Shown: one piece after another, positions 1 through 64,000 of the stretch | Position numbering within the stretch: the first letter of the stretch is position 1 | Layout of the letters: every line of letters begins with the position of its first letter | Origin: an uncultured Spirochaetales bacterium | GTDB taxonomy: Bacteria > Spirochaetota > Spirochaetia > JAFGDJ01 | NCBI GenBank assembly: GCA_964410865.1 | Contig: CAYPIQ010000006.1 | Span: 36,865-100,864 of the forward strand | Length of the DNA: 64,000 nt | Direction: 5' to 3' | The notes under the pieces: model-generated | The model's database searches: none | Told to the model about the DNA's origin: nothing | The model's input: the letters and a program-made list of their open reading frames with translations, nothing else | Made by a program: the position numbers and the translations under genes

Positions 1-59
1 TTACCTTTGGTGTTCTGACAATACGTACCTCCCTTCAGGATCTTGCGATTATCGAAAAA

Positions 60-2081
60 ATGCAGCTGAATGCCGATTTTATTGTCAGGAATGCCGACTA
101 CGTCAATGCTCTCCAGAGGGAGCGATTACTCAGCCAGAATTATATCGCCGGCGGAATTCCCTATTCGGAGGTAGCCGAAGCAGTCCGGGAAACGGACGCC
201 AAGGCCGAAGATTTTTCCACTGCCTTGGAAAGGTCCGAACTTCCCGCAGCCATCAAGTATGTAGGCAAGAGTGTTTCGGGCAATCTGGAGACCCTGAGGA
301 AGGAGATAAAAAACAAGCAAACCTTAGGCAGTATCTCCGTTTCCATCGGCTACAGCGTCGTTATCGAAGGACTTCTCCAGCTCAGCCAGGAAGCCGTGCG
401 CCAGGAGACAATCGGCAACATAGGAAAACTTTTTTCCAGCCTTACTATTATGCAGCAGGTGCAGGAATCGGCAGTCCAGTTTCGTGGATACTGCATGAAT
501 CTCTTCTCCGAGGAGCGGCCTGCCACGGTAACCGAGGCGATGATTATTATCCGGAATATTGATAGTATAGAGCTGAATTTTAAAAGCCCCGGTCTGGTCT
601 TGTCCGAGGAATCGAGGAATGAAGCCCTTGCTCTTACCGGAAACAAAGCATGGAAAATGTTGGAAAAAGTTTTTATTGATATACTGGAGAACTCTTACAC
701 CGGAGATTATGCTACCGATCCGGAGGATTTCACCGGGAAGTGCGACACGATCATACATACGGTTAATTCGATAATAGAAGGGGAGATAATCCATTTAGAG
801 ACACAGCTTGATGAGGTTAAAACGGGTATCCAACGCTTATTTCGTGCGGTTGTAATAGCTATCCTCGGTATCCTGGCGCTCATCCTGGTGCTGTCGATTG
901 TTTTTATCCGAGGTATTACCCGGCCGATCCGGGCGGTGGGCCGGTCTCTCAAGGCGATAGCCGAAGGGGAAGGGGATCTGAGCATAACCGTTGAAAAAAC
1001 CTCCCGGGATGAAGTAGGCGACCTGGCTGGCTATTTTAATCTCTTTACCGACTCCCTGAACCATCTTGTCAGGGAAATAAAACATGAGGCGGCTACTCTA
1101 CTGGATTTAGGCGATGACCTAGCCCGGCAGATGGGAGAGACCGCGGCATCACAGAATCAGATTTCAACGACCATAAACAGTATTCGCCGACAGGTGGAGG
1201 TGCAAAACCGCAATGTTGAAGATTCATCCGGGGCAATGACGGAGCTGGCGGCAAGTCTGAATGATCTTACGAAAAAAATAGACAACCAGGCCGCCGTGGT
1301 AAGCGAGTCGTCCGCCTCCGTCGAAGAGATGATATCGAATATATCGGGGATTTCAAAATCGAATAAAACCGCGGCACAGTACGCGGAGAAACTGGTTTCC
1401 GCTGCTGAAGAGGGGCGGGTCCATATGGACAGCGTTGTCTCCGAGGTAAGAGATATCGCCGTTCGCTCGGAGAATCTCCAGGAGGCAAACGACCTGATTT
1501 CAGACATCGCATCACAGACCAACCTGCTTGCAATGAACGCGGCCATCGAAGCGGCCCACGCAGGGGAACATGGCCGGGGATTTGCCGTAGTAGCCGACGA
1601 GATACGTAAATTGGCGGAGAACTCCTCCGAACAGTCCCGGAGTATCCTCGAAAACCTGCAGGCCATCATGTCGGTTATTAATAAGGTTGTAGATACGTCC
1701 CTGGAGGCAAGCGACAGGTTCGAGACCATCCGTGGTATGGTGCATGAAGTGGACAGGATCGAGAAAGAAGTGGACGGGGCCTTGACCGAGCAGAATACGG
1801 CCGGGTCCGAGGTCCTCGGCGCTCTTGGAGAGATGAACAGCCTCACTGTACAGGTGCGGGATTACGCGAAATCGATGAATGAGAAGAGCAAAACCGTGGG
1901 ATCATACATGGATACGCTGCGGGAGCTCTCCATCCAGCTGAAACAGGGTATGACCGAGATACTCTCGGGAGCACAGCATATCGGTGAGGCGGTGGAGAGA
2001 GTCCAGGATTTGAGCCGTGACAACCGGGAAAGCATAGACCGGGTGGTTGAAAAGATATCGGTATTCAAACTGAAGGAATAA
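60..2081 (+). CDS. Methyl-accepting chemotaxis protein (transmembrane segment, HAMP, MCP signalling domain); probably 5'-truncated by the window edge
   Basis: A transmembrane helix '[20 protein letters not shown]' is followed by a HAMP region and the conserved MCP signalling motif '[32 protein letters not shown]'. The same frame is open with no stop from nt 3 to 60 and the protein lacks a first transmembrane helix, so the true start probably lies upstream of the window. Confidence 0.85.
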
Positions 2082-2107
2082 CCTGTCTCTTAAAGATAAG
2101 CCTAACC

Positions 2108-2140
2108 GGGCAACGGATTGACGAGCCGGTGATTTTTACA
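2108..2140 (+). terminator. Weak hairpin plus T-run downstream of the chemotaxis protein gene
   Basis: The sequence 'accggg...ccggtgattttt' forms a 5-bp stem followed by a U-tract; it is weak. Confidence 0.3.
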
Positions 2141-2450
2141 CTTTTCTTTTCACATAAGGCGATCTATACTTAAAAGGGAGTCGACCCTCGACCGCCGGCT
2201 CGGTAACCTGAAGGGGTGTCACTCCCAAATCTGAGCGCTCCGTCCCGGCGGTCCGCACGAAAGACTGGTCCCGGGCTATCGAACACGCCGGCTACCCGCG
2301 CTAAGCCGTTCCCCGTCCCTATTTTGGTCCCTTCTGGAAAAGGGAGGTGGTGAACATTGATACACCCTCCCGGCAATGGTATAGTTACAGGACCGTTAAA
2401 GTACATCACGGGATAACCGTCCGACGGTTGTCCCGGGGAAAGGAAGCACC

Positions 2451-4736
2451 ATGCACAGACTCTCAGATTTTTCCTGCGGCCACGCGAAACCGGTTCTCTT
2501 GATCATCTTCATTCTCACGCTGTTTTTCGCTTATTTCGCCGTTCACATCAGGGTAGACCCGGACGTAACCGACATGCTCCCCTCCGATGAGAAGATGGCC
2601 GAACTCGAAGACGTTGCCCATGAAGAAAGCGGCCTGGGAACCCTGGTGGTCGCGGTAGAGAGCGAGGACCCCTTCACCCTCGAGGGGCTGAAGGCTTTCT
2701 CCCGGGCCCTGGAGGAGATAGAGGCGCTGCCGGGGGTGCTTCCCGGTCTTCACCCCTTTAATTTTCTCTCGTTCGAGCGTGTCGGCACGAAGATACAAGT
2801 CAGCTATTTCACCGAAACCCGGACAGCCCCGACGAACGTCTCCGAACTCGAACGTTTCAAGACCCGGGTCCTCTCCGACCCCTTTGCCTCGACGGTGGTT
2901 GTATCGGAAAGCGGCAAGATGCTCGCGGCCATCTTTCCCCTGGCGGAGATAGCCGATCCGGGAGAGACTGAGAAGATCCGTACCATCCTTGACGGGCTCG
3001 AACCCTATTTCAAGGTGTACGCCACCGGCGACAACCTCTTTACCCAGCGGATGACCGCCTATATTTTCGACGACCTTACGACGCTGCTCATACTCTCGGG
3101 TGTCCTCCTGCTCCTGTTCTACTTCATCGGGTTCAGGTCACGGCGGGCCATGCTTCTTCCCCTGGTTCTCATCGCCGTAAGTATGGTCTGGACCCTGGGA
3201 TTCATGCATCTCCTGGGGTTCACCATTTCCATGGTCAACATCATCCTGCCACCCTTGCTTCTGACCATCGGGAGTTCCTATACCGTTCACGTTCTCAACG
3301 CCTTCTACCGGGAATCGAAGACCGAGATGGAGGCGCGGGCCTGGATAGCCGAGGCGGTCTCCCGGGTGTCCCAGACGATCTTCCTAGCCGGCCTGACCAC
3401 CATCGTCGGATTCTCCAGCCTTCTCATGACCTCCACCGAGCAGACCCGGCAGTTCGGCGTTTCCATGAGCTTCGGCATTTTCGTGTGTGTCTTCTTATCC
3501 CTTACCTTCCTGCCGGCGGCCCTTTCCTGCATGCCTTCTCCGAAGGAGTTCCAGAAAAAACACGTAACCGAGGGATTCATTACGCAGTGGATGGGACGCC
3601 TGAGTTACCGGGTGTTGAAGAGAAAAACTGTCCTGCTCGTCCTCTTCGCGGGCATGGTGGTTCTGTTCATACTGCTGCTGCCCGGCCTGCAGCACCAGAG
3701 CGATTACATGGGCTATTTCCCCGACGACGACCCGCTCATACAGGATACCAATTACATACTCACCAATCTCGGCAGCTCCCAGCAGGTATACGTCACCCTC
3801 GATGCCCCCGGGGGGCAAAAGAACTACTTTCTCAGGCCCGAGGTGCTCGAGCGGGTAAGCGCGTGGGAAGAACAGATGCTCTCGAACCCGGACGTTGTAT
3901 CGGTGAACTCCTTTACCGGCTACGTTCGGGGACTGAACAGGATCATGTTCGGTGAATCCAGGGTCCCGGAACAGAAGGGGCTCATTCTTACGCTGGCCCG
4001 CTACTTCAAGATCATGATGCACATGGATGAGAACAGCAGCCTGGCCTTCCTTTCGAACGACGACTTCTCCCGCATAACCTGCTCATTCAGGGTATTCAAC
4101 CACGAAAACGGGAAATACCTCACCGAAGAACCCCTGAGAAACTTAACGACTGCTATGCAGGCATCGATGGAAGAACTGCTCCCCGAAGAGATAACACCGG
4201 TAATCTGGGGCAATTCGCTGAAATTCCTGAGGCTCTCCGATATCCTGAACCGAGACCAGGCGACATCGACCCTCCTGTCCCTGGTCATCATTTTCCTGAT
4301 AGCCGCGGTGTTCTTCAGGTCTCTCCTGTACGGCGCCATCGCCCTTATTCCCATTCTCTGCGGCGTCATGATCAATTTCATCGTTATGGTATTGGCGGGC
4401 ATTCCCCTGGATATGATTACCCTGATGGTCTCCAGTGTTACCATCGGTGTCGGGGTGGACGACGCGATTCACTTCCTCATCCAGTTCAAACACCAGGTCT
4501 CGCTACACGGCCCCGACCGGGAAAAGGTGTTTCATGAAACCTTCATAGTAACCGGAAGACCAATACTTCTCACCACCGTCACCATCATGGGAGGGCTCAT
4601 CGTATTCGTCTTCAGCAACTTCCTGGCTATAACATACTTCGGTCTTCTGCTCTGTCTCACCCTCTCCTCTACCCTGCTGGGAACACTCTTTATTCTCCCC
4701 TCCTTCTGTTCCCTCTTTATAAAAAAAATGGTATAA
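2451..4736 (+). CDS. RND-superfamily exporter, MMPL/HAE3-like (COG1033-type), with two repeated bundles of transmembrane helices
   Basis: A 761-aa protein whose two halves each show an N-terminal transmembrane helix, a large loop and then a cluster of about 5 transmembrane helices ('LLLFYFIGFRSRRAMLLPLVLIAVSMVWTLGFMHLLGF...' and 'LIAAVFFRSLLYGAIALIPILCGVMINFIVMVLAGIPLDMITL...'), which is the typical MMPL/RND topology. Confidence 0.75.
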   Translation: MHRLSDFSCGHAKPVLLIIFILTLFFAYFAVHIRVDPDVTDMLPSDEKMAELEDVAHEESGLGTLVVAVESEDPFTLEGLKAFSRALEEIEALPGVLPGLHPFNFLSFERVGTKIQVSYFTETRTAPTNVSELERFKTRVLSDPFASTVVVSESGKMLAAIFPLAEIADPGETEKIRTILDGLEPYFKVYATGDNLFTQRMTAYIFDDLTTLLILSGVLLLLFYFIGFRSRRAMLLPLVLIAVSMVWTLGFMHLLGFTISMVNIILPPLLLTIGSSYTVHVLNAFYRESKTEMEARAWIAEAVSRVSQTIFLAGLTTIVGFSSLLMTSTEQTRQFGVSMSFGIFVCVFLSLTFLPAALSCMPSPKEFQKKHVTEGFITQWMGRLSYRVLKRKTVLLVLFAGMVVLFILLLPGLQHQSDYMGYFPDDDPLIQDTNYILTNLGSSQQVYVTLDAPGGQKNYFLRPEVLERVSAWEEQMLSNPDVVSVNSFTGYVRGLNRIMFGESRVPEQKGLILTLARYFKIMMHMDENSSLAFLSNDDFSRITCSFRVFNHENGKYLTEEPLRNLTTAMQASMEELLPEEITPVIWGNSLKFLRLSDILNRDQATSTLLSLVIIFLIAAVFFRSLLYGAIALIPILCGVMINFIVMVLAGIPLDMITLMVSSVTIGVGVDDAIHFLIQFKHQVSLHGPDREKVFHETFIVTGRPILLTTVTIMGGLIVFVFSNFLAITYFGLLLCLTLSSTLLGTLFILPSFCSLFIKKMV

Positions 4737-4775
4737 ATCGGACTATTGTGATAACATAATGATGGGGGTGCATAC

Positions 4776-5459
4776 ATGAGATTCCGCAGCAGAGTAGTAT
4801 ACAGGGCCCTACGAAATGTCATATCCGTTGCCGCGAGAATTTTCCTCCGGGTGAAGGTCCGGGGAACGGAAAACCGCCCGCCCGGGGCAAAGATATACGC
4901 GGTGAACCATCCGACGGAGATAGACATGTTCCCGGTGTTCGTGTTTACCCGGGACTTTATCCATACGATGATCAATCCATACATCTTCGATATTCCCGTG
5001 CTTCGAACCATCCTGCGCCTGACCGAGCAGATCAAGATCCGCAGGACGATTCGGAAACATGAAACAATCGAAGAGGCCCGGCGAATCCTCCAGCGGGGAG
5101 AAGCCCTTCTCATTGCGCCCCAGGGCGCACGGGTGAAATTCGACGAATACCCGAGACCCAAGAAGGGAGTCGTGCGTCTCGCCCTGGAAAACCGGGTGCC
5201 CATCATTCCGGTAGGTATAGGCATTCCCCGGAACAAGATCCGGATCAAGAAGATATTCTTCAAGGAAGAAAAAGTATACCGTAACGCCTACTACCCGAGG
5301 TTCAGGGCCCCCTACGGTATCGTTTTCGGCAAGCCTATCTCCTTCGAAGGCTATTACGGGAAAAAGATCGACAAGGAGACAATGCAAAACCTGGCAAACA
5401 AGGTCATGGATGTCATCTACAGACTCCAGGGCGAAGCTGAAGAAATGCTGTCGAGCTGA
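4776..5459 (+). CDS. Lysophospholipid / 1-acyl-glycerol-3-phosphate acyltransferase family protein (PlsC-like)
   Basis: An HX4D acyltransferase motif 'NHPTEID' lies near the N-terminus, with a second conserved block 'LLIAPQGARV'; the length is 227 aa. Confidence 0.65.
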   Translation: MRFRSRVVYRALRNVISVAARIFLRVKVRGTENRPPGAKIYAVNHPTEIDMFPVFVFTRDFIHTMINPYIFDIPVLRTILRLTEQIKIRRTIRKHETIEEARRILQRGEALLIAPQGARVKFDEYPRPKKGVVRLALENRVPIIPVGIGIPRNKIRIKKIFFKEEKVYRNAYYPRFRAPYGIVFGKPISFEGYYGKKIDKETMQNLANKVMDVIYRLQGEAEEMLSS

Positions 5460-5482
5460 ATTCCACGTTCCAAGGAACCACC

Positions 5483-6592
5483 ATGAAAGAAGATATTGTT
5501 ATTGTAGGCGCCGGCCTGTCGGGGGCGGTTGCGGCGCGTGCCTGCGCCGAAAAGGGCCGGAAGGTCCTGATCGTCGAGAGACTCGGGCACCTGGCCGGTC
5601 ACTGCTACGATTACCGGAACGACGCCGGTATTACCGTTCACACCTATGGACCCCACATATTTCACACCCTGGACAGGGATATCTGGCGGTACGTTCACCG
5701 TTTCGCGAATTTCAGACCCTACCAGCACAGGGTCATGAGCTACGTGGAAGGACGCCTGGTCCCTTTTCCCATTAACCTGGATACGATAAACATTCTCTTC
5801 GGGAAACACCTGGAGAGGGGAGATCTCGATACATTCCTGAAAAAAGAGGTCGCCGGATCTTCCTACAGCCCCGGGGCCGATAATTTTCGCGACGCCGTGG
5901 TATCCCAGGTCGGGGAGCAGCTCTACAGCCTTTTCTTCGAGAAGTACACGATAAAACAATGGAACCGGGATCCCCGGGAACTGTCGGCCGATATTGCACG
6001 GCGAATTCCCGTCCGGGACAACCGGGATACGCGATACTTTTCAGACCCCTACCAGGGCATTCCCGTCGGAGGGTACACGACTATGGTAAAAAACATGCTC
6101 GACCATCCTTCGATATCACTCCTTCTCGGGACGGACTATTTCGATATTCAGGACGAGTTGGACCCGGTACTGACGGTGTATACCGGTGAGCTGGACCGGT
6201 TCTTCAATTACGAATACGGAAAGCTGGAATACAGGTCCCTGGAACTCGAGTTCGAAACCCACGATACCGAAAGATACCAGGAAGCCGCGGTTATCAACTA
6301 CCCGAACGATTACGACTGGACAAGGATAACCGAGTTTAAATACTTCCTCGGGGAGTCCTCGGAGAAAACGACGATCTGCAAAGAGTATCCCAGGGATACC
6401 GGCGAGCCCTACTACGTGGTACTTTCCAAAGATAATATCGAGAGAAGAACAGCCTACATGAACCGTGTGGAAGCACTGGAAAAAGACCGGACCCACCTGT
6501 TTATCGGCAGGCTTGCCGAGTATACCTACTATAATATGGATGCCGTCATCAAGCGCAGCCTGGAGAAAACCGGGGCTTTTTTCTCCTCCTGA
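5483..6592 (+). CDS. glf: UDP-galactopyranose mutase
   Basis: An N-terminal FAD-binding motif 'IVIVGAGLSGAVAA' is followed by Glf-typical blocks 'GHCYDY', 'GPHIFHT', 'INYPNDYDWTRITEFKYF' and 'YYVVLSKDNIERRTAYMNRV'; the length is 369 aa. Confidence 0.9.
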   Translation: MKEDIVIVGAGLSGAVAARACAEKGRKVLIVERLGHLAGHCYDYRNDAGITVHTYGPHIFHTLDRDIWRYVHRFANFRPYQHRVMSYVEGRLVPFPINLDTINILFGKHLERGDLDTFLKKEVAGSSYSPGADNFRDAVVSQVGEQLYSLFFEKYTIKQWNRDPRELSADIARRIPVRDNRDTRYFSDPYQGIPVGGYTTMVKNMLDHPSISLLLGTDYFDIQDELDPVLTVYTGELDRFFNYEYGKLEYRSLELEFETHDTERYQEAAVINYPNDYDWTRITEFKYFLGESSEKTTICKEYPRDTGEPYYVVLSKDNIERRTAYMNRVEALEKDRTHLFIGRLAEYTYYNMDAVIKRSLEKTGAFFSS

Positions 6593-6605
6593 ACCTGTTT
6601 CTGGT

Positions 6606-7790
6606 TCAGCCCTTTCCGGCCCGGTCTTTCAGGATATCCCGGTACCTCAGGATCACCTCATCCGCTACCGTTTCCCAGGACCGGTAGAGGGTTTTCATTG
6701 CCCCGCGGCCGGCGGTTTCGACAAGACCCGGATTCTCGAGGCAGTGCGCGAGCACCGCGCTGAAGCCTTCCGGATCGTTCTCGGACAGAATGCCGTTTAC
6801 GCCGTCTTCAATGCCCTCGGCAGTTGTAGCACCCCGGATGAAGACACAGGGCAGCGAAAAGGCCGCGGCCTCCCGCATGACCAGGCTTGCCGTATCGTAG
6901 AGTGAAGGAAACATGAAAAGATACGCCAGGGCGTAAAGGGCCTTTATGATCTCCCTGTCGCGAACGACTCCGAGAAAACGCACCCTGTCTTCCATACCCA
7001 GGGATGAGACGTACTTCTTCATTTCAGGAAGGTCCGGGCCGGTACCGACGAAGAGCATGTTGACATTCTTCCCGCTCCTTTTCAGTATCGCAAGGGAGTC
7101 GAGCACAAGGGCGAGGTTTTTCCCCCACCGTTGCTGGCCGATGTAGAGAAACACCGGATCGTCGTTCTCCAGTCCGGCGAACTCTTTTCCCCTGTTCCTG
7201 TATGCCGTGTATTCCTCCAGTGCCGGTACAGCCATATCGGTGCCGTTTTCCATAACCTCGATATTCCCGGTATATCCGTATTCTTCGAGGACTTCTTTCG
7301 TTTTTTCACTGGGCACCCAGACATAATCTACCGCTTCGTAGTAGGCCACGACTTTCCTGAGGGCCGGTTCAACCAGTGAATCCATTTTAAGGACCTTCTT
7401 GAAATCTTCACGGTACTTGCTGTGAAAGGTGGATACTATGGGTATATTGCGTTTCTTGGCGATATTCAGCGCCAGGTGCCCGCTGACAAAGGGACAGTGG
7501 CTGTGCACTATGTCGAAGGGGATGTCCTTAAGACGCCGGCAGAAAGAGGGGCTCAGAAAAGGCACCCCCACACGGTAGGGCTTCATGGCCGGCAGGGTGA
7601 AAGAGGGAAAACGGAGCAGGTCAAAGGGGTCGTCGTCGACATATCCCGGGACCTTGAAACAGACCATGGTACTCTTCCCGTATTTCTTATCGAGCCAGTA
7701 GGCGTAATTTCTCGCTACCAGGGCTACACCGTCTATAACCGGTGGGTATGAATCGTTGAACTGTCCTATATGTAGACCCGGTGTACTCAT
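6606..7790 (-). CDS. GT4-family glycosyltransferase, monoglycosyl-diacylglycerol synthase-like
   Basis: The N-terminal 'FNDSYPPVIDGVA' and GT4 core resemble diacylglycerol glucosyl/galactosyltransferases, and the C-terminal half has the GT4 motif 'FLGVVRDREIIKALYALAYLFMFPSLYDTASLVMREAAAFSLPCV'. Confidence 0.7.
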   Translation of the reverse strand: MSTPGLHIGQFNDSYPPVIDGVALVARNYAYWLDKKYGKSTMVCFKVPGYVDDDPFDLLRFPSFTLPAMKPYRVGVPFLSPSFCRRLKDIPFDIVHSHCPFVSGHLALNIAKKRNIPIVSTFHSKYREDFKKVLKMDSLVEPALRKVVAYYEAVDYVWVPSEKTKEVLEEYGYTGNIEVMENGTDMAVPALEEYTAYRNRGKEFAGLENDDPVFLYIGQQRWGKNLALVLDSLAILKRSGKNVNMLFVGTGPDLPEMKKYVSSLGMEDRVRFLGVVRDREIIKALYALAYLFMFPSLYDTASLVMREAAAFSLPCVFIRGATTAEGIEDGVNGILSENDPEGFSAVLAHCLENPGLVETAGRGAMKTLYRSWETVADEVILRYRDILKDRAGKG

Positions 7791-8187
7791 TAGTTGCTCC
7801 TTGTGCCTGTCCCGGCGGGTATGGCACCCCGACCCTCACACATATCGGCGTGTTATTCCAGTTCATCCCGCCGCCGGGGAGGGATGGGCGGAAAACTCTT
7901 CGCGGCTCAGTTTGAGGATACGTCCTTTCTTCTCTTTACCAAGGTGTAGAAATGTGTTTTTTTCCATTGGTATGATTCTTCTAATAAATTTTATCCCTTT
8001 TCATTGTTTTTATCAACACCGGGAGTGACAGCCGGCGTGTATTTATGGACAGGAAAATTCTCGAGGCCGCTCATGTTACCGGGACCCTGCAATCGGGAAA
8101 AATAGCCGGGCATATCGCGGTTACGCATCGAAAAGGTACAGTATGAAACCCGGGGAAGGTGTCCAGAACAAACTCCGGTCCGATAAT

Positions 8188-9633
8188 CTACAGAAGGGGG
8201 ACGATTATTTTGCAGAGAGCGTTTCGAAGACGTAGGGGGAACGAAACACCCCGGAAAAACTCGGCGGTTATCTCCGTGCAGCTGGTACAGTCGAAGGTAA
8301 ATCGTTCATCCAGTTCGGAAACAAGAGACGCGTCGTACAGCACCGCGTCCATTTCGTAGTCGATCTGCAGGCTCCGGACGTCGAGGTTGCAGCTCCCTAC
8401 AGCCGCTATCTCCCCGTCGGCGGATATCGTCTTGGCATGGAGAAACCCGGCGGTATACCGGAATATCCTCACACCCGCTTCAAGGAGGCTGGGAAAATAA
8501 TTCTCCGCCACCCAGAAGGGTACGCGCTTGTCGGGAACGCCGGCGATCATCAGGCGGACATCCACCCCCCCGAGGGCGGCCGTTTCCATAGCGCTCAACA
8601 CGCTTTCATCGGGCACAAAATAGGGACTCTGGATAAATACCCTCCTGCGAGCCCCGGTCAACAACGTTATATAGAGCTTTCTCAAGATATCCCAGCGGGA
8701 ATCGGGCCCGGAACACACGATCTGGACCGGTACACCGGGTTCAACATGAAGAACCTCCGGGACCTCCAGTGTCTCTGTAACGGCCCCACCACTATTGCTC
8801 CAGTCCGCGAAAAAAACAGCTTCCATAACGGACACGCAGTGTCCCGTCATTCTCATATGGGTGTCCCGCCAGGTGGTGAAACGCCTGCCTCCCGTTATGT
8901 ATTCATCACCGACATTCATGCCGCCGGTATACCCGATCCTGCCGTCGATGACAACGATTTTTCTGTGGTTACGGTAATTGACGAACCGTCTGCGTACGAC
9001 ACTCCTGGGGTCGAGAAAATATCGGTGTTCAATGTTCGAAGCCTTCAGCGCCTTTCTGTATGCCCGGGAGAGGGTGAAGAAGCATCCCACTCCGTCGAAC
9101 AGGAGCTGCACCTCCACGCCTTCCCGGACCTTCGCCTCCAGGAGATCGAGGAGCCGACGGCCGAGATTGTCGGAACGCCAGATGAAATACTCCATGCGGA
9201 TCGAATGCCGGGCAGCCTCGATGTCGTTCAGAAGGCTTTCGAAGTGATCCGCCCCGGAATAATGGAAGACGACTTCGTTCCCCATGGTTATGATCGAATG
9301 CCCCCCGTTGAGCAGCAGAAGGAGGTTCCTTCGAACATTTCCGTCCGTCTCCAGTGCTCCTTCGGCGATGAACGAACTCTGGGCCCGATGGATCTCCGAA
9401 AAATGCTGGAGAATGAGGTCTTCCGGCAGGGTCTTAACGATCTTCGTCCCGTTCCTATCCAGGCCGAACAGGAGATACAGGAGAATTCCGGCATAGGGCA
9501 GGAAATAGATAGTCAGGAGCCAGGAGATGATAATCTGGCTCTGCCGTTTCTTCAGGAGAATCTGGACCGTAACGAGAACCACATAACAGATATAAACGAT
9601 CGAGAGTATTAAACCCAGTCTGCTTCCACTCAT
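8188..9633 (-). CDS. cls: Cardiolipin synthase (phospholipase D family, two HKD motifs)
   Basis: Two N-terminal transmembrane helices are followed by two HxK(x)4D motifs, 'HRKIVVIDGRIGYTGGMN' and 'HAKTISADGEIAAVGSCNLD'. Confidence 0.9.
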   Translation of the reverse strand: MSGSRLGLILSIVYICYVVLVTVQILLKKRQSQIIISWLLTIYFLPYAGILLYLLFGLDRNGTKIVKTLPEDLILQHFSEIHRAQSSFIAEGALETDGNVRRNLLLLLNGGHSIITMGNEVVFHYSGADHFESLLNDIEAARHSIRMEYFIWRSDNLGRRLLDLLEAKVREGVEVQLLFDGVGCFFTLSRAYRKALKASNIEHRYFLDPRSVVRRRFVNYRNHRKIVVIDGRIGYTGGMNVGDEYITGGRRFTTWRDTHMRMTGHCVSVMEAVFFADWSNSGGAVTETLEVPEVLHVEPGVPVQIVCSGPDSRWDILRKLYITLLTGARRRVFIQSPYFVPDESVLSAMETAALGGVDVRLMIAGVPDKRVPFWVAENYFPSLLEAGVRIFRYTAGFLHAKTISADGEIAAVGSCNLDVRSLQIDYEMDAVLYDASLVSELDERFTFDCTSCTEITAEFFRGVSFPLRLRNALCKIIVPLL

Positions 9634-9835
9634 ATCCGCTTCCTGTATTCATCACCCCCGGGTTAGGGTGTAGACGGTACCCCGAAAAGATTCCGCCCAT
9701 TGTATCAAGGGCCCTTCGGATTGTACATAGATCAGAGCCGGATAGGAAAGAGAAGATCCATGGGGGGATTATTTTCATCGATGCTGGAGTAGCCCTTTTC
9801 CAGGATCCGCAGAGAGATGCGAATGTTGAAAAGCG

Positions 9836-10768
9836 CTATGATCGGCCGGCCCCGCATTCAGTTTTCGTCAAGCTTTCCACCACCGCCCGGTACGTATCAG
9901 TCAGGTCACCTAGGTTTTTTTCAAACAACCGCATCGACTCTTCATCCCGACTGAAGAAAATGCACGGCACCCTGTTCAGGGTATGGTTCCCGGTGGTGAT
10001 GTCCTCGGCGTTGCCGTGGTCGCTGACGATGAGCACGGCGTCCCGTTCCGGGTCGATTCTCTCAAGGACGCCGCTTAAAAAGCGGTTCAGTGTGTCCACG
10101 CAGGCGGCAATGTTTCCTCTGTCCCTTTTGTGACCGTACTTGTCCGTCATGAAATACTCGAAGATGATAAAATCGTACCCCTCCCAGGCGGCAAGGAGTC
10201 GTTTCGCGGCTTCTTCAGGGGTGATGATGGGGATGGGGAAGCCCCTCTGCTTTGCGAAATCACCGGTTATGTCGGCAAAAACAGCCCTTCCGGCGGTAAA
10301 ATCCTCCGGAAGTCGAAAGGGAACCTCCGCCGCCTTGATTGTAAGCGTGGTGGCGGAAAACATGTTCCTTCGGCGCCTGGCCCGAGCCTGGAAGTACTCC
10401 CTTGAATAAAGGTTTGCCGAGGTCACTTCTTTGCCGTGTTCCCGTAATACCCTCATGATGCTGTGTTCGGCTATAACCGGCAAAAGCCGCTGGTTGGGAA
10501 AGGCTGTTAGATGGAAGCCCAGCAGTTCCGGGGCGTTTATGCCTGTGAACAGGGAGGTTTGTCCGGTAGCCGACTGGGGAATACCGTCGACGCCCAGAAC
10601 GGCATCGGTGGGTATAATGACGCCACCGGGGAAACGAACGGGTTGGTCTATTTCGCAGAGGGATAAGCCGGTAAAGGGTTTGAACAACCCGGTTATCGGA
10701 TTTACCCCTTCTTTGCACCGGCCTAGGCCGATACCGTCTATAAAAAAGTAAAATAGTCGGCGTATCAT
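9836..10768 (-). CDS. Alkaline-phosphatase-superfamily metalloenzyme, short phosphopentomutase/iPGM-like
   Basis: The N-terminal 'FFIDGIGLG' matches DeoB 'LDSFGIGA', and the C-terminal metal-binding block 'VSDHGNAEDITTGNHTLNRVP' matches 'TADHG...HTREHIP'. The start overlaps the upstream DeoR gene stop (ATGA). Confidence 0.6.
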   Translation of the reverse strand: MIRRLFYFFIDGIGLGRCKEGVNPITGLFKPFTGLSLCEIDQPVRFPGGVIIPTDAVLGVDGIPQSATGQTSLFTGINAPELLGFHLTAFPNQRLLPVIAEHSIMRVLREHGKEVTSANLYSREYFQARARRRRNMFSATTLTIKAAEVPFRLPEDFTAGRAVFADITGDFAKQRGFPIPIITPEEAAKRLLAAWEGYDFIIFEYFMTDKYGHKRDRGNIAACVDTLNRFLSGVLERIDPERDAVLIVSDHGNAEDITTGNHTLNRVPCIFFSRDEESMRLFEKNLGDLTDTYRAVVESLTKTECGAGRS

Positions 10769-11571
10769 GAGGTAAAGTCCGGTTCGCCGCTGCCGGGATA
10801 CAGGTCGTAACCGTCCTGGTCCGCCGCGATGACTGCCACCCCGGCATCGGAGAATGCGCGGATAGTGTCAGGATTTACGGATTTTCCGGTTATGATAAAG
10901 TCGACCTCTTCCAGTGTGGCGAGTTTCCTCAGGGCTGTGCGGCCGAGCTTTTTGTGGTCGGCACAGGATATCATTTTTCGTTTGACCGCCGCTTCTTCCA
11001 TGGACCTTTCGCTTAAGCCGGTTTCAGCGGATACCCCGTCCAGGGAAAGAAACAGTCTGTCGGCATGGATGCCTGAAAAAAAGTCTTCCGCCGGAGGACC
11101 GGTACAGGAGTCCCCGGGCCCATGGACTATGCCCCCGGAAAGAATTACCGTAATGGACGGACGACCTTTCAGGATGCCCGCCACCTTCAGGGATGAAGTA
11201 ATAACCGTAATATGACTTTTTTTCGTTAGTTCCTCCGCCATGGGTATACTGACCAAACCCGAATCCAGGATAATCGTCTCGCCGCTCTGAACCCTGGAAG
11301 CGGCCGCCGCCGCCATGGACAGGTGCTGCGAAGTTATTTCGGAGACCGGCTCCGCACTCTGACCTGTTTCCTCTTTTAATACGGCTCCACCCTCTGTCCT
11401 GGGACAGAACCCCTGCTCCTCCAGGCGGATAAGGTCTCGCCGGATGGTATTCTCCGATATATCCGGAAGGCGACTGAACTCCGATACCCGGACGGCACCC
11501 CTTTCCAGAAGAATAGATCGTATCTTTTTGTGGCGTTCGAGCTGGAGGGGTTTGTGTTCATCCGCCGGCAT
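10765..11571 (-). CDS. DeoR-family transcriptional regulator (HTH plus sugar-phosphate-binding C-domain)
   Basis: A DeoR HTH 'IRSILLERGAVRVSEFSRLPDISENTIRRDLIRLEEQG' begins at an internal Met (CAT at 11569-11571 on the + strand). The ORF-track extension up to 11889 has no homologous content and is treated as non-coding. Confidence 0.8.
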   Translation of the reverse strand: MPADEHKPLQLERHKKIRSILLERGAVRVSEFSRLPDISENTIRRDLIRLEEQGFCPRTEGGAVLKEETGQSAEPVSEITSQHLSMAAAAASRVQSGETIILDSGLVSIPMAEELTKKSHITVITSSLKVAGILKGRPSITVILSGGIVHGPGDSCTGPPAEDFFSGIHADRLFLSLDGVSAETGLSERSMEEAAVKRKMISCADHKKLGRTALRKLATLEEVDFIITGKSVNPDTIRAFSDAGVAVIAADQDGYDLYPGSGEPDFTS

Positions 11572-11745
11572 ACAAGGAGTATAGGCTAAAAGGGTAAAAT
11601 GGAGCAAGGAGTATGGTGAAACATGATGCAATGGAGTGATAAATAATGAAAAATGCTTGATAAATGCTACTATATATTTGTTCATAATCACCATTAAAGG
11701 AGGAATGACCATTATGAGGTCCTCGCCGGCGTCCGACCGGATATC

Positions 11746-12342
11746 GTGCTCTGGCGAAACAGCGAATATATCAAGGATAACGAGATTAGCCTGGAGGCGA
11801 TGGATAAGGCTCTGGAGGATCTTCGGCGACGCGTGGGTGTTTCGACGGATAGGTATAATGATATTTTCCGGGCATATGCCCGGGATCATTTTTTACCTCT
11901 GCCCGGGGGTGCTTACCTGCGCCGGGATGAGCTGCAGGTAGTACCCGGAGTATTGTTTTTGTGGTCCTTCGGATGGAAGCTGAACGTTCTGTCCGCCGCC
12001 GAAGAGGAAGCGGTGACCCTGGGGTTAAGGGTTACCTTACTCAAGACGGTTCTCATGGGCCTGGCCGCGTATATAACTTCCCTCTGCGTTTCCGCCGTGG
12101 GGATTATCGCCTGGGTGGGGCTGATTATTCCCCATATTGCCAGGATGCTGATCGGTCCGGATCATCGGCGCCTTATACCCGCGGCTTCCCTCCTGGGAGC
12201 CGTGTTTATAGTATTCTGCGACACCCTTACCAGGGTACTTACCGACGGAGAGATACTAATTAGTATAATTACCGCGGTTACCGGCGCCCCGTATCTCTTC
12301 TTCCTGATACGAACCAACAGGAGAATCGGTTTTGCTTCATGA
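11746..12342 (+). pseudogene. C-terminal fragment of a FecCD-family (BtuC/FepD-like) ABC permease
   Basis: From about nt 11950 the translation matches the last third of FecCD permeases ('LNVLSAAEEEAVTLGLRV', 'GPDHRRLIPAASLLGAVFIVFCDTLTRVL', 'GAPYLFFLIR'). The N-terminal two thirds, an ATPase and a binding protein are absent, and the region upstream of about 11950 does not look permease-like. Confidence 0.55.
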
Positions 12343-12569
12343 AAGAAGTCTTCGACTCGAAAACTGCACTTTTATCTATTCCAACGGAACTGCAGCCGTA
12401 GTACATACATCGGGGTAATTCCCCGCCGGCAGCCTTACCGCCCTGGATGTTCACCACCAGCTCGGTATATGGCGGCTCCTGGGGGACCGGCGGACCGGGA
12501 TTAGCACCAGGGGGGCTAAAATATAGACACCAAAATTTAAAGATTTTTAAAAAATTCGTTATTTAATAC

Positions 12570-12598
12570 TTGACAGAAGGCTCTTTTCTCTTTAATGT
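12570..12598 (+). promoter_or_regulatory. Sigma70-like promoter (TTGACA-N17-TAATGT) upstream of trpB2
   Basis: TTGACA lies at 12570-12575 and TAATGT at 12593-12598, inside an AT-rich region 80 to 110 nt upstream of the start codon. Confidence 0.4.
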
Positions 12599-12614
12599 TT
12601 CTTCTAATAGTAAC

Positions 12615-12632
12615 GTTTCTATAAATAGAAAC
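12615..12632 (+). promoter_or_regulatory. Perfect 18-bp palindrome GTTTCTATAAATAGAAAC (operator-like) between the promoter and the RBS of trpB2
   Basis: The sequence gtttctat|aa|atagaaac is a perfect inverted repeat, seen directly in the sequence. Confidence 0.45.
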
Positions 12633-12679
12633 AATCAGACGGAAATTCCGTCACATTACTACGTACGAGGAGGATTTGG

Positions 12680-14062
12680 ATGTCAGTCAAAATATTTTTA
12701 CAGGAAGACGAGATGCCGAAGAAATGGTACAACCTGGCTGCAGATCTGCCCCACCCCCCGCAGCCCCCGCTCGGTCCGGACGGGAACCCCATCACCCCCG
12801 ATATGCTCTCGGCGGTATTCCCGATGAATCTCATTGAGCAGGAGGTGAGTACGGAGAGGTGGATAGATATTCCGGAAAAGGTCCTGGAGATTCTCTATCG
12901 CTGGCGTCCGAGCCCCCTTCATCGGGCAACATTTCTTGAAGAAGAGCTGAAAACACCTGCGCGAATTTATTTCAAGAATGAGAGCCTGTCCCCGGCGGGG
13001 AGCCACAAGCCAAATACGGCGGTTGCCCAGGCGTACTACAACAAAGAATTCGGAATTAAGAAGCTCACCACCGAGACCGGTGCAGGACAATGGGGTAGTG
13101 CCCTGGCGTTTGCCTGTGCTCTTCTGGGGCTTGAGTGCAAGGTGTATATGGTACGGATCAGCTATGACCAAAAGCCCTTCAGAAAGCTGCTGATGCAGAC
13201 CTGGGGAGCCACGTGTATTGCCAGTCCAAGTGATCAGACACAGGCAGGCAGAGATATCCTGGCAAGGGATCCGAATACTCCGGGAAGCCTGGGTATAGCC
13301 ATCAGCGAGGCTATTGAAGAGGCGGTCTCCGACCCTTCCGGGCAAACGAGATACTCCCTGGGAAGTGTTCTGAATCATGTCATGCTGCACCAGTCGATTA
13401 TCGGACTGGAGACCAAGAAACAGCTTGAAAAATTCGGAGAAAGAAAAACCGACATAGTTATCGGATGCGCCGGGGGCGGAAGCAATTTCGCCGGCCTTGC
13501 CTTTCCTTTCCTGGCGGATAAAATCGCCGGTGACGAGGTGACCGTAATACCCGTTGAACCGACCTCATGCCCGACCATGACCAGAGCCCCTTATGCTTAC
13601 GATCATGGTGACGTGGCTAAAATGACGCCCCTTCTGCCTATGCATTCCCTGGGGCATGAATTCATACCGCCTCCTATTCACGCCGGTGGATTGAGATATC
13701 ACGGTATGTCCCCCCTGGTTTCCCAGGCTATTATGGAAGGTCTCCTCGAGCCGAGGGCTTTACACCAGCTCGAATGCTATGAGGCGGCGGTTACCTTTGC
13801 CAGAACAGAAGGCATTGTTGTTGCACCGGAAACAAGCCACGCGGTGGCGGCAGCCATCCAGGAGGCGAAGAAAGCAAGAGAAGAAGGTAAAGAAAAGGTT
13901 ATTGTCTTTAATCTTTCCGGTCACGGCATGTTGGACCTGGCGGGTTACGAAGCCTATTTCCAGGGCAAACTCCACGATTACGCCCTGCCGGAGGAAGAAT
14001 TGGCCAAATCTACCCGGATACTCGAATCGTATCCGAAGCCCCGGGTACCGGTGGGAACCTGA
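12680..14062 (+). CDS. trpB: TrpB-like PLP-dependent enzyme (tryptophan synthase beta chain type 2, TrpB2)
   Basis: The PLP-lysine region '[19 protein letters not shown]' and the 460-aa length are typical of TrpB2, and a strong RBS 'gaggagg' precedes the gene. No trpA is adjacent. Confidence 0.85.
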
Positions 14063-14085
14063 AGTGGTTTTAGAATCCTATGATA

Positions 14086-14131
14086 ACCTGATGACCTACT
14101 GCAGCATGCTCGGTCATCAGGTGCCCTTTTC
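14086..14131 (+). terminator. Rho-independent terminator after trpB2
   Basis: An 11-bp stem 'acctgatgacc'/'ggtcatcaggt' is followed by 'gccctttt'. Confidence 0.6.
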
Positions 14132-14392
14132 CTATTGCAGGAGACCCGGGAGCAACACACCCTGTTCCTGGATTTTTAGCTGCCGGCGCGGAGCGATTCC
14201 GGAAGTAGCGTTGTGCGGATACCAGGAAGCCTGTTCCTCCTCAAGGCCGAAGAAGAGCCGCATGGACATGATCCTTCAGGCTGTAGAATTGGCAAAAAGC
14301 CGCTAGAGCGAAATTCAGCCGGTGGGGATTAGCGGGAACCGGTTCGGCACTCATTATTCATGTCCTAGGTCTCATGAGGGACCGTCGGTCGC

Positions 14393-16228
14393 TTATATCT
14401 CCATCTCTTCGGTTATCTCGGCTTTTTCGAACTGCAGGCTGTACAGGCGATGGTAGAAGCCCCCGGCGTCCATGAGCGTTTGGTGTGTTCCTTCTTCGAT
14501 AATACGGTGATTGTGCAGCACAATAACCTTGTCCGCGTTTTTTATAGTCGACAGGCGATGGGCGATAATAAAACTCGTCTTATCCTCCATAAGGCGGGAA
14601 AGCCCCTTTTGAATACGTTCTTCGGTAACACTGTCGACGCTGCTCGTTGCTTCATCCAGGATGAGAATTCGCGGGTTGGACAGCACCGTCCTGGCGATAG
14701 CCAAAAGTTGCCGTTCTCCCTGCGAAAGATTGAGTCCACGTTCGGAAAGAACGGTATCAAATTTGTCCGGTAATCTGGTAATAAAATGATGGGCTTCTGA
14801 GAGTATACATGCTTCCATCAATTCTTCTTCTGTTGCCCCCGGTCGCCCGTAGAGAAGGTTTTCGCGAATACTGGAAGCAAAGAAAAAGGGTTCCTGAAGC
14901 ACAACGCCCATGGACGACCTGAGAGTTTTTTTCGGGAACTCCCGGATATCCACCCCATCCACAGTAATCGAACCGGAATCGACATCGTAAAAACGCGAGA
15001 GCAGATTGATCAGTGTTGTTTTGCCGGCACCTGTAGGCCCTACTACCGCAATCACTTTTCCGGGTTCCGCCGTTAGACTTATATCCTCGAGGACGGGTTT
15101 GTTCGGGGAATACCGGAAGGACACATGAGAGAAATCCACCTTTCCTTGTATGCCGTCGGTCGCCGCCGGTTGGGTCGGTTCCGGAATAATTATATCCGAA
15201 TCCAGGATATTGAATACTCGTTCGGCTCCAGCCAGGGCTGTTTGGAAGATATTGTAGATCCCGGCTATGCGCTGGATGGGCTGGAAAAACCTGCGGGCAT
15301 AGACAATAAAGGCGGATATGAGTCCTACCGAATAGACTTCCGGATTCCTGACGCCCATGATGCCGCCGAAACCGATAATACATGCTATGGCCAGGGCATT
15401 CATGAAGAGCATAATCGGTGTCATAAGGTAACTGATCGTTTCCATACGCACACCGGCGTCCCGGGCTTTTGCGTTGATATCTTCATATTTTTCATACTCT
15501 TCTTCTTCCCTGTGGAAGCTCTGGATCACCTTCATGCCCGTTACCCCTTCCTCGATAGCTCCTGTCAGTGCGCCGATCTGTTTCTGGTTCTCCAGGGCTG
15601 CTTTTCTGACGCGTTTACCGATAATTAACACCGCCACGGCCATTAATGGAGCGGTAATGAGAACCGCGCCGGAAAGGAGAAGATTGAGAGACAACATTGC
15701 CACCAGGATTCCGATGAGGGTAAAAATAGCATTGGCAGCCTGGGACAGACCGCTGCTCAAAAAGTTCTGAATCGTTTCTATATCGTTGGTAAGCCGGGAG
15801 ATAACGTCTCCGGTCTGTGAAGAGTCGAAGAATGAAATAGAAAGCTTCTGGATGTGCTCGAAGGCCTCTTTACGCAGCTTGAAGATCAGTCGATTCGTCA
15901 TGATACTGATAAACACGCCGCTTATCGCATTGGCTACGAAAGCACCGAGATATACCCCCAGGAGGACGAGCATCTCCCGGACGAACTGGGTCAAATCAAG
16001 GTCCCGTTCCAGATGATCGGTAATTGCCTTTCCGAGCATAGCAGGTGCTATCGTGTTCAAAGCAACCTGCACGAGTATGAAAATAAGCGCCACCGCCAGG
16101 AAGACCTGCTCTCCCCGGAGGTACGAAACCATTCTGCGAAGCGATTTTCCGAGATTCTTTGGCTTTTCTATCCTGTGACCGTGCCCCCCGGGTCCCGGAC
16201 CTCTTCTACTGTTTCTCCCGTCGCTCAT
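14393..16228 (-). CDS. ABC exporter, fused permease-ATPase half-transporter (MsbA/LmrA-like)
   Basis: A six-helix transmembrane domain is followed by an NBD with Walker A 'GPTGAGKTT', signature 'LSQGERQ', Walker B 'ILILDEATS' and an H-loop; the length is 611 aa. Confidence 0.9.
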   Translation of the reverse strand: MSDGRNSRRGPGPGGHGHRIEKPKNLGKSLRRMVSYLRGEQVFLAVALIFILVQVALNTIAPAMLGKAITDHLERDLDLTQFVREMLVLLGVYLGAFVANAISGVFISIMTNRLIFKLRKEAFEHIQKLSISFFDSSQTGDVISRLTNDIETIQNFLSSGLSQAANAIFTLIGILVAMLSLNLLLSGAVLITAPLMAVAVLIIGKRVRKAALENQKQIGALTGAIEEGVTGMKVIQSFHREEEEYEKYEDINAKARDAGVRMETISYLMTPIMLFMNALAIACIIGFGGIMGVRNPEVYSVGLISAFIVYARRFFQPIQRIAGIYNIFQTALAGAERVFNILDSDIIIPEPTQPAATDGIQGKVDFSHVSFRYSPNKPVLEDISLTAEPGKVIAVVGPTGAGKTTLINLLSRFYDVDSGSITVDGVDIREFPKKTLRSSMGVVLQEPFFFASSIRENLLYGRPGATEEELMEACILSEAHHFITRLPDKFDTVLSERGLNLSQGERQLLAIARTVLSNPRILILDEATSSVDSVTEERIQKGLSRLMEDKTSFIIAHRLSTIKNADKVIVLHNHRIIEEGTHQTLMDAGGFYHRLYSLQFEKAEITEEMEI

Positions 16229-16239
16229 CCCTCTTTCCC

Positions 16240-17988
16240 TTATACGTGCGCGTTCTGGGTGCGCTCAATTTCGCTGTACAGCTCACTGGTTTGCAGCAGT
16301 TCTTCATGGGTTCCCGAATTCACAATCCTTCCCCGATCCATAACATAGATACGATCCGCCCTTCTCACGGCATTGACCTTCTGGCTGATGATAATAACGG
16401 TGGAATCTCGTGCCTGGTTATAGATGTTTTTTACAAGACGGGATTCGGTCTTCATGTCCAATGCGGATGTTACGTCGTCGAGCACCAGGATCCCCGGTTT
16501 CGCCAGAAGGGCACGGGCAACGGCAACTCGTTGACGCTGCCCGCCGGAAAGATTCATTCCCCGGGTCCCGACCTCTTCATCCCAGGCATTATCTTTCTCC
16601 AGGATAAATTCCTCTGCACATGCCGACCGGGCTGCCGCATATATTTCCTCAAGCGATGCTTCCGGACGTCCGAACCGTATGTTATCTATAATGGAGCCGT
16701 TGAACAGGACTGTTTCCTGCAGGGCTACGGTCACACAGGTTCTGACCGACCGAAGGGTGAGGTCCCGTACGTCGGAGCCGTCGAGAAGTACTGCCCCGTC
16801 GGTAACGTCGTAATACCGGGCTGCAAGATTGGCCAGGGTCGTTTTCCCTGAACCTGTTGTACCGATGATGCCGATGCGTTCCCCCGGTTCTATGGCTAAT
16901 TCGATATTCTGGACGGCGCATTCGCCGCTGCCGTAATGAAAGCTCACGTTTTTGAATTCCAGACGGCCGGGTAATCCCGGTCTGTCCAGGGCACTTGGTT
17001 TTTCACCCAGGGCGGGCTTTTCGGCCAGAAGCTCGCAGATACGTTTTGCCGAGGCCGAGGCCATGGCCATAAAATTGAGGACCATGGCGAGCATCAGGAT
17101 AGGGAAAACGGCCAGCATGGCATAGTTATTGAAGGCCAGCAATTGTCCCAGGGTTAAACCGGTTGTCCGCCCGTTATGGAGAAATCCCTGGCCGACGTGG
17201 ATTCCTCCTATCCAGGTAGCCGTAAGCAAGGCCAGGTTACCGATGAGCATGAGAAGGGGCATGAGAATGCCGATAATGATCCCCACTTTGAGGGAGACGG
17301 CATAGAACTCGTTGTTTTTCTCTGCAAATTTTTGTTTTTCTTCTTCCTGGCGGGAAAAAGCCCGGATAAGCTTTGCTCCTGCCAGGTTTTCCTGTAGTAC
17401 ATTATTCAGTCGGTCAAGGGCTTCTCTCACTTTAACAAAGAGGGGCCTGACAAATCGGGCGACGATAAAAAACAGCAGTAGTGTTCCAAGCATCAAAGCG
17501 GCCATATACGTAGCCAGACGAGTATCGATCAGGTACATACCGATAATTGCCCCGATGATCATAAAAAGAGACTGGAAGAGCATAAGGATGCCCATCCGCA
17601 CGAACATCCGTATCATGTTGACGTCGGAATTCATCCGGACCATGAGTTCGCCCGTTCGCCAGGCATCAAAGTTGGAAAAGGAAAAGGATGATACTTTTTT
17701 GTAGAGTTCGTTCCGGAGGTCATAACTCATTCCCTGGGCGCTGAGGATAAGGAATCGGCCGCTTGTAAACCCCGCCATACTTGCTATGGCGCCCAGTACG
17801 ATGAAACCTGCCGCGGTCAGGAGGATGAAACGAATATTTTCACTCAGTATTCCACGGTCTACGGCTAACTGTATCAGATTCGGCTGGAGCAACATGATAC
17901 CCGTAGACATGAGCAAAAAGAGTACCGAAAGTACGAGTTTCCCCGAGTAGGGTTTAAGGTGCTCGAAGATGCGTAAGAGGTTTTTCAT
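16240..17988 (-). CDS. ABC exporter, fused permease-ATPase half-transporter (heterodimer partner)
   Basis: The NBD carries 'GTTGSGKTT', 'LSGGQRQR' and 'ILVLDDVTS'; it is adjacent to, and in the same orientation as, the preceding half-transporter. Confidence 0.9.
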   Translation of the reverse strand: MKNLLRIFEHLKPYSGKLVLSVLFLLMSTGIMLLQPNLIQLAVDRGILSENIRFILLTAAGFIVLGAIASMAGFTSGRFLILSAQGMSYDLRNELYKKVSSFSFSNFDAWRTGELMVRMNSDVNMIRMFVRMGILMLFQSLFMIIGAIIGMYLIDTRLATYMAALMLGTLLLFFIVARFVRPLFVKVREALDRLNNVLQENLAGAKLIRAFSRQEEEKQKFAEKNNEFYAVSLKVGIIIGILMPLLMLIGNLALLTATWIGGIHVGQGFLHNGRTTGLTLGQLLAFNNYAMLAVFPILMLAMVLNFMAMASASAKRICELLAEKPALGEKPSALDRPGLPGRLEFKNVSFHYGSGECAVQNIELAIEPGERIGIIGTTGSGKTTLANLAARYYDVTDGAVLLDGSDVRDLTLRSVRTCVTVALQETVLFNGSIIDNIRFGRPEASLEEIYAAARSACAEEFILEKDNAWDEEVGTRGMNLSGGQRQRVAVARALLAKPGILVLDDVTSALDMKTESRLVKNIYNQARDSTVIIISQKVNAVRRADRIYVMDRGRIVNSGTHEELLQTSELYSEIERTQNAHV

Positions 17989-18076
17989 TTTAATTTATTG
18001 ACACGCTGCAAAACGATGTTCATTATGTTTATACTGTAACCGTGTTGTCCGGTAGAATTAATATACGGAGATATCC

Positions 18077-18619
18077 ATGGAAAGTAAAGTATCCTGTGTA
18101 AAACGTTTTAAATGGTACTTCGCCTGGCAGGATAGGGAGGAATGTGCCTGGTTCGAGGAGATGTCAAAAAAGGGATACCACCTGAAAAGTACTTTTTTCG
18201 GCCTTTATACCTTTTGCCCCGGCAAGCCCGGTGAGTATGTCTACAGGATTGATTTCTGTGACGTCAGGAGAAACTTTTCCCGAGTGGAGGCAATCGAAAA
18301 GACCGGGTGGGAACGTGCCGCCGTATTCGGCAGCTGGGTGTATTACCGGGGCAGACCGGAATCCGCCGATCCTTATCCTTTTTTCGACTCTCCCGCTGCG
18401 AGAAGGGAACATTACAAAGCCGTATTAAAGGCTGTTCTGTTTCCGGGGCTTCCGCTCTTTTTATATTTTCCGTTGTTGTCCTTGCCCGTGCGACGGAGAA
18501 TGGGAGGCAGTGTCCCTCTCCTGGTTCTCGATCTTATTATTATACTGGCCATGGTTTTTGTCGTTTTTGGAACCATCAAGCTTCGTAAGAGGGTCAAAGC
18601 ACTTGACAACACCGGTTAG
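18077..18619 (+). CDS. Hypothetical membrane protein (DUF2812-like architecture)
   Basis: A soluble N-terminal domain ('KRFKWYFAWQDREECAWFEEMSKKGYHLKSTFFGLYTF') is followed by two C-terminal transmembrane helices, and no catalytic motif was recognised. Confidence 0.45.
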   Translation: MESKVSCVKRFKWYFAWQDREECAWFEEMSKKGYHLKSTFFGLYTFCPGKPGEYVYRIDFCDVRRNFSRVEAIEKTGWERAAVFGSWVYYRGRPESADPYPFFDSPAARREHYKAVLKAVLFPGLPLFLYFPLLSLPVRRRMGGSVPLLVLDLIIILAMVFVVFGTIKLRKRVKALDNTG

Positions 18620-18785
18620 TGTGCCGGGAGTTCGGAAAAGGACGTTTAGCATGTGGCTATGTACAGGTCTAAAATGGAAGGAAGAAACAGGACAACGATA
18701 TTCAGCGGAGAAATTTGAGGTTCATTCGTTTCCGAGGAAGAACATCAAGAGCCTGGAAAGGCCGTCAATCCGTTTCCAGTTCAAT

Positions 18786-19276
18786 TTATAGGTTATGTTC
18801 CTGTTGTCCTCTCAGCCCGAATTCCTGCTCGGAAATCAGCTTGAGAATCTGAAGACGTTTATTGTCTCCCAGGGCACGGGCAATCCGGAGGGCGTCTTTT
18901 CCCGCCTCTTCCTTGGACTGTTCATATGCCGTGTTGCGTTTGCAGTCGTAGAGTATGGTAATATTCCCGTACCCAAAGTATTTCACATCCGAACTGAAAG
19001 GATGGTACACGGGGATATACCGTATTACCGAGTAGGGTACACCCTCCGGGACCTGTGGGGGGAGTTTTTTACCGGATTTTCCCGGGTTACTTCTTCCGGG
19101 AGAAGCTCACGGGGATACAATCTACCGAGGAGATAAAATGCCGGGTCCTTCGTACTCATGGTTCGTACCCATTCGATAAAACCGGGTACATCATGGTGGT
19201 CCGGGTAATCCACGGTCAGTTCTATAAAGGCTGTTCCCAGCTGATACTGCTCGGCGAATTTCTTGAGCGATTCCAT
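18786..19276 (-). pseudogene. Two out-of-frame ORF pieces; the downstream piece carries an ArsR/SmtB-like HTH start that terminates prematurely
   Basis: The piece 'DALRIARALGDNKRLQILKLISEQEF' matches the ArsR pattern 'ALxDxxRLxILxLL' but stops before the recognition helix, and the upstream 83-aa ORF is in a different frame. Confidence 0.3.
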
Positions 19277-19288
19277 GTGTTCAATAAT

Positions 19289-19705
19289 TCATGATTTTCT
19301 TTTTTGAAAAAGGATGTATTTCCGGGCATAAAAATTCCAGAAAAATACCGTGGATCCGCTTATGATTTTGGAAACGAGATAATGGATTCCGACAGTCTCC
19401 GTAAAGAACCACAGTATCAGTGAATTCAGTCCTACCCCTATGGTACCCACTGCGAAAAAAAGAAAGTATTCCACCATCTTCCTGCGGATGGCCCGGTAGG
19501 GGAAGATCCAGGTTACCGAGAGAATATAGGTAATGTTGGTCCCGACGTAGAAACCGACACACGCGGAGATCTGGTAGTGTATGCCGAAGACCTCGGTCAG
19601 AAAGGCGAGAATGCCGAAATCAACACAGTAGGCGATAAAGCTTGCCGGGACCGCTTTGGATAGATAGGGGAAAAGTAGCATGATCCGCCGTATTGTGCCC
19701 TTCAT
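19289..19705 (-). CDS. GtrA-family membrane protein (polyisoprenol-linked sugar translocation)
   Basis: A 138-aa protein with four transmembrane helices and the GtrA-like blocks 'ASFIAYCVDFGILAFL' and 'SKIISGSTVFFWNFYARKYILF'. Confidence 0.75.
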   Translation of the reverse strand: MKGTIRRIMLLFPYLSKAVPASFIAYCVDFGILAFLTEVFGIHYQISACVGFYVGTNITYILSVTWIFPYRAIRRKMVEYFLFFAVGTIGVGLNSLILWFFTETVGIHYLVSKIISGSTVFFWNFYARKYILFQKRKS

Positions 19706-19718
19706 TACCTGTGTTCTA

Positions 19719-21938
19719 TTATGGATTTTTTAGAATATCAACCAGTTCGTGCAGGGTTTTCGGCTTCACTCCCGGCAACCGCTTGAATAATCCCGGGGAG
19801 ATAATCCAGCACCTGTGACCCGACCGCTTTCGCCCGAAGTCCGGTGCACCGGTAAGCTTAGTGATCTCCAGGGCGTCTAATCCCGATATGTTCTCGGGTG
19901 ACAGAATAAAACGCCGTGCGTGGGTAGAAAAGATAAGGTATCCTCCCTTTTCCAGTGTCTCCGAGGCCCGTGTGATAAGGGCTGCATAATCACGCTGAAG
20001 ATCAAAGGTCCCCCTTCTGTCCTTGGAATTGGAAAACGTGGGAGGGTCTATAAGAATGAGTCCGTATCTTTCCCGGTTTTCGCGGAGGAATTCAAAACAA
20101 TCCTGTCGGGCCATACGATGCCTTTCCCCCTGGAAACCGTTATTAAGAAGGTTGTCCCCGGTCCAGTCCAGGTAGGTCCTGGAAGTATCCACGCTCATTG
20201 TTCTTGATGCCCCGCCGGCGGCGGCATATACGGTAGCGGTACCGGTATATGCAAAGAGGTTAAGAAATGATGCGCCCGGTGAGAGCAGTCGGACAAGGGT
20301 GCGTATATACCGGTGATCTGGGAAAATACCCGTGTCCAGATAATCCTGGAGGTTTATGTAAAAACGCAGGCCGTTTTCCTCTATTTCATAGCGTTCGGCC
20401 GTTTGCGCGTATTTATCATACTGTGAAGCCCCCCTCTGCCGCCGGCGGATCTGCAGGACGAGGTCTTGCCGTCCCAGTCCCAGTTCCTGCCGTATAACCG
20501 CACATGCTTCCTTTAACCTTCCGGCGGCGGTCGATTTTTCAATTTCCCGGGGGGGAGCATATTCCTGTACATATACGCGCCTTTTGCCGTACACGTCTTC
20601 GTATACATCAAGAGCCAGGGCGTATTCCGGCATGTCGGCGTCATAGAGACGATAACATGAAACAGCTTCTTCCCGTCTCCACCTTTCGAGGCGCTTTCTG
20701 TTTTTTCGTAGGCGGTTTCGGAACATCTCCGCCCCGGTCGAGAGAGACGCTTCGGCCTGTTCTTTCAGTTCCATGCGCTTATCGGTGCTGAAAATATGGA
20801 AACGATAGAGGGTGCATTGAATGGGGCCGTTGTAGATAATGTTTTTTCTATCGGCCTTCATGCCGGCGGCCGATTCAAACCGGTCGTCCGGTGACAGTAT
20901 CGCCGCATTCCATCCGGGAAAGGAGGTTCGTAGGGTTGTACCGATAACGGCGGGAAGCCTGTCGCCGGCACTGCTTCCTAGGCGTATTCCATAGGGCGGA
21001 TTTGTTACCACCAGCCCTGTCCGCCCGGGGCACGGATTTTCGAGCGTTCTGATGGAACGCTTGCTGAAGGTGATTTTCCCGGCAAGTCCCGCGGCCGCGG
21101 TATTTTCTTCTGCGCCTTCCAGGGATTTCTTCTGGATATCGAAGCCGTAAAGCGGCGGAATTCGCGATAGCCCCTGTTGTCTCCGTTTTTCCGCTTCCTT
21201 TGTAATACCTCCCCAAAGACCGGGGCTGAAGCCCTTCCAGGATATGAATCCGTACTGACGGCGGAGGAGACCCGGTGCTATGTCCCCTGCCATCAGAGCG
21301 GCTTCGATGAGTATTGTTCCGGAACCGCACATCGGGTCCACCAGAGGTCGGTTTTCCTTCATGCAGGTTTCCCAGTGCGCCCGCAGGAGAATGGCCGCGG
21401 CAACAGTCTCCTTCAAGGGGGCGTCTCCGCCGATCAACCTGTAGCCCCTGCGGTGAAGCCCGCCGCCGGAAATATCCAGTGATACGGTGGCTTCTCCCCG
21501 CTCTACATGTACGTGAACGATTATATCGGGATTCTTCCCGTCTACCGAAGGCCTTTTGCCGGTACGGCCGCGAAAATAATCGGCAATACCGTCCTTCGCT
21601 TTCAGGGCGGTAAAGTCCGGCGTATCAGGAAACCGTTTCCCGGTAATGGAAGCCTGGACAGCGAAAGAAGAGGAGGGATCGAAGTGATCCGTCCAGTCGA
21701 TACCTCCGGTAATGCCGTATACCTCCCCGGCGGATTCCGCGGGGGCGGCAGCCAGTTCGAGGTACACCCTCGAAGCCGTCCGGGACCACATGCAGACCCT
21801 GTACGCGGTTTCATCAGTTCCGGAAAACCGGACCCCGGCCGGTCGTCGGACAGTATTCCGGCCGCCCAGTGTGGTAATCTCGGCTTCAAGAAGATCTTCG
21901 ATATGCCTGGAACATGAAGCAAAAAAAATGTGGTTCAT
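19719..21938 (-). CDS. rlmL: Bifunctional 23S rRNA (guanine2445-N2 / guanine2069-N7) methyltransferase RlmKL
   Basis: A 739-aa protein with THUMP plus two SAM-methyltransferase modules ('PMCGSGTILIEAA', 'VVTNPPYG', 'LNLFAYTGTATVYAA', 'IDPPTFSNS') and the RlmK-type C-terminal 'HRCW'. Confidence 0.85.
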   Translation of the reverse strand: MNHIFFASCSRHIEDLLEAEITTLGGRNTVRRPAGVRFSGTDETAYRVCMWSRTASRVYLELAAAPAESAGEVYGITGGIDWTDHFDPSSSFAVQASITGKRFPDTPDFTALKAKDGIADYFRGRTGKRPSVDGKNPDIIVHVHVERGEATVSLDISGGGLHRRGYRLIGGDAPLKETVAAAILLRAHWETCMKENRPLVDPMCGSGTILIEAALMAGDIAPGLLRRQYGFISWKGFSPGLWGGITKEAEKRRQQGLSRIPPLYGFDIQKKSLEGAEENTAAAGLAGKITFSKRSIRTLENPCPGRTGLVVTNPPYGIRLGSSAGDRLPAVIGTTLRTSFPGWNAAILSPDDRFESAAGMKADRKNIIYNGPIQCTLYRFHIFSTDKRMELKEQAEASLSTGAEMFRNRLRKNRKRLERWRREEAVSCYRLYDADMPEYALALDVYEDVYGKRRVYVQEYAPPREIEKSTAAGRLKEACAVIRQELGLGRQDLVLQIRRRQRGASQYDKYAQTAERYEIEENGLRFYINLQDYLDTGIFPDHRYIRTLVRLLSPGASFLNLFAYTGTATVYAAAGGASRTMSVDTSRTYLDWTGDNLLNNGFQGERHRMARQDCFEFLRENRERYGLILIDPPTFSNSKDRRGTFDLQRDYAALITRASETLEKGGYLIFSTHARRFILSPENISGLDALEITKLTGAPDFGRKRSGHRCWIISPGLFKRLPGVKPKTLHELVDILKNP

Positions 21939-22573
21939 GGTGTATTATACTAACTTGATGAATTGAATAAATAGATATACCAGGTTTTTCGGGAGGAATA
22001 TTAGGGATACATATATCGCGTATGGTAAAAAGATAGCTGAAACCCCGTGTTCTTTCGGAAACCACGAACGCTTGTGCTGCCGTTGATTTGAATTATCTTT
22101 CCGGGTCCTTCAGCCGGAGGTCTACCTGCGAAGCCTGGATCAAACCCTTGACCCCGCCACCTGAAAACAACAGTTCTGGGGCAGCGGAAGAATCGTATCC
22201 GCGGTGGACCTGTATGGGGAGATACGCTTTCTTCAGTAAGGGAAGAATATCGGTGCGGTGCTCGCCATGCTGGATTTGGAGCTGTAAGGATTACAGGAGA
22301 AGTTCCGGGCGGTTGTAACGCAGGAAGTCCGGGATCTCGAGGGTATAACAGCTGTTCTGGTAAATATAAATAAGTGAATATTTTCTTCAAATCCTCATTT
22401 TTCATTTTTGAGCAATTATATTTATTTTCTCCATTTAATAGTTAGAAGAGAGTTAAAAATACATGTTTTTTTCCTCTAAGAGTTTCTTGGTTGAATAATA
22501 TTTTACTTCAATACTGGTACTTCAATACCGGCGTGGATTATTCAAATGCTATCAGTAAAGGAAGGTTATAAAT

Positions 22574-23356
22574 ATGATACGAGAATTGTATATTTTCGGA
22601 GGACGGAACAAGTCCGGTGATATGGAACCCCTCAGAGAGTTGAACATTCGTGCGGGAGAAATAATTGGAATAGTTGGGCCCACCGGAAGCGGAAAGAGTT
22701 CACTTATAGCGGATATAGAACAGTTGGCTCAGGAAGATACCCCTACAAAACGAAAAATACTTGTGAATGGACACGTACCGGACCAGGAATTGAGAAACTC
22801 CACCCGTAAAAAAATTGTTGCTCAACTTTCACAGAATATGCATTTCTTCGCCAATATGACGGTTTTCGAGTTTATTCAACTACATGCTAAGTGCAGAGAC
22901 AAACCGGGGTCGGTAATCAACAGGGTTATTGACCTGGCAAATACCCTGACTGGAGAACCTTTACAACCGGCGGACGAGCTCAGCATGTTGAGCGGAGGAC
23001 AATCCCGGGCATTAATGGTCGCCGATATCTCTCTGATCAGCGACTCACCGATTGTACTTATAGACGAGATAGAAAACGCCGGTATAAAGAAGCACGAAGC
23101 CCTTCAGATCCTCGCCGGACATGGGAAGATTGTTCTGGTGGTTACTCATGATCCCGTTCTTGCTCTCCTGGCGTCGAGGAGAATTATTATGAAGAACGGG
23201 GGAATGATAGGCATGGTAGATACCAACGGACTGGAACAGAAGGTTGTATCGCGATTAAACGAATTTGATTGCTGGTTGCTCTCCCTCCGGGATCAGGTGC
23301 GAAGGGGTGAGCGAATCGAGAACTTATCTTTAGTGTCTCCGGAAGTCGGTTCATGA
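22574..23356 (+). CDS. Orphan ABC-type ATPase (transporter-like NBD fold with no permease partner)
   Basis: Walker A 'GPTGSGKSS', signature 'LSGGQSRAL', Walker B 'IVLIDEIE' and H-loop 'VTHD' are present; the length is 260 aa, it is preceded by a roughly 630-bp AT-rich non-coding stretch, and its stop overlaps the next start (ATGA). Confidence 0.7.
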
Positions 23357-23805
23357 GGCTGATTATTGTAGCCGGAACTCCGGGTTCAGGAAAAACATCA
23401 ATTCTCATCCATGTACTGAAACGTCTTACTGAAGCGGGATCGCGGCCTTCAATTATAAAGATAGACTGTTTGTATACCGGCGACGACGCGCGGTTCAGGA
23501 AACTGGGGATTCCTGTCAGGGTTGGGTTATCCAAGGATGTCTGCCCTGATCATTTTACCATCTAAATAATGAATCCAGGATGTAGAATTGTAAACGCCAA
23601 TGGCACGACCGGACAAGGGGCCACGGAGATAGTCGGAATCATACAAACGGGCGGAGATATAGTAGATATAACCGAAGAGAGACTTCGGCATAACGCGCCA
23701 CTTTGTGTATGCACCCTTTGTGTCGGTGAAACAAGGGTCGGGAAGGCGTATCACCGGGGAATACTTCGCAGAATAGACGGGTTCGAGACCTATCTGGGAG
23801 AATAA
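23353..23805 (+). CDS. P-loop NTPase-like protein interrupted by one in-frame TAA (70-aa and 78-aa ORFs in the same frame)
   Basis: Walker A '[10 protein letters not shown]' lies at the N-terminus; TAA at 23563-23565 is in frame with the downstream '[22 protein letters not shown]...' (23569-23805). It may be a pseudogene, a sequencing error, or two genuine small ORFs. Confidence 0.45.
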
Positions 23806-24491
23806 TGGAGAATACTAATAAAAGGACAATCGAATCACTTGTTCAAATTCTTCCCGGATATAATTGCGGTGTCTGCGGTTTTGTCCGGTGTGATATGTTC
23901 GCCAAAGCGTTGCTGGAGGAGAAAACGACGATTGATCTTTGTAAACCACTCATGCAGGAGAGGTTTGTGGGGAAAAGAAGGGCAATCCAGGAAATACTCA
24001 CCGGTAAAACCACCAGGATACCCAAAGCTGTACCAGGAGGTGTGATTGACAAGTATGAAGCCGACTTTATTCTGAAACCCCTGGAGGGTGAAACCTCATG
24101 TCGGGAGATGCTTCACATCTTCGCGCCGATACATATTACCGCCGGTGACATAATTCGCTACAGACCCCTGGGATGCCCGATAACCCATATTGCGGAGGTT
24201 GTCGCGATGAAGATGGGGTTGGCGACAGTTAGGATCATTGGACCGCGGAACCGAATGGGTGAGCAGTTAACAATAAAAGAGGCAGGTATTTGTTTGGTCC
24301 TTGGTTTTGAAGGCACCGTTTCAGGAGATTTGCCTTCGGTGGGAGCCACTGTTCGGTTTGTACCCGGTGAGTGTATGATGCAAAAAGTTCATTCCGGTGT
24401 AATTGTTGGTTGTGAAGGACACCGCGTGGTGATGGAATGTGTCGATCTCAAGGTATGGGCTCCACCGGTTTCCCTACCGGAAACCGAGTAA
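23805..24491 (+). CDS. Fe-S protein with an RnfB-N-terminal-type cluster-binding domain (CxxCxxxxC...C) plus an uncharacterised C-terminal domain
   Basis: The motif 'LPGYNCGVCGFVRCDMFAKALLEEKTTIDLC' matches the RnfB/CFeSP 'FeS' domain pattern; the length is 228 aa and the start overlaps the upstream stop (TAATG). Confidence 0.6.
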   Translation: MENTNKRTIESLVQILPGYNCGVCGFVRCDMFAKALLEEKTTIDLCKPLMQERFVGKRRAIQEILTGKTTRIPKAVPGGVIDKYEADFILKPLEGETSCREMLHIFAPIHITAGDIIRYRPLGCPITHIAEVVAMKMGLATVRIIGPRNRMGEQLTIKEAGICLVLGFEGTVSGDLPSVGATVRFVPGECMMQKVHSGVIVGCEGHRVVMECVDLKVWAPPVSLPETE

Positions 24492-24520
24492 GAGATGCCC
24501 CTGTTTCGTTATGGGATATT

Positions 24521-24562
24521 TAAAAAAAAGGGGCCGCCTTACTTCTAAGAAAGCCCCCTTTG
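24521..24562. terminator. Bidirectional hairpin terminator between the convergent Fe-S gene and the pyruvate:ferredoxin oxidoreductase gene
   Basis: An A-run, the hairpin 'aaggggccgcc...agccccctt' and a T-run; the stem is imperfect. Confidence 0.45.
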
Positions 24563-24582
24563 GAATAAGAATTATTCAAGAA

Positions 24583-27500
24583 TCAGTACTGCCGGTCGGC
24601 CAGGTACTTGTAGGTTTCCCACTGGTCCTTTACGTCCTTCCTGACCTTGTTCAAGAGCATCTCGGCCCTTTCCGGGCTGCTCTGTTTAAGGCCCCGGAAA
24701 CGAATCTCGTTGTACATGTATTCGGCTATGTCTACCGACGGCTCTTTATAATCCAGGGTCAGCGGGTTCTTACCCTCCGCCAGGTTGTCCGGATTATACC
24801 GGTACAGCGGCCAGGCGCCGGAGTTGACGGCCAGTTTTTGCTGATCCATGCCCAGGGTCATATTGATGCCGTGATTGATACAGTGGCTGTATGCAATGAT
24901 CAACGACGGGCCGTCGTAGGCCTCGGCTTCCAGGAAGGCTTTGATCGTCTGCATTCTGTTGTATCCCATGGCAACCTGTGCCACATACACGTATCCATAA
25001 CTCATGACCATCATTCCCAGGTCTTTTTTCTTGACGCCCTTCCCCGCGGCGGCAAACTTGGCGGTGGCGCCCATCGGGGTTGCCTTGGACATCTGGCCGC
25101 CGGTATTGGAATATACACCGGTGTCTAGCACCAGGGCGTTGACGTTTCTTCCCGAAGCCAGCACGTGGTCGAGACCGCCATACCCGATGTCATATGCCCA
25201 GCCGTCTCCGCCCAGGATCCATACGCTGCGGCGTATCAGATAATCTGCCACCGAGAGAAGCTCCGCGGCATCGGGGTCTTCGCTCTTTTCAAGCTGCCTT
25301 TTCAGCTCGTCCACCCAGGATCTCTGGTTTTCTATCTCTACCTGCTCCTTCTGGGGGTTATCCTTTATTTTCTTGAGCAGGTCGGTGTCGATGCCCTTCG
25401 GTTTAGAAGACACCAGGCGGTCCAGGAGCTCCCCGGAATAGGTAACCATCCTATCGGCGGTGAGCCTCATGCCCATACCGAATTCCGCGGCGTCTTCGAA
25501 CAGAGAATTTGACCAGGCCGGTCCACGTCCGTCCTCTCGCCTGGTATACGGCGTAGTGGGCAGATTTCCACCGTAAATGGAAGAGCACCCTGTGGCGTTG
25601 GCTATAACGGCCCGGTCACCGAAAAACTGGCTCAGCAGCTTTACGTAGGGCGTTTCGCCGCAGCCGGCACAGGCCCCCGAGAATTCGAACAGCGGCTGGA
25701 GCAACTGGCTGCCCTTGGTGGTATGCCGTTTGATAAGAGAAGCATCGGTGTTGGGGATAGAGAGGAAGTAATTCCAGTTTTCGACCTCCTGATCCCTCAA
25801 GGGGAGCTGAGTCTCCATATTGATGGCCTTTTCTTCCGTTTTTTCTCCGTTAACCTTCTTGTACGCGGGGCAGATATTCACGCAGGAACCGCAGCCGGTA
25901 CAGTCCTCGGGGGCTACCTGGAGGGTGAATTTCATCCCGGAGAATTCTTTGCCCTTGGCGTCGGTGCTCTTGAAGGTTTCGGGAGCATCTTCCAGGTACT
26001 TCGGGTCGTAGACCTTCATCCGGATAACCGCGTGGGGACAAACGGTCGAACAGTCCCCGCACTGGATACAAGTATCCGGATCCCAGACAGGAATATTTTC
26101 GGCGATGTTGCGTTTCTCGTACTTTGTTGTACCGGTGGGATAGGTGCCGTCTTCCGGTAACTTGGATACGGGGATTTCCGTACCCCGAAAGGCGATTATT
26201 TCGCCGGTGACTTCCTTGACGAAGTCCGGGGCGTCATCAGGAACCGGGGGAATCATGTGGATGGTTCCGCCGGTTTCCTTCGGGTAGTTCACTTCTTCTA
26301 TCCTGGTTCTGGCCGCTTCAATGGCATCCATATTCAGTTTGACAATGTCGGAGCCCTTGGAGCCGTAGGTGTCTTCCACTGATTTTCTGATGAGTTCCAG
26401 GGCTTTATCTTCAGATAGGATGCCGGAAATGAGAAAGAAGGCGGTTTGCATTATCGTGTTGATTCTGCCCCCGAGCCCGATATTCTGGGCGATATTGATG
26501 GCGTCTATGACATAGAATCGTAATTTCTTGTCGATGATCGCCTGCTGGACTTCTACCGGAATATTTTCCCAGACCTCGTCTGCGCCGAAGGGGGCATTGA
26601 GCAGGAATACGCCTCCTACATCGGCGTATTTAAGCATGTCGTATTTTTCGAGAAAAGAGAATTTATGGCAAGCGACGAATTGGGCTTTCTGAATGAGATA
26701 GCTCGATTTGATTGGACGTTTACCGAAGCGCAGGTGGCTGGTCGTCATGGCGCCCGCTTTTTTCGAGTCGTATACAAAGTACCCCTGGGCGTAGTTTTCC
26801 GTGGCCTTACCGATAATCTTTATCGAGTTCTTGTTTGCGCTTACGGTTCCGTCCGAACCGAGACCGAAGAAAACCGCGCGGTGAACATCCTCCGGTTCTA
26901 TGGAGAGGTCCTTGTCCCATTCAAGGCTGGTAAAGGTACGATCGTCATGAATACCGACGGTAAAATGATTCATGGGAGATTCTTTTTTCAGGTTGTTGAA
27001 TACCGAAATAGCCATGGCGGCGGTAAACTCGTTGGACCCGAGACCGTAGCGTCCGCCGACGATAACGGGGTAGTCTGAGAAGGGTGCTTTTCCGGAGGCC
27101 ATTACTTCACCCACGGCGGTGCGAACATCTTCGTACAGCGGTTCGCCCAGGGCTCCCGGTTCCTTTGTCCTGTCCAGGACGGCTATTTTTTGTGCCGTCG
27201 CAGGAAGGGCCGCCACGAGGGCTTCGGTGTCGAAGGGACGGAAAAGCCGCACCTTTATCATTCCGACTTTTTCGCCCTTACCCGAGAGGTATTCGACTGT
27301 CTCCTCCACCGTGTCGGCGGAACTCCCCATGAGGATGACCACTCGTTCGGCGTCCGGTGCCCCCAGGTAGTCGAACAACCGGTATTGCCGCCCGGTAAGA
27401 GAGGCGAAACGGTCCATCATATCCTGTACATGCTTCGGTGCCTCCAGGTAGTACTTGTTGACGGTTTCCCGGGCGGCAAAAAACACGTCCGGATTCTGGC

Positions 27501-28164
27501 TGGTCCCGCGGAGTGCGGGATTCTCCGGATTAAGCCCCCGCTTTCTGTGGGCTCGTACAAGGTCGTCGTCTATCATTTTACGAAGGACCGATTCGGGAAT
27601 TTCTTCGACCTTACTTATTTCATGGCTTATCCTGAAACCGTCGAAGAAATGTAAAAAGGGCACCCGCGACTTAAGAGTCGCAGCCTGGGAAATTAACCCG
27701 AGGTCCAGTACTTCCTGCACGGAATTGGAGGCAATAAGCCCGAATCCCGTGGACCGCGCCGCCATAACGTCGGAATGATCGCCGAAGATGGACAGGGCCT
27801 GGCAAGCCACTGACCTGGCGGCAATATGAAAGACCGTCGGGGTGAGTTCCCCGGCAATCTTGAACATATTGGGCAGCATCAGGAGAAGCCCCTGGGATGC
27901 GGTAAAGGTTGTTGTTAAAGCGCCGGTGGTCAGAGCACCGTGAACGGCGCCGGAAGCTCCGCCTTCCGATTGCATTTCGATAACATCCGGGATGGTGCCC
28001 CAGATGTTCTTTTTGCCCTGCGCGGAGTAGAGGTCTGCGAGTTCCCCCATGGGAGAAGAGGGGGTTATCGGATAAATAGCTATAACCTCGTTGGTTGGAT
28101 GAGCAACCATGGCAGCGGCAGTGTTCCCGTCAATTGTAATCATGTTTTTATCAGACATATTCAA
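24583..28164 (-). CDS. Pyruvate:ferredoxin (flavodoxin) oxidoreductase, single-chain PFOR/NifJ type
   Basis: A 1193-aa protein with conserved PFOR N-terminal ('IDGNTAAAMVAHPTNEVIAIYPITPSS'), two 4Fe-4S ferredoxin motifs ('CIQCGDCSTVCPHAVIR', 'CTGCGSCVNICPA') and the TPP-binding C-terminal domain ('GGDGWAYDIGYGGLDHV'). Confidence 0.95.
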   Translation of the reverse strand: MNMSDKNMITIDGNTAAAMVAHPTNEVIAIYPITPSSPMGELADLYSAQGKKNIWGTIPDVIEMQSEGGASGAVHGALTTGALTTTFTASQGLLLMLPNMFKIAGELTPTVFHIAARSVACQALSIFGDHSDVMAARSTGFGLIASNSVQEVLDLGLISQAATLKSRVPFLHFFDGFRISHEISKVEEIPESVLRKMIDDDLVRAHRKRGLNPENPALRGTSQNPDVFFAARETVNKYYLEAPKHVQDMMDRFASLTGRQYRLFDYLGAPDAERVVILMGSSADTVEETVEYLSGKGEKVGMIKVRLFRPFDTEALVAALPATAQKIAVLDRTKEPGALGEPLYEDVRTAVGEVMASGKAPFSDYPVIVGGRYGLGSNEFTAAMAISVFNNLKKESPMNHFTVGIHDDRTFTSLEWDKDLSIEPEDVHRAVFFGLGSDGTVSANKNSIKIIGKATENYAQGYFVYDSKKAGAMTTSHLRFGKRPIKSSYLIQKAQFVACHKFSFLEKYDMLKYADVGGVFLLNAPFGADEVWENIPVEVQQAIIDKKLRFYVIDAINIAQNIGLGGRINTIMQTAFFLISGILSEDKALELIRKSVEDTYGSKGSDIVKLNMDAIEAARTRIEEVNYPKETGGTIHMIPPVPDDAPDFVKEVTGEIIAFRGTEIPVSKLPEDGTYPTGTTKYEKRNIAENIPVWDPDTCIQCGDCSTVCPHAVIRMKVYDPKYLEDAPETFKSTDAKGKEFSGMKFTLQVAPEDCTGCGSCVNICPAYKKVNGEKTEEKAINMETQLPLRDQEVENWNYFLSIPNTDASLIKRHTTKGSQLLQPLFEFSGACAGCGETPYVKLLSQFFGDRAVIANATGCSSIYGGNLPTTPYTRREDGRGPAWSNSLFEDAAEFGMGMRLTADRMVTYSGELLDRLVSSKPKGIDTDLLKKIKDNPQKEQVEIENQRSWVDELKRQLEKSEDPDAAELLSVADYLIRRSVWILGGDGWAYDIGYGGLDHVLASGRNVNALVLDTGVYSNTGGQMSKATPMGATAKFAAAGKGVKKKDLGMMVMSYGYVYVAQVAMGYNRMQTIKAFLEAEAYDGPSLIIAYSHCINHGINMTLGMDQQKLAVNSGAWPLYRYNPDNLAEGKNPLTLDYKEPSVDIAEYMYNEIRFRGLKQSSPERAEMLLNKVRKDVKDQWETYKYLADRQY

Positions 28165-28250
28165 TCCTTATCCTTAAAAGTTACGATTTCATTAAAGTAT
28201 AGGCCGATCTTCTAGTTTGTTCAAGGAAACCGGAAGGCCGAAACGGCATT

Positions 28251-29495
28251 TTATGCCGGATATCGGAGCCATTTGAGAATTTCTCCGAAACTGAAGCGTT
28301 TACCGGTCATCAGGATTCCCACCCGGAATATCTTCGCCGCCCCGTAGATCGTCAGCAGTATTGTGGCTGTGAGAATCCCGAAACACAGCCCCAGTTCCCA
28401 GGCCTTCGGCATGGATACCAGCACCCGGGTAAACATCACCACCGGGGCGGTAAGGGGAAAGTAGGAAAGTACCTGGGTGAAGGTGGATGCCGGGTTCATG
28501 ACGATGGGTGATATCATCACCATGGGTATGACGAGAAATATAATGAGGGGCCAGGCGAGCTGTCCGAGATTCTGTTCGTCCTCCGCCACCGAACCCAGGG
28601 CGGCATAGGCCCCGGAGTAGATCAGAAAGGCGGCAACGAAGAAAAGTACCAGGAACACCAGGTTTGTAGTGTTCAGGGCTTCCGGCAGGTTCAACTCCAG
28701 GGCGGGTCCGACCACCTTGATCATCAAGAGACCCATACCGATCCACACGGCGTATTGCAGCAGACCGGCGGCTCCCAGGCCGAAGATCTTTCCGAACATA
28801 ATCTGGTTCGGTTTGGCGGAGGACAGGATAATTTCCACGGTTTTCGAGGTCTTCTCGGTAATCACCGAACGGCCGATCATCTGGCCGTAGAGAAGGATGG
28901 TCATGTAGAGCATCATAATAAAGGCAATGGAGGTCATGATGATGCTGAAGAAGTCCTGATCCTGTTCTTCACCACCCTTGCTTACCTTTTTTACCTCCAG
29001 GCTCGGCATAGACGAGATCTGCCGTATCTGTTCCGGTTCGAACCCTGCTTCCCGCATACGCTGGGATACAGCCAAGTTACCCAGGACCGCCCTTAAGGTT
29101 TCGGAGACCGCCACATCGGTTCCCGTTTTGGAATAGTACTGGAACACCCGGGCGTTGGTCAGGTCTTCCGGTATGACCAGGACCCCCTGCATGGTCTCCT
29201 CTTCCAGGACCCGCTGCTTCATGGATTCAAGGTCGGAACCTTCTTCTATTATAATACCGTCCTTATCCACCGCCGACTGCAGGATGGCCGTTATCTGCGG
29301 ACTGGAACCAACGACCCCGATCCTGGTGCCCTCTTTCACCATGTTCACCCGGGTTGACAGCAGGCTGGGCAGCACAGCCACGGCCAGGATAAGGAAGGGG
29401 CCGAGGATGGTAATGATGATGAAAGCCTTGGTGGATGTGATTCCGCTGAACTCGTGTCGGGCAATGGTAAGCATCTTGTTCCGTTTCGTACTCAT
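28251..29495 (-). CDS. ABC-2 family exporter permease
   Basis: A 414-aa protein with an N-terminal transmembrane helix, a large extracytoplasmic loop and five C-terminal transmembrane helices; it is adjacent to its ATPase. Confidence 0.75.
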   Translation of the reverse strand: MSTKRNKMLTIARHEFSGITSTKAFIIITILGPFLILAVAVLPSLLSTRVNMVKEGTRIGVVGSSPQITAILQSAVDKDGIIIEEGSDLESMKQRVLEEETMQGVLVIPEDLTNARVFQYYSKTGTDVAVSETLRAVLGNLAVSQRMREAGFEPEQIRQISSMPSLEVKKVSKGGEEQDQDFFSIIMTSIAFIMMLYMTILLYGQMIGRSVITEKTSKTVEIILSSAKPNQIMFGKIFGLGAAGLLQYAVWIGMGLLMIKVVGPALELNLPEALNTTNLVFLVLFFVAAFLIYSGAYAALGSVAEDEQNLGQLAWPLIIFLVIPMVMISPIVMNPASTFTQVLSYFPLTAPVVMFTRVLVSMPKAWELGLCFGILTATILLTIYGAAKIFRVGILMTGKRFSFGEILKWLRYPA

Positions 29496-29505
29496 GGCTT
29501 TCCTC

Positions 29506-30393
29506 CTATTCCTTTACCAGGTCCACAAAGATCTTGTGGAGCGACGGTGCGACGATTTCGAACCTGCGGATGGAGATCTTTCCCACCATGGCCGACAACA
29601 GTGTATCCGGATCGGATCCCTCGGCCAGGGTTATCTCCACGTATCGCGGATAGCGGACCATCGCGGCAACCTGCGGCAGGTCGTCTATAAATGCACCGTC
29701 GCCGGAGAACTCCACGATTACCGAGCGCCGGCCGAAGCGGTCCTTTATCTCGTCCATGGGGCCATAGGCCACCTCCCGGCCGTGGTTCATCAGGAGAATC
29801 TTGCTGCAGATCTTCTCCGCCTGGTCCATGATGTGGGTGGAAAAGAGCACCGTTTTTCCGTCGGCGGCCATGGCATGAATGGTCTCCCGGAGCATGTCGG
29901 TGCTTACCGGATCCAGCCCCGAGAAGGGCTCGTCGAAGAACATGATCTCCGGATCGTGGACCACCGAGGCGATAAACTGGATTTTCCGGCTCATTCCCTT
30001 GGATAGTTCATCCACCTTGCTGTTCTTCCATGCCCTCAGGTCGAAACGCTCGAGCCAGGTGTCGATGCTTTTCTGTAGGAGGTCATCGGGTTTGTCCTTC
30101 AGCCGGCCCAGGTAGAGGAGCAGGTCGTTGACCTTCCGATTCTTGTACAGCCCCCGTTCCTCCGGTAGGTAGCCGATGCGGTTTTTATCCTCCTCGGTAA
30201 TGGGGGTGCCCTCGAAGAGGATCGTCCCCTCGTCGGGAGCAAGGATATTCATGATCATCCTGATGGTAGTAGTTTTCCCCGCACCGTTGGGCCCGAGGAG
30301 CCCGAAGATCTCTCCCCTGTCCGTGGTAAAGGAAATTCCGTCCACGGCGGTTACCGTGTCGAACCGTTTTCTAACATTTCTCAATTCTATCAT
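29506..30393 (-). CDS. ABC transporter ATP-binding protein (ABC-2 type partner)
   Basis: Walker A 'GPNGAGKTT', signature 'LSKGMSRK' and Walker B 'IMFFDEPFSGLD'. Confidence 0.9.
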   Translation of the reverse strand: MIELRNVRKRFDTVTAVDGISFTTDRGEIFGLLGPNGAGKTTTIRMIMNILAPDEGTILFEGTPITEEDKNRIGYLPEERGLYKNRKVNDLLLYLGRLKDKPDDLLQKSIDTWLERFDLRAWKNSKVDELSKGMSRKIQFIASVVHDPEIMFFDEPFSGLDPVSTDMLRETIHAMAADGKTVLFSTHIMDQAEKICSKILLMNHGREVAYGPMDEIKDRFGRRSVIVEFSGDGAFIDDLPQVAAMVRYPRYVEITLAEGSDPDTLLSAMVGKISIRRFEIVAPSLHKIFVDLVKE

Positions 30394-30403
30394 GTCATCT
30401 TCC

Positions 30404-31942
30404 TTATCCCTGGAATTCGTAGAGTAACCGTATTATATCGGCTTCAGCGAACAGGTCTACCAGTTTTTCCTGGATTATCGAACGTACCGTCGCCGGAGAA
30501 GACCTTCGCTCGAAAGAGTCCGCAATGCGCGAAAAGGTATCATAAAACGCTTCGGGACCGAACCGGGTGAATACACCGGGATCGGGGTTGCAGGATGATT
30601 CATCAATAGCCCGAATGTTCTCGAAAAGCCGGTAATTCAAACTTCTCAGTTCGTCACGAAAGGCCTGATCCCCGAGGCGTTCCAGCACTGTTACCTGCAA
30701 GTCCACATGCAGCATGGCAAAATCAGCCGTCCCTTCGTTCAGGCCGTCCAGGAATGCGGCTAATATGTCCGTGTTGAATCCCAACCTCTCGGAACGCCGA
30801 GTATAGCGTTGTTTGAGGGCAAGTATATCCCTGGATGTGAGGGGAATATTGAAATAGGTATAAAAGATTGCAGGGTACCGATGGAAAAAATCCCGAATAC
30901 CCTCGAGGATGTCGAGGTTACGGGCTATCAGCGGTTTTCTCCACTGTACGGCATCGGTATACAGGTACCCGAACCCCTCCTGTACGGAAGAAGAAATAAT
31001 GACGTCGGATGAGACCGCCAGCCGGTTGAAGCCTATACCGGCTTCATCGAGCCGCCGCCCGATTCCCCACATACCGGGTATTATCCCCCTGTGGTACAGA
31101 TCCTGGACCAGGGCGGAGTAGGGTTGTTCCTGTTTTGACACGCCGGGAAGCGTCAGCAGAAGGTTTGCACCCTGGAGAGCACATATGAGCCCTGCTTCCA
31201 GAACGTTTTTTCGGCGGATAGTCCTGACCGGATAGAGCCACAGGGGTTTATCCGGGTCATAGGAGGGAAAGGTATGTCCGAAAGCGTGCTCCAGGCGGCG
31301 GCGGAGGTCGGCAGGATCAGCCTCCGGCGGGGCGCGCAGTTCCACCGGGTTGTTGAGCAGAAAAACACAGTCCTCCGGTAAGCCGGCCCGGATAAGTAAC
31401 CGGTAATCCCGGTTGTTTATCACAGCATAACGGACATTCGGCAGAACAGGGTATACCTCTTTTCCTGCAAAATGCTGCAAAAACGAAAGATTGTAATAGC
31501 GGCCGTTCTCCGGAAAATCGTGGATGTGCAGAAGAATAGGCTGGTCCGAATTCTCTCCCGCGGCTTCCAAAAGCGTTGCTGTGAACACCGGGTTCTTCCC
31601 CAGGTGATAGTTGTGAACCCACCATAGGAAACCGTCGTAGTCGGAAACCAGCCGGTTCTTCAGGCCTCGTCGGTCGATGGACTCCGCCTCCTCCGGAGTG
31701 ACATAGCCGATTTCGGGGACAACCGACACGCCGATCCGGATATCCCTGCCCGCCGTCTGAACCTCCTTCCGCAGCCGGTCGGCCACCGTGCCGGCGTTTT
31801 CCGCCGTGCCGACCACCAGGAGTACCTCACCTAGAGCGGGGTGATTGTGTATCAGTGCCTTGAGGGAGAGGAAGATCACATTGGTCACACCGCCGGGAAG
31901 AAGGTGATAATGGAAGACGGCGATTCGGTTTGTAGAGCTCAT
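30404..31942 (-). CDS. GT4-related glycosyltransferase-like protein with a roughly 150-aa C-terminal extension (distant paralog of the genes at 38205 and 60814)
   Basis: The internal Met start 'MSSTNRIAVFHYHLLPGGVTNVI' resembles the 'IGFISTRFSGTDGVTLE' N-terminus of the paralogs, and an 'EGFG' motif 'SSVQEGFGYLYTDAVQWRKPLIARN' aligns with their 'EGFGNAFLEAVYFQKPILVNRY'. Confidence 0.5.
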   Translation of the reverse strand: MSSTNRIAVFHYHLLPGGVTNVIFLSLKALIHNHPALGEVLLVVGTAENAGTVADRLRKEVQTAGRDIRIGVSVVPEIGYVTPEEAESIDRRGLKNRLVSDYDGFLWWVHNYHLGKNPVFTATLLEAAGENSDQPILLHIHDFPENGRYYNLSFLQHFAGKEVYPVLPNVRYAVINNRDYRLLIRAGLPEDCVFLLNNPVELRAPPEADPADLRRRLEHAFGHTFPSYDPDKPLWLYPVRTIRRKNVLEAGLICALQGANLLLTLPGVSKQEQPYSALVQDLYHRGIIPGMWGIGRRLDEAGIGFNRLAVSSDVIISSSVQEGFGYLYTDAVQWRKPLIARNLDILEGIRDFFHRYPAIFYTYFNIPLTSRDILALKQRYTRRSERLGFNTDILAAFLDGLNEGTADFAMLHVDLQVTVLERLGDQAFRDELRSLNYRLFENIRAIDESSCNPDPGVFTRFGPEAFYDTFSRIADSFERRSSPATVRSIIQEKLVDLFAEADIIRLLYEFQG

Positions 31943-32008
31943 ACCCCGCAATAATACAAAAAACACGGCGGGCTTACAACATGAGAAGGTTTCCCTTATC
32001 GAAACCAA

Positions 32009-33106
32009 TTAACCCCGAGTGCGGGCAAATTCCTTCATAAAATCTGCCAGGGCTTGTGCCCCTTCCGGCGGCATGGCGTTATAGATGGAGGCTCTGCAAC
32101 CGCCGACACTCCGGTGTCCTTTTAAACCAATCATGCCCTTTTCAGCCGCTTCAGCAATAAAGGCCTTTTCCAGGTCCTCCGAGGGAAGCCTGAAGACCAC
32201 GTTCATATCGGAACGGACGGCCTTATCCACCGGGCAGCGGTAGAACCCGCCGCTGGAATCGATTGCATGGTACAGGGCATCGGCCTTCCGCCGGTTCAGT
32301 TCCTGCACCGTCGGGATGCCGCCGGAGTCTTTCAACAGCCGTAGGACATGGTGCACGGCATAGACCGAGAAGACCGGCGGGGTGTTGTACATGGAGTCTT
32401 TTTCAGCGTGGGTTTTATAGGAGAGGTAGGCCGGAAGGCTGTCCGGGGATGTCTCCACCAGGTCCTTCCGGATAATGACGACGGTAATACCCGCCGGACC
32501 GATGTTCTTCTGTGCCCCGGCATAAATAAGACCGAAGGTATCGATATCTACCGGGCGACTGAGGATGTCGCTGGACATATCCGCCACCAGGGGTATGTCC
32601 CCCGTATTGGGAAAGCTTTTCCACTGCACCCCGCCGATGGTTTCGTTGGAGGTGAGGTGTACATAGGCCGAACCGGGACTTGGTTGTATCGAACCGGGGT
32701 CGGGCAGGCTAGTGTATCCGCCCTCCTTGCCGTCGAAAAGAACATTCACCTTTCCTATCTTCTGCGCGTCGGTACATGCCTTCTTTGCCCAGGATCCGCT
32801 CAGGATATAGTCGCAGCACGTACCCTTCGGCAGAAGATTCATGGGAACCATGGCAAACTGTAAGGTTGCTCCCCCGCCGAGGAACAGGACGGTGTAGTTC
32901 TTGGGAATGTCCAGAAGTTCGGCCAGGAGTCCGATGGTCTCCATGTGAATATTTTCGTACATCCTGCTCCGGTGGCTCGTTTCTATCATTGAAAGGCCTT
33001 CGCCGTGGTAGTCGATCATTTCGTCCCGGAGCTGTTCCAGAACCTTTAACGGCAGAGTTGCCGGTCCTGCATAAAAATTAATCTTTCTATTCATAATATT
33101 CCTCAC
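32009..33106 (-). CDS. serC: Phosphoserine aminotransferase
   Basis: The sequence 'INFYAGPATLPLKVLEQLRDEM...SHRS' and the PLP-lysine region are class-V aminotransferase features typical of SerC; the start is probably the Met 4 codons downstream (MNRKINF). Confidence 0.85.
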   Translation of the reverse strand: MRNIMNRKINFYAGPATLPLKVLEQLRDEMIDYHGEGLSMIETSHRSRMYENIHMETIGLLAELLDIPKNYTVLFLGGGATLQFAMVPMNLLPKGTCCDYILSGSWAKKACTDAQKIGKVNVLFDGKEGGYTSLPDPGSIQPSPGSAYVHLTSNETIGGVQWKSFPNTGDIPLVADMSSDILSRPVDIDTFGLIYAGAQKNIGPAGITVVIIRKDLVETSPDSLPAYLSYKTHAEKDSMYNTPPVFSVYAVHHVLRLLKDSGGIPTVQELNRRKADALYHAIDSSGGFYRCPVDKAVRSDMNVVFRLPSEDLEKAFIAEAAEKGMIGLKGHRSVGGCRASIYNAMPPEGAQALADFMKEFARTRG

Positions 33107-34317
33107 TCTATTTCATTCATGACGGCTTCGTATATATCCTTGCTCGAAGCGGCCAGTTCTTTAAGCTGTTCCGGACTCAGGGCGTCGTCGATCTGGATGT
33201 TGGCACACGCACCGTCGGCACCGGAAAATATGATATTTTCCATCCTCTCGATGTTGATACCATGGTCGCGAATGACCCGCAGGATATCTGCCAGTACACC
33301 AACCCTGTCCCGATGACGGACTGAGACCATGTATTTAGCCGGGGTTTTTTCCATGACGTTAACACAGTTGGGGACGTGGCCCGTTACAAGGAAGTCGCTG
33401 ATAATCCTTACCGTTTCATCGGCCACAGCATCCTGAGCCTGGTTTGTTGATGCGCCGATATGGTGGGTACCATATACGGAGGGATGAGAGGCCAGGGGGC
33501 TGGAAAAATCTCCCTGCTTTGCGGATGGTTCTCCCTCGAACACGTCGAGTCCGGCCTTGATCTTTTTAGTGTCCAGGGCTTTGATGAGGGCATCTTCATC
33601 CACAATTTCCGCCCGGGATGTATTGATAAAGACGCTTCCCTCCTTCATGGCTTCGAAGAAAGCCTTTCCTATACACTTGCGGGTATCCGGTGTCAAGGCG
33701 AGATGTACAGAAACAATATCCGCATCCGCCGCAGCCGCTTCCGGCGTTTCACGGTAGCCGATACCCATAAAAGCCGCCTTTTCCAGGGTCAGGGACCGGC
33801 TCCAGGCAATAATCCTCATGCCGAAAGCCCGGGCGCGCGTTATGACCTCCCGGCCGATTCGGCCGGTACCTATGACGGCCAGGGTCTTCCCGTATATGCC
33901 GTCGGCTTTTGAATACTCTTTCTTGTTCCAGATGCCGTTTCTCAATTCCATGACATTATCGGGAATACGCCGGTCTATGCTCATTATCAGTCCCATGGCG
34001 AGTTCCGCCACCGCTACTGCGTTTTTCCCGGGGCAGTTGGCCACGTAGATACTCTTGGCCGACGCGGCATCCACGTCGATGGTATTAAAACCGGCACCGG
34101 CCCGGACAATGAGAGAGAGATCCTTTGCAGCCTCGATCATCTCTTTTGTTACCCTTGTAGAGCGGACAATAATTATGGACGGGTTATCATCCTTTATTAC
34201 CTGTAATAGGGTTTCATCCGCTAGTTCCGGCTTGTTGATTACCGGTCGTCCCAGGGATTCCAACCGCCGGACGGCTGATTCCGGCAGTTTGTCCGCTATG
34301 AGAATTGTTCTTTTCAT
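33103..34317 (-). CDS. serA: D-3-phosphoglycerate dehydrogenase with a C-terminal ACT domain
   Basis: NAD-binding 'GTGRIGREV' and the catalytic 'SVHLALTPDTRKCIG...GASTNQA' are present. The real start is the Met of 'MKRTILIAD' (CAT at 34315-34317), preceded by an AGGAGG RBS; the ORF-track N-terminal extension is just a translation of the upstream repeat element. Confidence 0.9.
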   Translation of the reverse strand: MKRTILIADKLPESAVRRLESLGRPVINKPELADETLLQVIKDDNPSIIIVRSTRVTKEMIEAAKDLSLIVRAGAGFNTIDVDAASAKSIYVANCPGKNAVAVAELAMGLIMSIDRRIPDNVMELRNGIWNKKEYSKADGIYGKTLAVIGTGRIGREVITRARAFGMRIIAWSRSLTLEKAAFMGIGYRETPEAAAADADIVSVHLALTPDTRKCIGKAFFEAMKEGSVFINTSRAEIVDEDALIKALDTKKIKAGLDVFEGEPSAKQGDFSSPLASHPSVYGTHHIGASTNQAQDAVADETVRIISDFLVTGHVPNCVNVMEKTPAKYMVSVRHRDRVGVLADILRVIRDHGINIERMENIIFSGADGACANIQIDDALSPEQLKELAASSKDIYEAVMNEIE

Positions 34318-34330
34318 ACTCGTTCCTCCT

Positions 34331-34496
34331 GATTCGCACGGGGGATTCATACCCCGCGGCTTGCTGCTCTCTTTGTAGCCGAGCCGGCTGACTGCCTCGC
34401 CAATGGTTGCGGTACGGGGTATGAATCCCGTATACAATCCATACCTTGCAAAACCGACATACCCCGCCCCTTGGGACGGGGTATGTCGGTTTTTTA
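34331..34496 (+). repeat. Copy A of a roughly 165-nt structured intergenic repeat element
   Basis: It contains the long-range stem 'gggattcataccccg'/'cggggtatgaatccc', a constant core 'gccgagccggctgactgcctcgccaatggttgc' and a 3' hairpin 'cgacataccccgcccc-ttgg-gacggggtatgtcg' followed by TTTTTT. It is near-identical to the copies at 49150 and, in reverse orientation, 58737. Confidence 0.85.
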
Positions 34497-35714
34497 AAAC
34501 CTGTGAATTAATAATCCCGACCTCAGCTTTGGAGCAAACCACGTTGACTTCGGGGGCATCACCATACCGGCATCGGCTACCGCCAGGAGCTCTTCCACAT
34601 CTACCGGGTAGAAGGTGAACGCCACGCCGCCCTCGGTGTCCACGCGTCTGCGTAGTTTATCCGGGCTGCCGATACCACCTTCGAAATCGATCCTCGGGTC
34701 CTTACGTTGATCCGTTATACCCAGTATGGGTTCCAGGAGTTTCTTCTGAAACTTGGAGAGGTCCAGGGCGGCCACCGGATCTCCTCCGGGGGAGGGAACC
34801 CGCTCCTTCAGTTCATACCAGTGTCCGTCAAGGTACATGCAGAAGGCTCCCTTGCCCTCCGGTTCGGTAACTTCGGTTTCCCGCAGCTCGAAGGAATTTG
34901 TTACCGTGCTCAGAAAATCGGCGGTGGAAAGGCCGCCGAGGTCACGGATGTACTTGTTGTACGGATAGATGGCCATCCGGTCCGACGGAAAGGTGACTGT
35001 GAGAAAGTAATTGAACTCGGCATCTGTTTTAGCACCGGTTTCCGATTTCATCATTTCCGCCTTCACTCGGCTTGCTCCCGCCGCCCGGTGATGCCCGTCC
35101 GCGATATAGAGGGCCGGAATATGTTGAAAAGCCCGTTCCATCTCTTCCGACTCTTCGCATTTCCATAGGGTATGACGTATCCCGTCGGTGTCGGTAAAAT
35201 CGTAGAGGCTTTCATGCTGCATTTCATTTTTCAAAAGCCGATCCGTCTCTTCGGAAGCCCGGAAGGTAAGAAGAACAGGGCCTGCGTGAGCCCGGAGGGT
35301 CAGCATATGACGGAGACGGTCGTCTTCCTTCTCCTTTCTCGTGTGTTCGTGTTTTTTGATGGTTCCGTCGTCATATTCATCCACTGCGCAGCAGCCGGCT
35401 ATTCCGACCTGTTCCCTCCCGCCCATAATCAGTCTGTACACGTAGAGGGAAGGTTCTTCATCCTGCACCAGGAATCCCCCCTCGATGAAGCGGCTGAAAT
35501 TTTCCCCTGCCTTTTTGTATACCCCGTCGTCGTAGAGGTCGGTCCCCGGAGGCAGATCTATCTCCGGGCGTACGATATGAAGAAAGCTGTACGGATTGCC
35601 GGCGGCAAGGGCGCGAGCTTCGTCGGTAGTTACCACGTCATAGGGTACACTGGCGAGTCTTTCCGCCAGATCCGCCCTTGGTCTCAGGGCTTTGAAACTT
35701 CGTATGGTTGCCAT
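34494..35714 (-). CDS. DUF1015-family protein
   Basis: The N-terminal 'IRSFKALRPRADLAERLASVPYDVVTTDEARALAAGNPYSFLHIVRPE' is the DUF1015 hallmark; the length is 406 aa and it sits upstream of serA-serC. Confidence 0.75.
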   Translation of the reverse strand: MATIRSFKALRPRADLAERLASVPYDVVTTDEARALAAGNPYSFLHIVRPEIDLPPGTDLYDDGVYKKAGENFSRFIEGGFLVQDEEPSLYVYRLIMGGREQVGIAGCCAVDEYDDGTIKKHEHTRKEKEDDRLRHMLTLRAHAGPVLLTFRASEETDRLLKNEMQHESLYDFTDTDGIRHTLWKCEESEEMERAFQHIPALYIADGHHRAAGASRVKAEMMKSETGAKTDAEFNYFLTVTFPSDRMAIYPYNKYIRDLGGLSTADFLSTVTNSFELRETEVTEPEGKGAFCMYLDGHWYELKERVPSPGGDPVAALDLSKFQKKLLEPILGITDQRKDPRIDFEGGIGSPDKLRRRVDTEGGVAFTFYPVDVEELLAVADAGMVMPPKSTWFAPKLRSGLLIHRF

Positions 35715-35869
35715 AGTACTCCCCTTCCCGTCTCTTTACTCCATGATAGTCCCAGATGCGCAGGAATGTCAAATTAAAATACGCAAATAATAAAATATTT
35801 TTATATTTACTTTGCATTCAGGCAATTTTATATTGCACGATAGCTCCAATTGGGTGTACAATAGGGTGC

Positions 35870-36331
35870 ATGAACGGTGAGCAGTACGAACTGGATGATA
35901 TTGACAGACAAATTCTCCGGGAGCTGCAAAGGGACGGAAGGGCTTCCTTCCGCCTTATTGCCGAGAAACTCGAGATTGCGGACGGTACGGTCCGCGCCCG
36001 GGTGAACAGAATGACCGACCTGGGGATTCTCAAGATTTCCGCCCTTATCAATCCCTTCTACTTCGAGAACAGCATCCTTGCCCATATCGGTATGCAACTG
36101 GAAAGCAGAACCCACCATGAGGCAATGAAAAAGATCGCCGAGCTCGAAGGCGTCTTGTCGGTCTGTAACGCGGCGGGTGAGTACGATCTGGTGGTAGAGG
36201 TGTTTCTCCATTCGAGGGACGAATTGAACCGCTTTCTCTTCGGCAGGTTGCCGAAGATAGATGGGATAAAGAGCACCCACACCTTTGTGTACCTCGATGC
36301 CCGTAATAAATGGATAGAGCCGAAGTTCTGA
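35870..36331 (+). CDS. Lrp/AsnC-family transcriptional regulator
   Basis: HTH 'LQRDGRASFRLIAEKLEIADGTVRARVNRM' plus a RAM domain; the start is the internal ATG at 35870. Confidence 0.85.
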   Translation: MNGEQYELDDIDRQILRELQRDGRASFRLIAEKLEIADGTVRARVNRMTDLGILKISALINPFYFENSILAHIGMQLESRTHHEAMKKIAELEGVLSVCNAAGEYDLVVEVFLHSRDELNRFLFGRLPKIDGIKSTHTFVYLDARNKWIEPKF

Positions 36332-36434
36332 TTACGATCTCATCATGGCATGGATAATCTATAGCCGCAATTGGAATGGAGTCATACCATAATTTTGCCT
36401 TGCAAAAGGTGAATGCCCGGCGTACCATATCGGT

Positions 36435-38153
36435 ATGAGTGAAAGAATACGTGAATTAATTGAAGAGATTTACGGGAAAGAACGGTCCGATGAGGTGTAC
36501 CGGCGGCTCATGGCGGGGATTAAAGAGCGGCTCGAGTCTATCGAACCTCCGGCGGTAAGAGGATCGGGGGATCTACCCTTGAGTGAGGAGGATGCCTTCG
36601 TCATCACCTACGGAGACCAGTTCAGGAAAGATAAGGCCGAGCCTCTGAAGGTCCTGGGCGAATTTGCGGGTCGGTTTCTTCAGGGGATTGTGTCCGGAAT
36701 CCATATCCTTCCGTTCTTTCCATACACCTCCGACGACGGTTTTTCCGTTTCCGATTACCGGCAGGTGAACCCGGCATGGGGCACCTGGGATGATATCCGG
36801 AGAATCGGCACAGAATTCAGATTGATGAGCGACCTGGTTTTGAACCACTGTTCGGTCTCCAACGAGTGGTTTAAGCGGTTTCTGAAAGGTGAAGGCAAGT
36901 ACGCCGATTATTTTATCACCGCGGATAAAGACGAAGACCTCTCCATGGTCGCCCGGCCGCGGGCCCTCCCGCTGCTCACCCCCTTCGAGACCCCCGGGAA
37001 AACCCTGTACGTGTGGACGACCTTCAGCGCGGATCAGGTGGATCTGAATTTCGGTTCTCCGGAGGTATTGATCGAGATGATAGACATATTCCTGTTCCAC
37101 GTCCGGAACGGAATACAGGTTATACGACTTGATGCCATTGCCTATCTATGGAAGGAACCCGGTCATTCCTGCATCCATCATCCGAAAACCCACGCGGTGG
37201 TAAAACTCTTCCGGGCCGTGGTGGACGAGTTTGTTCCCTGGGTGGTTATCATCACGGAAACCAATGTTCCCCACAGAGAAAATGTTTCCTATTTCGGAAA
37301 CGGAACAGATGAAGCCCATATGGTCTATCAGTTTGCCCTGCCGCCCTTGGTGCTGGACGCCTTTTTGAGGGAAGACGCCGGGCACTTGAGGGATTGGGCT
37401 GCAACCCTGCCACCACCCGACGGCCGGACAACGTATTTTAATTTCCTCGCTTCCCACGACGGCGTCGGTCTGCTCCCGGCCCACGGTATCCTGTCCGAAG
37501 AAGAACTGGAAGGGCTCATCAACAGCGTCAGGAACAGGGGAGGGCTTATCTCCTACAAGGCCGGTGCTTCCGGGAATATCCCCTACGAGATGAATATAAA
37601 CTACTGTGATGCCGTGGCCGAAACAACCTTACCCGTGGAAACCCGCGTACGAAAATTCCTCGCCTCCCAGGCCTTTCTGCTCATTATGCCCGGTGTGCCC
37701 GGAATCTACATTCATAGTATCATCGGGTCTGGAAACTGGAGGGAAGGTGTAGAAATAACCGGAATGAACAGGACCATCAATCGTCGGAAGCTCGATCTCG
37801 AAGAAACCTCCGCTGAACTGGAACGCAAAGGCAGCCTTCGAAACCTGGTGTATACGGGGTATGCCGCCATGCTCGAGGTCCGACGGACCCGGAGGGCCTT
37901 CCATCCCGCCGCGTCCTTCAGGATACTGCCGGCTGCAGGTCCGCTGTTTGCGGCGGAACGCGTCTCCCCGGAGGGCTCTGAGCGGCTGGTATGCGTGGTG
38001 AACACCTCCGGCGGCCGGGTGGAATACCCGATGCCGGCAGATTTCAAAGTGACGGCTGTGGCGGATATTCTTACCCTGCGGGAGATCCCACTATCCGCCG
38101 GGGGCACTGTTTCAGTGCCTCCCTACGGTGTACTGTGGCTGGAGGCTTTATAA
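36435..38153 (+). CDS. GH13 subfamily-18 glucoside phosphorylase (sucrose phosphorylase / glucosylglycerate phosphorylase-like)
   Basis: The blocks 'ILPFFPYTSDDGFSVSDYRQVNPAWGTWDD', 'DLVLNH' and 'RLDAIAYLWK' are present; the length is 572 aa. Confidence 0.8.
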   Translation: MSERIRELIEEIYGKERSDEVYRRLMAGIKERLESIEPPAVRGSGDLPLSEEDAFVITYGDQFRKDKAEPLKVLGEFAGRFLQGIVSGIHILPFFPYTSDDGFSVSDYRQVNPAWGTWDDIRRIGTEFRLMSDLVLNHCSVSNEWFKRFLKGEGKYADYFITADKDEDLSMVARPRALPLLTPFETPGKTLYVWTTFSADQVDLNFGSPEVLIEMIDIFLFHVRNGIQVIRLDAIAYLWKEPGHSCIHHPKTHAVVKLFRAVVDEFVPWVVIITETNVPHRENVSYFGNGTDEAHMVYQFALPPLVLDAFLREDAGHLRDWAATLPPPDGRTTYFNFLASHDGVGLLPAHGILSEEELEGLINSVRNRGGLISYKAGASGNIPYEMNINYCDAVAETTLPVETRVRKFLASQAFLLIMPGVPGIYIHSIIGSGNWREGVEITGMNRTINRRKLDLEETSAELERKGSLRNLVYTGYAAMLEVRRTRRAFHPAASFRILPAAGPLFAAERVSPEGSERLVCVVNTSGGRVEYPMPADFKVTAVADILTLREIPLSAGGTVSVPPYGVLWLEAL

Positions 38154-38204
38154 GTATCCTGTGTACGTGGAATAAAATCATTACCGCGTGAAGAGAGATA
38201 TACT

Positions 38205-39479
38205 GTGAACGGAACAGGCAGACAGAGAAACATTGGATTTATATCCACCAGGTTTTCCGGGACCGACGGCGTAACCCTGGAGACAGCCAAATGGGAGCAA
38301 ATCTTTACGGAGTTCGGTCACCGCTGTTTCCGTTTCGCCGGGCTCCTGGACACCGACAACGGCCGATCCATGACGGTACCGGAGGCATTCTTCGGACATC
38401 CGGACAATCTCGCGCTCAATGAGCAGATCTTCGGCAGAAAGGTGAGGAGCCGGGAGGTCACCGACCGAATTTACTCCGTAAAGGAATACCTGAAGGAAAG
38501 GCTTTACGAGTTTATCCGATCCTTCTCGATAGACCTGCTGGTGGCCGAGAACTGCCTGGCTATTCCCATGCATATCCCCCTGGGGATCGCCCTGACGGAA
38601 GTCATCGCGGAAACGGGAATACCCGCCATTGGGCATCACCACGATTTCTGGTGGGAACGCAGTCGGTTTCTTATCAATGCCGTTCCTGAAATTATCGAGC
38701 AGTGCTTTCCACCCCGTCTACCGACCGTCCACCATGTGGTGATTAACTCGATGGTACAGTCCGAACTCGCCTCCCGCCGGGGCATGTCCGCTTCGGTTAT
38801 CTACAATGTCTTCGATTTCGACGCCGGGAAACCGGTACCCCGGGAAACGAACGAAGAATTCCGGAAGGATTTCGGATTCGATCCGGAGGATATCCTGATT
38901 CTACAGCCCACCAGGGTTGTGGCAAGAAAGGGGATCGAGCAGGCATTGCACCTGGTACAACAGTTGAAGCTGCCGAGGGCCAAGCTCCTGATCAGCCACT
39001 CCGTCGGTGACGAAGGCGACGCCTACCTGGACTGGATACTCGATATGGCCCGGCAGCAGCAGATAGACGTACATTTGCTCTACAACCGCCTGGACGAGAC
39101 CCGTCGGGTGGATGATAAGGGAAACCGCCTTTACTCACTCTGGGACGTATACCCCCATGTCGACCTGGTGACCTACCCCAGTCTTTATGAAGGATTCGGC
39201 AATGCCTTCCTGGAGGCGGTCTACTTTCAAAAACCCATCCTGGTAAACCGATACTCCGTCTATATAGTCGATATCGAACCGAGGGGGTTCGAGGTGGTTT
39301 CCATGGACGGATTCCTGACGCCGGATACAATCAACGCCGTTCGAAGAGTTCTGTCGGACCCGGAAAAACAGAGACGGATGACCGAACACAATTTCCAAAT
39401 TGCCCGGCGCTTTTTCTCTTACAGTGTGCTTAGAAAGAGACTCCAGAACATACTCTACGATTTTTTCGGAGGTCCGTAA
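38205..39479 (+). CDS. GT4-family (retaining) glycosyltransferase, uncharacterised subfamily
   Basis: N-terminal 'IGFISTRFSGTDGVTLE' and the C-terminal E-x7-E motif 'YPSLYEGFGNAFLEAVYFQKPILV' are present; the length is 424 aa. It is about 45% identical by eye to the 60814..62115 product. Confidence 0.65.
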   Translation: MNGTGRQRNIGFISTRFSGTDGVTLETAKWEQIFTEFGHRCFRFAGLLDTDNGRSMTVPEAFFGHPDNLALNEQIFGRKVRSREVTDRIYSVKEYLKERLYEFIRSFSIDLLVAENCLAIPMHIPLGIALTEVIAETGIPAIGHHHDFWWERSRFLINAVPEIIEQCFPPRLPTVHHVVINSMVQSELASRRGMSASVIYNVFDFDAGKPVPRETNEEFRKDFGFDPEDILILQPTRVVARKGIEQALHLVQQLKLPRAKLLISHSVGDEGDAYLDWILDMARQQQIDVHLLYNRLDETRRVDDKGNRLYSLWDVYPHVDLVTYPSLYEGFGNAFLEAVYFQKPILVNRYSVYIVDIEPRGFEVVSMDGFLTPDTINAVRRVLSDPEKQRRMTEHNFQIARRFFSYSVLRKRLQNILYDFFGGP

Positions 39480-40330
39480 TGATCAGGCCTGACAAGAAAC
39501 GCATTATCACGTTTATTCGAGACTGTATCGAAGCCTACGATTACGGCGGTGTCGTTATCGGGATCAGCGGTGGTATAGATTCCACGGTAACCGGGGCTCT
39601 CCTGAAGGAAGCCCTGGGTCCGGAAAGAGTTTTCGGCCTCCTGATGCCGGAACGGGATTCGTCGAAGGACACCCTCCGGGACTCGAGGCTGGTATGCGAC
39701 TGGCTGGGGATTACATACAAGGTCCAACCGGTTACTCCCCTGGTCCGGCGGCTGGGGGTGTACCGGATGAAACCGCCGGCATGGCTGTTCCCCAGGAAGA
39801 TCCAGGAGCGCTATGTAGAGAAGCAGTGGTTCAATGTGGAGAACCCCTACATAAGCGACCTGAAAACCTCGGGGGGAGAGAAAAACAGGAAAAACCTAGC
39901 CTACTACCGCACAAAGCACCGGTTCAGGATGCTCCTTTTGTATTATGAAGCGGAAAAACGGGGGTATGCCGTGTCGGGCGCAACCAACAGGACGGAGAAA
40001 AAAACGGGGTTTTATATCAAGTGGGGCGACGACTCGAGCGATATCGAGCCCATTCTTCATTTATACAAAACCCAGGTATATGCCCTGGCGGAGGAGCTCG
40101 GGGTGCCCCACGCCATTGCCGAGAAAAAACCGAGCCCCGACATAGCTCCCGGTATTACGGATGAGTTTGCCCTCGGCATGGACTACGAAACCCTGGACAG
40201 GATACTGGAAAAGCTGGACACCGGCACCTCCCTGTCGGATGAACAACCCGAAAGGGTCGAACGGGTCAGGGACATTCTGGAAGCGGCGAAGTACCGGGAT
40301 GTCAGGAACCTCAACATGGGGGGCGAATAA
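39479..40330 (+). CDS. nadE: NH3-dependent NAD+ synthetase
   Basis: The PP-loop 'GISGGIDS' and C-terminal NadE blocks are present; the start overlaps the upstream stop (TAATG). Confidence 0.85.
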   Translation: MIRPDKKRIITFIRDCIEAYDYGGVVIGISGGIDSTVTGALLKEALGPERVFGLLMPERDSSKDTLRDSRLVCDWLGITYKVQPVTPLVRRLGVYRMKPPAWLFPRKIQERYVEKQWFNVENPYISDLKTSGGEKNRKNLAYYRTKHRFRMLLLYYEAEKRGYAVSGATNRTEKKTGFYIKWGDDSSDIEPILHLYKTQVYALAEELGVPHAIAEKKPSPDIAPGITDEFALGMDYETLDRILEKLDTGTSLSDEQPERVERVRDILEAAKYRDVRNLNMGGE

Positions 40331-40337
40331 AAACATA

Positions 40338-41672
40338 ATGAAGAAACTGCTGTTTTTCCTTTTGCTCCCGGCAGTCACACTCTCGGTTTCAGCCCTGGAA
40401 GGGACGGAAGGTAAGAAAGCCCTGGTTCTTTCCGGCGGGGGAGGGAAAGGTGCGTATGAGATCGGGGTGTGGAAGGCTCTGTCTGATCTGGATGTCGATA
40501 TAGGCGGTGTGTACGGGGCTTCCGTGGGTTCCATAAACGGAGCTGCCGTCATCATGGATGATTTCGAACGTGTGCGGGATCTCTGGCTCGATACCTCCTA
40601 TCTGTCCATTATGAATATTTCTCAGCCCTTTAGAATGCTGCTGCAGGGGAATTTCGAAGAACTGTCGCTGAATGATTACTTTACTATACTGAAGGATCTC
40701 CGAAAGAGTGGGGGCATCGATGTCTCTCCCCTTGAGAGCCTGTTAACGTCGATCATATCCGAGGATACCATCCGCTCTTCCAATGTCGATTACGGGCTGG
40801 TAGTGTTTTCTGTTTCGAGCCTGGAACCGATGAGCCTCTATATCGAACAGATTCCCCGGGGAAAACTGGTGGATTATATTCTTGCCAGTGCCAATTTTCC
40901 ACTCTTCAAGCGGCATGAGCTGGGAGGGGAGAAGTATATCGACGGTGGTGTATACAGTAACATCCCGATACATATGGCGGTGGACAGGGGATTTAAGGAT
41001 ATTATCGTTGTCGAGGTCGGGATTCCGACTCCCGTGGATATCCTGAACTCTCTCACCCGGGATAGCGGCGGTGCGGTCCGGTTTACCCGTATCAAGCCCC
41101 GGGAGCAGTACGGTACGGTCCTGACCTTCGAGAGGGAGGTTTCCCGGAAGTACCTACTCGAAGGATACCTGGATACCATGAAGGTATACGGAAGGCTTCA
41201 GGGAAACAATTACTACATCTACGGATCGGAGGATGTGCTGCGGCGGATGTTCGCCTGCTTGAACATGGATGAACGGTCCGAAGCGCTCTCGATTCTCGAT
41301 GTCAAAGATACGGAAGACCGGGACCCCGGGGATGTCTTTTCGGAGGTTGTTGTTCCCGTCTTCGAAGGCGCGCTCCTGGACATATTTCCCGGCGGATCGG
41401 AGGACGTCAGCCTTGTTCTGCTGGAACGCCTGGCCGGGGGAACGGGGGTGGAACCCCTGGCGCTATATACCCGGGAGGAACTCCTCGAGGCCGTTCTTGA
41501 ACATGCTGAAGAAGGAAACTACGAGTCCGCCATTGCAGAAGAGCTGATTTCGCTGCGGTTCTCCCGCATTCTCGATTTTCTCAGATTCCTGGACGCCCAC
41601 TGTGAAACCGCCCCCCCGGTTCCCGAAGGATACGCGGATTTCAGGGAAGGATACTCCGGGCTCCTGGAATAA
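40338..41672 (+). CDS. Patatin-like phospholipase, secreted
   Basis: A signal peptide 'MKKLLFFLLLPAVTLSVSA' is followed by the oxyanion 'LSGGGGKGAYEIG', the nucleophile elbow 'GASVGS' and the catalytic-Asp region 'IDGGVYSNIP'. Confidence 0.8.
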   Translation: MKKLLFFLLLPAVTLSVSALEGTEGKKALVLSGGGGKGAYEIGVWKALSDLDVDIGGVYGASVGSINGAAVIMDDFERVRDLWLDTSYLSIMNISQPFRMLLQGNFEELSLNDYFTILKDLRKSGGIDVSPLESLLTSIISEDTIRSSNVDYGLVVFSVSSLEPMSLYIEQIPRGKLVDYILASANFPLFKRHELGGEKYIDGGVYSNIPIHMAVDRGFKDIIVVEVGIPTPVDILNSLTRDSGGAVRFTRIKPREQYGTVLTFEREVSRKYLLEGYLDTMKVYGRLQGNNYYIYGSEDVLRRMFACLNMDERSEALSILDVKDTEDRDPGDVFSEVVVPVFEGALLDIFPGGSEDVSLVLLERLAGGTGVEPLALYTREELLEAVLEHAEEGNYESAIAEELISLRFSRILDFLRFLDAHCETAPPVPEGYADFREGYSGLLE

Positions 41673-41741
41673 ATATCCCGCAGCCCCTTTTCCCTTTTTA
41701 CCGGGCATCGGTCCAGGTGTTCTATTTTTGTAACGATACCC

Positions 41742-42590
41742 CTATTCGTTCTCTTTATTTCCCATTACCGCCACGAGCAACAGCCCAGGGCCGGTATGGA
41801 CACCGATGACCGGGGTCATCTTTGATACATATATTGTCTGCCCGGGAAGCATGGCCTGAAGGCGATCGGTAAGCTGTGCCGCCTCCTCCGGACAGGCAGT
41901 ATGTTCCACCGCGATATAATCGATGGAAGAGTATCCGCCGACAAAATCGCACAGCTTGTCTACCGCTTTGGCCCGGGACCTGGTTCTTCCGGCCGGGGCG
42001 ACGATCCCGTCCTTCAATGTTATGAGGGGGTTTATCTTCAAGACCGACCCCATAAAAGCCTGGGCTGCTCCGATACGCCCACCCCTGTGGAGATATTCCA
42101 GGGTATCGAAGGTGGAGAGAAAATCCACCCGTTTTTTGGCCGCCTCCGCGATACGGATGCATTCGTCCAGAGGTGCGCCTTCCCGCGCAGCCTCAGCCGC
42201 CTTCATGACTATAAACCCTTCCGTCATGGTGGCTGTTTCCGAATCCAACACTTCTATCCGGCATTCTTTTTTTACCAGGTCTCTCCCGTTAAGGGCTACA
42301 TCGCAGGTCCCGCTCAACCTGGATGATAGAAGAATAACCAGAATTTCGTCGGTTTCATCGGAAAGGCGGTTGTACGCTTCGGCAAAGGCTCCGGGAGGGG
42401 GTGTGGATGTGACGGGAAAATCTTTGCAGTCCTGAAGTTTTTGGTAGAATTCCTCGTTTGATATATCGATACCGTCCTTGAATTCCTCTTCTCCGAAACG
42501 CAGGATAAGAGGAATGACGGTAATCCCGAGGTCCTCCGCAATAGTGGGCGGGAGGTCCGCGACTGAATCGGTGACAATTTTTACCGCCAT
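41742..42590 (-). CDS. degV: DegV-family fatty-acid-binding protein
   Basis: The N-terminal 'KIVTDSVADLP' and the DegV fold are present; it is paired with YloV as in many Firmicutes and spirochaetes. Confidence 0.85.
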   Translation of the reverse strand: MAVKIVTDSVADLPPTIAEDLGITVIPLILRFGEEEFKDGIDISNEEFYQKLQDCKDFPVTSTPPPGAFAEAYNRLSDETDEILVILLSSRLSGTCDVALNGRDLVKKECRIEVLDSETATMTEGFIVMKAAEAAREGAPLDECIRIAEAAKKRVDFLSTFDTLEYLHRGGRIGAAQAFMGSVLKINPLITLKDGIVAPAGRTRSRAKAVDKLCDFVGGYSSIDYIAVEHTACPEEAAQLTDRLQAMLPGQTIYVSKMTPVIGVHTGPGLLLVAVMGNKENE

Positions 42591-42603
42591 GGTTGTAACC
42601 TCC

Positions 42604-44274
42604 TTATTCCAGTGAAATTATGTAGAGAGAACTTTGCTGTCCACCGGAAACAGCCTCTACCCTCGCATGAGGATACAGTTTTTTTAAAAGAGCCTCGGCA
42701 GCGGTGTTTATACGTTTCCTGGTGTGCGAACCGTAGTAAATGGTGATTACATCGAATTGTCCCGATCTCAAGGAAGCAAGGGCTCTCCCGATGGTGTGAA
42801 CGGCACCGCTCTCCGCCGCAACCAGGGTACCGTCGAGAAAAGCCATGGTCTGACGATTTCTTATGCGTATGCCGTTGATGTGGGCGTACCGGGCGGCCCG
42901 GATGATCTCCAGGGTACGCACGGATGCTATCGAATTCCGCATAACCCTGATATTTTCTTCATATCCTGCTGATGTATCAAAGGAAATGAGGGCACAGACG
43001 CCCTGGGGTACCGATGCTGAAGGAATAACTGTTATATTCTTTTCGGTCAGGCTTTTCAGGTTTTCCGCAGCGGGGATAAGATCCGAATTATTGGGCAGGA
43101 TAATTACCCTGTTGGAAGGGACCGCATCTACAGCGTTGAGAAAATCGCCGGTGCTGGGATTCATTTTCGGGCTTACCAGAATAACCTGTGAAGCGCCCAG
43201 GGATTCAAAAACGTCACCGATGGGGGTTGCCGGAACAGCCGCAATTATGTCCACCGATTCGTCGGGGTATTCCCTTCTCCTGCGCGCCAGGAATTCTTTC
43301 TGCTGTTCGTCCATGTTCCGGACCGATACCTGATGCAGTGTTCCCCGACGGGCGGCAAAGGAGAGTACCCGGCCGGGATCGGCGGTATGGATATGTATCC
43401 TGACGGCTCCTGCATCACCGGCAACGATAATAGAAGAACCCTTCTTCCGCAATGATGCGCGCAGTTTATCCGGCCGTATGGAAACCTTTCCGGGTTTTCT
43501 CTTGAGAATAAATTCCGTACAGTAGCCGTATTTTGTATGGTTTAATATTGTTTTCTGGATAAACCGGACCGGCTGCAGTCTCCCCACAAAGGATGCTATT
43601 CTCCGACGTGTATTGGGGTCGTCCTTTTCCCGCAGGAATCTGAAGGCCCCATAGGTCAGGGTGTACAATCCCTGCCCCCCGGCATCCACTACACCTGCTT
43701 CCCGCAGTAAAGGTAGTAGATCCGGAGTACGGGAGACGGACCTTTCCGCGGTTGTAACGAGGATTTCAAATAATTCAAGTATGTCGTCCCTGCCCGATGC
43801 CGGAAACGATTCCGCGGCTGAAGCCATGTCGGAGACAACCGTGAGAATAGTACCTTCTACAGGATTACTGACTCCGCGATATGCTTCTTGCGATGCTTTT
43901 ATTGTCCCCCTGACGAAAACCCCTGCGTCCCACCGGTCGTTGCCCCGGCCGGCTTCGGCAAAACCGGTGAGGATCTGAGAGAGGATGACTCCGCTGTTAC
44001 CCCGGGCACCGTAGAGGGCGCCACGGGCAAGGGAATCGGCAATACCTCCGGCATCGTTTTTTGAATAATGTGCCAATTGTTCAAGCCCCGACTGTATGGT
44101 CAGGAGCATATTTGTGCCCGTATCTCCGTCGGGAACGGGAAAGACGTTCAGGGCGTCGATGGTGTCGGCGTTTGCTTTAAGCCACTCCGCCGCGGCGGCA
44201 AAGATCTCCCGGAGGTTATCTCCATCCACCTGGGACAGTACCGATCGGTTCTCCATACTCATCTCCTGTTCCAT
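42604..44274 (-). CDS. yloV: DAK2-domain fusion protein YloV
   Basis: The N-terminal Dak2 domain ('NVFPVPDGDTGTNM') and the C-terminal DegV-like/YloV region are present; the length is 556 aa. Confidence 0.85.
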   Translation of the reverse strand: MEQEMSMENRSVLSQVDGDNLREIFAAAAEWLKANADTIDALNVFPVPDGDTGTNMLLTIQSGLEQLAHYSKNDAGGIADSLARGALYGARGNSGVILSQILTGFAEAGRGNDRWDAGVFVRGTIKASQEAYRGVSNPVEGTILTVVSDMASAAESFPASGRDDILELFEILVTTAERSVSRTPDLLPLLREAGVVDAGGQGLYTLTYGAFRFLREKDDPNTRRRIASFVGRLQPVRFIQKTILNHTKYGYCTEFILKRKPGKVSIRPDKLRASLRKKGSSIIVAGDAGAVRIHIHTADPGRVLSFAARRGTLHQVSVRNMDEQQKEFLARRRREYPDESVDIIAAVPATPIGDVFESLGASQVILVSPKMNPSTGDFLNAVDAVPSNRVIILPNNSDLIPAAENLKSLTEKNITVIPSASVPQGVCALISFDTSAGYEENIRVMRNSIASVRTLEIIRAARYAHINGIRIRNRQTMAFLDGTLVAAESGAVHTIGRALASLRSGQFDVITIYYGSHTRKRINTAAEALLKKLYPHARVEAVSGGQQSSLYIISLE

Positions 44275-44372
44275 GGTAATGGTTTACACCGCGTTAGTCA
44301 AAGCCGAAATTTTCAGCTGCCAGTATGCGATGATAACGGGTTTTGAAATCCCGAGGCCCGGGTATTGAAATG

Positions 44373-44386
44373 TGCACTTAAGTGCA
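44373..44386. promoter_or_regulatory. Perfect 14-bp palindrome TGCACTTAAGTGCA in the -35/-10 spacer upstream of the first NifX-like gene
   Basis: It lies between TTGAAA (44364-44369) and TAAACT. A half-site 'TGCACTTAAGTT' recurs at 44839-44850 inside a TTGACA-N18-TATATT promoter upstream of the DUF134 gene. Confidence 0.5.
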
Positions 44387-44419
44387 TTAAACTCAATGAT
44401 GTATACACAATGGAAGTGA

Positions 44420-44833
44420 GTGAGGTATGTATGTATGGTTATCAGGGCGGCCTTTGCAACGGACGACGGTGAAAAATTCATAAACAGGCATTTTGGTGAT
44501 GCACGGTATTTCCGGTTGTACGAGATAGACGGACATGGGTACCGGTTTCTTCGACAGATTGAAAATTCCAGTGATGATGAGAGGGAAGGAGTACACGCGG
44601 ATCCGAAAAAGGCTCGAAGCGTGGCCGGGATACTCCTGAATGAAGGGGTGAATACCGTCGTATCACGGGTGTTCGGCCCCAATATTAAGCGAATTCGTAC
44701 AAAATTTGTCTGTATAGTTATGGACGATCTTTCTATTGAGACATCCGTAGATTTGATACAAAAGCACCGTGCCGACATCGAAGAGGAATGGAATAAGGGA
44801 GAAAGTCGAAAACATCTTAAGATTTCTTCTTGA
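44420..44833 (+). CDS. NifX/NafY-type dinitrogenase FeMo-cofactor-biosynthesis-domain protein (COG1433-like), copy 1
   Basis: The sequence 'IRAAFATDDGEKFINRHFGDARYFRLYEIDGHGYRFLRQIEN...' matches the NifB/NifX-family small-protein pattern; the length is 137 aa. Confidence 0.7.
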   Translation: MRYVCMVIRAAFATDDGEKFINRHFGDARYFRLYEIDGHGYRFLRQIENSSDDEREGVHADPKKARSVAGILLNEGVNTVVSRVFGPNIKRIRTKFVCIVMDDLSIETSVDLIQKHRADIEEEWNKGESRKHLKISS

Positions 44834-44885
44834 CATTATGCACTTAAGTTCAATATATTAGGATTGAAGGCACAGGGATGAATGT

Positions 44886-45344
44886 ATGCCGAGACCGCAG
44901 AAAGAAAGGATTGTAAGCAGACCACCTCTGTATTCGTCTTTCAAGCCCACCGGGGTGAGAAAAAACGAGCTAGGGCAAATTTCGCTTACCCTTGATGAAT
45001 ATGAAGCCATTCGTCTTGCGGATTATCTCCAGTTGGAGCACGAAGAGGCTTCTATTGAAATGGATATATCCCGCTCGACCTTTACAAGGCTTTTAGAAAG
45101 GGCGAGACAAAAGGTATCTGCGTTTATTATCGAAGGGAAGGAACTAAGTATCGAAGGCGGCCGCGTTCATTTCCGGGCAAATATCATGCGGTGTGCAGGG
45201 TGCGGGAATATATTCAGTGCCGGTTTCGAGCGTAATGTTACATCATGTCCGGCCTGCGGATCCCGGGATCTTGTAGATATGGCCGGTGGATACGGTCACG
45301 GAAGGTGTTGTCTTCAATTCAATATATCAAAGGAGAACAAATAG
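44886..45344 (+). CDS. DUF134 (UPF0251) predicted DNA-binding protein with a C-terminal CxxC...CxxC zinc ribbon
   Basis: 'MPRPQKERIV...FKPTGV...LTLDEYEAIRLADYLQLEHEEASIEMDISRSTFTRLLERARQKV' is the DUF134 hallmark, followed by 'CAGCGNIFSAGFERNVTSCPACG'. Confidence 0.8.
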   Translation: MPRPQKERIVSRPPLYSSFKPTGVRKNELGQISLTLDEYEAIRLADYLQLEHEEASIEMDISRSTFTRLLERARQKVSAFIIEGKELSIEGGRVHFRANIMRCAGCGNIFSAGFERNVTSCPACGSRDLVDMAGGYGHGRCCLQFNISKENK

Positions 45345-45346
45345 AT

Positions 45347-45607
45347 ATGCCCAGAGGAGACGGAACAGGGCCTGCGGGACAGGGACCCGGAACAGGGAAA
45401 GGATTGGGAAGAAAACCCGGAGGCGGAGGCCGGGGACGTCATAGCGGAGGTGCTTTTGGTCCCGGCGGAATGTGTATATGCGCGAAATGCGGGACTAAAA
45501 TTCCTCATCAACAGGGAACATCATGTACGGAACTAAAGTGTCCGAATTGCGGGCAAACCATGATTCGCGAAGAGTTGCTCGAAGAAAAAAGAAAGAGAAA
45601 AGAATGA
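45347..45607 (+). CDS. DUF5320-family small glycine-rich protein
   Basis: 'MPRGDGTGPAGQGPGTGKGLG...GGMCICAKCG...CPNCG' followed by a coiled-coil tail matches DUF5320; the ATG at 45347 follows RBS 'aaaggag', and the ORF-track 5' extension is rejected. Confidence 0.75.
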   Translation: MPRGDGTGPAGQGPGTGKGLGRKPGGGGRGRHSGGAFGPGGMCICAKCGTKIPHQQGTSCTELKCPNCGQTMIREELLEEKRKRKE

Positions 45608-46473
45608 AAATCGCCATTGCCAGCGGGAAGGGTGGTACAGGAAAAACCACCCTTTCGGTAAACCTGGCGGCGTATCTCGCGGAGACCCGGCCGGTTATAT
45701 TAACCGATCTCGATGTGGAGGAGCCGAACTCGGGACTTTTTCTCAAAAAGGGGAGAGCTGAATTCCGAAAAGATGTATTCAGGATGGTCCCGTCATGGAA
45801 ACAGTCATCCTGTACCCTCTGCGGATTATGCCAGGAGGTGTGTAACTTCAATTCGATAATAAAAATGGGGGACGAGGTAATGATATTCCCCGAACTCTGC
45901 CATGGATGTTACGCCTGCAGCGAGCTCTGTCCGACGGATTCACTCCCCATGGTTCCGGAAAAAATCGGTGAATTGGCGAGTTATACGGCAGGCGATATTT
46001 CTTTTATCGACAGCCGACTCGATATCGGGCAGGAACAGGCGGTACCGCTGATTGCCGAGACACTCTCCTACGTGGAAGATGAATTCCCCCGGGATGTCCT
46101 TAAAATATATGACGCTCCGCCGGGTACGTCCTGCCCTGTTATAGAAGCGGTAAAGGACGCGGATTTTATTCTGCTTGTAACCGAGCCAACCCCCTTCGGG
46201 CTTCACGATCTCCGGCTTGCCCTCGAGACGGTCAGGAGCCTGGGAAAAAGATGCGCGGTTGTGGTCAACAGGTACGGTCTCGGGAATGCCGATGTCGATG
46301 AATACTGCCGGCGGGAAGGTATCGACATCGTGGCGAAGCTGCCGAACAGGCGGCAGGTGGCGGAGCTTTATTCCCGGGGAAGGCTTGTCTACCCGGAGGT
46401 GCCGGAGATTGCCGCGGAGCTGGAAAATTTAGCTGCGTATATCGACGGGCTGGAAAAGGAGATGCGGGGATGA
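45604..46473 (+). CDS. MinD/ParA-superfamily P-loop ATPase with an inserted 2x[4Fe-4S] ferredoxin domain (COG1149-like), copy 1
   Basis: The deviant Walker A 'ASGKGGTGKTT' and the ferredoxin insert 'CTLCGLCQEVCNFNSI...CHGCYACSELCPTDS' are present; the start overlaps the upstream stop (ATGA). Confidence 0.85.
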   Translation: MKIAIASGKGGTGKTTLSVNLAAYLAETRPVILTDLDVEEPNSGLFLKKGRAEFRKDVFRMVPSWKQSSCTLCGLCQEVCNFNSIIKMGDEVMIFPELCHGCYACSELCPTDSLPMVPEKIGELASYTAGDISFIDSRLDIGQEQAVPLIAETLSYVEDEFPRDVLKIYDAPPGTSCPVIEAVKDADFILLVTEPTPFGLHDLRLALETVRSLGKRCAVVVNRYGLGNADVDEYCRREGIDIVAKLPNRRQVAELYSRGRLVYPEVPEIAAELENLAAYIDGLEKEMRG

Positions 46474-47357
46474 AAGAGATTGTCGTGATTTCCGGCAAAG
46501 GCGGAACCGGCAAAACCTCGGTGACGGCTTCTTTTTCAGTACTCGCAGGCCCCGAGGTGATAACCGCTGATTGTGATGTGGATGCGGCGGATATGCATCT
46601 GCTTTTACAGCCGGATTTCGCCGAAGCCCATGATTTCTTCAGCGGCCTGAAAGCCCGTATCGATGCTTTACAGTGTTCGGGCTGCGGGAGGTGTGCGGAG
46701 GTCTGTCGTTTCGGAGCCGTGGACCTAGTCGATGATGTGTATTCAGTCGTTTCCCTGGATTGTGAAGGCTGCGGATACTGCGCCCGGATCTGTCCGGAGA
46801 AGGCTATAGTTATGGAAGAGCAGAACGTCGGAGAGTGGTATCGGTCGTCCATTAAAACCGCCGGTATAATGATCCACGCTCGTCTCGGCATAGGCGCGGA
46901 CAATTCCGGAAAACTTGTAGCCAAGGTGAAAAACGAGGCAAAACGGGTAGCGGAAGAAACAGGTAAGAATATCGTCCTTGTAGACGGATCGCCGGGTATC
47001 GGATGCCCGGTGGTCTCCTCTCTTTCGGGGGCCGATTTTGTTGTATTTGTTACTGAACCGACGGTATCCGGTCTCCATGATGTTAAACGGGTTCATGAGG
47101 TGGTAAAGAACTTCGATATCCCTTCGGGATGCATCATAAATAAAGCCGATTTGAATCCGGAGATAACAGGGCAGTTGAAGGATTTTTTTGCCGAAGAAGG
47201 CATTGTCCATCTTGCCGACCTCCCCTATGACGAAAGCTTTACGGAAGCGATGGTCATGGGCCAAACGATTGTGGAATTCGCCGGCGGCAGACTCACCTCG
47301 GAGATCTCCGCATGCTGGCAGCGTATAAAAACTATAGTTCATACAAAAGGAGAATGA
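46470..47357 (+). CDS. MinD/ParA-superfamily P-loop ATPase with an inserted 2x[4Fe-4S] ferredoxin domain, copy 2
   Basis: 'ISGKGGTGKTS' with the insert 'CSGCGRCAEVCRFGAV...CEGCGYCARICPEKA'; the start overlaps the upstream stop (ATGA). Confidence 0.85.
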   Translation: MKEIVVISGKGGTGKTSVTASFSVLAGPEVITADCDVDAADMHLLLQPDFAEAHDFFSGLKARIDALQCSGCGRCAEVCRFGAVDLVDDVYSVVSLDCEGCGYCARICPEKAIVMEEQNVGEWYRSSIKTAGIMIHARLGIGADNSGKLVAKVKNEAKRVAEETGKNIVLVDGSPGIGCPVVSSLSGADFVVFVTEPTVSGLHDVKRVHEVVKNFDIPSGCIINKADLNPEITGQLKDFFAEEGIVHLADLPYDESFTEAMVMGQTIVEFAGGRLTSEISACWQRIKTIVHTKGE

Positions 47358-47360
47358 TAT

Positions 47361-47699
47361 ATGAGGATTGCTTTCACCAGTAAAGGCGCCGGGCCGGATT
47401 CAGCGATAGATCCGCGGTTCGGAAGAACGGAGTATATTCTACTCTACGATGAAGAGAAGGACGAGTATACTCCTGTGGATAACCGGGCGATAGGCGGGGT
47501 CGCCCACGGGGCCGGGCCTCAGACAGCCCAAAAATTGTTTGACCTCCAGCCGGATGTACTCATTACCGGCAATGGACCGGGGGGGAATGCAGCCGCCGCT
47601 CTGCAAAAGGCAAACCTGGATATATATACCGGAGCCGGGCAGATGACCGTTAAACAAGCCTATGATGCATATAAAAAAGGTGAACTGAAAAAGTTTTAG
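47361..47699 (+). CDS. NifX/NafY-type FeMo-cofactor-biosynthesis-domain protein, copy 2
   Basis: 'MRIAFTSKGAGPDSAIDPRFGRTEYILLYDEEKDEYTPVDNRA...LQPDVLITGNGPGGNA' matches the NifX-family pattern; it is 112 aa and starts 3 nt after the upstream stop. Confidence 0.75.
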   Translation: MRIAFTSKGAGPDSAIDPRFGRTEYILLYDEEKDEYTPVDNRAIGGVAHGAGPQTAQKLFDLQPDVLITGNGPGGNAAAALQKANLDIYTGAGQMTVKQAYDAYKKGELKKF

Positions 47700-47775
47700 T
47701 AGTTTCGTTAGACACGCCGGCGGCTTGACCGGCTGCCGGTATGTCGTTCCAGCGGTTGTAGAAGAGGAGGCTCCT

Positions 47776-48723
47776 GTGTATTCATATTTATTCGGTCCGG
47801 TCCCTTCCCGGCGCCTAGGCATGTCCCTCGGCGTTGATCTGGTTCCACACAAGGTATGCACCTTCAACTGTGTATACTGCGAGTGCGGCAGGACAACCCA
47901 TTTGACCAGGCAACGGGATGAATACGTTCCGGTTAATGCCGTGATGGAAGAATTGGGGCGGTTTTTTATCGATAATCCGAAACCGGATTATGTCACTTTT
48001 TCAGGAGCCGGTGAACCAACATTGAACTCCGGGATCGGTACGGTGCTCGACTTTATCAAAACCGAACACGAGGGTATGCCCGTGGCGGTGCTTACCAATG
48101 GAAGTCTGCTCTCGGATCCGGAAGTGCGGTCGGAGATCCTGGCTGCCGATGTTGTTCTGCCATCGCTGGATGCGGCTTCGGAGTCGACCTTCCGCAGGCT
48201 GGACAGACCAGTCCACAGTATCGTTCTGTCTGAGTACATTCAAGGCCTTGTTGATTTCAGGGAGGAATACGCGGGCAGAATATGGCTCGAGGTAATGATG
48301 CTGCCGGGTTATAACGACAACCCGGATGATCTCAGGTTACTGAAGGAAGCGTTTTTGAGAATACGGCCCGATCTTATACAGCTCAATACCCTTGACAGAC
48401 CCGGCACGGTGAAGGACCTCCGGCCTGCGTCACGGGAGGACCTGGAACGGATTATCGATACCTGGGCATTGGACAATGTAGAGATCATCGCCGCGGCGCC
48501 GGAACGAAAGAATATTCAGTCATACAGAAAAGATACGGAGACGGCGATCCTCGAGACCATTGCCAGGCGGCCCTGCACTCTCGAGGACCTCGGCAGTATT
48601 CTCGGCACCCATATTAACGAAGTCAATAAGTATCTCGGTGTTCTCGAGGAAGAAGGGAAAATAGAGACCCTGCGTCAGGAAAGAGGTGTGTTTTACCAGC
48701 TGAAAAAAAACCACCGGGCGTGA
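47776..48723 (+). CDS. Radical SAM protein with a C-terminal winged-helix-like tail
   Basis: The N-terminal 'YLFGPVPSRRLGMSLGVDL' is followed by 'CTFNCVYCECG' (CxxxCxxC); the GTG start at 47776 sits 6 nt after 'GAGGAGG', and the ORF-track 5' extension is rejected. Confidence 0.7.
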   Translation: MYSYLFGPVPSRRLGMSLGVDLVPHKVCTFNCVYCECGRTTHLTRQRDEYVPVNAVMEELGRFFIDNPKPDYVTFSGAGEPTLNSGIGTVLDFIKTEHEGMPVAVLTNGSLLSDPEVRSEILAADVVLPSLDAASESTFRRLDRPVHSIVLSEYIQGLVDFREEYAGRIWLEVMMLPGYNDNPDDLRLLKEAFLRIRPDLIQLNTLDRPGTVKDLRPASREDLERIIDTWALDNVEIIAAAPERKNIQSYRKDTETAILETIARRPCTLEDLGSILGTHINEVNKYLGVLEEEGKIETLRQERGVFYQLKKNHRA

Positions 48724-48761
48724 TGCACCGGCGGTTCCATCCAGGGGGGAATTTTTTCCGG

Positions 48762-49136
48762 TTAATGGTGGCCGTGGTCCCGTCCCGTTCCGTCACCCTT
48801 CCCCTCTCCGCGGACACAGGTGCTTTCTCCTGATTCCAAGGAGCCGTTGATATAGTCCTTTATTACCTGTTCTACGTCACCCTGCACGCCGGAAATACAT
48901 TCCATATTGTACTGCTGAAAGAAACCCTGGGCTCTCCGGCCCATCCCGCCGGTAATAATAACATTACAGCCGTTATTATGAAGAAACTCTGGGATAGCGC
49001 CGGGAGCGTGGCCGGGATTCGCCAGGATGTTTTTATTCGCCACGGTTGACCCTTCTATATCGAAGACCGTATATTCCGAACATCGTCCGAAATGCTCCGC
49101 TACACTGCCGTTTTCCGTTGCTATGGCAATTTTCAT
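48762..49136 (-). CDS. NifX/NafY-type FeMo-cofactor-biosynthesis-domain protein, copy 3 (convergent)
   Basis: 'MKIAIATENGSVAEHFGRCSEYTVFDIEG...GCNVIITGGMG' matches the NifX-family pattern; the start CAT at 49134-49136 has RBS GGAG, and the ORF-track N-terminal extension is a translation of repeat copy B. Confidence 0.75.
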   Translation of the reverse strand: MKIAIATENGSVAEHFGRCSEYTVFDIEGSTVANKNILANPGHAPGAIPEFLHNNGCNVIITGGMGRRAQGFFQQYNMECISGVQGDVEQVIKDYINGSLESGESTCVRGEGKGDGTGRDHGHH

Positions 49137-49149
49137 TTTCTTCTCCTGT

Positions 49150-49323
49150 ATGTACATATGATTCGCACGCGGGATCCATACCCCGCGGCTTGCCGCGCTC
49201 TTCGGAACCGAGCCGGCTGACTGCCTCGCCAATGGTTGCTGTACGGGGTATGAATCCCGCATACAATCCATACCTTGCAGAACCAACATACCCCCGCCCC
49301 TTGGCGCCGGGGTATGTTGATTA
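49150..49323 (+). repeat. Copy B of the roughly 165-nt structured repeat element
   Basis: It is near-identical to copy A with scattered substitutions and one indel. Confidence 0.85.
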
Positions 49324-49337
49324 TTAGTGACTATAAA

Positions 49338-50306
49338 TTACTTTAATTCGTCCTGCCGGGCAAGAATTGTCTGTAACCAGGTTATAAATTTTCCAACGAA
49401 GGACCACTGTATACGTTCTCTTGTTGTATGAACATCGAAAAGATTCGGGCCCATGGATACGGCTTCGATTCCGCCGGCTTTCGCGGAAAGAATACCGCAC
49501 TCCAGGCCTGCATGAACGGTTACAATTTCTACCGGTTCAGTAAAGATGCCCTCTCTGCAGCTCCGGCAGAGTGATACGAGGCGGGACCCAGGGGCGGGGG
49601 GCCAGGGAGGGTAGGTGGTTGTGTTGGAGACGTGCAGACCCGCGCGCCCGATGAGTTCCTTGATGTTCCTTTCGCCCTCGTCGAGTTCTTCCTGTTGATC
49701 CGAACGGAGGCTTATTTCCAGGTGGGTATTGTTCAGACCGTCGACCCTCAGGACACCGGGGTTGGCCGAGGTACTTACCTGGCCGCCCATCTCTTCATTT
49801 CTCCTCAGGACACCGGCCGGCAGATTCAGGATGAGGTCCGGCAGGGTTTTGAGGCCCTGGTCTGTAAGGGCTCCGACCCTGGCGGTATCTGTTTTTGTGA
49901 GTGATATCCGGGGGGTTGAATCGGGATTGGAATAGATATCGTTGAACTCTTTTTCGAAACGCCGGTAGAGTGGTAAGAGGAGCTTTTCCCCCTCCTCCGG
50001 TATAAAGAAGGTGACGGTGCAGTTGGTCGGGATTGCATTTATCTTTCCTTCGCCCTTAATATCGGTAACCGCAGGTTTCAAGTCGGAAAGACCGGAAAGA
50101 AAAGAAGCAAAGCGACGGTACAGATTCTCAGGACTTGTCCCGATATCCATGCCGGAATGGCCGCCTTTGAGCCCGTCGGCGGTTATATAGTCTCCCTCCC
50201 GCAAGGGGATGACGGGGTCTTTAGTAAAATCATGGGAAGAACCGGTATCTTTAACGCACACCATGTCCAGGTGTCCCTGAAGGATAACGGCGGGGGCATC
50301 TTCCAT
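49338..50306 (-). pseudogene. pepD: Aminoacyl-histidine dipeptidase (PepD, M20 family) remnant lacking the N-terminus and with a large internal deletion
   Basis: 'ILQGHLDMV...HDFTKDPV' and the C-terminal 'HAGLECGIL...SMGP...HTTRERI' match PepD, but roughly 130 aa between 'KDPV...' and 'LKGGHSG' are missing and the N-terminal roughly 70 aa are absent. Confidence 0.6.
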
Positions 50307-50575
50307 TCCCGCAGAGGGCGGGGAGGACCTTCATTTTATCCAGTTGCCGTTGGGCAGCCAGATCCCGAAGAAGATCGTCGTGGACCACCGAGTCCTTAGA
50401 TGGAGTAGAGGGTTATATCATCCTAGATGACGAGAAAACCCCCCGGCGTTACCTCGGGTGTCGTTTACATTCACTTCTCCCCGGCCGAACCAGTACTGCA
50501 TATTATATTGTAAACCGCGTCATGTAATTCTGCCATATCAGCGGGGTAGGACTGCGAGGGGCTTTTTTATTCACC

Positions 50576-50900
50576 CTAGTAGAACGAACGGCCTACACCG
50601 GCATGTATATTAACGATGTCTTCCATGAGGTTGTAAATGAAGGCACCGGAACCCATGGCGAGCCAGTTCTTGTAGTATCCACCAATTCTTAATACAGGGT
50701 GAATACCGCTGCTGCCGTAGAAAACGCCGACTTCCAGTGATACGGCCAGGTCGTCCACCTTGTTGCCCTAGACACCTTTTACGGCGGCATCCAGTACGGC
50801 ATCCGTTGCCGTCATGGGATAATGGACCCATTCCTCGGAGGCCGGGTCATGGGCGGTGCGGTGAAGGGCACCGAATGCTCGACGGTAAGAGTATACTTGC
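50576..50900 (-). pseudogene. Gene remnant with an in-frame amber stop (possible beta-barrel OMP C-terminus)
   Basis: The minus-strand frame reads '...EEWVHYPMTATDAVLDAAVKGV*GNKVDDLAVSLEVGVFYGSS...HAGVGRSFY', with TAG at about 50766-50768; no intact gene model is possible. Confidence 0.3.
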
Positions 50901-51172
50901 CGGTGGGGAGGGTCGTCGGTTCTACTGAGTTACATATAATTCGCCGGTTTCTTCCGCAGCCTCCCCAGCCACGTATTTCATACCGGCAAGGCTGTAAGCG
51001 GCACGGTATGCCGCATCCTGCGTATCATCGACGAACTCGATGACGACGGTTTCCGCGGCTTTGGTTGTACCTGTTAATACGTCGATCATCCTGATAAACA
51101 GATTCATTTTCTCCCCCAGGCCGGAGAGTTCGCCGACCAGGGTGGTACCGGCGGCCGGGAGTTTTTTTATTT

Positions 51173-51345
51173 AGTTGCTCATGCCGCCGCGCGGCAACCG
51201 AAAGGATGAAAACAGGCGGGTATAGCAATTCCGGTGTGGCTATTTTCGTAATAGTTGCTCATGCCGCTGCGCGGCAACCGAAAGGATGAAAACAGCCGGG
51301 TGCGGCTATTCCGGTGCGGCTATTTTTGTATTAGTTGGCACAGCT
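51173..51345. repeat. Tandem direct repeat, roughly 78 bp x 2.2, each unit carrying a GC hairpin (gttgc...gccgccgcgcggc...aac)
   Basis: 'agttgctcatgccgccgcgcggcaaccgaaaggatgaaaacaggcgggtatagcaattccggtgtggctattttcgta' is followed by a near-identical second unit and a partial third. Confidence 0.8.
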
Positions 51346-51477
51346 TTCGTCCGTACAGCCGGACAGTGAAAAAGCCTGGGCGGAAGGAATTTCTTCGACG
51401 TACGCTGTAAAAGAAACATGCCCTCGAAGTGCGTCTTCGAGGACATGTTGAATCAGGTTTCCCGTAGCCACTTTCAT

Positions 51478-51912
51478 CTAGTCCACGGTTGATGTAACGT
51501 TAACCCCTTTCAGGGTATCCGATACGGGGCACCGCTCTTCGATCATTTTTACCAATTTTTGGATATTTTCCTTCGGGGACGGTGAATCGATATGCATGTT
51601 GTAACGAATTTCCTGATATCCCTTTCTTACTGAAGGGTCCTTTCCCAGAAATCCGTCCGTGTCAAGATCACCCTCTATATCTACCGAGTATCCTTTGAGC
51701 TCTACTCCGCATTGGCCTGCGAACGCGGCTGCACAGATACCCATACATCCTCCCAGGGATGAAAGGAGCATCTCCACCGGACTCATAGCCTTGTTCGAGC
51801 CCCCGAGGTTTTTCGGTTCATCCATGGCCACCTCGAAACTCCGTGCGTTGCTTTCTACATACACTCCGTTCCCCGACCATGTTGTTGTTGCTTTAAAGGT
51901 TTGTATCGCCAT
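51478..51912 (-). CDS. OsmC/Ohr-family peroxiredoxin-like protein
   Basis: A 144-aa protein with OsmC blocks 'MSPVEMLLSSLGGCMGI' and 'ERCPVSDTLKG' carrying the two conserved Cys. Confidence 0.85.
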   Translation of the reverse strand: MAIQTFKATTTWSGNGVYVESNARSFEVAMDEPKNLGGSNKAMSPVEMLLSSLGGCMGICAAAFAGQCGVELKGYSVDIEGDLDTDGFLGKDPSVRKGYQEIRYNMHIDSPSPKENIQKLVKMIEERCPVSDTLKGVNVTSTVD

Positions 51913-52232
51913 ATTTCCTCCTATAGCCTAGTATATTACTAAGGTAATATTCGGCCTGAGAAAAGGCAATGCATTTCTTGACTAACTTACTGCCCCCGAT
52001 CTGAGGATTTATCGGCTCGGCTGACCGACAGTAAAGCCGGTCCGGAAGACCGACAGGTTGCGCTGCCTGCAGCAGGAAGTGAAAGCGGTGAGGGGAAGAA
52101 CGCCGCGGCCGGGATACGGCCTTCCAAAGGATCGGCCGATCTTGATTCCTACGGCCTGGGCAAGGCCATCGGCAGGAAAATCCGGATAACCGGGGCAGAT
52201 AAACTCCCCGAGAGTATGGTATAGTACCGGGC

Positions 52233-52763
52233 ATGCTGTTCAACCTCTATGTAACCTTTTTTAAAATATCCGCCCTGACCCTCGGCGGTGGAGCCGTGAT
52301 GCTCCCCTTCATGGACGAGGAATTCGTGGAAAAGAAGAAATGGCTCACCGAGGGCGAAATGGTTGATATCTATGCCCTGACCAACAGCCTACCCGGTACG
52401 ATAGCCTTTAACGCTTCTCTTCTCATAGGGCGAAAGATAAAAGGATTCGCCGGCGCCCTCTGTTCGGTCCTGGGAGTTATGACTCCGCCGATCCTCATTA
52501 TTATCCTGATTGCGGAAGGCCTTTCCAGGATGAGCTCTCATCCCCTGGTGGAAGCGGCCTTCACCGGTGTCCGAGCCGGAGTAACCGCTCTCCTTTTGCT
52601 GGTCATGATCAAAATAGGATTAAAAACCTTCCAGGGTTTAAGGGAGGTCCTCCTGGCGCTTTTTGCTTTTTTACTGGTGGAGGTTCTCGAGTTAAACGCG
52701 GTCATGGTCATTCTTATATGTGCGGGTATAGGCTTTTTTCTGTTTTGGGGAAACGGCGAATGA
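52233..52763 (+). CDS. chrA: Chromate-transporter (CHR) family protein, short form, subunit 1
   Basis: 'FFKISALTLGGGAVMLPFMDEEFVEKKKWLTEGEMVDIYALTNSLPG' is a CHR signature; the stop overlaps the next start (ATGA). Confidence 0.8.
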   Translation: MLFNLYVTFFKISALTLGGGAVMLPFMDEEFVEKKKWLTEGEMVDIYALTNSLPGTIAFNASLLIGRKIKGFAGALCSVLGVMTPPILIIILIAEGLSRMSSHPLVEAAFTGVRAGVTALLLLVMIKIGLKTFQGLREVLLALFAFLLVEVLELNAVMVILICAGIGFFLFWGNGE

Positions 52764-53359
52764 TTCAGTTGCTCAGACTTTTCTGGGTTTTTTGCAAGAT
52801 CGGAGCGGTTACATTCGGCGGCGGTTACGGAATGATAACCCCCATCGGTCAGGAGGTGGTCTCCCGCGGGTGGTGTTCACAGGAGATGTTCGTGAATATC
52901 GTGGCTATATCACAGATGACTCCCGGACCTGTGGGCCTGAATGCTGCAACCTACGTGGGGAAGCTCACGGCCGGTGTTCCCGGTGCTTTGGTTGCTTCTC
53001 TGGGTCTGGTTTTTCCGGCCCTCTGTATTACTACAGTTCTCGGATTTTTCCTTGGCTCACCGAGTAAATTGAAGGTTTTGAAAGGAGCCGTTCGTGGAAT
53101 CCGGGCAGCAGCCCTAGGCCTTATCATGACCGCGGTGATATTCTTTGCCGAGAATTCTATCTTCAGTTCGGAGCTTCCTCTGAACAGGAGGGTGGTGGAA
53201 GCCGCCGGTTCGTTTCGGGAAGCTCTTCCAGATTTGAATTTTTTTGCCCTTGGTATCTTTGCCTTTATTCTCTTTCTGCGAAAAAAATATCGCCTATCCT
53301 CGGTCTACTGTATCCTGATCTCCCTTGCAGCCGGGCTGGTTCTCTTCGGTTTTCTTTAA
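52760..53359 (+). CDS. chrA: Chromate-transporter (CHR) family protein, short form, subunit 2
   Basis: 'FCKIGAVTFGGGYGMITPIGQEVVSRGWCSQEMFVNIVAISQMTPGP'; the start is the internal ATG at 52760. Confidence 0.8.
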   Translation: MIQLLRLFWVFCKIGAVTFGGGYGMITPIGQEVVSRGWCSQEMFVNIVAISQMTPGPVGLNAATYVGKLTAGVPGALVASLGLVFPALCITTVLGFFLGSPSKLKVLKGAVRGIRAAALGLIMTAVIFFAENSIFSSELPLNRRVVEAAGSFREALPDLNFFALGIFAFILFLRKKYRLSSVYCILISLAAGLVLFGFL

Positions 53360-53667
53360 AAACCCCTGGAATTATATAGAGCGCTGTAATAGCCGACCTC
53401 GGTTTCGAACCCTTCGGGCAATGAGACGATGAAGTCGTAGATGTTCGCCACCCGGGCAGCCTCGATCAGCTCTTCTTCGCGTCTTCAGGGTTACCGTATT
53501 TTTCACGGAACTGTTGATCTCGGCGATTGTTTTCCTCACCCTTCTAAAGCCCTTTCGCATTCGGCCTCCGATGGCCAGTGCCCGGAGAATCATCGTGAGG
53601 TCCTTGTTCGGGATGTATCCCCTTAGGAGATTCCAAGTTATATACGAAAGAGAAAAAGCTTTAAAAA

Positions 53668-54444
53668 TCAGAACCCCCGCTCTTTCCTGATCGCCTCGTA
53701 GGCGGACTGGATTTCCCGGAATTTATCTGCAGCAAACTGCATGAATTCCTCCGGCACCCCCTTGGAGGCTATCTTGTCCGGGTGGTACTCCGATACCAGC
53801 CGGCGGTAGGCCTTTTTTATTTCGTCGTTGGAGGCGGTGGGCGGCACTTCCAGGACGGCGTAGTTCCGGTCGGATACCACGCCGTAGCGGCGCTTGATGG
53901 TCTCATACTTGGTGTCGCTGAAATGGAAAATCCGCACCGCTTCCAGAATCATGTCTTCTTCAGCCCGGGACATTCCGCCCTCGGTGGCCGCAACCCGAAC
54001 GAGAATGTCTATCATGAGATCCAGCACTTGCGGGTTCGACCGAAACTGGTTGTAGAACTGGGTCGCGAAGCTGCTAAATTTTTCCGTTGACGCTTGAGCT
54101 GAGTTGAAAACCTGGACGGCGCTGTTGCGGCTTATCGGGTCCAAGCGAAGGTCGTTGTCCATGAAGTCTTCCACCGAACGGACTTCCGCCTGCGAGATGG
54201 TTCCGTCGGCCTGGGCTAGTTTTGCCAGCATGGAAAAGCAGCCGACGAAGAAGGTCATGTTAGCCCTCTGAGTATAATTGAGTCTCTGATTGTAAGCGCG
54301 GGTATAAAAACTCTGCTGGGCCGTTCCCGCGGTTTCCCGCATTTTATCGGACAGGTGGCCAAAGGCCATACCGGCTACAGCCCCCAGAGGGCCTCCGAGA
54401 ATGAGCCCGATAGTACCGCCGACTATTTTCCCGAACCAGGGCAT
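53668..54444 (-). CDS. djlA: DjlA-type co-chaperone (N-terminal transmembrane helix, TerB-like domain, C-terminal J-domain)
   Basis: 'MPWFGKIVGGTIGLILGGPLGAVAGMAFG' is followed by the J-domain 'YAVLEVPPTASNDEIKKAYRRLVSEYHPDK'. Confidence 0.85.
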   Translation of the reverse strand: MPWFGKIVGGTIGLILGGPLGAVAGMAFGHLSDKMRETAGTAQQSFYTRAYNQRLNYTQRANMTFFVGCFSMLAKLAQADGTISQAEVRSVEDFMDNDLRLDPISRNSAVQVFNSAQASTEKFSSFATQFYNQFRSNPQVLDLMIDILVRVAATEGGMSRAEEDMILEAVRIFHFSDTKYETIKRRYGVVSDRNYAVLEVPPTASNDEIKKAYRRLVSEYHPDKIASKGVPEEFMQFAADKFREIQSAYEAIRKERGF

Positions 54445-54779
54445 GGAATCTCCTTGAATACCGATGTTTACTTAAAGATAGGGTTTTTAAACCTTTCGGG
54501 CAAGGGGTTTCCCCGGGATTGCATCGATGCCCGCAAGTCTCGTCGCCGTATTTCGAATTTTGTAGCCTTCAAGATAGGTCTTTTTCTTCTTTACATTCCT
54601 GAAATTAGAAACTGTTCAGGAATAAGAGCCCAAACAGTCGTAAAAACTAATTCAGGCTGTTCCGCAACCCAACCCGAAAAAAGTAATTTCCCCGGCACAT
54701 AGTACGTGGATAGCCCATGGCTTCTTTTCCCGGTAGAAAGGAACCGGTATCTGAGCGCTTGCAGGATCTATCCTGCACC

Positions 54780-55640
54780 GGCATCATCCCGCCGCCATTA
54801 CCAATAGTTCGCTACTTTTGGACTTTACTATCTTCCCCAGGTTTGTAGCTATCCGGCGCAATTACCGCTACCCTGACAACCCTTATCATGGGTACACTCA
54901 GCGACAGGATCCGGTCCAGGTGGGGACGGGGAAAGTCGTATATTCTCATCAGCTATCTTCTCCGGGGTCTGTCGACAATCCTCTTCCCCATGGTTGCCTA
55001 TAAAAGACGGTAAGTCCTAGGAATACTCATGGTTGTCATAGCCGATTCTGTAATGATTTTTTTCCGTACCACCGCGAATGACGCGGCCTTCAATGCCTGT
55101 ACGGTGGATATCGCAACCAGTGAAACCCGCGGCAGGGTAGAGGGGGTGCTCAACCTGAGCCTTTTTCCCGGTCTGGACGATTTCCATGGCAGCGGTGGGG
55201 AATTCTGATAGATTCATTCGGCTACTTTATATTTTTCTACAGCCCGGGAGGCATGGTTATGCTGGTTGGTCTTGTTGCCGGCAGTTTTCCAAAGGACGTC
55301 CCGGTTCCCGAGAGCAATATACCCCGGGGCTCTTTCCCGGCCGAATTCGCAGAACTCCTTGATCCGGAGATCCTCAAACAAAACCGAAGACTTTTTATAC
55401 TCCTGCTTTTTATCATGATAAGCGGTATCAGTATGTAGGTTTCACGCCCTACCTCATTGTCTGCCTGGAGTATTATGTGGGGGTAACCAAGACCCAGTTC
55501 AGTATCATCGGCGGAGCGGTGATGGTAGGCAGTACCGCACCGGCAATTCCCTTCGGTATTCCGGCCGACCGGTGGAACAAGTTCTGGTTTTTCACGGATT
55601 CGGATGCATACAAGTAGCTGGAAGCGGCAATCCGGACGCT
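54780..55640 (+). pseudogene. GPH/MFS-family sugar:cation symporter, heavily degraded (multiple frameshifts and stops)
   Basis: The frame with 'TLIMGTLSDRIRSRWGRGKSYILISYLLRGLSTILFP' carries the GPH/MFS 'G-x-LSDR-x-x-SRWGR' motif, but the reading frame breaks repeatedly across 54780-55640. Confidence 0.55.
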
Positions 55641-56237
55641 GGATCGATATAGCGGCCCGGAACTATCCGTGCTCATGAAGGAATTCGTCGATTTCCTGGG
55701 CAGGTCCCGGGAGATCGACGGCTATCTTATCTCTATACTTATAATCGAGCACGAACTCTACCGCCACGGGCACCTGATAGAGGCCGGGATATCCGACTTC
55801 GAGCTCAACGGCGAGGTGGTGGATGTCTCGGAGGCTCCCTTGTTTCCTGCTACGGGGCGGGCGTGGATCCGAGGAAGAGCCGATGGCCGCACCTGCAACG
55901 GACCTGGTCGGCGGGTGACCGGATCGAAGTCTGCTTCGACATGGGCGTCAGGCTCCGGCATGCTCATCCGCGGGTCGCCGACTGTCGCGGAAAGGCGGCC
56001 GGAGTGGATCAATCTGAACGGTCGGTGGCATTACTCCATTCTGTCCGGGGACAGAGAAACACCCGATGAATGGGATGGTGATACCATGGTACCCTATCCG
56101 GTTGAATAGGTTCTCTCCGTGATATAACGACCGCTGCTACCGGGCCAGGTACTCTGGTACCGCTTAACGAGAACTGGGGACAGTTCAATGCCTGGGATAC
56201 GGCCGATTGGATAAAGAAGTACGAGTACCAGCGAGCC

Positions 56238-57092
56238 CTAGGGCTTTAGTTCGATCTCTTCGTCTATTAATGAACAGGTGTCTTCATCACAGGCTATGAG
56301 AGAAAGGGAGCAGGTTACAACGGGGGCTTGTGCAGCCTCCCCGGAAAGGAGGAATTCCATTGTCATGGTCTGCCCCTCCTGGATGCCATGAAAGGAATAC
56401 TCCTCCGGTTCAACGGTCAGACTGCTGCCGGCGTTGATTGTAACGGTCAGGGGGGGGTATCCGGGTCCGTTCAGATGAAAACCCTCCTTCGGCGCCAGCC
56501 CTAGGGTAATAACCGATCCGCCGTAGACATGGTCGGCAAAGGTATACACCAGGGTATATCGTGGTTGTTCGATAACCGAATCGATCTGTTCCATGGTATC
56601 GTCGGCGGAAGCCAAATGATATTCTAACCGTTCAGCGAAAAAATCGTAGTCTCGTTTACCTTCTATTTTCTCTACCACCACTCCGTCCTTAATAATAAAG
56701 GTGGTCGGATATCCGATGATCTTTTCATTGTTGAAAAAGGCTTCCGCGCCGTACAGGATGGGGTAAGTGACTCCCAGGGATGCGGCGATTTTTTCCACCA
56801 GATCCTTCTTATCCTCCGGATCCGTATTTACACCAAGGATCAGTACATCCCTGTCCCGGTAGGTGTCGTACAGCCTCGACAGGTCAATCATTTCTTTTTT
56901 ACAGGGCGCGCAAAAACTCGCCCAGTAGTTGAGTACAACAAGATCGTACGAACCGGTGCTGTAGTAGTCTGAAACGTGCTTACCTGTGTAGTTCTCCATG
57001 GTGACAGGTGTTGTCTCCGGGTTGTTTTCAGATCGGCCTGAACAACCGAACAACAGTATACCGGCGGCAATAAGAAGAGTGAGTCTTTTCAT
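56238..57092 (-). CDS. Lipoprotein fusing a TlpA/ResA-like thioredoxin domain to a DsbD-N-terminal (nDsbD)-like domain
   Basis: The lipobox 'LLFGCSG' is followed by the thioredoxin 'WASFCAPCKKE' (CxxC) and a C-terminal region with the Cys pair 'TCSLSLIACDEDTC'. The start CAT at 57090-57092 has RBS AGGAAG and overlaps the upstream gene stop (ATGA). Confidence 0.65.
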   Translation of the reverse strand: MKRLTLLIAAGILLFGCSGRSENNPETTPVTMENYTGKHVSDYYSTGSYDLVVLNYWASFCAPCKKEMIDLSRLYDTYRDRDVLILGVNTDPEDKKDLVEKIAASLGVTYPILYGAEAFFNNEKIIGYPTTFIIKDGVVVEKIEGKRDYDFFAERLEYHLASADDTMEQIDSVIEQPRYTLVYTFADHVYGGSVITLGLAPKEGFHLNGPGYPPLTVTINAGSSLTVEPEEYSFHGIQEGQTMTMEFLLSGEAAQAPVVTCSLSLIACDEDTCSLIDEEIELKP

Positions 57093-58033
57093 GGTGATTT
57101 CTTCCTGGTCTTTATTGTTTTTATCTGTACTGTTTCCCTTCCGGAAAAGGTGATGCAGTGTACCGGGCAGACCCGGACACAATCGAGGCACCGGATGCAC
57201 TCTCTGCTGTTCGGTGTGCTCCGGACCGGAATATTCATGGGGCAGACTTCTTCGCATTTTCCGCACTGGATGCACTTTCCCGTATCCACCGAGATCTGCA
57301 GAAAACTGAGCTTATTGAACAGGCCCCAGTAAGCCCCCAGGGGACACATGATTTTGCAGAAGGACCTGCGTGAAAACAGGAAACTGATGAGAAATACTAC
57401 TAAAATAGATATTTTTAATACGGTAAGCCCCGACGCGGCCTGCCTCAGACCCTCATCCACCGCCAGCAGGGGAATACCGGCGGTGAGTGTACCCGCAGGG
57501 CATATCCATTTACAGAACCAGGGTCCAATATATCGTATATCGGTAATAAACAAAGGCAGAACTATGACGAACAGTACGAGGACCGGGTATTTTACATATG
57601 TGAGGATGCGGGGGAGGGGAATGTTTTTCGAGGTAATTCTGTTGATGAGATCCTGGATAAAACCGAAAGGGCAGACCCATCCGCAGAAAAATCTGCCCGT
57701 GGTAATACCTATCAGGGTGAGAAACCCGATGATATAAAAACCGGCATAGTTTAATCGTTCTTTCAGGCGAATCCGTTCGTTTACGTCGTTCAGCCAGAAT
57801 TGTAGTGAACCCAGGGGACATGAAAGCACAGACATGGGACATGAATAGCAGTGAAGCCCCGGAAGACAGAACTGTTTCGATGAAAACTGGCTTATAAGGG
57901 CTTTGTTCCGACGTATGGATTCCAGGAAAGTTGCAATATCCAGGTTGATGAGGGCGAAAGAAGCCGCCTGAATGAGTAATCTGAAGCGAATCAGCTTGTT
58001 TCTGAATGGAGTTTTCATCCTAGGCCTATACAT
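57089..58033 (-). CDS. NapH/MauN-like integral-membrane ferredoxin (two CX3CP motifs plus two [4Fe-4S] motifs)
   Basis: 'FFCGWVCPFG' and 'FCKWICPAG' are CX3CP motifs, and 'CIQCGKCEEVCP' and 'CIRCLDCVRVCP' are 4Fe-4S motifs; four transmembrane helices are visible. Confidence 0.7.
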   Translation of the reverse strand: MYRPRMKTPFRNKLIRFRLLIQAASFALINLDIATFLESIRRNKALISQFSSKQFCLPGLHCYSCPMSVLSCPLGSLQFWLNDVNERIRLKERLNYAGFYIIGFLTLIGITTGRFFCGWVCPFGFIQDLINRITSKNIPLPRILTYVKYPVLVLFVIVLPLFITDIRYIGPWFCKWICPAGTLTAGIPLLAVDEGLRQAASGLTVLKISILVVFLISFLFSRRSFCKIMCPLGAYWGLFNKLSFLQISVDTGKCIQCGKCEEVCPMNIPVRSTPNSRECIRCLDCVRVCPVHCITFSGRETVQIKTIKTRKKSP

Positions 58034-58211
58034 TCGTAACAGAGGTTAATGGCTTTCCGCAGGATTCCTTCTACCAGGTCTCCCTGCCAAAGACCGAAAA
58101 CCAGCAGTAGAATCGAGACAATGAAAATACCGTACCGTAATATATTCTTCATCCCGGTTAAATTACCATATAACTTTTTCTTTATACAAGAGAAAAACAG
58201 TTCTGTTTGCC

Positions 58212-58736
58212 CTACATAACTTCCAGGGTGCCCGTCTTCTTTGCTCTTACCTCGAACCGTCGGAAGAGAGAATAGCCCATGAGAAGGTAGAGGGTCCCGA
58301 CCAGGAGTTCTTTGAGCGGTAGAATGCCGACCTGTCCGGATGCGGCGCCTTCGGATATTATAAGCCGGGCTGCGGCGATGCCGTGGGAGAGGGGAAGAAA
58401 GGAGGATGCATCCCTGATCCATCCGGGTAGATCGCTCAGGGGCACATTAGCCCCGGAGAAGAGCAGGAGGAGAAAATATACAGTATTGTTTACGAACATC
58501 ACGTTGCGGGTTATCAGGCCGATGCAACCCATCAACAGCCCCAGCCCGGAGGTGCTGAAAACCGAAACCAGAACAGCCAGGGACAGCATTCCCAGCCGGT
58601 CCGAGGGTATATGCAGGCCGAAAAGGATAATGCCCCAGGTAAAGGCAATGGCCACCCCCATCATCTTGAACGCGAGATCCGTGGAAGGTCGAAACCGGCG
58701 GAACAGCGCGCGGTTATCAAAAAAATCGAGAAAATC
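58212..58736 (-). pseudogene. C-terminal portion of an ABC-2-type permease whose 5' end is replaced by repeat element copy C
   Basis: Four transmembrane helices ('MMGVAIAFTWGIILFGL...', 'LSLAVLVSVFSTSGLGLLMG') match the C-terminal half of ABC-2 permeases; the ORF-track N-terminus 'MQNQHTPPLGAGYV' is a translation of the repeat. Confidence 0.5.
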
Positions 58737-58893
58737 AACATACCCTGCCCCAAGGGGCGGGGTATGTTGGTTCTGCAAGGTATGGATTTTATGCGGGATT
58801 CATACCCCGTACCGTAACGGTTGTCGAGGCAGTTAGCCGGCTCGGCTCCGAAGAGCGCGGCAAGCCGCGGGGTATGAATCCCGCGTGCGAATC
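58737..58893 (-). repeat. Copy C of the roughly 165-nt structured repeat element (reverse orientation)
   Basis: It is the reverse complement of copies A and B: 'aacataccctgccccaaggggcggggtatgttgg...ccggctcggctcc...ccgcggggtatgaatcccgcgtgcgaatc'. Confidence 0.85.
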
Positions 58894-59001
58894 ATCCACC
58901 GGGTCGGGAGAGAGTGGTTTAATTGTAACGGTCATATTAACCTTCCGCCCTATAGAATTATTCCCCCCGGGTCCGTTGGATGGACCCGGGAGGTAGGCCC
59001 T

Positions 59002-59880
59002 TCAACCGCGGGAGTTCATCCGCTCGAAGACCTTATAGAGGCTGTGGGTTCCCATGTTCTCCAGACCTTCGGCCATGGCGGCGATGTAGAACTGCTGGGC
59101 CATGGCAAGGCCGGGAAGGGAGAGGTTCATTCGTCCGGCTTCCTTCAGCGCTATCCCCATATCTTTGACGAAGTGTTTAACAAAAAAGCCGGGATCGAAA
59201 TTTCCCTTTGCTATACGAGGTCCGTAATTCGAGAGGGACCAGGTACCGGCGGCACCTTTTTCTATTACCGAGATTACCTCCATCATGTCGAGTCCGGCCC
59301 GGTGGGCGTACAGAAGACATTCAACCAGCCCTATCATGGTTGTGGCTATATGGATCTGGTTTACCGCCTTGGTGTGCTGCCCAGCTCCGGCGCCACCGAG
59401 TAAGGAGATGTTCTTACCCATAATCTGGAAAAAAGGAAGTACTTCATCGAAGACTTCCCGGTCTCCCCCGACCATGATCGCCAACCGTGCTTCCTTTGCG
59501 CCCACGTCGCCGCCGGAAACCGGAGCGTCGAGAACGGGTACACCCTTTTCTTTCCCCGCCGCATAAATCTCCTCAGCCATGCTCGGTTCCGAGGTGGTCA
59601 TATCGACAAGAATAGTGCCGCTCTTTGCACCGGCTACCAGGCCGTCTTCGCCGAGAAAGACCTCCCGGACATCCTGTGGATATCCTACAATGGCAAAGGC
59701 TATATCACTGTTTTCCGCCACCGCCTTGGGGCTGTCACACCACCGGGCGCCGGCATCGAGAAGTTCCTCCGCCTTTGATCTGGTTCGAGTATACACGCTC
59801 ATGGGGTAGCCTGCGGCGATGATATGACCGCACATCGATTTTCCCATGACTCCTGTTCCTACCCATCCTATCTTCTTCAA
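59002..59880 (-). CDS. NAD(P)-dependent beta-hydroxyacid dehydrogenase (3-hydroxyisobutyrate dehydrogenase / tartronate semialdehyde reductase family)
   Basis: The N-terminal Rossmann 'IGWVGTGVMGKSM' and family-typical core are present; the length is 292 aa. Confidence 0.85.
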   Translation of the reverse strand: MKKIGWVGTGVMGKSMCGHIIAAGYPMSVYTRTRSKAEELLDAGARWCDSPKAVAENSDIAFAIVGYPQDVREVFLGEDGLVAGAKSGTILVDMTTSEPSMAEEIYAAGKEKGVPVLDAPVSGGDVGAKEARLAIMVGGDREVFDEVLPFFQIMGKNISLLGGAGAGQHTKAVNQIHIATTMIGLVECLLYAHRAGLDMMEVISVIEKGAAGTWSLSNYGPRIAKGNFDPGFFVKHFVKDMGIALKEAGRMNLSLPGLAMAQQFYIAAMAEGLENMGTHSLYKVFERMNSRG

Positions 59881-59977
59881 TGTTTTCTCCTTATATAAAC
59901 GAGTGTTAATTACAGTGTAGCACTTCAGCTTGCATCATGAAAGGCTCTTAACGAGGTTTTCTTTTCTATTCAACTTT

Positions 59978-60026
59978 ATTCGCACGGGGGATTCATGCCC
60001 CGCCCCTTGTGGCGGGATATGTTGGT
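59978..60026 (+). repeat. Copy D: internally deleted mini version of the repeat element
   Basis: In 'attcgcacgggggattcatgccccgccccttgtggcgggatatgttgg' the 5' end of the element joins directly to the 3' hairpin. Confidence 0.7.
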
Positions 60027-60072
60027 TAAGTATCTTATACTTTACCTGCATCCTGCACGGCAGCCGCGGCAT

Positions 60073-60155
60073 CGGCGGTTTAACGGAATCTATCCCGGGG
60101 ACCGGGGGATGTAATCGGCGGTTTAACGGAATCTATCCCGGGGACCGGGGGATGT
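60073..60155. repeat. Tandem direct repeat, 41 bp x 2 (cggcggtttaacggaatctatcccggggaccgggggatgta)
   Basis: Two contiguous identical units are seen directly, each containing the inverted repeat 'cccggggaccggggg'. Confidence 0.85.
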
Positions 60156-60281
60156 ATCAGCGTATGGGGTTGCACCGCTGCACATCCGAGGTTCCTCTTT
60201 TACCAAAACCGGTTCTCAATGTAGTAGACGCCTGTATATCTGCCGAGCTGGAACTCGGGTCGGCGAACCTGGATTCCCCGG

Positions 60282-60845
60282 TCATTGAAAGGATTCGCCT
60301 GTGAAAACACCCGGCTGGGGGAATCTCGGCGAGGGAGCGGGAAACAAGCCCGTCAGGGGAAGCCAATACCCCGGCAAGGCTATTTGGTCCCGGAGACTTG
60401 CAGCGCACGTCACGGCGGAGGTCCGTTCACCCCTGTACAAGGATCCCATGGAACGGACCGCATTCAGGGAAAGGTCCGGATCCGGCAGGGTATATAACCG
60501 GTTGAGGATCTCCCGCTCCGGCCGGACAATACCTGCCAGGTATACAGGTCGGCCTTCCCTTAGCTGACTGAGCATTCGGCGGGCATGCTGTTCGGCCTCG
60601 TTCTTATTCATGATAAGACCGAAGATCCTGTTGATCTCCACATCCGGCCGCCGGCCCTTTACCTCCTGATAGTAATATTCGATTGGATAGACGCCCTTAC
60701 TTTCATCATCCCGGTAGACCGCCGAGGTGGGCAGGGTTTTGAGCACCCCATCGCAGAATCGGGCTGCAGTATCGTAGTTTAGTTTGACGGGGTTGAAGAT
60801 GTATTCCGCCGGGTCACTCCAGCAGGATCTTGGTTCTAAATGCAT
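60282..60845 (-). CDS. Hypothetical protein (no recognisable motif)
   Basis: A 187-aa ORF of protein-like composition that overlaps the 3' end of the upstream GT4 paralog by 32 nt; the function is unknown. Confidence 0.35.
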   Translation of the reverse strand: MHLEPRSCWSDPAEYIFNPVKLNYDTAARFCDGVLKTLPTSAVYRDDESKGVYPIEYYYQEVKGRRPDVEINRIFGLIMNKNEAEQHARRMLSQLREGRPVYLAGIVRPEREILNRLYTLPDPDLSLNAVRSMGSLYRGERTSAVTCAASLRDQIALPGYWLPLTGLFPAPSPRFPQPGVFTGESFQ

Positions 60846-62115
60846 CGGTGGCTTCCTTGCCCCAGAAGGTAGTTATAAGGTGATACAGCTTGGCTTCGAG
60901 TATCTGGAACGAATAATACTGCAGGCCGAGGTTATAATTCTTCTCGGTAATCTCCTGCACGCGCCGGGGGTTTTTTAAGAGTTCCCGGGTGTAATCCACC
61001 GTGCTCTTGGATATATACCCGTCCATTTCGATTACCTGAAATCCCTTTGGTTTTATATCATGAGAATAGATCGAGTAGTTGTTTACAAGGATCGGCTTAC
61101 GGAAATAGATGGCCTCCAGAAAGGCGTTTCCGAATCCCTCGAATATAGAAGGGTAGGTCACCAGGTCGGCATGGGGATAAATATCCTGCATGGTGTACAC
61201 CTTTTTACCGTCCGGGGTCGTTCCCCTCTCGTTGTCGATACGGTTTTCTACAAAGATCGATTTTATACCCAGAAGATCGCTGTATTCCCGCACCCTTTGT
61301 TCATACTCAAACCCTTCGTCACCGGAGGCGTGGGATATTACCAGTACAGCGCTCATGTCGAGGCGTGCTACGAGTTCTATGGCATGTTCAATGCCCTTGC
61401 GTTGAACAACCCGGGTAGGCTGCAGGATCAGCAGCTGGTCTTTATCGATACCGAGTTCTTCCCGCACGTCCGCGTTATACTCGTCGATATAGTTGGTTGG
61501 GCGCTCGAAGGGCATAACGTTTGGTATGAGGGTTGAAGAGATCCCGGTGCGAAGGGCAAGCTGGTTCTGGGCCGAAGAATTTATGACGACATGTCGAATC
61601 GAATTAAGGTGAGGCGGATAACTGGAATTAAAATAATCCCAGACACAGTTTCTCAGGAAACGCTTGCGCTCCCAGAAAAAATCGTGATGATGGGCTATAG
61701 TGGGGATTCCGCTCTCGGCTATGACCTCGGTTAATGCCAGGCCCAGGGGTATGTTGAGCGGGATCGTCAGCGTATTCTGGGGGACCAGGAGGTCTATATT
61801 GAAGGTGTTGATAAAATCGTAAATCTTCTTTTTCAGGATTTCACGGTACGTATGGATAAGGGTAGTTATTTCAGCGGGCCGCCTTTCGAAATCGAAGGCA
61901 GCCTGGCAAATTCTGTTCAGATCGGGAATGTCCGGAGTCTTGAAGTGGGCTTCCGGTACTGTGAACGATTTCTCCGGGGGAGTATCCAGCTCTCCGGCCA
62001 TATAGAAGCAGGGGAAACCGTTGGCTTCCAGTACTTCGGCCCATTTTTTTGTTTCCAGGGAAACGCCGTCGGTCCCCGAAATCCTGAATGAAAGAAAACC
62101 TACATTCTTGCTCAT
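60814..62115 (-). CDS. GT4-family glycosyltransferase, paralog of the 38205..39479 gene
   Basis: 'VGFLSFRISGTDGVSLETKKW' and 'YPSIFEGFGNAFLEAIYFRKPILVNNY' are co-linear with the 38205 product. Confidence 0.65.
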   Translation of the reverse strand: MSKNVGFLSFRISGTDGVSLETKKWAEVLEANGFPCFYMAGELDTPPEKSFTVPEAHFKTPDIPDLNRICQAAFDFERRPAEITTLIHTYREILKKKIYDFINTFNIDLLVPQNTLTIPLNIPLGLALTEVIAESGIPTIAHHHDFFWERKRFLRNCVWDYFNSSYPPHLNSIRHVVINSSAQNQLALRTGISSTLIPNVMPFERPTNYIDEYNADVREELGIDKDQLLILQPTRVVQRKGIEHAIELVARLDMSAVLVISHASGDEGFEYEQRVREYSDLLGIKSIFVENRIDNERGTTPDGKKVYTMQDIYPHADLVTYPSIFEGFGNAFLEAIYFRKPILVNNYSIYSHDIKPKGFQVIEMDGYISKSTVDYTRELLKNPRRVQEITEKNYNLGLQYYSFQILEAKLYHLITTFWGKEATDAFRTKILLE

Positions 62116-62187
62116 CGTCTTTCCACCCTTTGTATGTGCATATGTAATAATAACGGCACGAACCCCGTTATTTTTAAGGAACAGTTC

Positions 62188-63171
62188 TTACCGCAGCGGC
62201 GATATTTCCACCCGCCTGTTCAGGTGCTGTTTATCGCTTTCCTCAACGGCGGGCGCGGTACTGCCGTAACCTTCTATATGGGGCTTCTGCTCAGGCTCCC
62301 ATCCGCAGTCGAGAAGATAGTTATACACGACCTTCGCCCTCCGTCGGGAAAGTTCCATCCTCCCGGCTTCGGTGCCGTAGGATGCGCAGTGTCCGGAAAT
62401 TTTGACCGGCCCGCCGTACTCATTCAACAAGACGGCCGTCTCCGACAGGATATTCCGTGTTTCCGGGGTCAGAACGGCCTTATCCGGTTCGAAGTAAACG
62501 GTAACCGTATCAAAGCGGACTATCCTGTCCCCCTCTTCCCGCCGTGTCTGCTGACTGCCGGGGGCGGGGCTCTCCTCGACGGCGGTAGGCGTACCAGCGG
62601 GTTCCTGCGGAGGTCCAGGGGGTGTGCCGGTTTCCTGCGTATCCCCGCCGTTCGTATCCCGGAAAGGTCCAGCAGGCGGCTCTTCTTTTTCCTGCTCTTC
62701 ATTCCTCGCCTGACGGGCGGAGGGGAGGGCCTGTACATCTTTTCCCATATCCGACTCCCGCATACGGGGAAGAAAGAACAATACGAACACGAGTACCGCG
62801 ACGCCGGCAGCCGCAGGAGGCAGGATACGGCGAAGAAACACCTGCTGCGGCATGTAGGTGGCCAAGGATATAGTCCGGGTTTCGTAGACCTTACCGTTCA
62901 GTATAAGGGTGAATCTAAGGGTGAAACGCCCGTTATATTCCGCCGACAGGTCTATAGCCGGGTTCCGCTTCGGGTCCCGGTCCAGATTTTGCAGGCGGAA
63001 TTCGGTTATACATACCTTTGAATAATGTCGTACCAGGAAGACTTTTATGGACGCCCTGCGCTGTTTGGGCTTTAACGTAGTGAGTTTTAGGAGCCCTTCC
63101 GTTTTCCCTTGCAGTACACAGAGTTCCACCAGGTGCCTGTTTTCGATTTCTACTCCGATAATCGGACGCAT
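62188..63171 (-). CDS. OmpA-family peptidoglycan-binding membrane protein (N-terminal cytoplasmic domain, transmembrane helix, Pro-rich linker, OmpA_C)
   Basis: The C-terminal 'VYFEPDKAVLTPETRNILSETAVLL...GHCASYGTEAGRMELSRRRAKVVYNYL...NRRVEI' is an OmpA_C motif, preceded by the transmembrane helix 'AAAGVAVLVFVLFFL' and a P/E-rich spacer. Confidence 0.8.
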   Translation of the reverse strand: MRPIIGVEIENRHLVELCVLQGKTEGLLKLTTLKPKQRRASIKVFLVRHYSKVCITEFRLQNLDRDPKRNPAIDLSAEYNGRFTLRFTLILNGKVYETRTISLATYMPQQVFLRRILPPAAAGVAVLVFVLFFLPRMRESDMGKDVQALPSARQARNEEQEKEEPPAGPFRDTNGGDTQETGTPPGPPQEPAGTPTAVEESPAPGSQQTRREEGDRIVRFDTVTVYFEPDKAVLTPETRNILSETAVLLNEYGGPVKISGHCASYGTEAGRMELSRRRAKVVYNYLLDCGWEPEQKPHIEGYGSTAPAVEESDKQHLNRRVEISPLR

Positions 63172-63252
63172 AATGGTAGTGTACTACCTTGAGCCGTACC
63201 GTCAAGGACCATTTTTCAGATTGATTCAAGTAGATTGATATGCAATAATACT

Positions 63253-64000
63253 GTGGAGATTGAATATACGTACGGGGGCGGAGGTACGTTAGCGTTACAG
63301 GTTATTTTAAAGATTATCAACGATATCTCTGAAGGACTCATTATTCTGAGCGATGACGAGGAAATAGTATTCTTTAACGATGTCTTTCTCCGGATAACCG
63401 GATGGAAGAGTTCCGATATTTTTACCCGCGAGAGAGAATTTATCAGTTACCTCAATCTCGAACTTCTAAAGGGAAGTGAGCTGAAGGTGCAAATTCCTAA
63501 TTCATCGGGGATATTTCAGTCATTCATCTGTACGTACTTCGAGGTCCATTCCGTTGACGAGGGTTCTTATGCCCTTATAAAAATACGGCCGGAGGATTCC
63601 GGCCATAACGGCGAGCAGCTCGAGTATAAGCGGAATTTTGACTTACTATTCAATAATATCGACGATCCGCTTTTTACTGCCGATCTTCACGGGCGTATAC
63701 TGACGGCAAACAGTGCTTTTTTCCGTCTCTTCGGTTATGAGAATGTCGATGAACCGCCGCCCCGTTCAATTGCGTCGATGTACGTGTATGGTGATGACCT
63801 GGACGACAAGATTATGAAACTTTTCTCCGGGCACCGGGTGGAAAATCTGGACACCCATCTCTACACTGCGGATAAAAGAATAAAACGAGTTCTGGATACC
63901 TCCTGGTCCATCAGGAACCAGGCAGGAGAGGTTATCGGATATGCGACCCAGTTCAAAGATGTCACCTACGTAAAAAATCTCGAATCCAGGCTCAGAATAT
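63253..64000 (+). CDS. PAS-domain sensor protein, N-terminal part (runs off the window; the start is uncertain, GTG 63253 or TTG 63235)
   Basis: The frame is open from 63193 to the window end; two PAS-like segments ('IILSDDEEIVFFNDVFLRITGW' and 'FNNIDDPLFTADLHGRILTANSAFFRLFGYE') are visible. Confidence 0.5.
   Translation, partial: MEIEYTYGGGGTLALQVILKIINDISEGLIILSDDEEIVFFNDVFLRITGWKSSDIFTREREFISYLNLELLKGSELKVQIPNSSGIFQSFICTYFEVHSVDEGSYALIKIRPEDSGHNGEQLEYKRNFDLLFNNIDDPLFTADLHGRILTANSAFFRLFGYENVDEPPPRSIASMYVYGDDLDDKIMKLFSGHRVENLDTHLYTADKRIKRVLDTSWSIRNQAGEVIGYATQFKDVTYVKNLESRLRI

Follow-up and report, generated by a model that had tools for sequence, protein, structure and literature searches.

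A close described counterpart occurs in Desulfovibrio vulgaris Hildenborough, whose ORP (orange protein) cluster consists of two divergent operons, orp3-orp4-orp5 and orp7-orp8-orp9 (DVU2103-DVU2109; PMC6345978, PMC8359166). Orp3 and Orp4, which co-purify with Orp8, are supplied with Fe-S clusters by MrpORP; a Mo-Cu-S cluster is found in Orp8-type proteins (PMC6345978). The Desulfovibrio orp operons are activated by OrpR, an enhancer-binding protein of the sigma54 type whose PAS domain contains a [4Fe-4S] cluster, and ORP has tentatively been linked to cell division (PMC8359166).

Related proteins of the small alpha/beta Nitro_FeMo-Co fold, which bind inorganic metal-sulfur clusters, are NifX, NafY and the C-terminal domain of NifB, all carriers of FeMo-cofactor precursors, and IssA, which serves in thioferrate storage.

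Gene content of the spirochaete locus

The window, a 64 kb stretch of DNA from an anaerobic spirochaete related to Marispirochaeta, holds an eight-gene cluster (g1 to g8) which, judged by its genes, appears to be a spirochaete version of the ORP metal-sulfur gene cluster of anaerobes. A preliminary description had reported the eight-gene module, its ATGA overlaps and a palindrome; every ORF was found where it had been placed, and the sequence bears out the remainder. Its family assignments were recovered by Pfam, only the DUF5320 match of g3 being borderline. Where it had considered the neighbourhood to have no assigned function, a name at least can be given, the core being the ORP complex cluster of D. 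vulgaris (PMC6345978, PMC8359166).

The first gene, g1 (44435..44833, + strand), specifies a divergent NifX-like protein of 132 aa (Pfam PF02579, 1.7e-10); its ORF (44420-44833) opens at GTG 44420, the likely start being ATG 44435. An independent gene caller, applied to a near-identical contig, also called g1 as 132 aa, agreed on the lengths of g2, g4 and g5 as well, and missed g3. Read from the sequence, the gap between g2 and g3 is 2 nt and that between g5 and g6 is 3 nt, while ATGA overlaps join g3 to g4 (45604) and g4 to g5 (46470). Between g6 and g7 there are 25 nt, a distance that grows to 76 nt with GTG 47776 as the start of g7.

The likeness to the D. vulgaris cluster lies in the paired MinD-like ATPases with two [4Fe-4S] motifs each (g4 and g5 for Orp3 and Orp4), in g6 as the counterpart of Orp8, in the presence of further Di-Nase/NifX-like proteins, and in an anaerobic host without nitrogenase linkage. 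The spirochaete locus differs in that its genes make up a single co-directional operon in place of a divergent pair, in that the Mrp/NBP35 ATPase is missing except for its C-terminal Di-Nase domain, which g8 represents as a protein of its own, and in its additional genes for a DUF5320/Cys-module protein and a radical SAM-wHTH protein. Neither a sigma54 promoter nor OrpR is present; their place is taken by DUF134 and by sigma70-type promoters whose spacers contain a putative operator.

Conservation of the neighbourhood was surveyed across 82 loci that represent more than 15 phyla, 47 of these loci with full flanks, using crude ORF calls and home-made HMMs; the census is confined to relatives with an identity of at least 42% to g4 or of about 55% to g2, and its metagenome set includes some near-duplicate contigs. 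The synteny in anaerobes that had been anticipated was indeed found. The two ATPase types, A4 and A5, are adjacent in 73 of the 82 loci, and among the loci with full flanks 46 of 47 have some NifX-like gene, 44 an ORP-type (g6-type) gene, 23 DUF134 and 16, about a third, a g7-like radical SAM gene. In the reverse direction, an ATPase gene lies within 2.5 kb in 26 of the 34 DUF134-anchored metagenome loci having at least 1.5 kb downstream, the other eight showing NifX-like, DUF5320, radical SAM or Mrp genes. In more distant loci, as in D. vulgaris, these genes have OrpR-like sigma54 activators and Mrp ATPases for neighbours. Next to the Marispirochaeta cluster are genes of sulfur trafficking (YeeE, TusA, cysteine desulfurase).

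Ferredoxin-ATPases, NifX-like proteins and the radical SAM enzyme

The products of g4 (45604..46473, +; type A4) and g5 (46470..47357, +; type A5) are Orp3/Orp4-like MinD-type ATPases with a deviant Walker A motif, paralogous at 29% identity, each containing a CbiA/ParA P-loop and two Fer4 motifs (Pfam). Like the SIMIBI ATPases (NifH, BchL, CooC, HypB, Mrp/NBP35), they have a dimer ATPase fold with a deviant Walker A (GKGGxGKT) and a switch-II Cys, and they are proposed to act likewise in metal or cluster handling. They differ from these in the complete 2x[4Fe-4S] ferredoxin domain inserted in the ATPase core, an insertion that structure searches found in none of the solved structures. Conservation analysis revealed that the eight ferredoxin Cys and the switch-II Cys (Cys177 in g4, Cys179 at the equivalent position of g5) are invariant in both paralogues, the latter lying seven residues past the Walker-B Asp. 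D125 and C132 of NifH have the same spacing.

The top fold matches of the AlphaFold2 model of g4 (pLDDT 84) were MinD, FleN, Soj, NifH, BchL and HypB. True MinD proteins are the closest solved folds of A4, and the model by itself would not favour cluster handling over positioning. The ATPases might be spatial regulators in cell division or positioning, with the Fe-S and NifX-like parts only tuning them to the redox state, a reading which was the first to be put forward for the Desulfovibrio ORP complex and which we regard as unlikely here. It draws on the matches to MinD, FleN/FlhG and Soj/ParA, and on the morphological defects that follow loss of OrpR in D. vulgaris and the polar location of MrpORP (PMC8359166, PMC6345978). 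The scores of g4 and g5 are, however, far under the MinD equivalog cut-offs (TIGR01968, 31.8 bits against 212.9; TIGR01969, 48-58 bits against 201.75), no MinC or MinE is found nearby, and the invariance of the ferredoxin and switch-II cysteines in both paralogues, the regulators with Fe-S or NifX-like sensor parts, and the constant company of NifX-like carriers, Mrp/NBP35, CGGC and radical SAM genes, with which the pair recurs, also speak against it.

Alternatively, the pair could be a low-potential reductase driven by ATP, of the NifH/BchL kind, with some substrate or enzyme as its target; the NifX-like proteins would then carry the cofactor of that enzyme and would not themselves be the end product. 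The fold matches include NifH and BchL, each subunit has its 2x[4Fe-4S] domain, the spacing of the invariant Cys is that seen in NifH, and in Desulfovibrio expression of the cluster is confined to very low redox potentials (PMC8359166). Since no candidate catalytic partner of the NifDK, BchNB or CfbD type occurs among the scanned ORFs of the window or recurs in the 82 loci, and each subunit has only one invariant interface Cys, this possibility is given a low probability, if a slightly higher one than positioning.

We favour, with moderate confidence, an ORP-type module for carrying metal-sulfur clusters, driven by ATP and placed under a cluster-sensing DUF134 repressor. In such a module g4 and g5, as Fe-S ATPases of the MinD/NifH class, would be expected to pair as an ATP-dependent heterodimer; the NifX-fold proteins g6, g8 and g1 would hold inorganic metal-sulfur clusters non-covalently; and together they would use ATP and electrons to load, transfer or remodel labile clusters. 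The role in cluster assembly, carriage or insertion that had been suggested earlier fits all of the evidence and is proven by none of it.

Among the putative carriers, g6 (47361..47699, +; 112 aa; Pfam Nitro_FeMo-Co, 1.2e-13) is a homologue of the orange protein (Orp8) with a NifX-like fold; it shows 37% identity over 108 aa to the D. gigas protein (PDB 2WFB; E 1e-11) and also matches TM1290 (PDB 1RDU; E 2e-12). The stand-alone NifX-like g8 (48762..49136, - strand; Pfam Nitro_FeMo-Co, 7.5e-21), convergent with g7, matches positions 261-365 of NCBIfam NF041136 (5.7e-31) and, in the PDB, PH0822 and TM1816; its conserved residues are H15, C19, H43 and C107. It appears to be the equivalent of the C-terminal Di-Nase domain of MrpORP as a free-standing protein. 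Its assignment to the cluster is based on family and proximity only, the PWM scan having found no operator upstream of it. A repeat element lies between g8 and its upstream gene.

The product of g7 (47776..48723, +; Pfam Radical_SAM, 1.6e-14) has an N-terminal GPVPSRRLGxSLG motif followed by CxxxCxYC, and a C-terminal winged-helix-like domain with an RRPCT motif. Its ORF opens at TTG 47725; GTG 47776, which is preceded by the Shine-Dalgarno sequence GAGGAGG, is the more likely start. This enzyme would be an optional accessory of the module.

Three Nitro_FeMo-Co domain proteins, together with a weak nifX match of g1, could point to a nitrogenase accessory region belonging to nif genes beyond the ends of the window. 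The preliminary description had seen no nif genes in the window, and a Pfam scan of nearly all ORFs of at least 250 aa outside the cluster likewise detected no nitrogenase-type family in the 64 kb, which extend 45 kb upstream and 15 kb downstream of the cluster. No neighbour family recurring in at least three of the 82 loci is nitrogenase-like, as named by eye. The equivalog thresholds are not reached, g1 scoring 34.7 bits against the nifX model TIGR02663 (cut-off 112), and g7 has neither a match to the nifB model TIGR01290 nor, by conservation analysis, any conserved auxiliary-cluster Cys. The lack of a nitrogenase context sets these proteins apart from NifX, NafY, NifB and IssA, and makes an accessory region extremely improbable.

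DUF134, its partner and the promoter palindrome

The 152 aa product of g2 (44886..45344, +; Pfam DUF134, 3e-22) is a DUF134/UPF0251 protein with a sigma70-region-4-like HTH (approximately residues 31-83), a CxxC..CPxC zinc ribbon (C103, C106, C121, C124) and a GHGxCC tail that is invariant in the subfamily alignment, as are the four ribbon Cys, H95, H138, C141 and C142. In Foldseek comparisons of its AlphaFold2 model the HTH superposes on region 4 of ECF sigma factors with an rmsd of 0.6-1.0 A, and also on the DNA-binding domain of DeoR. It is predicted to be the operator-binding regulator.

The small Gly/Arg-rich g3 (45347..45607, +; 86 aa) reaches 27.5 bits against the DUF5320 model (Pfam PF17253; cut-off 27), a borderline score to which two features add support, the MPRGDGTGP motif, which is conserved, and a Cys module at the C terminus, C-x-C-x2-C-G-x4-6-H-x2-G-x2-C-x4-C-x2-C, also found in 56 other loci. 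This module is fused to DUF134 in 14 of 150 representatives of the DUF134 family, a C-terminal Nitro_FeMo-Co domain in 8 of the 150, and there are two DUF134-DUF5320 fusions (P0198, P0207), one of them on four contigs. The fusions to the module and to DUF5320 suggest that g3 probably works with DUF134, as its partner or sensor subunit.

The fusions to NifX-like domains would also suit a system for buffering or detoxifying the thiometallates and metal sulfides of Mo, W, Cu and Fe that arise spontaneously in sulfidic anaerobes, in which the NifX-like proteins are sinks like IssA, the ATPases load or unload them, and DUF134 senses the metal sulfide. The orange protein binds [S2MoS2CuS2MoS2] and IssA thioferrate (PMC6345978), and YeeE, TusA and cysteine desulfurase genes stand beside the Marispirochaeta cluster. 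We consider it quite improbable; no Mo, W or Cu transporter is encoded nearby in the window, the repressor model would then predict metal induction, and the idea overlaps heavily with the carrier module.

The promoter scan revealed two sigma70-type promoters, P1 (44365..44393, +; TTGAAA-17-TAAACT) and P2 (44830..44859, +; TTGACA-18-TATATT, 11 of 12 consensus positions), from which g1 and g2-g7, respectively, would be transcribed. One copy of the palindrome, TGCACTTAAGTGCA (44373-44386; PWM 21.3 bits), located by pattern search, fills the spacer of P1; the other, TGCACTTAAGTTCA (44839-44852; 20.1 bits), with one mismatch to the first, lies within that of P2. The second copy and the position of both inside promoter spacers had been missed in the preliminary description. 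Pattern search found two matches against 0.07 expected by chance, and the PWM and promoter scans place exactly two strong sites in the window, both inside the best promoter matches.

That DUF134 is a dedicated regulator with the palindrome as its operator, as had been proposed, receives strong comparative support from their co-occurrence. A motif conforming to the 14-bp consensus TGCACATATGTGCA (PWM at least 17 bits) lies upstream in 65 of 71 independent DUF134-anchored metagenome loci and in two of 325 control windows, and exact GCAC-N4-GTGC was seen four times near DUF134 starts (0.15 expected). Among the ATPase-anchored loci it occurs in 23 of 37 with DUF134 and in two of 45 without (Fisher p = 1.2e-8). 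The consensus over 81 non-identical loci, TTGcATTa-operator-TTATaTT, reads as -35, operator and -10, the architecture of P2, and the putative operator can be traced over more than 10 bacterial phyla. The site might instead be that of a different factor found together with DUF134, g3 for instance.

A DUF134 dimer, probably with g3, would bind the palindrome between -35 and -10. Since the site overlaps the core promoter, DUF134 bound there would block RNA polymerase and act as an autorepressor. MerR-type activators also bind within the promoter spacer; for DUF134 we infer DNA binding, and repression rather than activation. Its Cys/His-rich tail, the module of g3 and a partner of the NifX-like type would register the state of clusters, cofactors or redox and relieve the repression. 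Conceptually this resembles IscR, NsrR and RirA (Rrf2), small Cys-ligated sensors that autoregulate a metallocluster operon through a promoter palindrome. Those are winged-helix proteins with a different operator, whereas DUF134 combines a sigma70-region-4-like HTH with a zinc ribbon, and its cluster is a proposed one.

Within 5 kb of the ATPase pair, DUF134 occurs in 35 loci and an OrpR-like sigma54 activator in 14; as none has both, the two appear to be alternatives. Like OrpR, DUF134 would be devoted to the control of orp-type genes and sense through Cys residues, and the two are not homologous: OrpR activates from upstream sites on sigma54 promoters, whereas the small DUF134, with its site on the core sigma70 promoter, is predicted to repress. 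DUF134 would play at sigma70 promoters the part that OrpR, a redox sensor with a [4Fe-4S] cluster, has at sigma54 ones. The ORP core was already known; what is new is its probable regulation, with DUF134 in place of the sigma54 activator.

Gene content and relationship to the ORP system

Direct reading of the sequence, together with the ORF list, bore out the seven co-directional genes and one convergent gene of the preliminary description, as well as the ATGA overlaps at 45604 and 46470 and the 2-nt and 3-nt gaps; Pfam HMM searches recovered the families that it had assigned. Three genes specify NifX-like proteins with a Nitro_FeMo-Co domain: g1 (44435–44833, + strand), g6 (47361–47699, +) and g8 (48762–49136, –). 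The product of g2 (44886–45344, +) contains a DUF134 domain. That of g3 (45347–45607, +) is a borderline DUF5320 protein (PF17253, 27.5 bits against a cut-off of 27), matching profile positions 1–51 of 99 only and carrying the MPRGDGTGP motif. Genes g4 (45604–46473, +) and g5 (46470–47357, +) both code for a CbiA/ParA P-loop ATPase with two 4Fe-4S motifs. The Radical_SAM gene g7 (+) begins at 47725 or 47776 and ends at 48723; the GTG at 47776 is more probably its start, since a GAGGAGG Shine-Dalgarno sequence precedes it. Independent gene calling on a near-identical contig agreed on g1, g2, g4 and g5 and missed g3.

The two ATPases are 29% identical and 49% similar to each other. Both keep the deviant Walker A motif (GKGGTGKT), eight cysteines in two CxxCxxCxxxC motifs, which are at least 98% conserved in each, and an invariant cysteine seven residues past the Walker-B aspartate (C177 in g4, C179 in g5). 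In NifH the same spacing separates D125 from the cluster ligand C132. The best fold match of the g4 model (pLDDT 84) was MinD, followed by FleN, Soj, NifH, BchL, ATPase-type HypB and CooC. Its ferredoxin insert occurs in no PDB entry, the sequence search returning generic MinD and ferredoxin pieces. Neither protein scores as a true MinD: the values against TIGR01968 (31.8 and 35.4 bits, cut-off 212.9) and TIGR01969 (48.1 and 58.1 bits, cut-off 201.75) fall far short, and no minC or minE was found in the cluster.

The neighbourhood was thought to have no assigned function. [quoted passage not shown] In D. vulgaris Hildenborough, Orp3 and Orp4 are paralogues with two [4Fe-4S] ferredoxin motifs apiece, Orp5 and Orp8 are "Di-Nase" (NifX-like) proteins, and Orp8-type proteins bind a Mo-Cu-S cluster non-covalently (PMC6345978, PMC8359166, PMC3897727). 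Orp3 and Orp4 receive Fe-S clusters from Orp9 (MrpORP), a fusion of an Mrp ATPase with a Di-Nase domain; the orp genes lie in two divergent operons that need sigma54, IHF and the activator OrpR, which senses redox potential via the [4Fe-4S] cluster of its PAS domain (PMC6345978, PMC8359166, PMC3897727). The role of the complex is still termed unclear in these papers, and a link to cell division has been proposed (PMC6345978, PMC8359166, PMC3897727).

The product of g6 is a homolog of Orp8, aligning with the orange protein of Desulfovibrio gigas (PDB 2WFB) over 108 of 112 residues (E-value 1e-11, 37% identity). That of g8 matches the C-terminal domain of the NCBIfam MrpORP family (NF041136, positions 261–365 only; 5.7e-31, 108 bits against a cut-off of 450). 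[quoted passage not shown] The paired MinD-like ATPases with two ferredoxin motifs recall Orp3 and Orp4, a likeness of domain content and not of alignment to the D. vulgaris sequences. Since the NCBIfam and PDB matches agree with the published components, g4, g5, g6 and g8 can be given ORP counterparts, and the cluster is a distinct variant of this known family. The D. vulgaris cluster is governed by OrpR and sigma54 and has Mrp in the form of MrpORP, whereas the cluster described here combines DUF134 with sigma70-type promoters, lacks Mrp, and includes a DUF5320/Cys-module gene and a radical SAM-wHTH gene. Using tblastn, no Mrp ATPase, and hence no MrpORP fusion, and no enhancer-binding protein were detected anywhere in the window; the place of the regulator is taken by DUF134.

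A nif accessory (NifX/NafY) identity was also considered. The nifX equivalog model TIGR02663 gave 34.7 bits for g1, against a threshold of 112, and no match for g6 or g8; g1 matched nothing in the PDB sequence search. The reported lack of nitrogenase genes was upheld by Pfam scans, no such family appearing in 30 further ORFs (nearly all of those of at least 250 residues outside the cluster). None of the recurrent neighbor families of 82 related loci, named by eye, was nitrogenase-like, and the nif identity was rejected.

Proteins like g7 share GPVPSRRLGxSLG, CxxxCxYC and a C-terminal winged-helix-like RRPCT region, the cysteines of CxxxCxYC being the only conserved ones. No curated NCBIfam radical SAM family was matched, and the best PDB match was a weak one to PflA (E-value 0.002). 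A NifB-type enzyme, or a "split NifB" made of a radical SAM gene beside a NifX-like one, was dismissed for g7, as there is no TIGR01290 match and the auxiliary-cluster ligands are absent.

The suggestion of a metallocluster assembly, carrier or insertion system stands as the best-supported reading, though unproven; the chemistry would be ATP-driven handling of metal-sulfur clusters on NifX-fold carriers.

Surroundings of the cluster and the host

Among the other ORFs of the window, Pfam recognized a methyl-accepting chemotaxis protein, an MMPL transporter, glycosyltransferases, SerA, a SerC-like protein, a chromate transporter and OsmC. FakA/DegV is known from the near-identical contig, where it is annotated. 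A 1,193-residue ORF (24583–28164), judged by eye, we take to be a pyruvate:ferredoxin oxidoreductase; adjoining it on the opposite strand is a small protein (23805–24491) with a PF04060 "putative Fe-S cluster" domain. The two fit a strictly anaerobic, ferredoxin-based metabolism. Because g4 is 70–71% identical to Marispirochaeta proteins, the host is placed as an anaerobic spirochaete near that genus, Marispirochaeta aestuarii being the closest cultured relative identified.

A dispersed intergenic repeat of about 150–165 nt is present at 34330–34493, 49158–49304 (directly upstream of g8) and, as the reverse complement, 58731–58894, with a partial copy at 59969–60009. The copies are about 90% identical and have internal inverted repeats and, at the end, a GC-rich hairpin followed by a T-run. 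Rfam gave no match to it or elsewhere in the window, and it looks like a REP/MITE-like element or a small RNA of no known family. Intergenic tandem duplications occur at 51172–51331 (2 × 80 nt, 89% identical) and 60071–60156 (2 × 43 nt, 100% identical). Two ORFs on the minus strand lack a Pfam family: one of 534 residues (30404–32008; E ≤1e-5) and one of 322 residues (49338–50306; E ≤1e-4), which starts abruptly and may be a truncated gene.

Conservation of the neighbourhood

One genome per species was scanned with an alignment of g4 relatives, yielding 80 loci from Spirochaetota, Bacteroidota, Calditrichota, Marinimicrobia, Cloacimonadota, Campylobacterota, Planctomycetota, Desulfobacterota, Chloroflexota, Acidobacteriota, Gemmatimonadota, Fibrobacterota, Zixibacteria, NC10, Ignavibacteriota and others. 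ORFs were called crudely and classified with phmmer and home-made HMMs seeded by the window proteins, the g4/g5 and g8/Mrp classes being separated by first-round phmmer scores. Every sampled locus is related to the window genes, with an identity of 42% or more to g4 or of about 55% to g2. Adjacent g4-type and g5-type genes were found in 42 of the 47 loci with full flanks and in 73 of 82 overall. A NifX-like gene of any kind was present in 46 of the 47, the orange-protein type (g6-like) in 44, the g8 type in 28 and DUF134 in 23. The g7-like radical SAM gene, found in 16, is accessory, being present in about a third of loci. The expected recurrence in anaerobes was thus observed, the ATPase pair and NifX-like genes being kept across many phyla. 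The strict pairing of g4-type and g5-type orthologs across phyla argues for a heterodimer. The system is very widespread in anaerobes, with at least 8,000 matches to g4, which is more than 60% identical across several phyla.

The remaining neighbors were clustered and the recurrent families named by eye from representative sequences. They include a second, coiled-coil form of DUF5320 (28 loci), Mrp/NBP35 ATPases (18 loci) and OrpR-like sigma54 activators with a C-x8-C-x3-C PAS domain (14 loci), as well as DUF89, MBL-fold, CGGC, pyridine nucleotide-disulfide oxidoreductase, methyltransferase and peroxiredoxin proteins. Precomputed Pfam neighbourhoods revealed a common order in Marispirochaeta and one Bacteroidota genome: DUF134, (DUF5320), ATPase, ATPase, NifX-like and radical SAM, the last adjacent in Marispirochaeta and about 3.5 kb further on in the Bacteroidota genome. 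Directly upstream of the DUF134 cluster of Marispirochaeta aestuarii (locus L001, 2352–7156) lie genes for a YeeE/YedE-type sulfur transporter, TusA, a cysteine desulfurase-like class-V aminotransferase, a Se/S carrier protein, a C_GCAxxG_C_C protein and a hemerythrin. The sulfur-trafficking genes, which are missing from the window, fit a role in cluster assembly.

DUF134 and its operator

The assignment of g2 to DUF134/UPF0251 (PF02001) is clear (79.4 bits against a gathering threshold of 27). There were 608 close relatives in a family search, and a profile run against 1.84 billion representatives matched 4,430 at E ≤1e-3 (about 4,400 cluster representatives at 50% identity). The close subfamily has invariant C103, C106, C121 and C124 in a zinc-ribbon pattern, H95 and a tail G-H138-G-x-C141-C142; across the wider family, conservation above 90% is limited to the four ribbon cysteines. 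The AlphaFold2 model has a mean pLDDT of 74, rising above 90 in the helix-turn-helix (HTH) region, which is of the sigma70 region 4 type. Using Foldseek, this predicted core superposes on ECF sigma region 4 and DeoR DNA-binding domains at 0.6–1.0 Å. The full model gave matches at the HTH level only, apparent MCM matches (rmsd >13 Å) being meaningless, and the PDB sequence search revealed no solved DUF134 structure.

The palindrome TGCACTTAAGTGCA at 44373 recurs with one mismatch at 44839 (two found, 0.07 expected). Each copy sits in the spacer of a sigma70-type promoter, and these two promoters are the best plus-strand matches between 44000 and 49600, the region scanned: P1, upstream of g1 (TTGAAA-17-TAAACT), and P2, upstream of g2 (TTGACA-18-TATATT). 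The genome loci have near-identical palindromes too, placed 0–60 nt ahead of DUF134 genes and spread over many phyla. There were four exact GCAC-N4-GTGC sites where 0.15 would be expected, and tandem sites 22–33 bp apart occur at several loci. A PWM built from this genome set alone was applied to an independent set of 80 DUF134-anchored metagenome loci, some of them near-duplicate contigs, where a site of at least 17 bits was present in 65 of 71 upstream regions and 2 of 325 control windows. Among ATPase-anchored loci the site follows DUF134 and not the ATPases, being present in 23 of 37 with DUF134 and 2 of 45 without (p = 1.2e-8).

The consensus over 81 non-identical contexts is TTGcATTa-TGCACATATGTgCA-TTATaTT, and in all of them the operator occupies the gap between the –35 (–33 in Bacteroidota) and –10/–7 elements. 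A protein bound in a spacer of 17–18 bp would therefore be expected to shut out RNA polymerase, making DUF134 an autorepressor. MerR-like activation, in which a spacer-bound protein acts on an over-long spacer of 19–20 bp, seems the less likely alternative, as the spacers here are of 17 and 18 bp and the DUF134 fold is sigma-region-4-like. Besides the autorepression predicted for DUF134, the PWM scan bears on its reach: it gave no further strong site in the window (next best 13.3 bits) and none at g8. Because only two strong sites occur, the local regulon would comprise g1 and g2–g7. The earlier proposal that DUF134 is the regulator and the palindrome its operator thus gains strong comparative support from the co-occurrence of site and gene, binding itself being predicted. 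Neither this pairing nor the operator sequence was found in the literature searched. The sigma70-type control by DUF134 would be the new part of the cluster, the ORP-type core being already known.

Sites of the form TGGRCATATGTTCA occur about 360 bp inside the DUF134 genes of six loci (L008, L009, L012, L018, L020 and L021), where they are codons of the conserved peptide CGHMF. They were rejected as operators, coding constraint being the simplest explanation for such weak sites, though a real internal site may exist. Two loci (L029 at 8564, L037 at 8700) have strong sites (22.1 and 20.5 bits) 270–350 nt upstream of the ATPase pair with no DUF134 gene detected, which suggests regulation in trans by a DUF134 protein encoded elsewhere, or a short gene missed.

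The C-terminus of g3 is not the coiled coil of the commoner DUF5320 form; it is a cysteine module, C-x-C-x2-C-G-x4-6-H-x2-G-x2-C-x4-C-x2-C, which also follows the ribbon in 14 of 150 DUF134 representatives. Eight of the 150 carry a C-terminal NifX-like domain, g8-like in three, and two DUF134-DUF5320 fusions were found, one of them on four contigs. The g3 gene is uncalled in public assemblies of the closest relatives (window 45347–45607; L001 7696–7998; a further locus, L165, 5741–6001). Annotation probably overlooks g3 as a rule, since the gene is conserved and translationally coupled and has fused with DUF134 elsewhere.

At 35 loci DUF134 was found within 5 kb of the ATPase pair, and at 14 an OrpR-like activator; no locus had both within that distance. 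Two loci (L042 and L047) have both genes farther apart, DUF134 there heading a separate DUF134-NifX unit. Taken together, the fusions and this mutual exclusion near the ATPase pair suggest that DUF134, probably with g3 and a NifX-fold partner, is the functional counterpart of OrpR; the likely signal would be whether a metal-sulfur cluster or cofactor is present, or in what state. We tentatively propose, as a possibility that falls somewhat short of probable, that DUF134 (UPF0251/COG1342), the g3 cysteine module and a NifX-fold partner or domain make up a transcription factor of a previously unrecognized class, one that senses metal-sulfur clusters or cofactors, reads the loading of NifX-type carriers, represses ORP-type operons from the promoter spacer and replaces OrpR in at least 10 phyla.

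The literature searched gave incidental mentions of DUF134 and DUF5320 and no function for either. If true, the proposal would assign a first function to both of these widespread families and open the ORP system to genetics. The operator-regulator pair and the fusions offer an easy route to when the genes are switched on, and the pair lets the DUF134 regulon be defined in any genome. Together, the switching conditions and the regulon could reveal the purpose of the orange-protein machinery.

Follow-up and report, generated by a model that had tools for sequence, protein, structure and literature searches.

Regulation of the orange-protein (orp) operons has so far been studied only in Desulfovibrio. 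In Desulfovibrio vulgaris Hildenborough, these operons are controlled by OrpR, sigma-54 and IHF (PMC8359166; PMC3897727; PMC6345978). OrpR, an activator of the orp operons (PMC8359166), is a sigma-54 enhancer-binding protein whose sensor is of the PAS-[4Fe-4S] type; its binding site, GGGCGYRTTTTGCGCCC, lies far upstream, and IHF is required (PMC8359166; PMC3897727; PMC6345978). The window analysed here, i.e. the whole stretch of 64 kb of DNA, carries an operon with the same kinds of genes, preceded by promoters of the sigma-70 type and accompanied by a gene for a 152-aa protein of the DUF134 family, whose predicted site is located, like that of a repressor, over the promoter core. OrpR serves, and DUF134 is predicted to serve, as a dedicated local regulator that binds a palindrome ahead of two transcription units, and conserved cysteines are present in both proteins. 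The OrpR site GGGCGYRTTTTGCGCCC was not found in the window at up to three mismatches, nor was any sigma-54 −24/−12-like site found near positions 44300–44900, and control of the Desulfovibrio type was ruled out on the absence of both elements. DUF134 would thus seem to have taken the place of the orp regulator without being its ortholog.

The other systems of closest resemblance are IscR/NsrR (Rrf2 family) and Fur/PerR, which are cluster- or metal-sensing autorepressors acting at palindromes that overlap their promoters. These are small dimeric helix–turn–helix (HTH) proteins with Cys ligands, encoded at the head of the Fe-S-related operon that they control, from an operator overlapping the −35/−10 region; DUF134 shares these features, its dimeric and repressor nature being predicted and its Cys ligands putative. 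DUF134 is, however, unrelated to them in sequence, its fold is sigma-region-4-like rather than winged-helix, and its operator is different. No functional study and no binding, transcription-start or expression data for DUF134/UPF0251 (COG1342, PF02001) were found in the searchable literature.

Two palindromic sites in front of an orp-type operon

The gene cluster is encoded on the plus strand and begins with a NifX-like gene (44435–44833) for a 132-aa protein with a Nitro_FeMo-Co domain (PF02579, 41.6 bits; cut-off, 26.3). The same gene call was obtained in the related locus L161, and a 132-aa ortholog precedes the DUF134 gene in L162, L164 and L169. The DUF134 gene itself (44886–45344) is followed by a gene for the small Gly- and Cys-rich protein DUF5320 (45347–45607, PF17253), an arrangement found in many loci. 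Downstream lie two paralogous genes for MinD/CbiA P-loop ATPases (45604–46473 and 46470–47357), each with an inserted 2x[4Fe-4S] ferredoxin domain and assigned as Orp3/Orp4-like by Pfam and synteny; the assignment of the pair matches its domain architecture to the description in PMC6345978 rather than to the DVU2103/DVU2104 sequences. They are followed by a second NifX-like gene (47361–47699, PF02579), whose ORP/Orp8-like product is a homolog of the orange protein of Desulfovibrio gigas (2WFB ‘ORP’, phmmer E = 1e-11, residues 2–109 of 112), and by a radical SAM gene (47725–48723, PF04055, start codon uncertain) which is probably the last of the operon and occupies the same position in L001, L002 and L166. 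[quoted passage not shown] With two MinD-like 2x[4Fe-4S] ATPases, an orange-protein-type NifX/Di-Nase protein and a small Cys-rich protein, all of which have counterparts in the Desulfovibrio operons, the operon is an orp-type Fe-S cluster operon of anaerobes.

Two related palindromes lie in the promoter regions of this cluster. The first, O1 (44373–44386), is the perfect 14-bp palindrome TGCACTTAAGTGCA (TGCAC-TTAA-GTGCA), which was found exactly where a sequence-only reading of the same DNA had placed it, between the −35-like hexamer TTGAAA (44365–44370) and the −10-like hexamer TAAACT (44388–44393) of the first NifX-like gene, with a spacer of 17 bp. The second, O2 (44839–44852), is TGCACTTAAGTTCA (TGCAC-TTAA-GTTCA), palindromic at 13 of 14 positions. 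The earlier reading had correctly located it within the spacer of a TTGACA-N18-TATATT promoter, the −35 hexamer of which (44830–44835) lies over the NifX-like gene’s stop codon and the −10 hexamer of which lies at 44854–44859, but had taken it for a half-site, TGCACTTAAGTT (44839–44850), which proved to be part of a full copy. Each −10 hexamer begins 1 bp past the respective palindrome. In an independent promoter scan, the hexamers of the O2 promoter matched the consensus at 11 of 12 positions and those of the other pair at 9 of 12, and the overlap of the sites with the −35/−10 core is judged by such consensus hexamers.

At up to one mismatch to the palindrome, the window contained two matches, whereas none of 100 dinucleotide-preserving shuffles contained any. 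Raising the limit to three mismatches left the count unchanged at O1 and O2; with 1.1 matches expected and 28 of 100 shuffles reaching two, this count taken alone is not significant and would be compatible with a chance origin. In a scan of the 64 kb with a weight matrix derived from 74 sites in other organisms, O2 (30.1) and O1 (23.9) stood far above the runner-up (6.2).

A third motif, TTCAATATAT, which had been proposed as a shared element recurring before the DUF5320 gene, found no regulatory support. Its repeat (45318–45327) falls within the coding tail of DUF134 (LQFNISKENK), which is not conserved in L001–L003, and has no left arm, and other unrelated 10-mers likewise repeat within the surrounding 1.4 kb; it was discarded as an operator or promoter element and is probably due to chance.

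Conservation of the site upstream of DUF134 genes

The sequence-only reading had named an occurrence without positional bias as the result that would speak against an operator and had proposed a search upstream of homologous clusters. Such a search was carried out with about 170 related loci, covering a few kb around each homolog in addition to the 64-kb window, and the site recurred before DUF134 genes with an extreme bias that extended across phyla and two independent collections. The strict motif TG[C/A]AC-N4-GT[G/T]CA matched 44 times, in 34 loci of several phyla, within the 10.3 kb that make up the zone from −130 to −14 of DUF134 genes, as against a single match in 563 kb elsewhere. An independent metagenome set gave 47 matches in 9.5 kb of upstream sequence and six in 313 kb, so that the site is essentially absent from the remaining about 880 kb of flanking DNA. 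A class-agnostic palindrome was present in 89 of 126 upstream regions and in 20 of 6970 control windows. Across the loci, positional enrichment amounted to roughly 250- to 2400-fold, and no extra operator copies were found elsewhere in the compared loci, apart from those before NifX-like genes. About 29% of the non-identical upstream regions were without a palindrome under the strict class-agnostic test. Many of these negative regions show imperfect copies by eye, and operator-like matches also occur inside the DUF134 coding sequence.

Both operators are retained in L162, L164, L167 and L169, which have different upstream neighbours; in this phylogenetic footprint, divergence affects the 4-bp centre and the flanks but not the arms. 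O1 is kept in L162, L164 and L169 ahead of the ortholog of the NifX-like gene, and in L167 it precedes a NifX-like/Pyr_redox_2 pair; at the −35 offset of O1 the relatives carry TTGAC[A/T]. L081, L162 and L163 have the exact 14-mer of O2 at the corresponding position. The DUF134 gene, which is the first of a conserved operon, is the sole constant neighbour of the site.

The geometry is likewise maintained, with 2–3 bp between the end of the −35 hexamer and the operator and 1 bp between the operator and the start of the −10 hexamer, and in the family-wide flank matrix a TATAWT-like hexamer begins 1 bp past the operator. In Blautia and Selenomonadales the site is located just downstream of the −10 hexamer, and in Neomarinimicrobiota a second copy follows it. 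Positions in the spacer or just past the −10 hexamer are typical of repressors.

These comparative data effectively refute the idea, which we consider highly improbable, that the palindromes are a chance or structural feature (a spacer preference, a cruciform or an RNA hairpin) read by no regulatory protein: besides the shuffles and the positional enrichment, the arms are kept while their flanks diverge, sites with unequal arms, such as TGAAC...GTGCA, persist with no compensating substitution, which fits DNA recognition by a protein and not a hairpin, O1 lies upstream of its −10 hexamer and is therefore not transcribed from that promoter, and the Rfam 15 covariance models gave no match at E ≤ 1 in 44000–45700, so that an RNA element was ruled out.

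The DUF134 protein and its recognition helix

Residues 3–94 of the 152-aa protein match PF02001 with 79.4 bits (cut-off 27), while NCBIfam offered only a sub-threshold ‘hypothetical protein’ model. A sigma-70-region-4-like HTH occupies residues about 36–83 and contains the conserved core LTLDEYEAIRL...SR.T, which is held across all 80 genome loci; 68 close relatives all have D37, E38, E40, A41, R43, L44, D46, S62, R63, T65, F66 and R68. A sub-threshold Pfam match to Sigma70_r4_2 was also obtained. In a Foldseek search with the AF2 model, about 46–50 residues of the HTH superimposed at 0.6–1.3 Å, with a probability of about 1.0, on 3VFZ, 2H27, 5FGM and 7BHY/8R7Y, which include ECF sigma region 4 on −35 DNA and the DNA-binding domain of DeoR on its operator. 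Judged from this model, DUF134 is a DNA-binding fold. Comparison of the DUF134 sequence with the PDB gave nothing significant, and no full-length structural relative was found there, Foldseek yielding only local matches to the HTH and to zinc ribbons.

The HTH is shared with Bacillus subtilis DeoR and sigma-70 region 4, but DUF134 has neither the sigma regions 2 or 3 of sigma factors nor the SorC-type effector domain of DeoR. Its own features are a conserved N-terminal PRPxKxR...PP...FKPxG arm and a zinc-ribbon-like C-terminal module, consisting of a CxxC...CxxC ribbon and an H-x2-CC tail, in which C103, C106, C121, C124, H138, C141 and C142 are invariant in the DUF134 alignment. Binding of a metal or cluster by this module is a conjecture, a purely structural zinc ribbon being equally possible. 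In the Firmicutes Blautia and Anaerovibrio, DUF134 is fused to a Nitro_FeMo-Co (NifX-like) domain.

In distant clades, the palindrome at this location is a variant one, and its arms (GAGC, CGAC, GAAT) track changes in the recognition helix. GCAC and GAAC arms go with the helix SR[S/P]TF[T/S]R, G[A/G]GC arms with SRQTFGR, CGAC arms with SR[T/S]TVTE and archaeal GAAT arms with SQPTFHR. The arm classes (GAGC, GGGC, CGAC, GAAT) follow the DUF134 clade and the recognition helix of that clade rather than the taxonomy of the host. Since each major class corresponds essentially to a single clade, phylogeny confounds the covariation between classes. Within the clade of the window, the residue after the invariant Ser-Arg is Ser or Pro, in parallel with a C or an A at the third arm position, C being found in 32 of 48 arms that go with Ser proteins and in 16 of 74 that go with Pro proteins. 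Among matched nearest pairs, which are not fully independent, the Ser protein had more CA arms in 21, two were tied and one was reversed. This covariation of helix and operator indirectly supports DUF134 as the protein that would bind the site.

Proposed regulation by DUF134 and alternative readings

We consider it likely that O1 and O2 are operators through which the DUF134 protein encoded downstream represses its own promoters. The sequence-only reading had arrived at a shared operator and autoregulation by DUF134, and the positional bias, the footprint, the promoter geometry and the covariation all argue in its favour. A DUF134 dimer would place its two HTH motifs on the 5-bp arms TGCAC and GT[G/T]CA, the centres of which are 9 bp apart, and the AT-rich 4-bp centre between them would not be read specifically. 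As the operators fill the 17–18 bp spacers, bound DUF134 would exclude sigma-70 RNA polymerase from the promoter. Negative autoregulation would thereby comprise the upstream NifX-like gene as one unit and, as a second, the genes for DUF134, DUF5320, the two MinD/ferredoxin ATPases, the ORP-like NifX protein and the radical SAM protein. Release of repression probably hangs on a metal or Fe-S related signal, which might be read by the invariant Cys4 and His-Cys-Cys module, by a NifX-like cluster-binding partner or by both; that the derepression signal is Fe-S or redox related may be so, but this is speculative.

DUF134 might also bind the palindrome as an activator or dual regulator, by MerR-like remodelling of the spacer or by recruitment of RNA polymerase, which we regard as rather unlikely. 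MerR-type activators likewise bind palindromes between the −35 and −10 hexamers, and the promoters on which they act typically have spacers of 19–20 bp. The spacers found here measure 17–18 bp and are hence not over-long, and hexamers as close to the consensus as TTGACA/TATATT (11 of 12) seem to need no activator. The resemblance of the DUF134 HTH to sigma region 4, which normally contacts RNA polymerase and −35 DNA, and the activating role of OrpR, the known orp regulator (PMC8359166), would be in keeping with activation, whereas activation is improbable from the sites past the −10 hexamer in Firmicutes and, for the second copy, in Neomarinimicrobiota.

It appears improbable, too, that the palindrome is functional but bound by another regulator, such as a LexA-, Rex- or Fur/PerR-like protein, with the DUF134 operon as a mere target. 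The LexA ‘Cheo’ box of Gram-positive bacteria is CGAAC-N4-GTTCG, and the DUF134 sites resemble it as 14-bp palindromes with 5-bp arms, an AT-rich 4-bp centre (often ATAT) and overlap with the promoter. Some of them share the GAAC/GTTC core, GAAC-N4-GTTC being the variant most reminiscent of the LexA box, and TGAACATATGTTCA, common in Neomarinimicrobiota and some Spirochaetes, differs from the Bacillus-type box CGAACATATGTTCG only at the outermost bases. However, these outer bases are T...A and not C...G, the arms in the window are GCAC, and neither window operator matches the Cheo box at up to one mismatch, O1 deviating at four and O2 at three of its 10 specified positions. Furthermore, Firmicutes, which use the Cheo box, carry TCGACATATGTCGA at this site, and such a site is also present before the DUF134 gene of an archaeon (L078), LexA not being known from archaea. 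Together with the clade-linked variation of the arms, which does not follow host taxonomy, the mismatches and the Firmicutes site ruled out a LexA box. The Rex box, TGTGAA-N4-TTCACA, was ruled out against its general consensus by the half-site spacing, with N4 rather than N6 between TGAA and TTCA. A small part of each genome was scanned, and with a coverage of 64 kb for the genome of the window further sites may exist and hence the regulon may be larger, or another global regulator may be at work; yet the confinement of the site to DUF134 promoters and its near absence from the flanking DNA speak against a regulator other than DUF134, as does the Ser/Pro covariation with C/A, which involves DUF134 itself.

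Autorepression by DUF134 would be a conventional mechanism, in that a repressor would bind within the promoter spacer. More tentatively, and with considerable reserve, DUF134/UPF0251, which occurs in a number of bacterial phyla and in one archaeon or more, all of them apparently anaerobes, might be the founding example of a family of cofactor-sensing repressors that read the status of Fe-S or metal-sulfide clusters, or redox, and set the level of the ORP machinery. Sensing would be by their own Cys/His module and/or by the NifX-like domain, in trans as in the window or fused as in Firmicutes, their recognition code could in part be deduced from sequence, in that the residue after the invariant Ser-Arg would select base 3 of the half-site, and these proteins would form the sigma-70 counterpart of OrpR.

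DUF134/UPF0251 is widespread in mostly uncultured, apparently anaerobic bacteria and in some archaea, and the present analysis provides this family with a predicted DNA target, T-G-N-N-C-(A/T)4-G-N-N-C-A, with a likely role as a local autorepressor of orp-type Fe-S operons and with a testable recognition rule. In many lineages other than Desulfovibrio, the orp genes would thus be under an unrelated small regulator, and the ligand of the DUF134 regulator, once found, could point to the signal behind the response of the ORP machinery.

Two probable operator copies and their genes

Reading of positions 43800-45900 bore out the coordinates of the palindrome and promoter hexamers from which the sequence-only reading had proposed a shared operator. 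O1 (TGCACTTAAGTGCA, 44373-44386) is flanked by TTGAAA (44365-44370) and TAAACT (44388-44393), with a spacer of 17 bp, and O2 (TGCACTTAAGTTCA, 44839-44852) by TTGACA (44830-44835) and TATATT (44854-44859), with a spacer of 18 bp. The second copy had been placed correctly in this spacer but taken for a half-site; it is the whole palindrome, matched at 13/14 positions. Both hexamer pairs were among the ten matches of a generic promoter scan (44000-49600), that of O2 being the top match (11/12). At ≤3 mismatches O1 and O2 were the sole matches in the 64 kb, a count not significant alone (1.1 expected); at ≤1 mismatch, two were observed versus none in 100/100 shuffles. A weight matrix trained solely on sites from other organisms gave O1 a score of 23.9 and O2 one of 30.1, the next best in the window being 6.2.

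According to Pfam, O1 precedes a gene for a NifX-like Nitro_FeMo-Co protein (44435-44833), followed by DUF134 (44886-45344, with a Sigma70_r4_2 match below threshold), DUF5320 (45347-45607), two MinD/CbiA P-loop ATPases, each with an inserted 2x[4Fe-4S] ferredoxin domain (45604-46473 and 46470-47357), a second NifX-like protein (47361-47699) and a radical SAM protein (47725-48723). FakA and DegV genes lie upstream and are divergently transcribed. A third NifX-like gene (48762-49136, minus strand), convergent to the operon, resembles the MrpORP Di-Nase domain (103.8 bits); its upstream region (49137-49340) showed no operator-like site, the weight-matrix scan of the window giving nothing above 6.2 besides O1 and O2.

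The extra NifX-like gene with its own operator before DUF134, an unusual feature of the window, is kept in close relatives, on contigs encoding proteins 73-79% identical. In three such loci (L162, L164, L169) a 132-aa NifX-like gene stands behind TTGAC[A/T]-N2-3-TGCAC-N4-GT[G/T]CA and a second operator copy precedes DUF134; the genes further upstream differ among loci, and O1 is therefore assigned to the NifX-like gene rather than the divergent fakA. The operator arms are invariant in these relatives, whereas the surrounding intergenic DNA diverges and the 4-bp centre varies (TTAA, TTAT, ATAG, ATAA, ATAT). A relative at 73% identity has an operator (L167:1087-1100) upstream of DUF134 that precedes a gene pair (1142-2940) encoding a NifX-like protein and a 463-aa pyridine-nucleotide-disulfide oxidoreductase (Pyr_redox_2 plus dimerisation domain), a hint that the regulon can extend to an enzyme of the disulfide, CoA-disulfide or sulfur reductase type.

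Two further motifs were seen nearby. ACATCTTAAGATTT (44812-44825), an imperfect palindrome with the same CTTAAG core at the 3' end of the NifX-like coding sequence, right before the DUF134 −35, is probably due to chance since L162, L163 and L081, the last being the closest metagenome relative, do not conserve it. The recurring motif TTCAATATAT (45318-45327), earlier noted before the DUF5320 gene, falls within the last DUF134 codons (LQFNISKENK), a tail that differs in the relatives L001-L003; it lacks a left arm and was treated as coding sequence matching by chance, and other 10-mers (TATTGAAATG, GAAAGGATTG, CGGAACAGGG) repeat in the same 1.4 kb.

Conservation and promoter geometry upstream of DUF134 genes

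Scanning a single genome for each species yielded 80 loci with DUF134 relatives, the closest from uncultured Spirochaetes (71% identity), and in most of them DUF134 heads an operon of the order DUF134-(DUF5320)-(NifX)-MinD/Fer-MinD/Fer-NifX-(rSAM). The strict pattern TG[A/C]AC-N4-GT[G/T]CA occurred 44 times in the 10.3 kb between −130 and −14 of the DUF134 starts (34 loci, from Spirochaetes, Cloacimonadota, Bacteroidota, Neomarinimicrobiota/Fidelibacterota, Aminicenantes and others) versus once in the remaining 563 kb, a density ratio of ∼2400. With a slightly looser pattern, 80 independent metagenome loci gave 47 matches in 9.5 kb upstream versus six in 313 kb elsewhere, and a class-agnostic palindrome detector applied to non-identical 100-nt upstream regions found a site in 89/126 versus 20/6970 control windows. 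These three enrichments thus clearly contradict a distribution without positional bias. In a minority of loci (L005, L010, L016, L027, L045, L047, L064) the 140 nt before DUF134 contained no palindrome that could be recognised; some such genes may lie within operons or have a diverged site.

Two observations concern the coding sequence itself. An operator-like TGGACATATGTTCA lies at +317 within five DUF134 genes (L006:4318, L012:4318, L087:3318, L089:1315, L096:3318) and is probably a by-product of coding, because by codon arithmetic it encodes the conserved zinc-ribbon peptide C-G-H-M-F; the window protein has CGNIF and its gene lacks this match. In L081 (466-486) a stop follows codon 6 (MPRPQK*) while homology runs on to residue 150; the gene is frameshifted, misassembled or a pseudogene.

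When 74 non-identical sites were aligned with their flanks, the operator was preceded at a distance of 2-3 bp by a TTG[A/C]-type −35, and a TATAWT −10 began 1 bp past it. Neomarinimicrobiota/Fidelibacterota (L029-L043, L106-L122) carry tandem operators at −58 to −27 of DUF134 whose starts are 26 bp apart: one, consistently asymmetric (TGAAC...GTGCA), occupies the −35/−10 spacer and the other follows the −10. The operator of Blautia and Selenomonadales lies directly downstream of TATAAT. All these positions would obstruct RNA polymerase. A conventional autorepressor, in which a DUF134 dimer on the operator would block the polymerase, is quite likely the mechanism. Activation by DUF134, alone or as part of a dual role, appears unlikely given hexamers near consensus, spacers of normal length and sites past the −10.

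DUF134 as the candidate binder

DUF134 is the sole gene always adjoining the site, and distant DUF134 clades have different palindromes at the same place, with the recognition helix changing alongside: TG[C/A]AC arms with SR[S/P]TF[T/S]R in the window's clade, TGAGCATATGCT[T/C]A or TGGGCATATGCCCA with SRQTFGR in the Syntrophia type, TCGACATATGTCGA with SR[T/S]TVTE in Blautia/Selenomonadales, and TGAATATATATTCA with SQPTFHR at an Altiarchaeal locus. This covariation is supportive of DUF134 as the binder, though confounded by phylogeny because each class is essentially one clade. A less confounded comparison is available within the window's clade, where the invariant Ser62-Arg63 is followed by either Ser or Pro, both occurring within Spirochaetes. 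TGCAC arms accompany Ser in 32/48 cases and Pro in 16/74 (Fisher p ∼1e-6), and when Ser proteins were paired with their closest Pro relatives, the pairs not being fully independent, the Ser member was richer in C-arms in 21, with two tied and one reversed. The window, with Ser64 and TGCAC, agrees.

The Gram-positive LexA box is CGAAC-N4-GTTCG, and a GAAC-N4-GTTC operator variant resembles it. The GCAC arms of the window do not fit, however, the arms vary with the clade of DUF134 and not with the taxonomy of the host, Firmicutes sites have CGAC arms and an archaeon also has a site. Control by LexA, or by another regulator such as a Rex- or Fur/PerR-like one, appears unlikely. An RNA or structural element is highly improbable, as there were no compensatory changes and no Rfam match in 44000-45700 and O1 lies upstream of its own −10. 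Conservation, geometry and covariation agree in essence with autoregulation by DUF134 through a shared operator, as first proposed.

In the AF2 model of DUF134 (mean pLDDT 76.7, >88 across the HTH), short strands flank an HTH of three helices, accompanied by a beta module resembling a zinc ribbon and by a tail of low confidence. Searched by sequence, the PDB gave nothing, and Foldseek returned no full-length relative there. Its matches to the HTH, superimposing at 0.6-1.3 Å, are ECF sigma region 4, among them SigE region 4 in complex with −35 DNA, and the operator-bound DNA-binding domain of Bacillus subtilis DeoR. Residues C103, C106, C121, C124, H138, C141 and C142 are invariant in 68 close relatives. 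Where a clade lacks the C-terminal Cys module, its cysteines are N-terminal, in motifs like RPKCCR and RCRRIC. Among Blautia, Anaerovibrio and other Selenomonadales or Clostridiales, in-frame fusions join DUF134 to a NifX-like Nitro_FeMo-Co domain in proteins of ∼258-270 aa (L066:4001-4774 and L061:4001-4786; also L068, L070, L072-L077, L079), and these loci carry the different operator TCGACATATGTCGA past the −10. Such fusions argue for joint action of the DNA-binding domain and a cluster-binding domain of NifX type.

Relation to the orp operons

The second NifX-like protein matches the Desulfovibrio gigas orange protein over its full length (2WFB, E = 1e-11) and the domain architecture of the two ATPases is that published for Orp3/Orp4, so that the operon is orp-like. 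Activation of the D. vulgaris orp operons involves sigma-54, IHF and OrpR, the last of which senses redox by a PAS domain via a [4Fe-4S] cluster and binds GGGCGYRTTTTGCGCCC (PMC8359166, PMC3897727), whereas none of the sigma-54/OrpR control elements, GGGCGYRTTTTGCGCCC included, was found in the window. The N-terminal half of the DUF5320 protein is Gly-rich and cationic (GPGTGKGLGRKPGGGGRGRHSGG), with CxCxxC...CxxC behind it; the tail is reminiscent of the thioferrate-binding tail of IssA, likewise Gly-rich and cationic (PMC5524996), and the protein could be the counterpart of Orp5, a small [2Fe-2S] protein of the ORP operon (reference 23 of PMC6345978). As Fe-S or metal-sulfide species are ligands of NifX-family domains, for example the IssA thioferrate (PMC5524996) and the MrpORP [3Fe-4S] cluster (PMC6345978), a signal of Fe-S or redox type is by analogy plausible for DUF134, if speculative. 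To a regulator family with no described function in the searchable literature, the comparative data give an operator, a partial recognition rule and a tie to orp-type Fe-S operons.

Follow-up and report, generated by a model that had tools for sequence, protein, structure and literature searches.

A CD1871A Peptide, a NapH-Like Iron-Sulfur Membrane Protein, and a Thioredoxin Lipoprotein as a Candidate Route for Reducing Power to Envelope Thiols in Anaerobic Bacteria

How could a bacterium keep an exported thioredoxin reduced from an operon that encodes neither DsbD nor CcdA? To our knowledge, every characterised reducing route to bacterial envelope thioredoxins relies on a cysteine relay of the DsbD/CcdA/ScsB type that draws its electrons from cytoplasmic thioredoxin. 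The question is raised by a locus in a 64,000-nucleotide stretch of DNA from an uncultured Spirochaetales bacterium (hereafter the window), where a sequence-only reading had paired a NapH-like membrane protein (A) with a thioredoxin lipoprotein (B). We suggest that these two proteins and a small peptide encoded upstream of them (C) constitute a single membrane-bound module that passes cytoplasmic reducing power to periplasmic thiol-disulfide chemistry, a functional analogue of DsbD/CcdA assembled from different parts. We regard this reading as probable, though well short of assured.

ORF analysis identifies three translationally coupled genes on the minus strand, in the order C-A-B and joined by two ATGA overlaps (all features located below lie on this strand). 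Gene C (58152..58015) encodes a 45-aa CXXC membrane peptide of the CD1871A family; gene A (58018..57089) a 309-aa NapH-like Fer4_5 Fe-S membrane protein with approximately four TM helices followed by a ferredoxin-like 2x[4Fe-4S] domain at the C-terminus; and gene B (57092..56238) a 284-aa lipoprotein that joins a thioredoxin domain to a putative DsbD_N-like domain. The sequence-only reading had placed the ORFs of A and B correctly on the minus strand, and the ATGA it described (57092..57089) is present, the A stop TGA occupying 57091..57089 and the B start ATG 57092..57090. It had taken the two for a two-gene unit; their coupling stands, but the third coupled gene, C, had been missed. Its length of 314 aa for A gives way to 309 aa, since translation likely starts at the second Met (58018), where gene callers place it and where the ATG overlaps the stop of C. 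The operon is flanked by an ABC-2 permease remnant, a 3-hydroxyisobutyrate-dehydrogenase-like gene, and an ORF without family assignment. Scanning for promoters and terminators gave counts within about 2 SD of shuffled controls and no convincing operon boundaries, and an Rfam scan of the whole window returned zero matches.

The absence of a DsbD/CcdA membrane ORF, also claimed at the outset, is borne out within the window. Pfam did not match the DsbD/CcdA domain (PF02683) in 12 of the 13 window ORFs of at least 90 aa with at least two predicted TM segments, and the 'PC' TM motif is missing from the remaining ORF (36435..38153) as well as from the rest of the selected ORFs. Nor does PF02683 occur among the conserved neighbours in the 80 related loci. 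We also considered a ResA-type role in cytochrome c maturation and rejected it, there being no ResB/ResC or CcdA neighbours in those 80 loci.

Protein A matches Pfam Fer4_5 (PF12801) over three stretches (E 6e-24; 84.2 bits against a gathering score of 22), and its C-terminal part matches Fer4, Fer4_7, and Fer4_10. All 18 of its cysteines are kept, each in 75-81 of 81 homologues, and their presence is therefore not a matter of chance. Two CX2CX2CX3CP [4Fe-4S] motifs (residues 249-285; 57164..57274) make up the ferredoxin-like domain. Three CX3CP motifs precede them: CGWVCP (C112/C116; residues 112-117; 57668..57685), at the cytoplasmic end of TM2 and inside a Fer4_5 stretch; CKWICP (C169/C173; residues 169-174; 57497..57514), after TM3; and CKIMCP (C221/C225; residues 221-226; 57341..57358), at the cytoplasmic end of TM4. 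The first and third are found in 81/81 homologues, and in the second C169 is kept in 75/81 and C173 in 81/81. Nearer the N-terminus is a four-Cys motif, CX5CX2CPX5CP (C51, C57, C60, and C67; residues 51-67; 57818..57868; CLPGLHCYSCPMSVLSCP), whose cysteines are retained in 80-81 of the 81. Of the NapH/MauN hallmark first ascribed to A, the two 4Fe-4S motifs hold, but there are three CX3CP motifs instead of two, and the N-terminal CX5CX2CX6C motif is extra.

The arrangement of A in the membrane is suggested in part by natural fusions. Proteins that join A to a thioredoxin carry, between the Fe-S domain and the thioredoxin, a linker rich in K/R and then a single additional TM, so that the two domains lie on either side of the membrane; because the linker precedes the extra TM, the ferredoxin-like domain is assigned to the cytoplasm. 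By the positive-inside rule and the fusions, the four-Cys motif is predicted to occupy a loop on the outer side, and the second CX3CP motif is predicted to be on the outer side or re-entrant, hydropathy, charge, and the fusions being what place both. The putative outer loop is fairly rich in K/R (3.9 per sequence), which counts against outer placement.

Protein C belongs to CD1871A, scoring 41.9 bits against a cut-off of 32 for NCBIfam NF040920 (E 6.7e-11). The peptide begins MKNILRYG, continues through its one TM helix to KAINLCYECIGLG, and ends LCYECIGLG, its CXXC standing four residues short of the C-terminus. Homologues of C encoded upstream of A (76 loci) all end C-x-x-C-[IVLM]-G-[ILV]-[GFVE], and in natural 4TM-CD1871A fusions the positive-inside rule puts the CXXC on the outside. 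In C. difficile, CD1871A adjoins an ABC permease gene; we judge this adjacency coincidental, since ABC genes are not conserved neighbours.

Protein B opens with a lipoprotein signal peptide (residues 1-17; 57042..57092; MKRLTLLIAAGILLFGC) that runs to the lipobox cysteine, Cys17 (LLFGC), G16 and C17 being nearly invariant among 13 homologues. Pfam and Foldseek both identify a TlpA/ResA-like thioredoxin fold at residues ~30-160 (56613..57005), with the active site C61-A-P-C64 (CAPC; 56901..56912), in which C61, P63, and C64 are invariant. Matches to AhpC-TSA (52.9 bits; 4e-14), Redoxin (44.7), and Thioredoxin (34.4) all exceed the Pfam cut-offs. Its best NCBIfam matches, ResA (62.5 against 170), StoA (41.9 against 210), and TlpA (35.7 against 230), all score below cut-off, as does DsbE (22.1 against 123), and B is therefore TlpA-like but outside all named subfamilies. 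Foldseek matched the AF2 model (mean pLDDT 80) to ResA, StoA, FetE, and DsbE at target-normalised TM-scores of 0.58-0.72. The fold, the CXXC, the lipobox, and the structural matches to ResA and StoA mark B as a TlpA/ResA-like exported thioredoxin, in agreement with the earlier description of a lipoprotein with a CxxC thioredoxin fold. Thirteen full-length relatives were found, labelled 'TlpA family protein disulfide reductase' where they are named at all.

The remainder of B (residues ~172-284; 56241..56579) is predicted to be an Ig-like beta-sandwich of a divergent DsbD_N-superfamily type, with an invariant CX4C pair (C268-x4-C273; 56274..56291) in its last beta-hairpin. It had been called an nDsbD-like domain with a Cys pair, and the HMM assignment proposed along with that claim divides by method. 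Direct searches were empty: B has no match to DsbD_N (PF11412) at E <= 0.1, and 10 family members, scanned alone, have none at E <= 10. A profile of the domain, in contrast, reaches two proteins, P0171 (1.6e-9) and P0181 (2.2e-5), that do pass PF11412 (26.6 and 25.6 bits, cut-off 25; model positions 11-116 of 119), and hhalign supports this chain (98.6%, E 7e-16), aligning IACDEDTC with AICNESSC. In a profile search of PDB sequences, the sole match was ScsB, which was non-significant (E 0.75). A fold search with full-length B was dominated by the thioredoxin domain and DipZ and hence uninformative on the second domain, while domain-only searches pointed to an Ig fold of a generic kind, nDsbD and ScsB being among the matches but not at the top. 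Through this transitive assignment, the C-terminal domain appears to be a member of the DsbD_N superfamily, its two cysteines in register. P0151, a DsbD_N-like relative that stands alone, adjoins no C, A, or thioredoxin gene, and its context is therefore uninformative. The DsbD_N-like domain is a rare, lineage-specific addition outside the general module.

That general module is widespread. We compared 81 loci from Clostridia, Spirochaetes, Acidobacteriota/Aminicenantes, Deltaproteobacteria, Actinomycetota, Cloacimonadota, and others. A C (CD1871A) gene lies immediately upstream of A in 76 of them, and a TlpA/ResA-like thioredoxin is fused or no more than 400 nt away in 51 (on the same strand in 50; fused in 9). 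The C-A-B order recurs with unrelated flanks in distant relatives, whose B proteins are 34-38% identical. Fusions of the A-TM-thioredoxin type make up at least 120 protein clusters, all 120 of the best database clusters for one fusion being full-length Fer4_5 + Fer4 + thioredoxin proteins. Among the full-length partner thioredoxins, an N-terminal signal or anchor is universal, and roughly half of them carry a lipobox; CxPC predominates in their active sites, CGPC being the commonest form, with atypical CTYC, CTAC, and CGSC in some, and their best family matches are ResA, TlpA, DsbE, and StoA. These four are members of reducing pathways. The functional pairing of A with a thioredoxin, which had been proposed from this one locus, is thus strongly backed by adjacency, fusion, and recurring gene order. 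Some organisms carry the module as two proteins. In 30 of the 81 loci there is no adjacent thioredoxin, and the C-A pair may therefore serve some core purpose without it; beyond that pair, no conserved neighbour other than thioredoxin was found among the related loci.

We suggest that electrons could move through the module as follows. A low-potential cytoplasmic donor would reduce the two [4Fe-4S] clusters in the C-terminal domain of A. This donor is likely to be reduced ferredoxin, given that a pyruvate:ferredoxin oxidoreductase is encoded within the window. The membrane would be crossed by way of the ten further invariant cysteines of A, two CX3CP motifs at the inner face and one CX3CP plus the four-Cys motif at the outer; these cysteines may hold additional Fe-S clusters or form redox-active disulfides. 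Assembling clusters at the outer side of a multi-pass protein would be difficult, a point against the scheme. The CXXC of the CD1871A peptide, predicted to face outward, probably participates at the outer face, and the CAPC thioredoxin domain of B would become reduced. In this lineage only, the thioredoxin domain of B may then pass electrons to the fused DsbD_N-like domain and its CX4C pair, much as DsbD gamma does to DsbD alpha, and that domain would reduce substrates in the envelope. What we infer from the parts is which way the electrons run, what donates them, and which substrates they reach.

Could A instead be an ordinary NapH/MauN quinol dehydrogenase subunit whose neighbours are unrelated to it? 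NapH models are the best NCBIfam matches of A, and some sources call its relatives 'ferredoxin-type protein NapH', but A scores 81.9 bits where TIGR02163 demands 213.05 and 75.1 where NF007013 demands 234, and its relatives show the same shortfall (68-78 and 58-64 bits). The models align only from residue 105-106 of A, with the four-Cys motif outside the aligned stretch. Together with that motif, the extra CX3CP, the conserved linkage to CD1871A and thioredoxin, and flanks that are not nap or mau genes (nor is there a nap/mau cluster among the neighbours of the 80 loci) argue against the assignment, and we consider it very improbable indeed. We have rejected NapH identity on family scores and genomic context; A is not a NapH/MauN member, at 82 bits against a cut-off of 213. 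A stronger contender, although still unlikely, is that the C-A pair has some other primary job, such as reducing or handling metal in the manner of the Fer4_5 relative CcoG, or serving another acceptor at the outer face, with the thioredoxin as an accessory that would reduce or otherwise service those cysteines of A and C that face outward. The loci that lack an adjacent thioredoxin leave room for such a role, but thioredoxin is the only conserved neighbour of the pair, covalent fusion of A to thioredoxin is common, and no recurrent metal-transport or chaperone genes are nearby.

The module might also run in reverse, as an oxidising system of the DsbB/VKOR kind: envelope thiols would give up electrons to the exported thioredoxin-fold protein, and the clusters of A would hand them to a cytoplasmic or membrane acceptor. 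The evidence from linkage and fusion is silent on direction, proteins of the NapH type trade electrons with the quinone pool, as in NapGH, and some partners have the atypical sites CTYC, CTAC, and CGSC. The partners nonetheless resemble ResA, TlpA, DsbE, and StoA rather than DsbA, CGPC and CxPC dominate their active sites, the hosts are anaerobic and many of them fermentative, and ferredoxin-type clusters have a low potential. The DsbD_N-like domain points the same way, such domains being known to us only from reducing pathways. We therefore think reversal distinctly improbable and retain the reducing direction for the C-A-B module.

Set beside DsbD, CcdA, and ScsB, the module has the same kind of electron receiver, an extracytoplasmic TlpA/ResA-type thioredoxin fold, and the same predicted role of supplying the envelope with reducing power; in B, the thioredoxin is fused to an Ig domain of DsbD_N-like type whose last hairpin holds a Cys pair, an arrangement that recalls the gamma-to-alpha transfer of DsbD. 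It differs in that the membrane step would fall to a Fer4_5 Fe-S protein and a 45-aa CXXC peptide with no PF02683 domain in the operon, in its likely donor, an Fe-S or ferredoxin-type carrier instead of cytoplasmic thioredoxin, and in the order of B, where thioredoxin precedes the Ig-like domain in one soluble lipoprotein. Ferredoxin:thioredoxin reductase and enzymes of the HdrB/HdrD type, in which one [4Fe-4S] cluster can drive two one-electron disulfide reductions, offer a mechanistic precedent for what transfer from A to C or B would need. Unlike the module, those enzymes are soluble or peripheral, and we found no sequence relation of A to them; the PDB profile matches of A are to polyferredoxins and 2x[4Fe-4S] ferredoxins and cover only the generic 2x[4Fe-4S] domain (profile positions ~228-297). 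The cupric reductase CcoG (FixG/RdxA) matches A weakly (17.5 bits against a cut-off of 317) and comes without a thioredoxin or CD1871A partner, and a further difference is that the Ig-like domain found here has a conserved Cys pair and a profile link to DsbD_N.

A modular role in conducting electrons across the membrane to carriers outside the cytosol has already been proposed for NapH-like proteins (Meheust et al. 2021, eLife, PMC8238504), and a thioredoxin is not among the outputs listed there. With NapH, NosR, PceC, and the NapH-like systems of that study, A shares the Fer4_5 domain, CX3CP, two cytoplasmic [4Fe-4S] motifs, and a modular pairing with an extracytosolic redox carrier that is encoded nearby or fused. 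It departs from them in its output carrier, a thioredoxin in place of an FMN-binding domain or NapG, in the third CX3CP and the four-Cys motif near its N-terminus, and in the CD1871A peptide that accompanies it almost everywhere.

Literature searches found no published description of the C-A-thioredoxin module. Since the module recurs across many anaerobes, in some cases with its parts fused into a single protein, it probably represents a hitherto undescribed means by which reducing power crosses the membrane to thiols of the cell envelope. More tentatively, and with somewhat greater chance of being wrong than right, we speculate that CD1871A and the Fer4_5 protein define a class of transmembrane disulfide reductase that is widespread yet uncharacterised, present in anaerobic bacteria and perhaps in certain archaea, and one in which Fe-S clusters, probably fed by ferredoxin, replace the cysteine relay of DsbD/CcdA in keeping exported thioredoxins reduced; the version in the window would be a rare one with a captured DsbD_N-like adaptor. 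If this is true, a ferredoxin-tied Fe-S route would be a second, mechanistically different solution to the problem. It would explain many of the 'TlpA family' lipoproteins and '4Fe-4S binding protein' fusions of gut and sediment anaerobes, give a function to CD1871A, a small family often missed by gene callers, and add a third class of output carrier to the modular transmembrane conduits built on NapH-like proteins.

Three consecutive genes on the minus strand of the window, within 56238..58152, make up the unit considered here. The sequence-only reading described two translationally coupled genes, and both ORFs stand as it placed them: that of the NapH-like membrane protein A (57089..58033, 314 aa) and that containing the lipoprotein B (56238..57275, in which B starts MKRLTLL at the ATG 57092..57090), with the TGA stop of A (57091..57089) overlapping the start of B as ATGA. 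Missing from that description was a third gene, C (58152..58015, 45 aa, MKNILRYGIFIVSILLLVFGLWQGDLVEGILRKAINLCYECIGLG), whose TGA stop overlaps in the same manner the second Met of A (ATG 58018..58016), the start used by gene callers in identical and 95%-identical copies, which gives a protein of 309 aa. C is a member of NCBIfam NF040920, "CD1871A family CXXC motif-containing protein" (41.9 bits; cut-off 32), and since this small coupled ORF lies upstream of A, the unit is C-A-B and not A-B. Among loci whose gene calls were displayed and checked, the CD1871A gene is called in L083 but uncalled in L001 and L082 (in the latter it is nevertheless found at 4926..5069); because gene callers skip it, the family is probably under-counted in databases.

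Pfam identifies three Fer4_5 stretches in A (E 6e-24) together with ferredoxin-type 4Fe-4S motifs, two of them of the form CX2CX2CX3CP. The NapH hallmark previously read from the sequence therefore survives in part: the Fer4_5 domain with CX3CP and the two 4Fe-4S motifs are present, but there are three CX3CP motifs (C112/116, C169/173 and C221/225), and the top NCBIfam models, both NapH, reach 81.9 and 75.1 bits where the cut-offs are 213 and 234, a shortfall repeated in relatives from other phyla. Alignment to the NapH models starts only at residue 105-106, which leaves an N-terminal CX5CX2CX6C motif (C51, C57, C60, C67) outside the region held in common. Each of 17 of the 18 motif Cys is kept in 80-81 of 81 aligned homologues, the exception, C169, in 75. 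By these sequence measures, A is NapH-like, not NapH. A PDB profile search matched only its C-terminal 2x[4Fe-4S] part (profile positions ~228-297), the membrane part having no match to any solved structure.

B begins with a signal peptide and lipobox Cys (residues 1-17; G16 and C17 are nearly invariant), followed by a TlpA/ResA-type thioredoxin fold with CAPC (residues ~30-160, Pfam), whose top NCBIfam matches are ResA, StoA and TlpA, each under cut-off, and whose structural matches are ResA, StoA, FetE and DsbE. Residues ~172-284 are modeled as an Ig-like beta-sandwich (domain pLDDT 89.9), with the invariant C268 and C273 in its last hairpin. The proposal that this domain resembles the N-terminal domain of DsbD failed the direct tests, as neither B nor ten relatives matched Pfam DsbD_N and a PDB sequence search with the domain gave as its best hit ScsB-alpha (E 0.75, non-significant), but it gained support through intermediates. 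Two stand-alone secreted proteins found with the domain profile, P0171 and P0181, exceed the DsbD_N gathering score with nearly the whole model covered, others falling slightly under it, and a profile-profile comparison aligned the B-domain set with the DsbD_N-like set, Cys pairs included, at a probability of 98.6% (E 7e-16). On this transitive evidence we conclude that the sequence of the domain places it, as a divergent member, in the DsbD_N superfamily. Its own family is rare, since its profile retrieved no more than 48 proteins from 1.84 billion representatives; these include stand-alone secreted proteins of ~125-190 aa.

The window was also said to lack DsbD and CcdA, and the ORFs examined agree: no match was found among the 12 of 13 selected ORFs (at least 90 aa and at least two predicted TM segments) run through Pfam, which include MMPL, cardiolipin-synthase-like, FecCD fragment, ABC exporter, DUF2812, GtrA, ABC-2 and chromate transporter half proteins, and the "PC" TM motif was found neither in the remaining ORF (36435..38153) nor in the other ORFs.

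Directly upstream of the operon, an ABC-2 permease ORF (58212-58778, minus) covers only positions 103-209 of 211 of its Pfam model; its 5′ end runs into a structured repeat of ~165 nt, and it is probably a truncated remnant. The three copies of the repeat (58733-58895, plus; 49158-49322 and 34330-34493, reverse) are 88-92% identical, carry internal inverted repeats (ACATACCCCG...CGGGGTATGT and GGATTCATACCCCG...CGGGGTATGAATCC), matched no Rfam family and look like a MITE/REP-like intergenic element. One of the other two copies adjoins an apparently truncated 322-aa ORF with no Pfam match (49338-50306, minus), and a FecCD permease fragment (11746-12342, plus; model positions 185-310 of 311 only) also appears truncated. 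CD1871 of C. difficile, the neighbor of the name-giving CD1871A, is likewise an ABC permease (PMC11326576), yet clustering of the neighbors of the module in 80 loci shows no conservation of ABC genes. The ORFs at 38205-39479 (plus) and 60814-62115 (minus), ~425-433 aa, look like paralogues from their clearly similar N-termini (GFISTRFSGTDGVTLETAKWEQ and GFLSFRISGTDGVSLETKKWAEV); the latter, the one of the pair run through Pfam, matches Glycos_transf_1. At 24583-28164 (minus) and 45523-48723 (plus), the window encodes a pyruvate:ferredoxin oxidoreductase and a gene cluster for two MinD/ParA-like ATPases that contain 4Fe-4S inserts, together with one NifX-like (PF02579) and one radical SAM protein; such a gene set suits an Fe-S-rich anaerobe.

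The A family is large and well conserved, with 40-60% identity between phyla. Scanning one genome per species listed more than 567 confirmed loci, of which the best 80 were kept; their hosts are Lachnospiraceae, Oscillospiraceae, Christensenellales, Peptostreptococcus, Syntrophomonadaceae, Treponema/Spirochaetaceae, Acidobacteriota/Aminicenantes, Desulfo-lineages, Actinomycetota, Cloacimonadota, Poribacteria, Stahlbacteria and Hydrothermota, and a homologue was also found in an Asgard archaeon. Counting these 80 and the window's own locus, the gene immediately preceding A encodes a CD1871A peptide in 76 of 81, its C-terminus always C-x-x-C-[IVLM]-G-[ILV]-[GFVE] (mostly GIG or GLG), and a TlpA/ResA-like thioredoxin lies at most 400 nt from A or is fused to it in 51 (34 upstream and 7 downstream on the same strand, 1 convergent, 9 fused). 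Clustering of all neighbors in the 80 loci yielded no further conserved neighbor; clusters of CcdA/DsbD, ResBC, Msr or peroxiredoxin were likewise absent. Every full-length partner thioredoxin has an N-terminal signal or anchor, about half with a clear lipobox; active sites are mostly CxPC, CGPC being commonest, and the top family matches are ResA, TlpA, DsbE and StoA. The DsbD_N-like domain is lineage-specific, missing from the partners in the other 80 loci. Within the small family of B itself, the C-A-B order recurs in L082 and L083 (relatives whose B is 34-38% identical) amid completely different flanking genes. Fusions of A to thioredoxin are not rare: with one as query, the best 120 clusters (90% identity) were all full-length Fer4_5 + Fer4 + thioredoxin proteins, publicly named only "4Fe-4S binding protein." In L044, L046, L059, L067, L069, L072, L078 and L080, CD1871A is appended C-terminally, as a fusion, to a four-TM protein of no Pfam family, encoded directly upstream of A (~4000-5000 in the loci); these Oscillospiraceae-type loci also carry an A-TM-thioredoxin fusion, so that the whole system is two proteins. 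In a Lachnospiraceae locus (L079, 3899-4828), the partner lipoprotein is a rhodanese-thioredoxin fusion, another lineage-specific output domain on thioredoxin.

In the A-TM-thioredoxin fusions, a K/R-rich linker and a single TM helix lead from the ferredoxin-like domain to the thioredoxin, an order that puts the Fe-S domain and the thioredoxin on opposite sides; because separate thioredoxin partners are exported, the Fe-S domain of A would be cytoplasmic, in line with what is reported of NapH. In 13 loci, a five-TM protein has CD1871A as its final helix, and the loop charges of this protein suggest that its C-terminal CXXC is outside, which matches the K/R residues at the N-terminus of the peptide where it stands alone. 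Averaged hydropathy and charge of the A family are compatible with four TM segments and an inside N-terminus; in L017, there is also an N-terminal extension whose last part, just ahead of TM1, is a positively charged loop. We predict that CX3CP-1 and CX3CP-3 sit on the inner side beside the ferredoxin-like domain, and that the outer face holds the four-Cys motif and CX3CP-2 together with the CD1871A CXXC and the thioredoxin; the putative outer loop of A is fairly basic (3.9 K+R per sequence).

The C-A-B module appears to be an analogue of DsbD built around another membrane core; we infer the direction of electron flow, the donor and the substrates. Low-potential cytoplasmic electrons would enter the two [4Fe-4S] clusters of A, cross the membrane via its conserved Cys, with the CXXC of C on the outer side, and pass to the exported thioredoxin, reducing it; in the window this acceptor, fused to the DsbD_N-like domain, would then serve envelope substrates, B reproducing the DsbD gamma-to-alpha arrangement within one lipoprotein. 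The ten extra Cys of A and two of C could be further cluster ligands or redox-active disulfides. Intramembrane Fe-S clusters have a precedent in NQR/RNF, as does disulfide reduction driven by an Fe-S cluster in ferredoxin:thioredoxin reductase or Hdr. Ferredoxin is a plausible donor, since the window encodes pyruvate:ferredoxin oxidoreductase and many hosts are fermentative anaerobes.

The linkage data are also compatible with a module that runs in the oxidising direction, but this fits poorly with the ResA/TlpA-like partners, the CGPC sites and the DsbD_N-like domain; that A is a plain NapH is contradicted by its scores, motifs and context. The most serious alternative is that the C-A pair has a different core function, with thioredoxin as an accessory, an idea raised by the 30 loci with no adjoining thioredoxin and by the relation of A to CcoG.

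NapH-like Fer4_5 proteins have been proposed as modular transmembrane electron conduits whose partners are FMN-binding extracytosolic domains (Meheust et al. 2021, PMC8238504); there, thioredoxin-like carriers are treated as DsbD-dependent, and the NapH-like/thioredoxin pairing is absent. The membrane enzymes cited in a 2026 review of disulphide maintenance are only DsbB, DsbD and CcdA, and in the literature searched we found no mention of CD1871A or of a NapH-like/thioredoxin system. As NCBI curators have defined the CD1871A family, part of the pattern has already been noticed at the level of annotation. The reductive C-A-B module would combine a NapH-like conduit with a DsbD-type output, and there is a fair chance that, once tested, it will prove to be a distinct class of envelope reductase.
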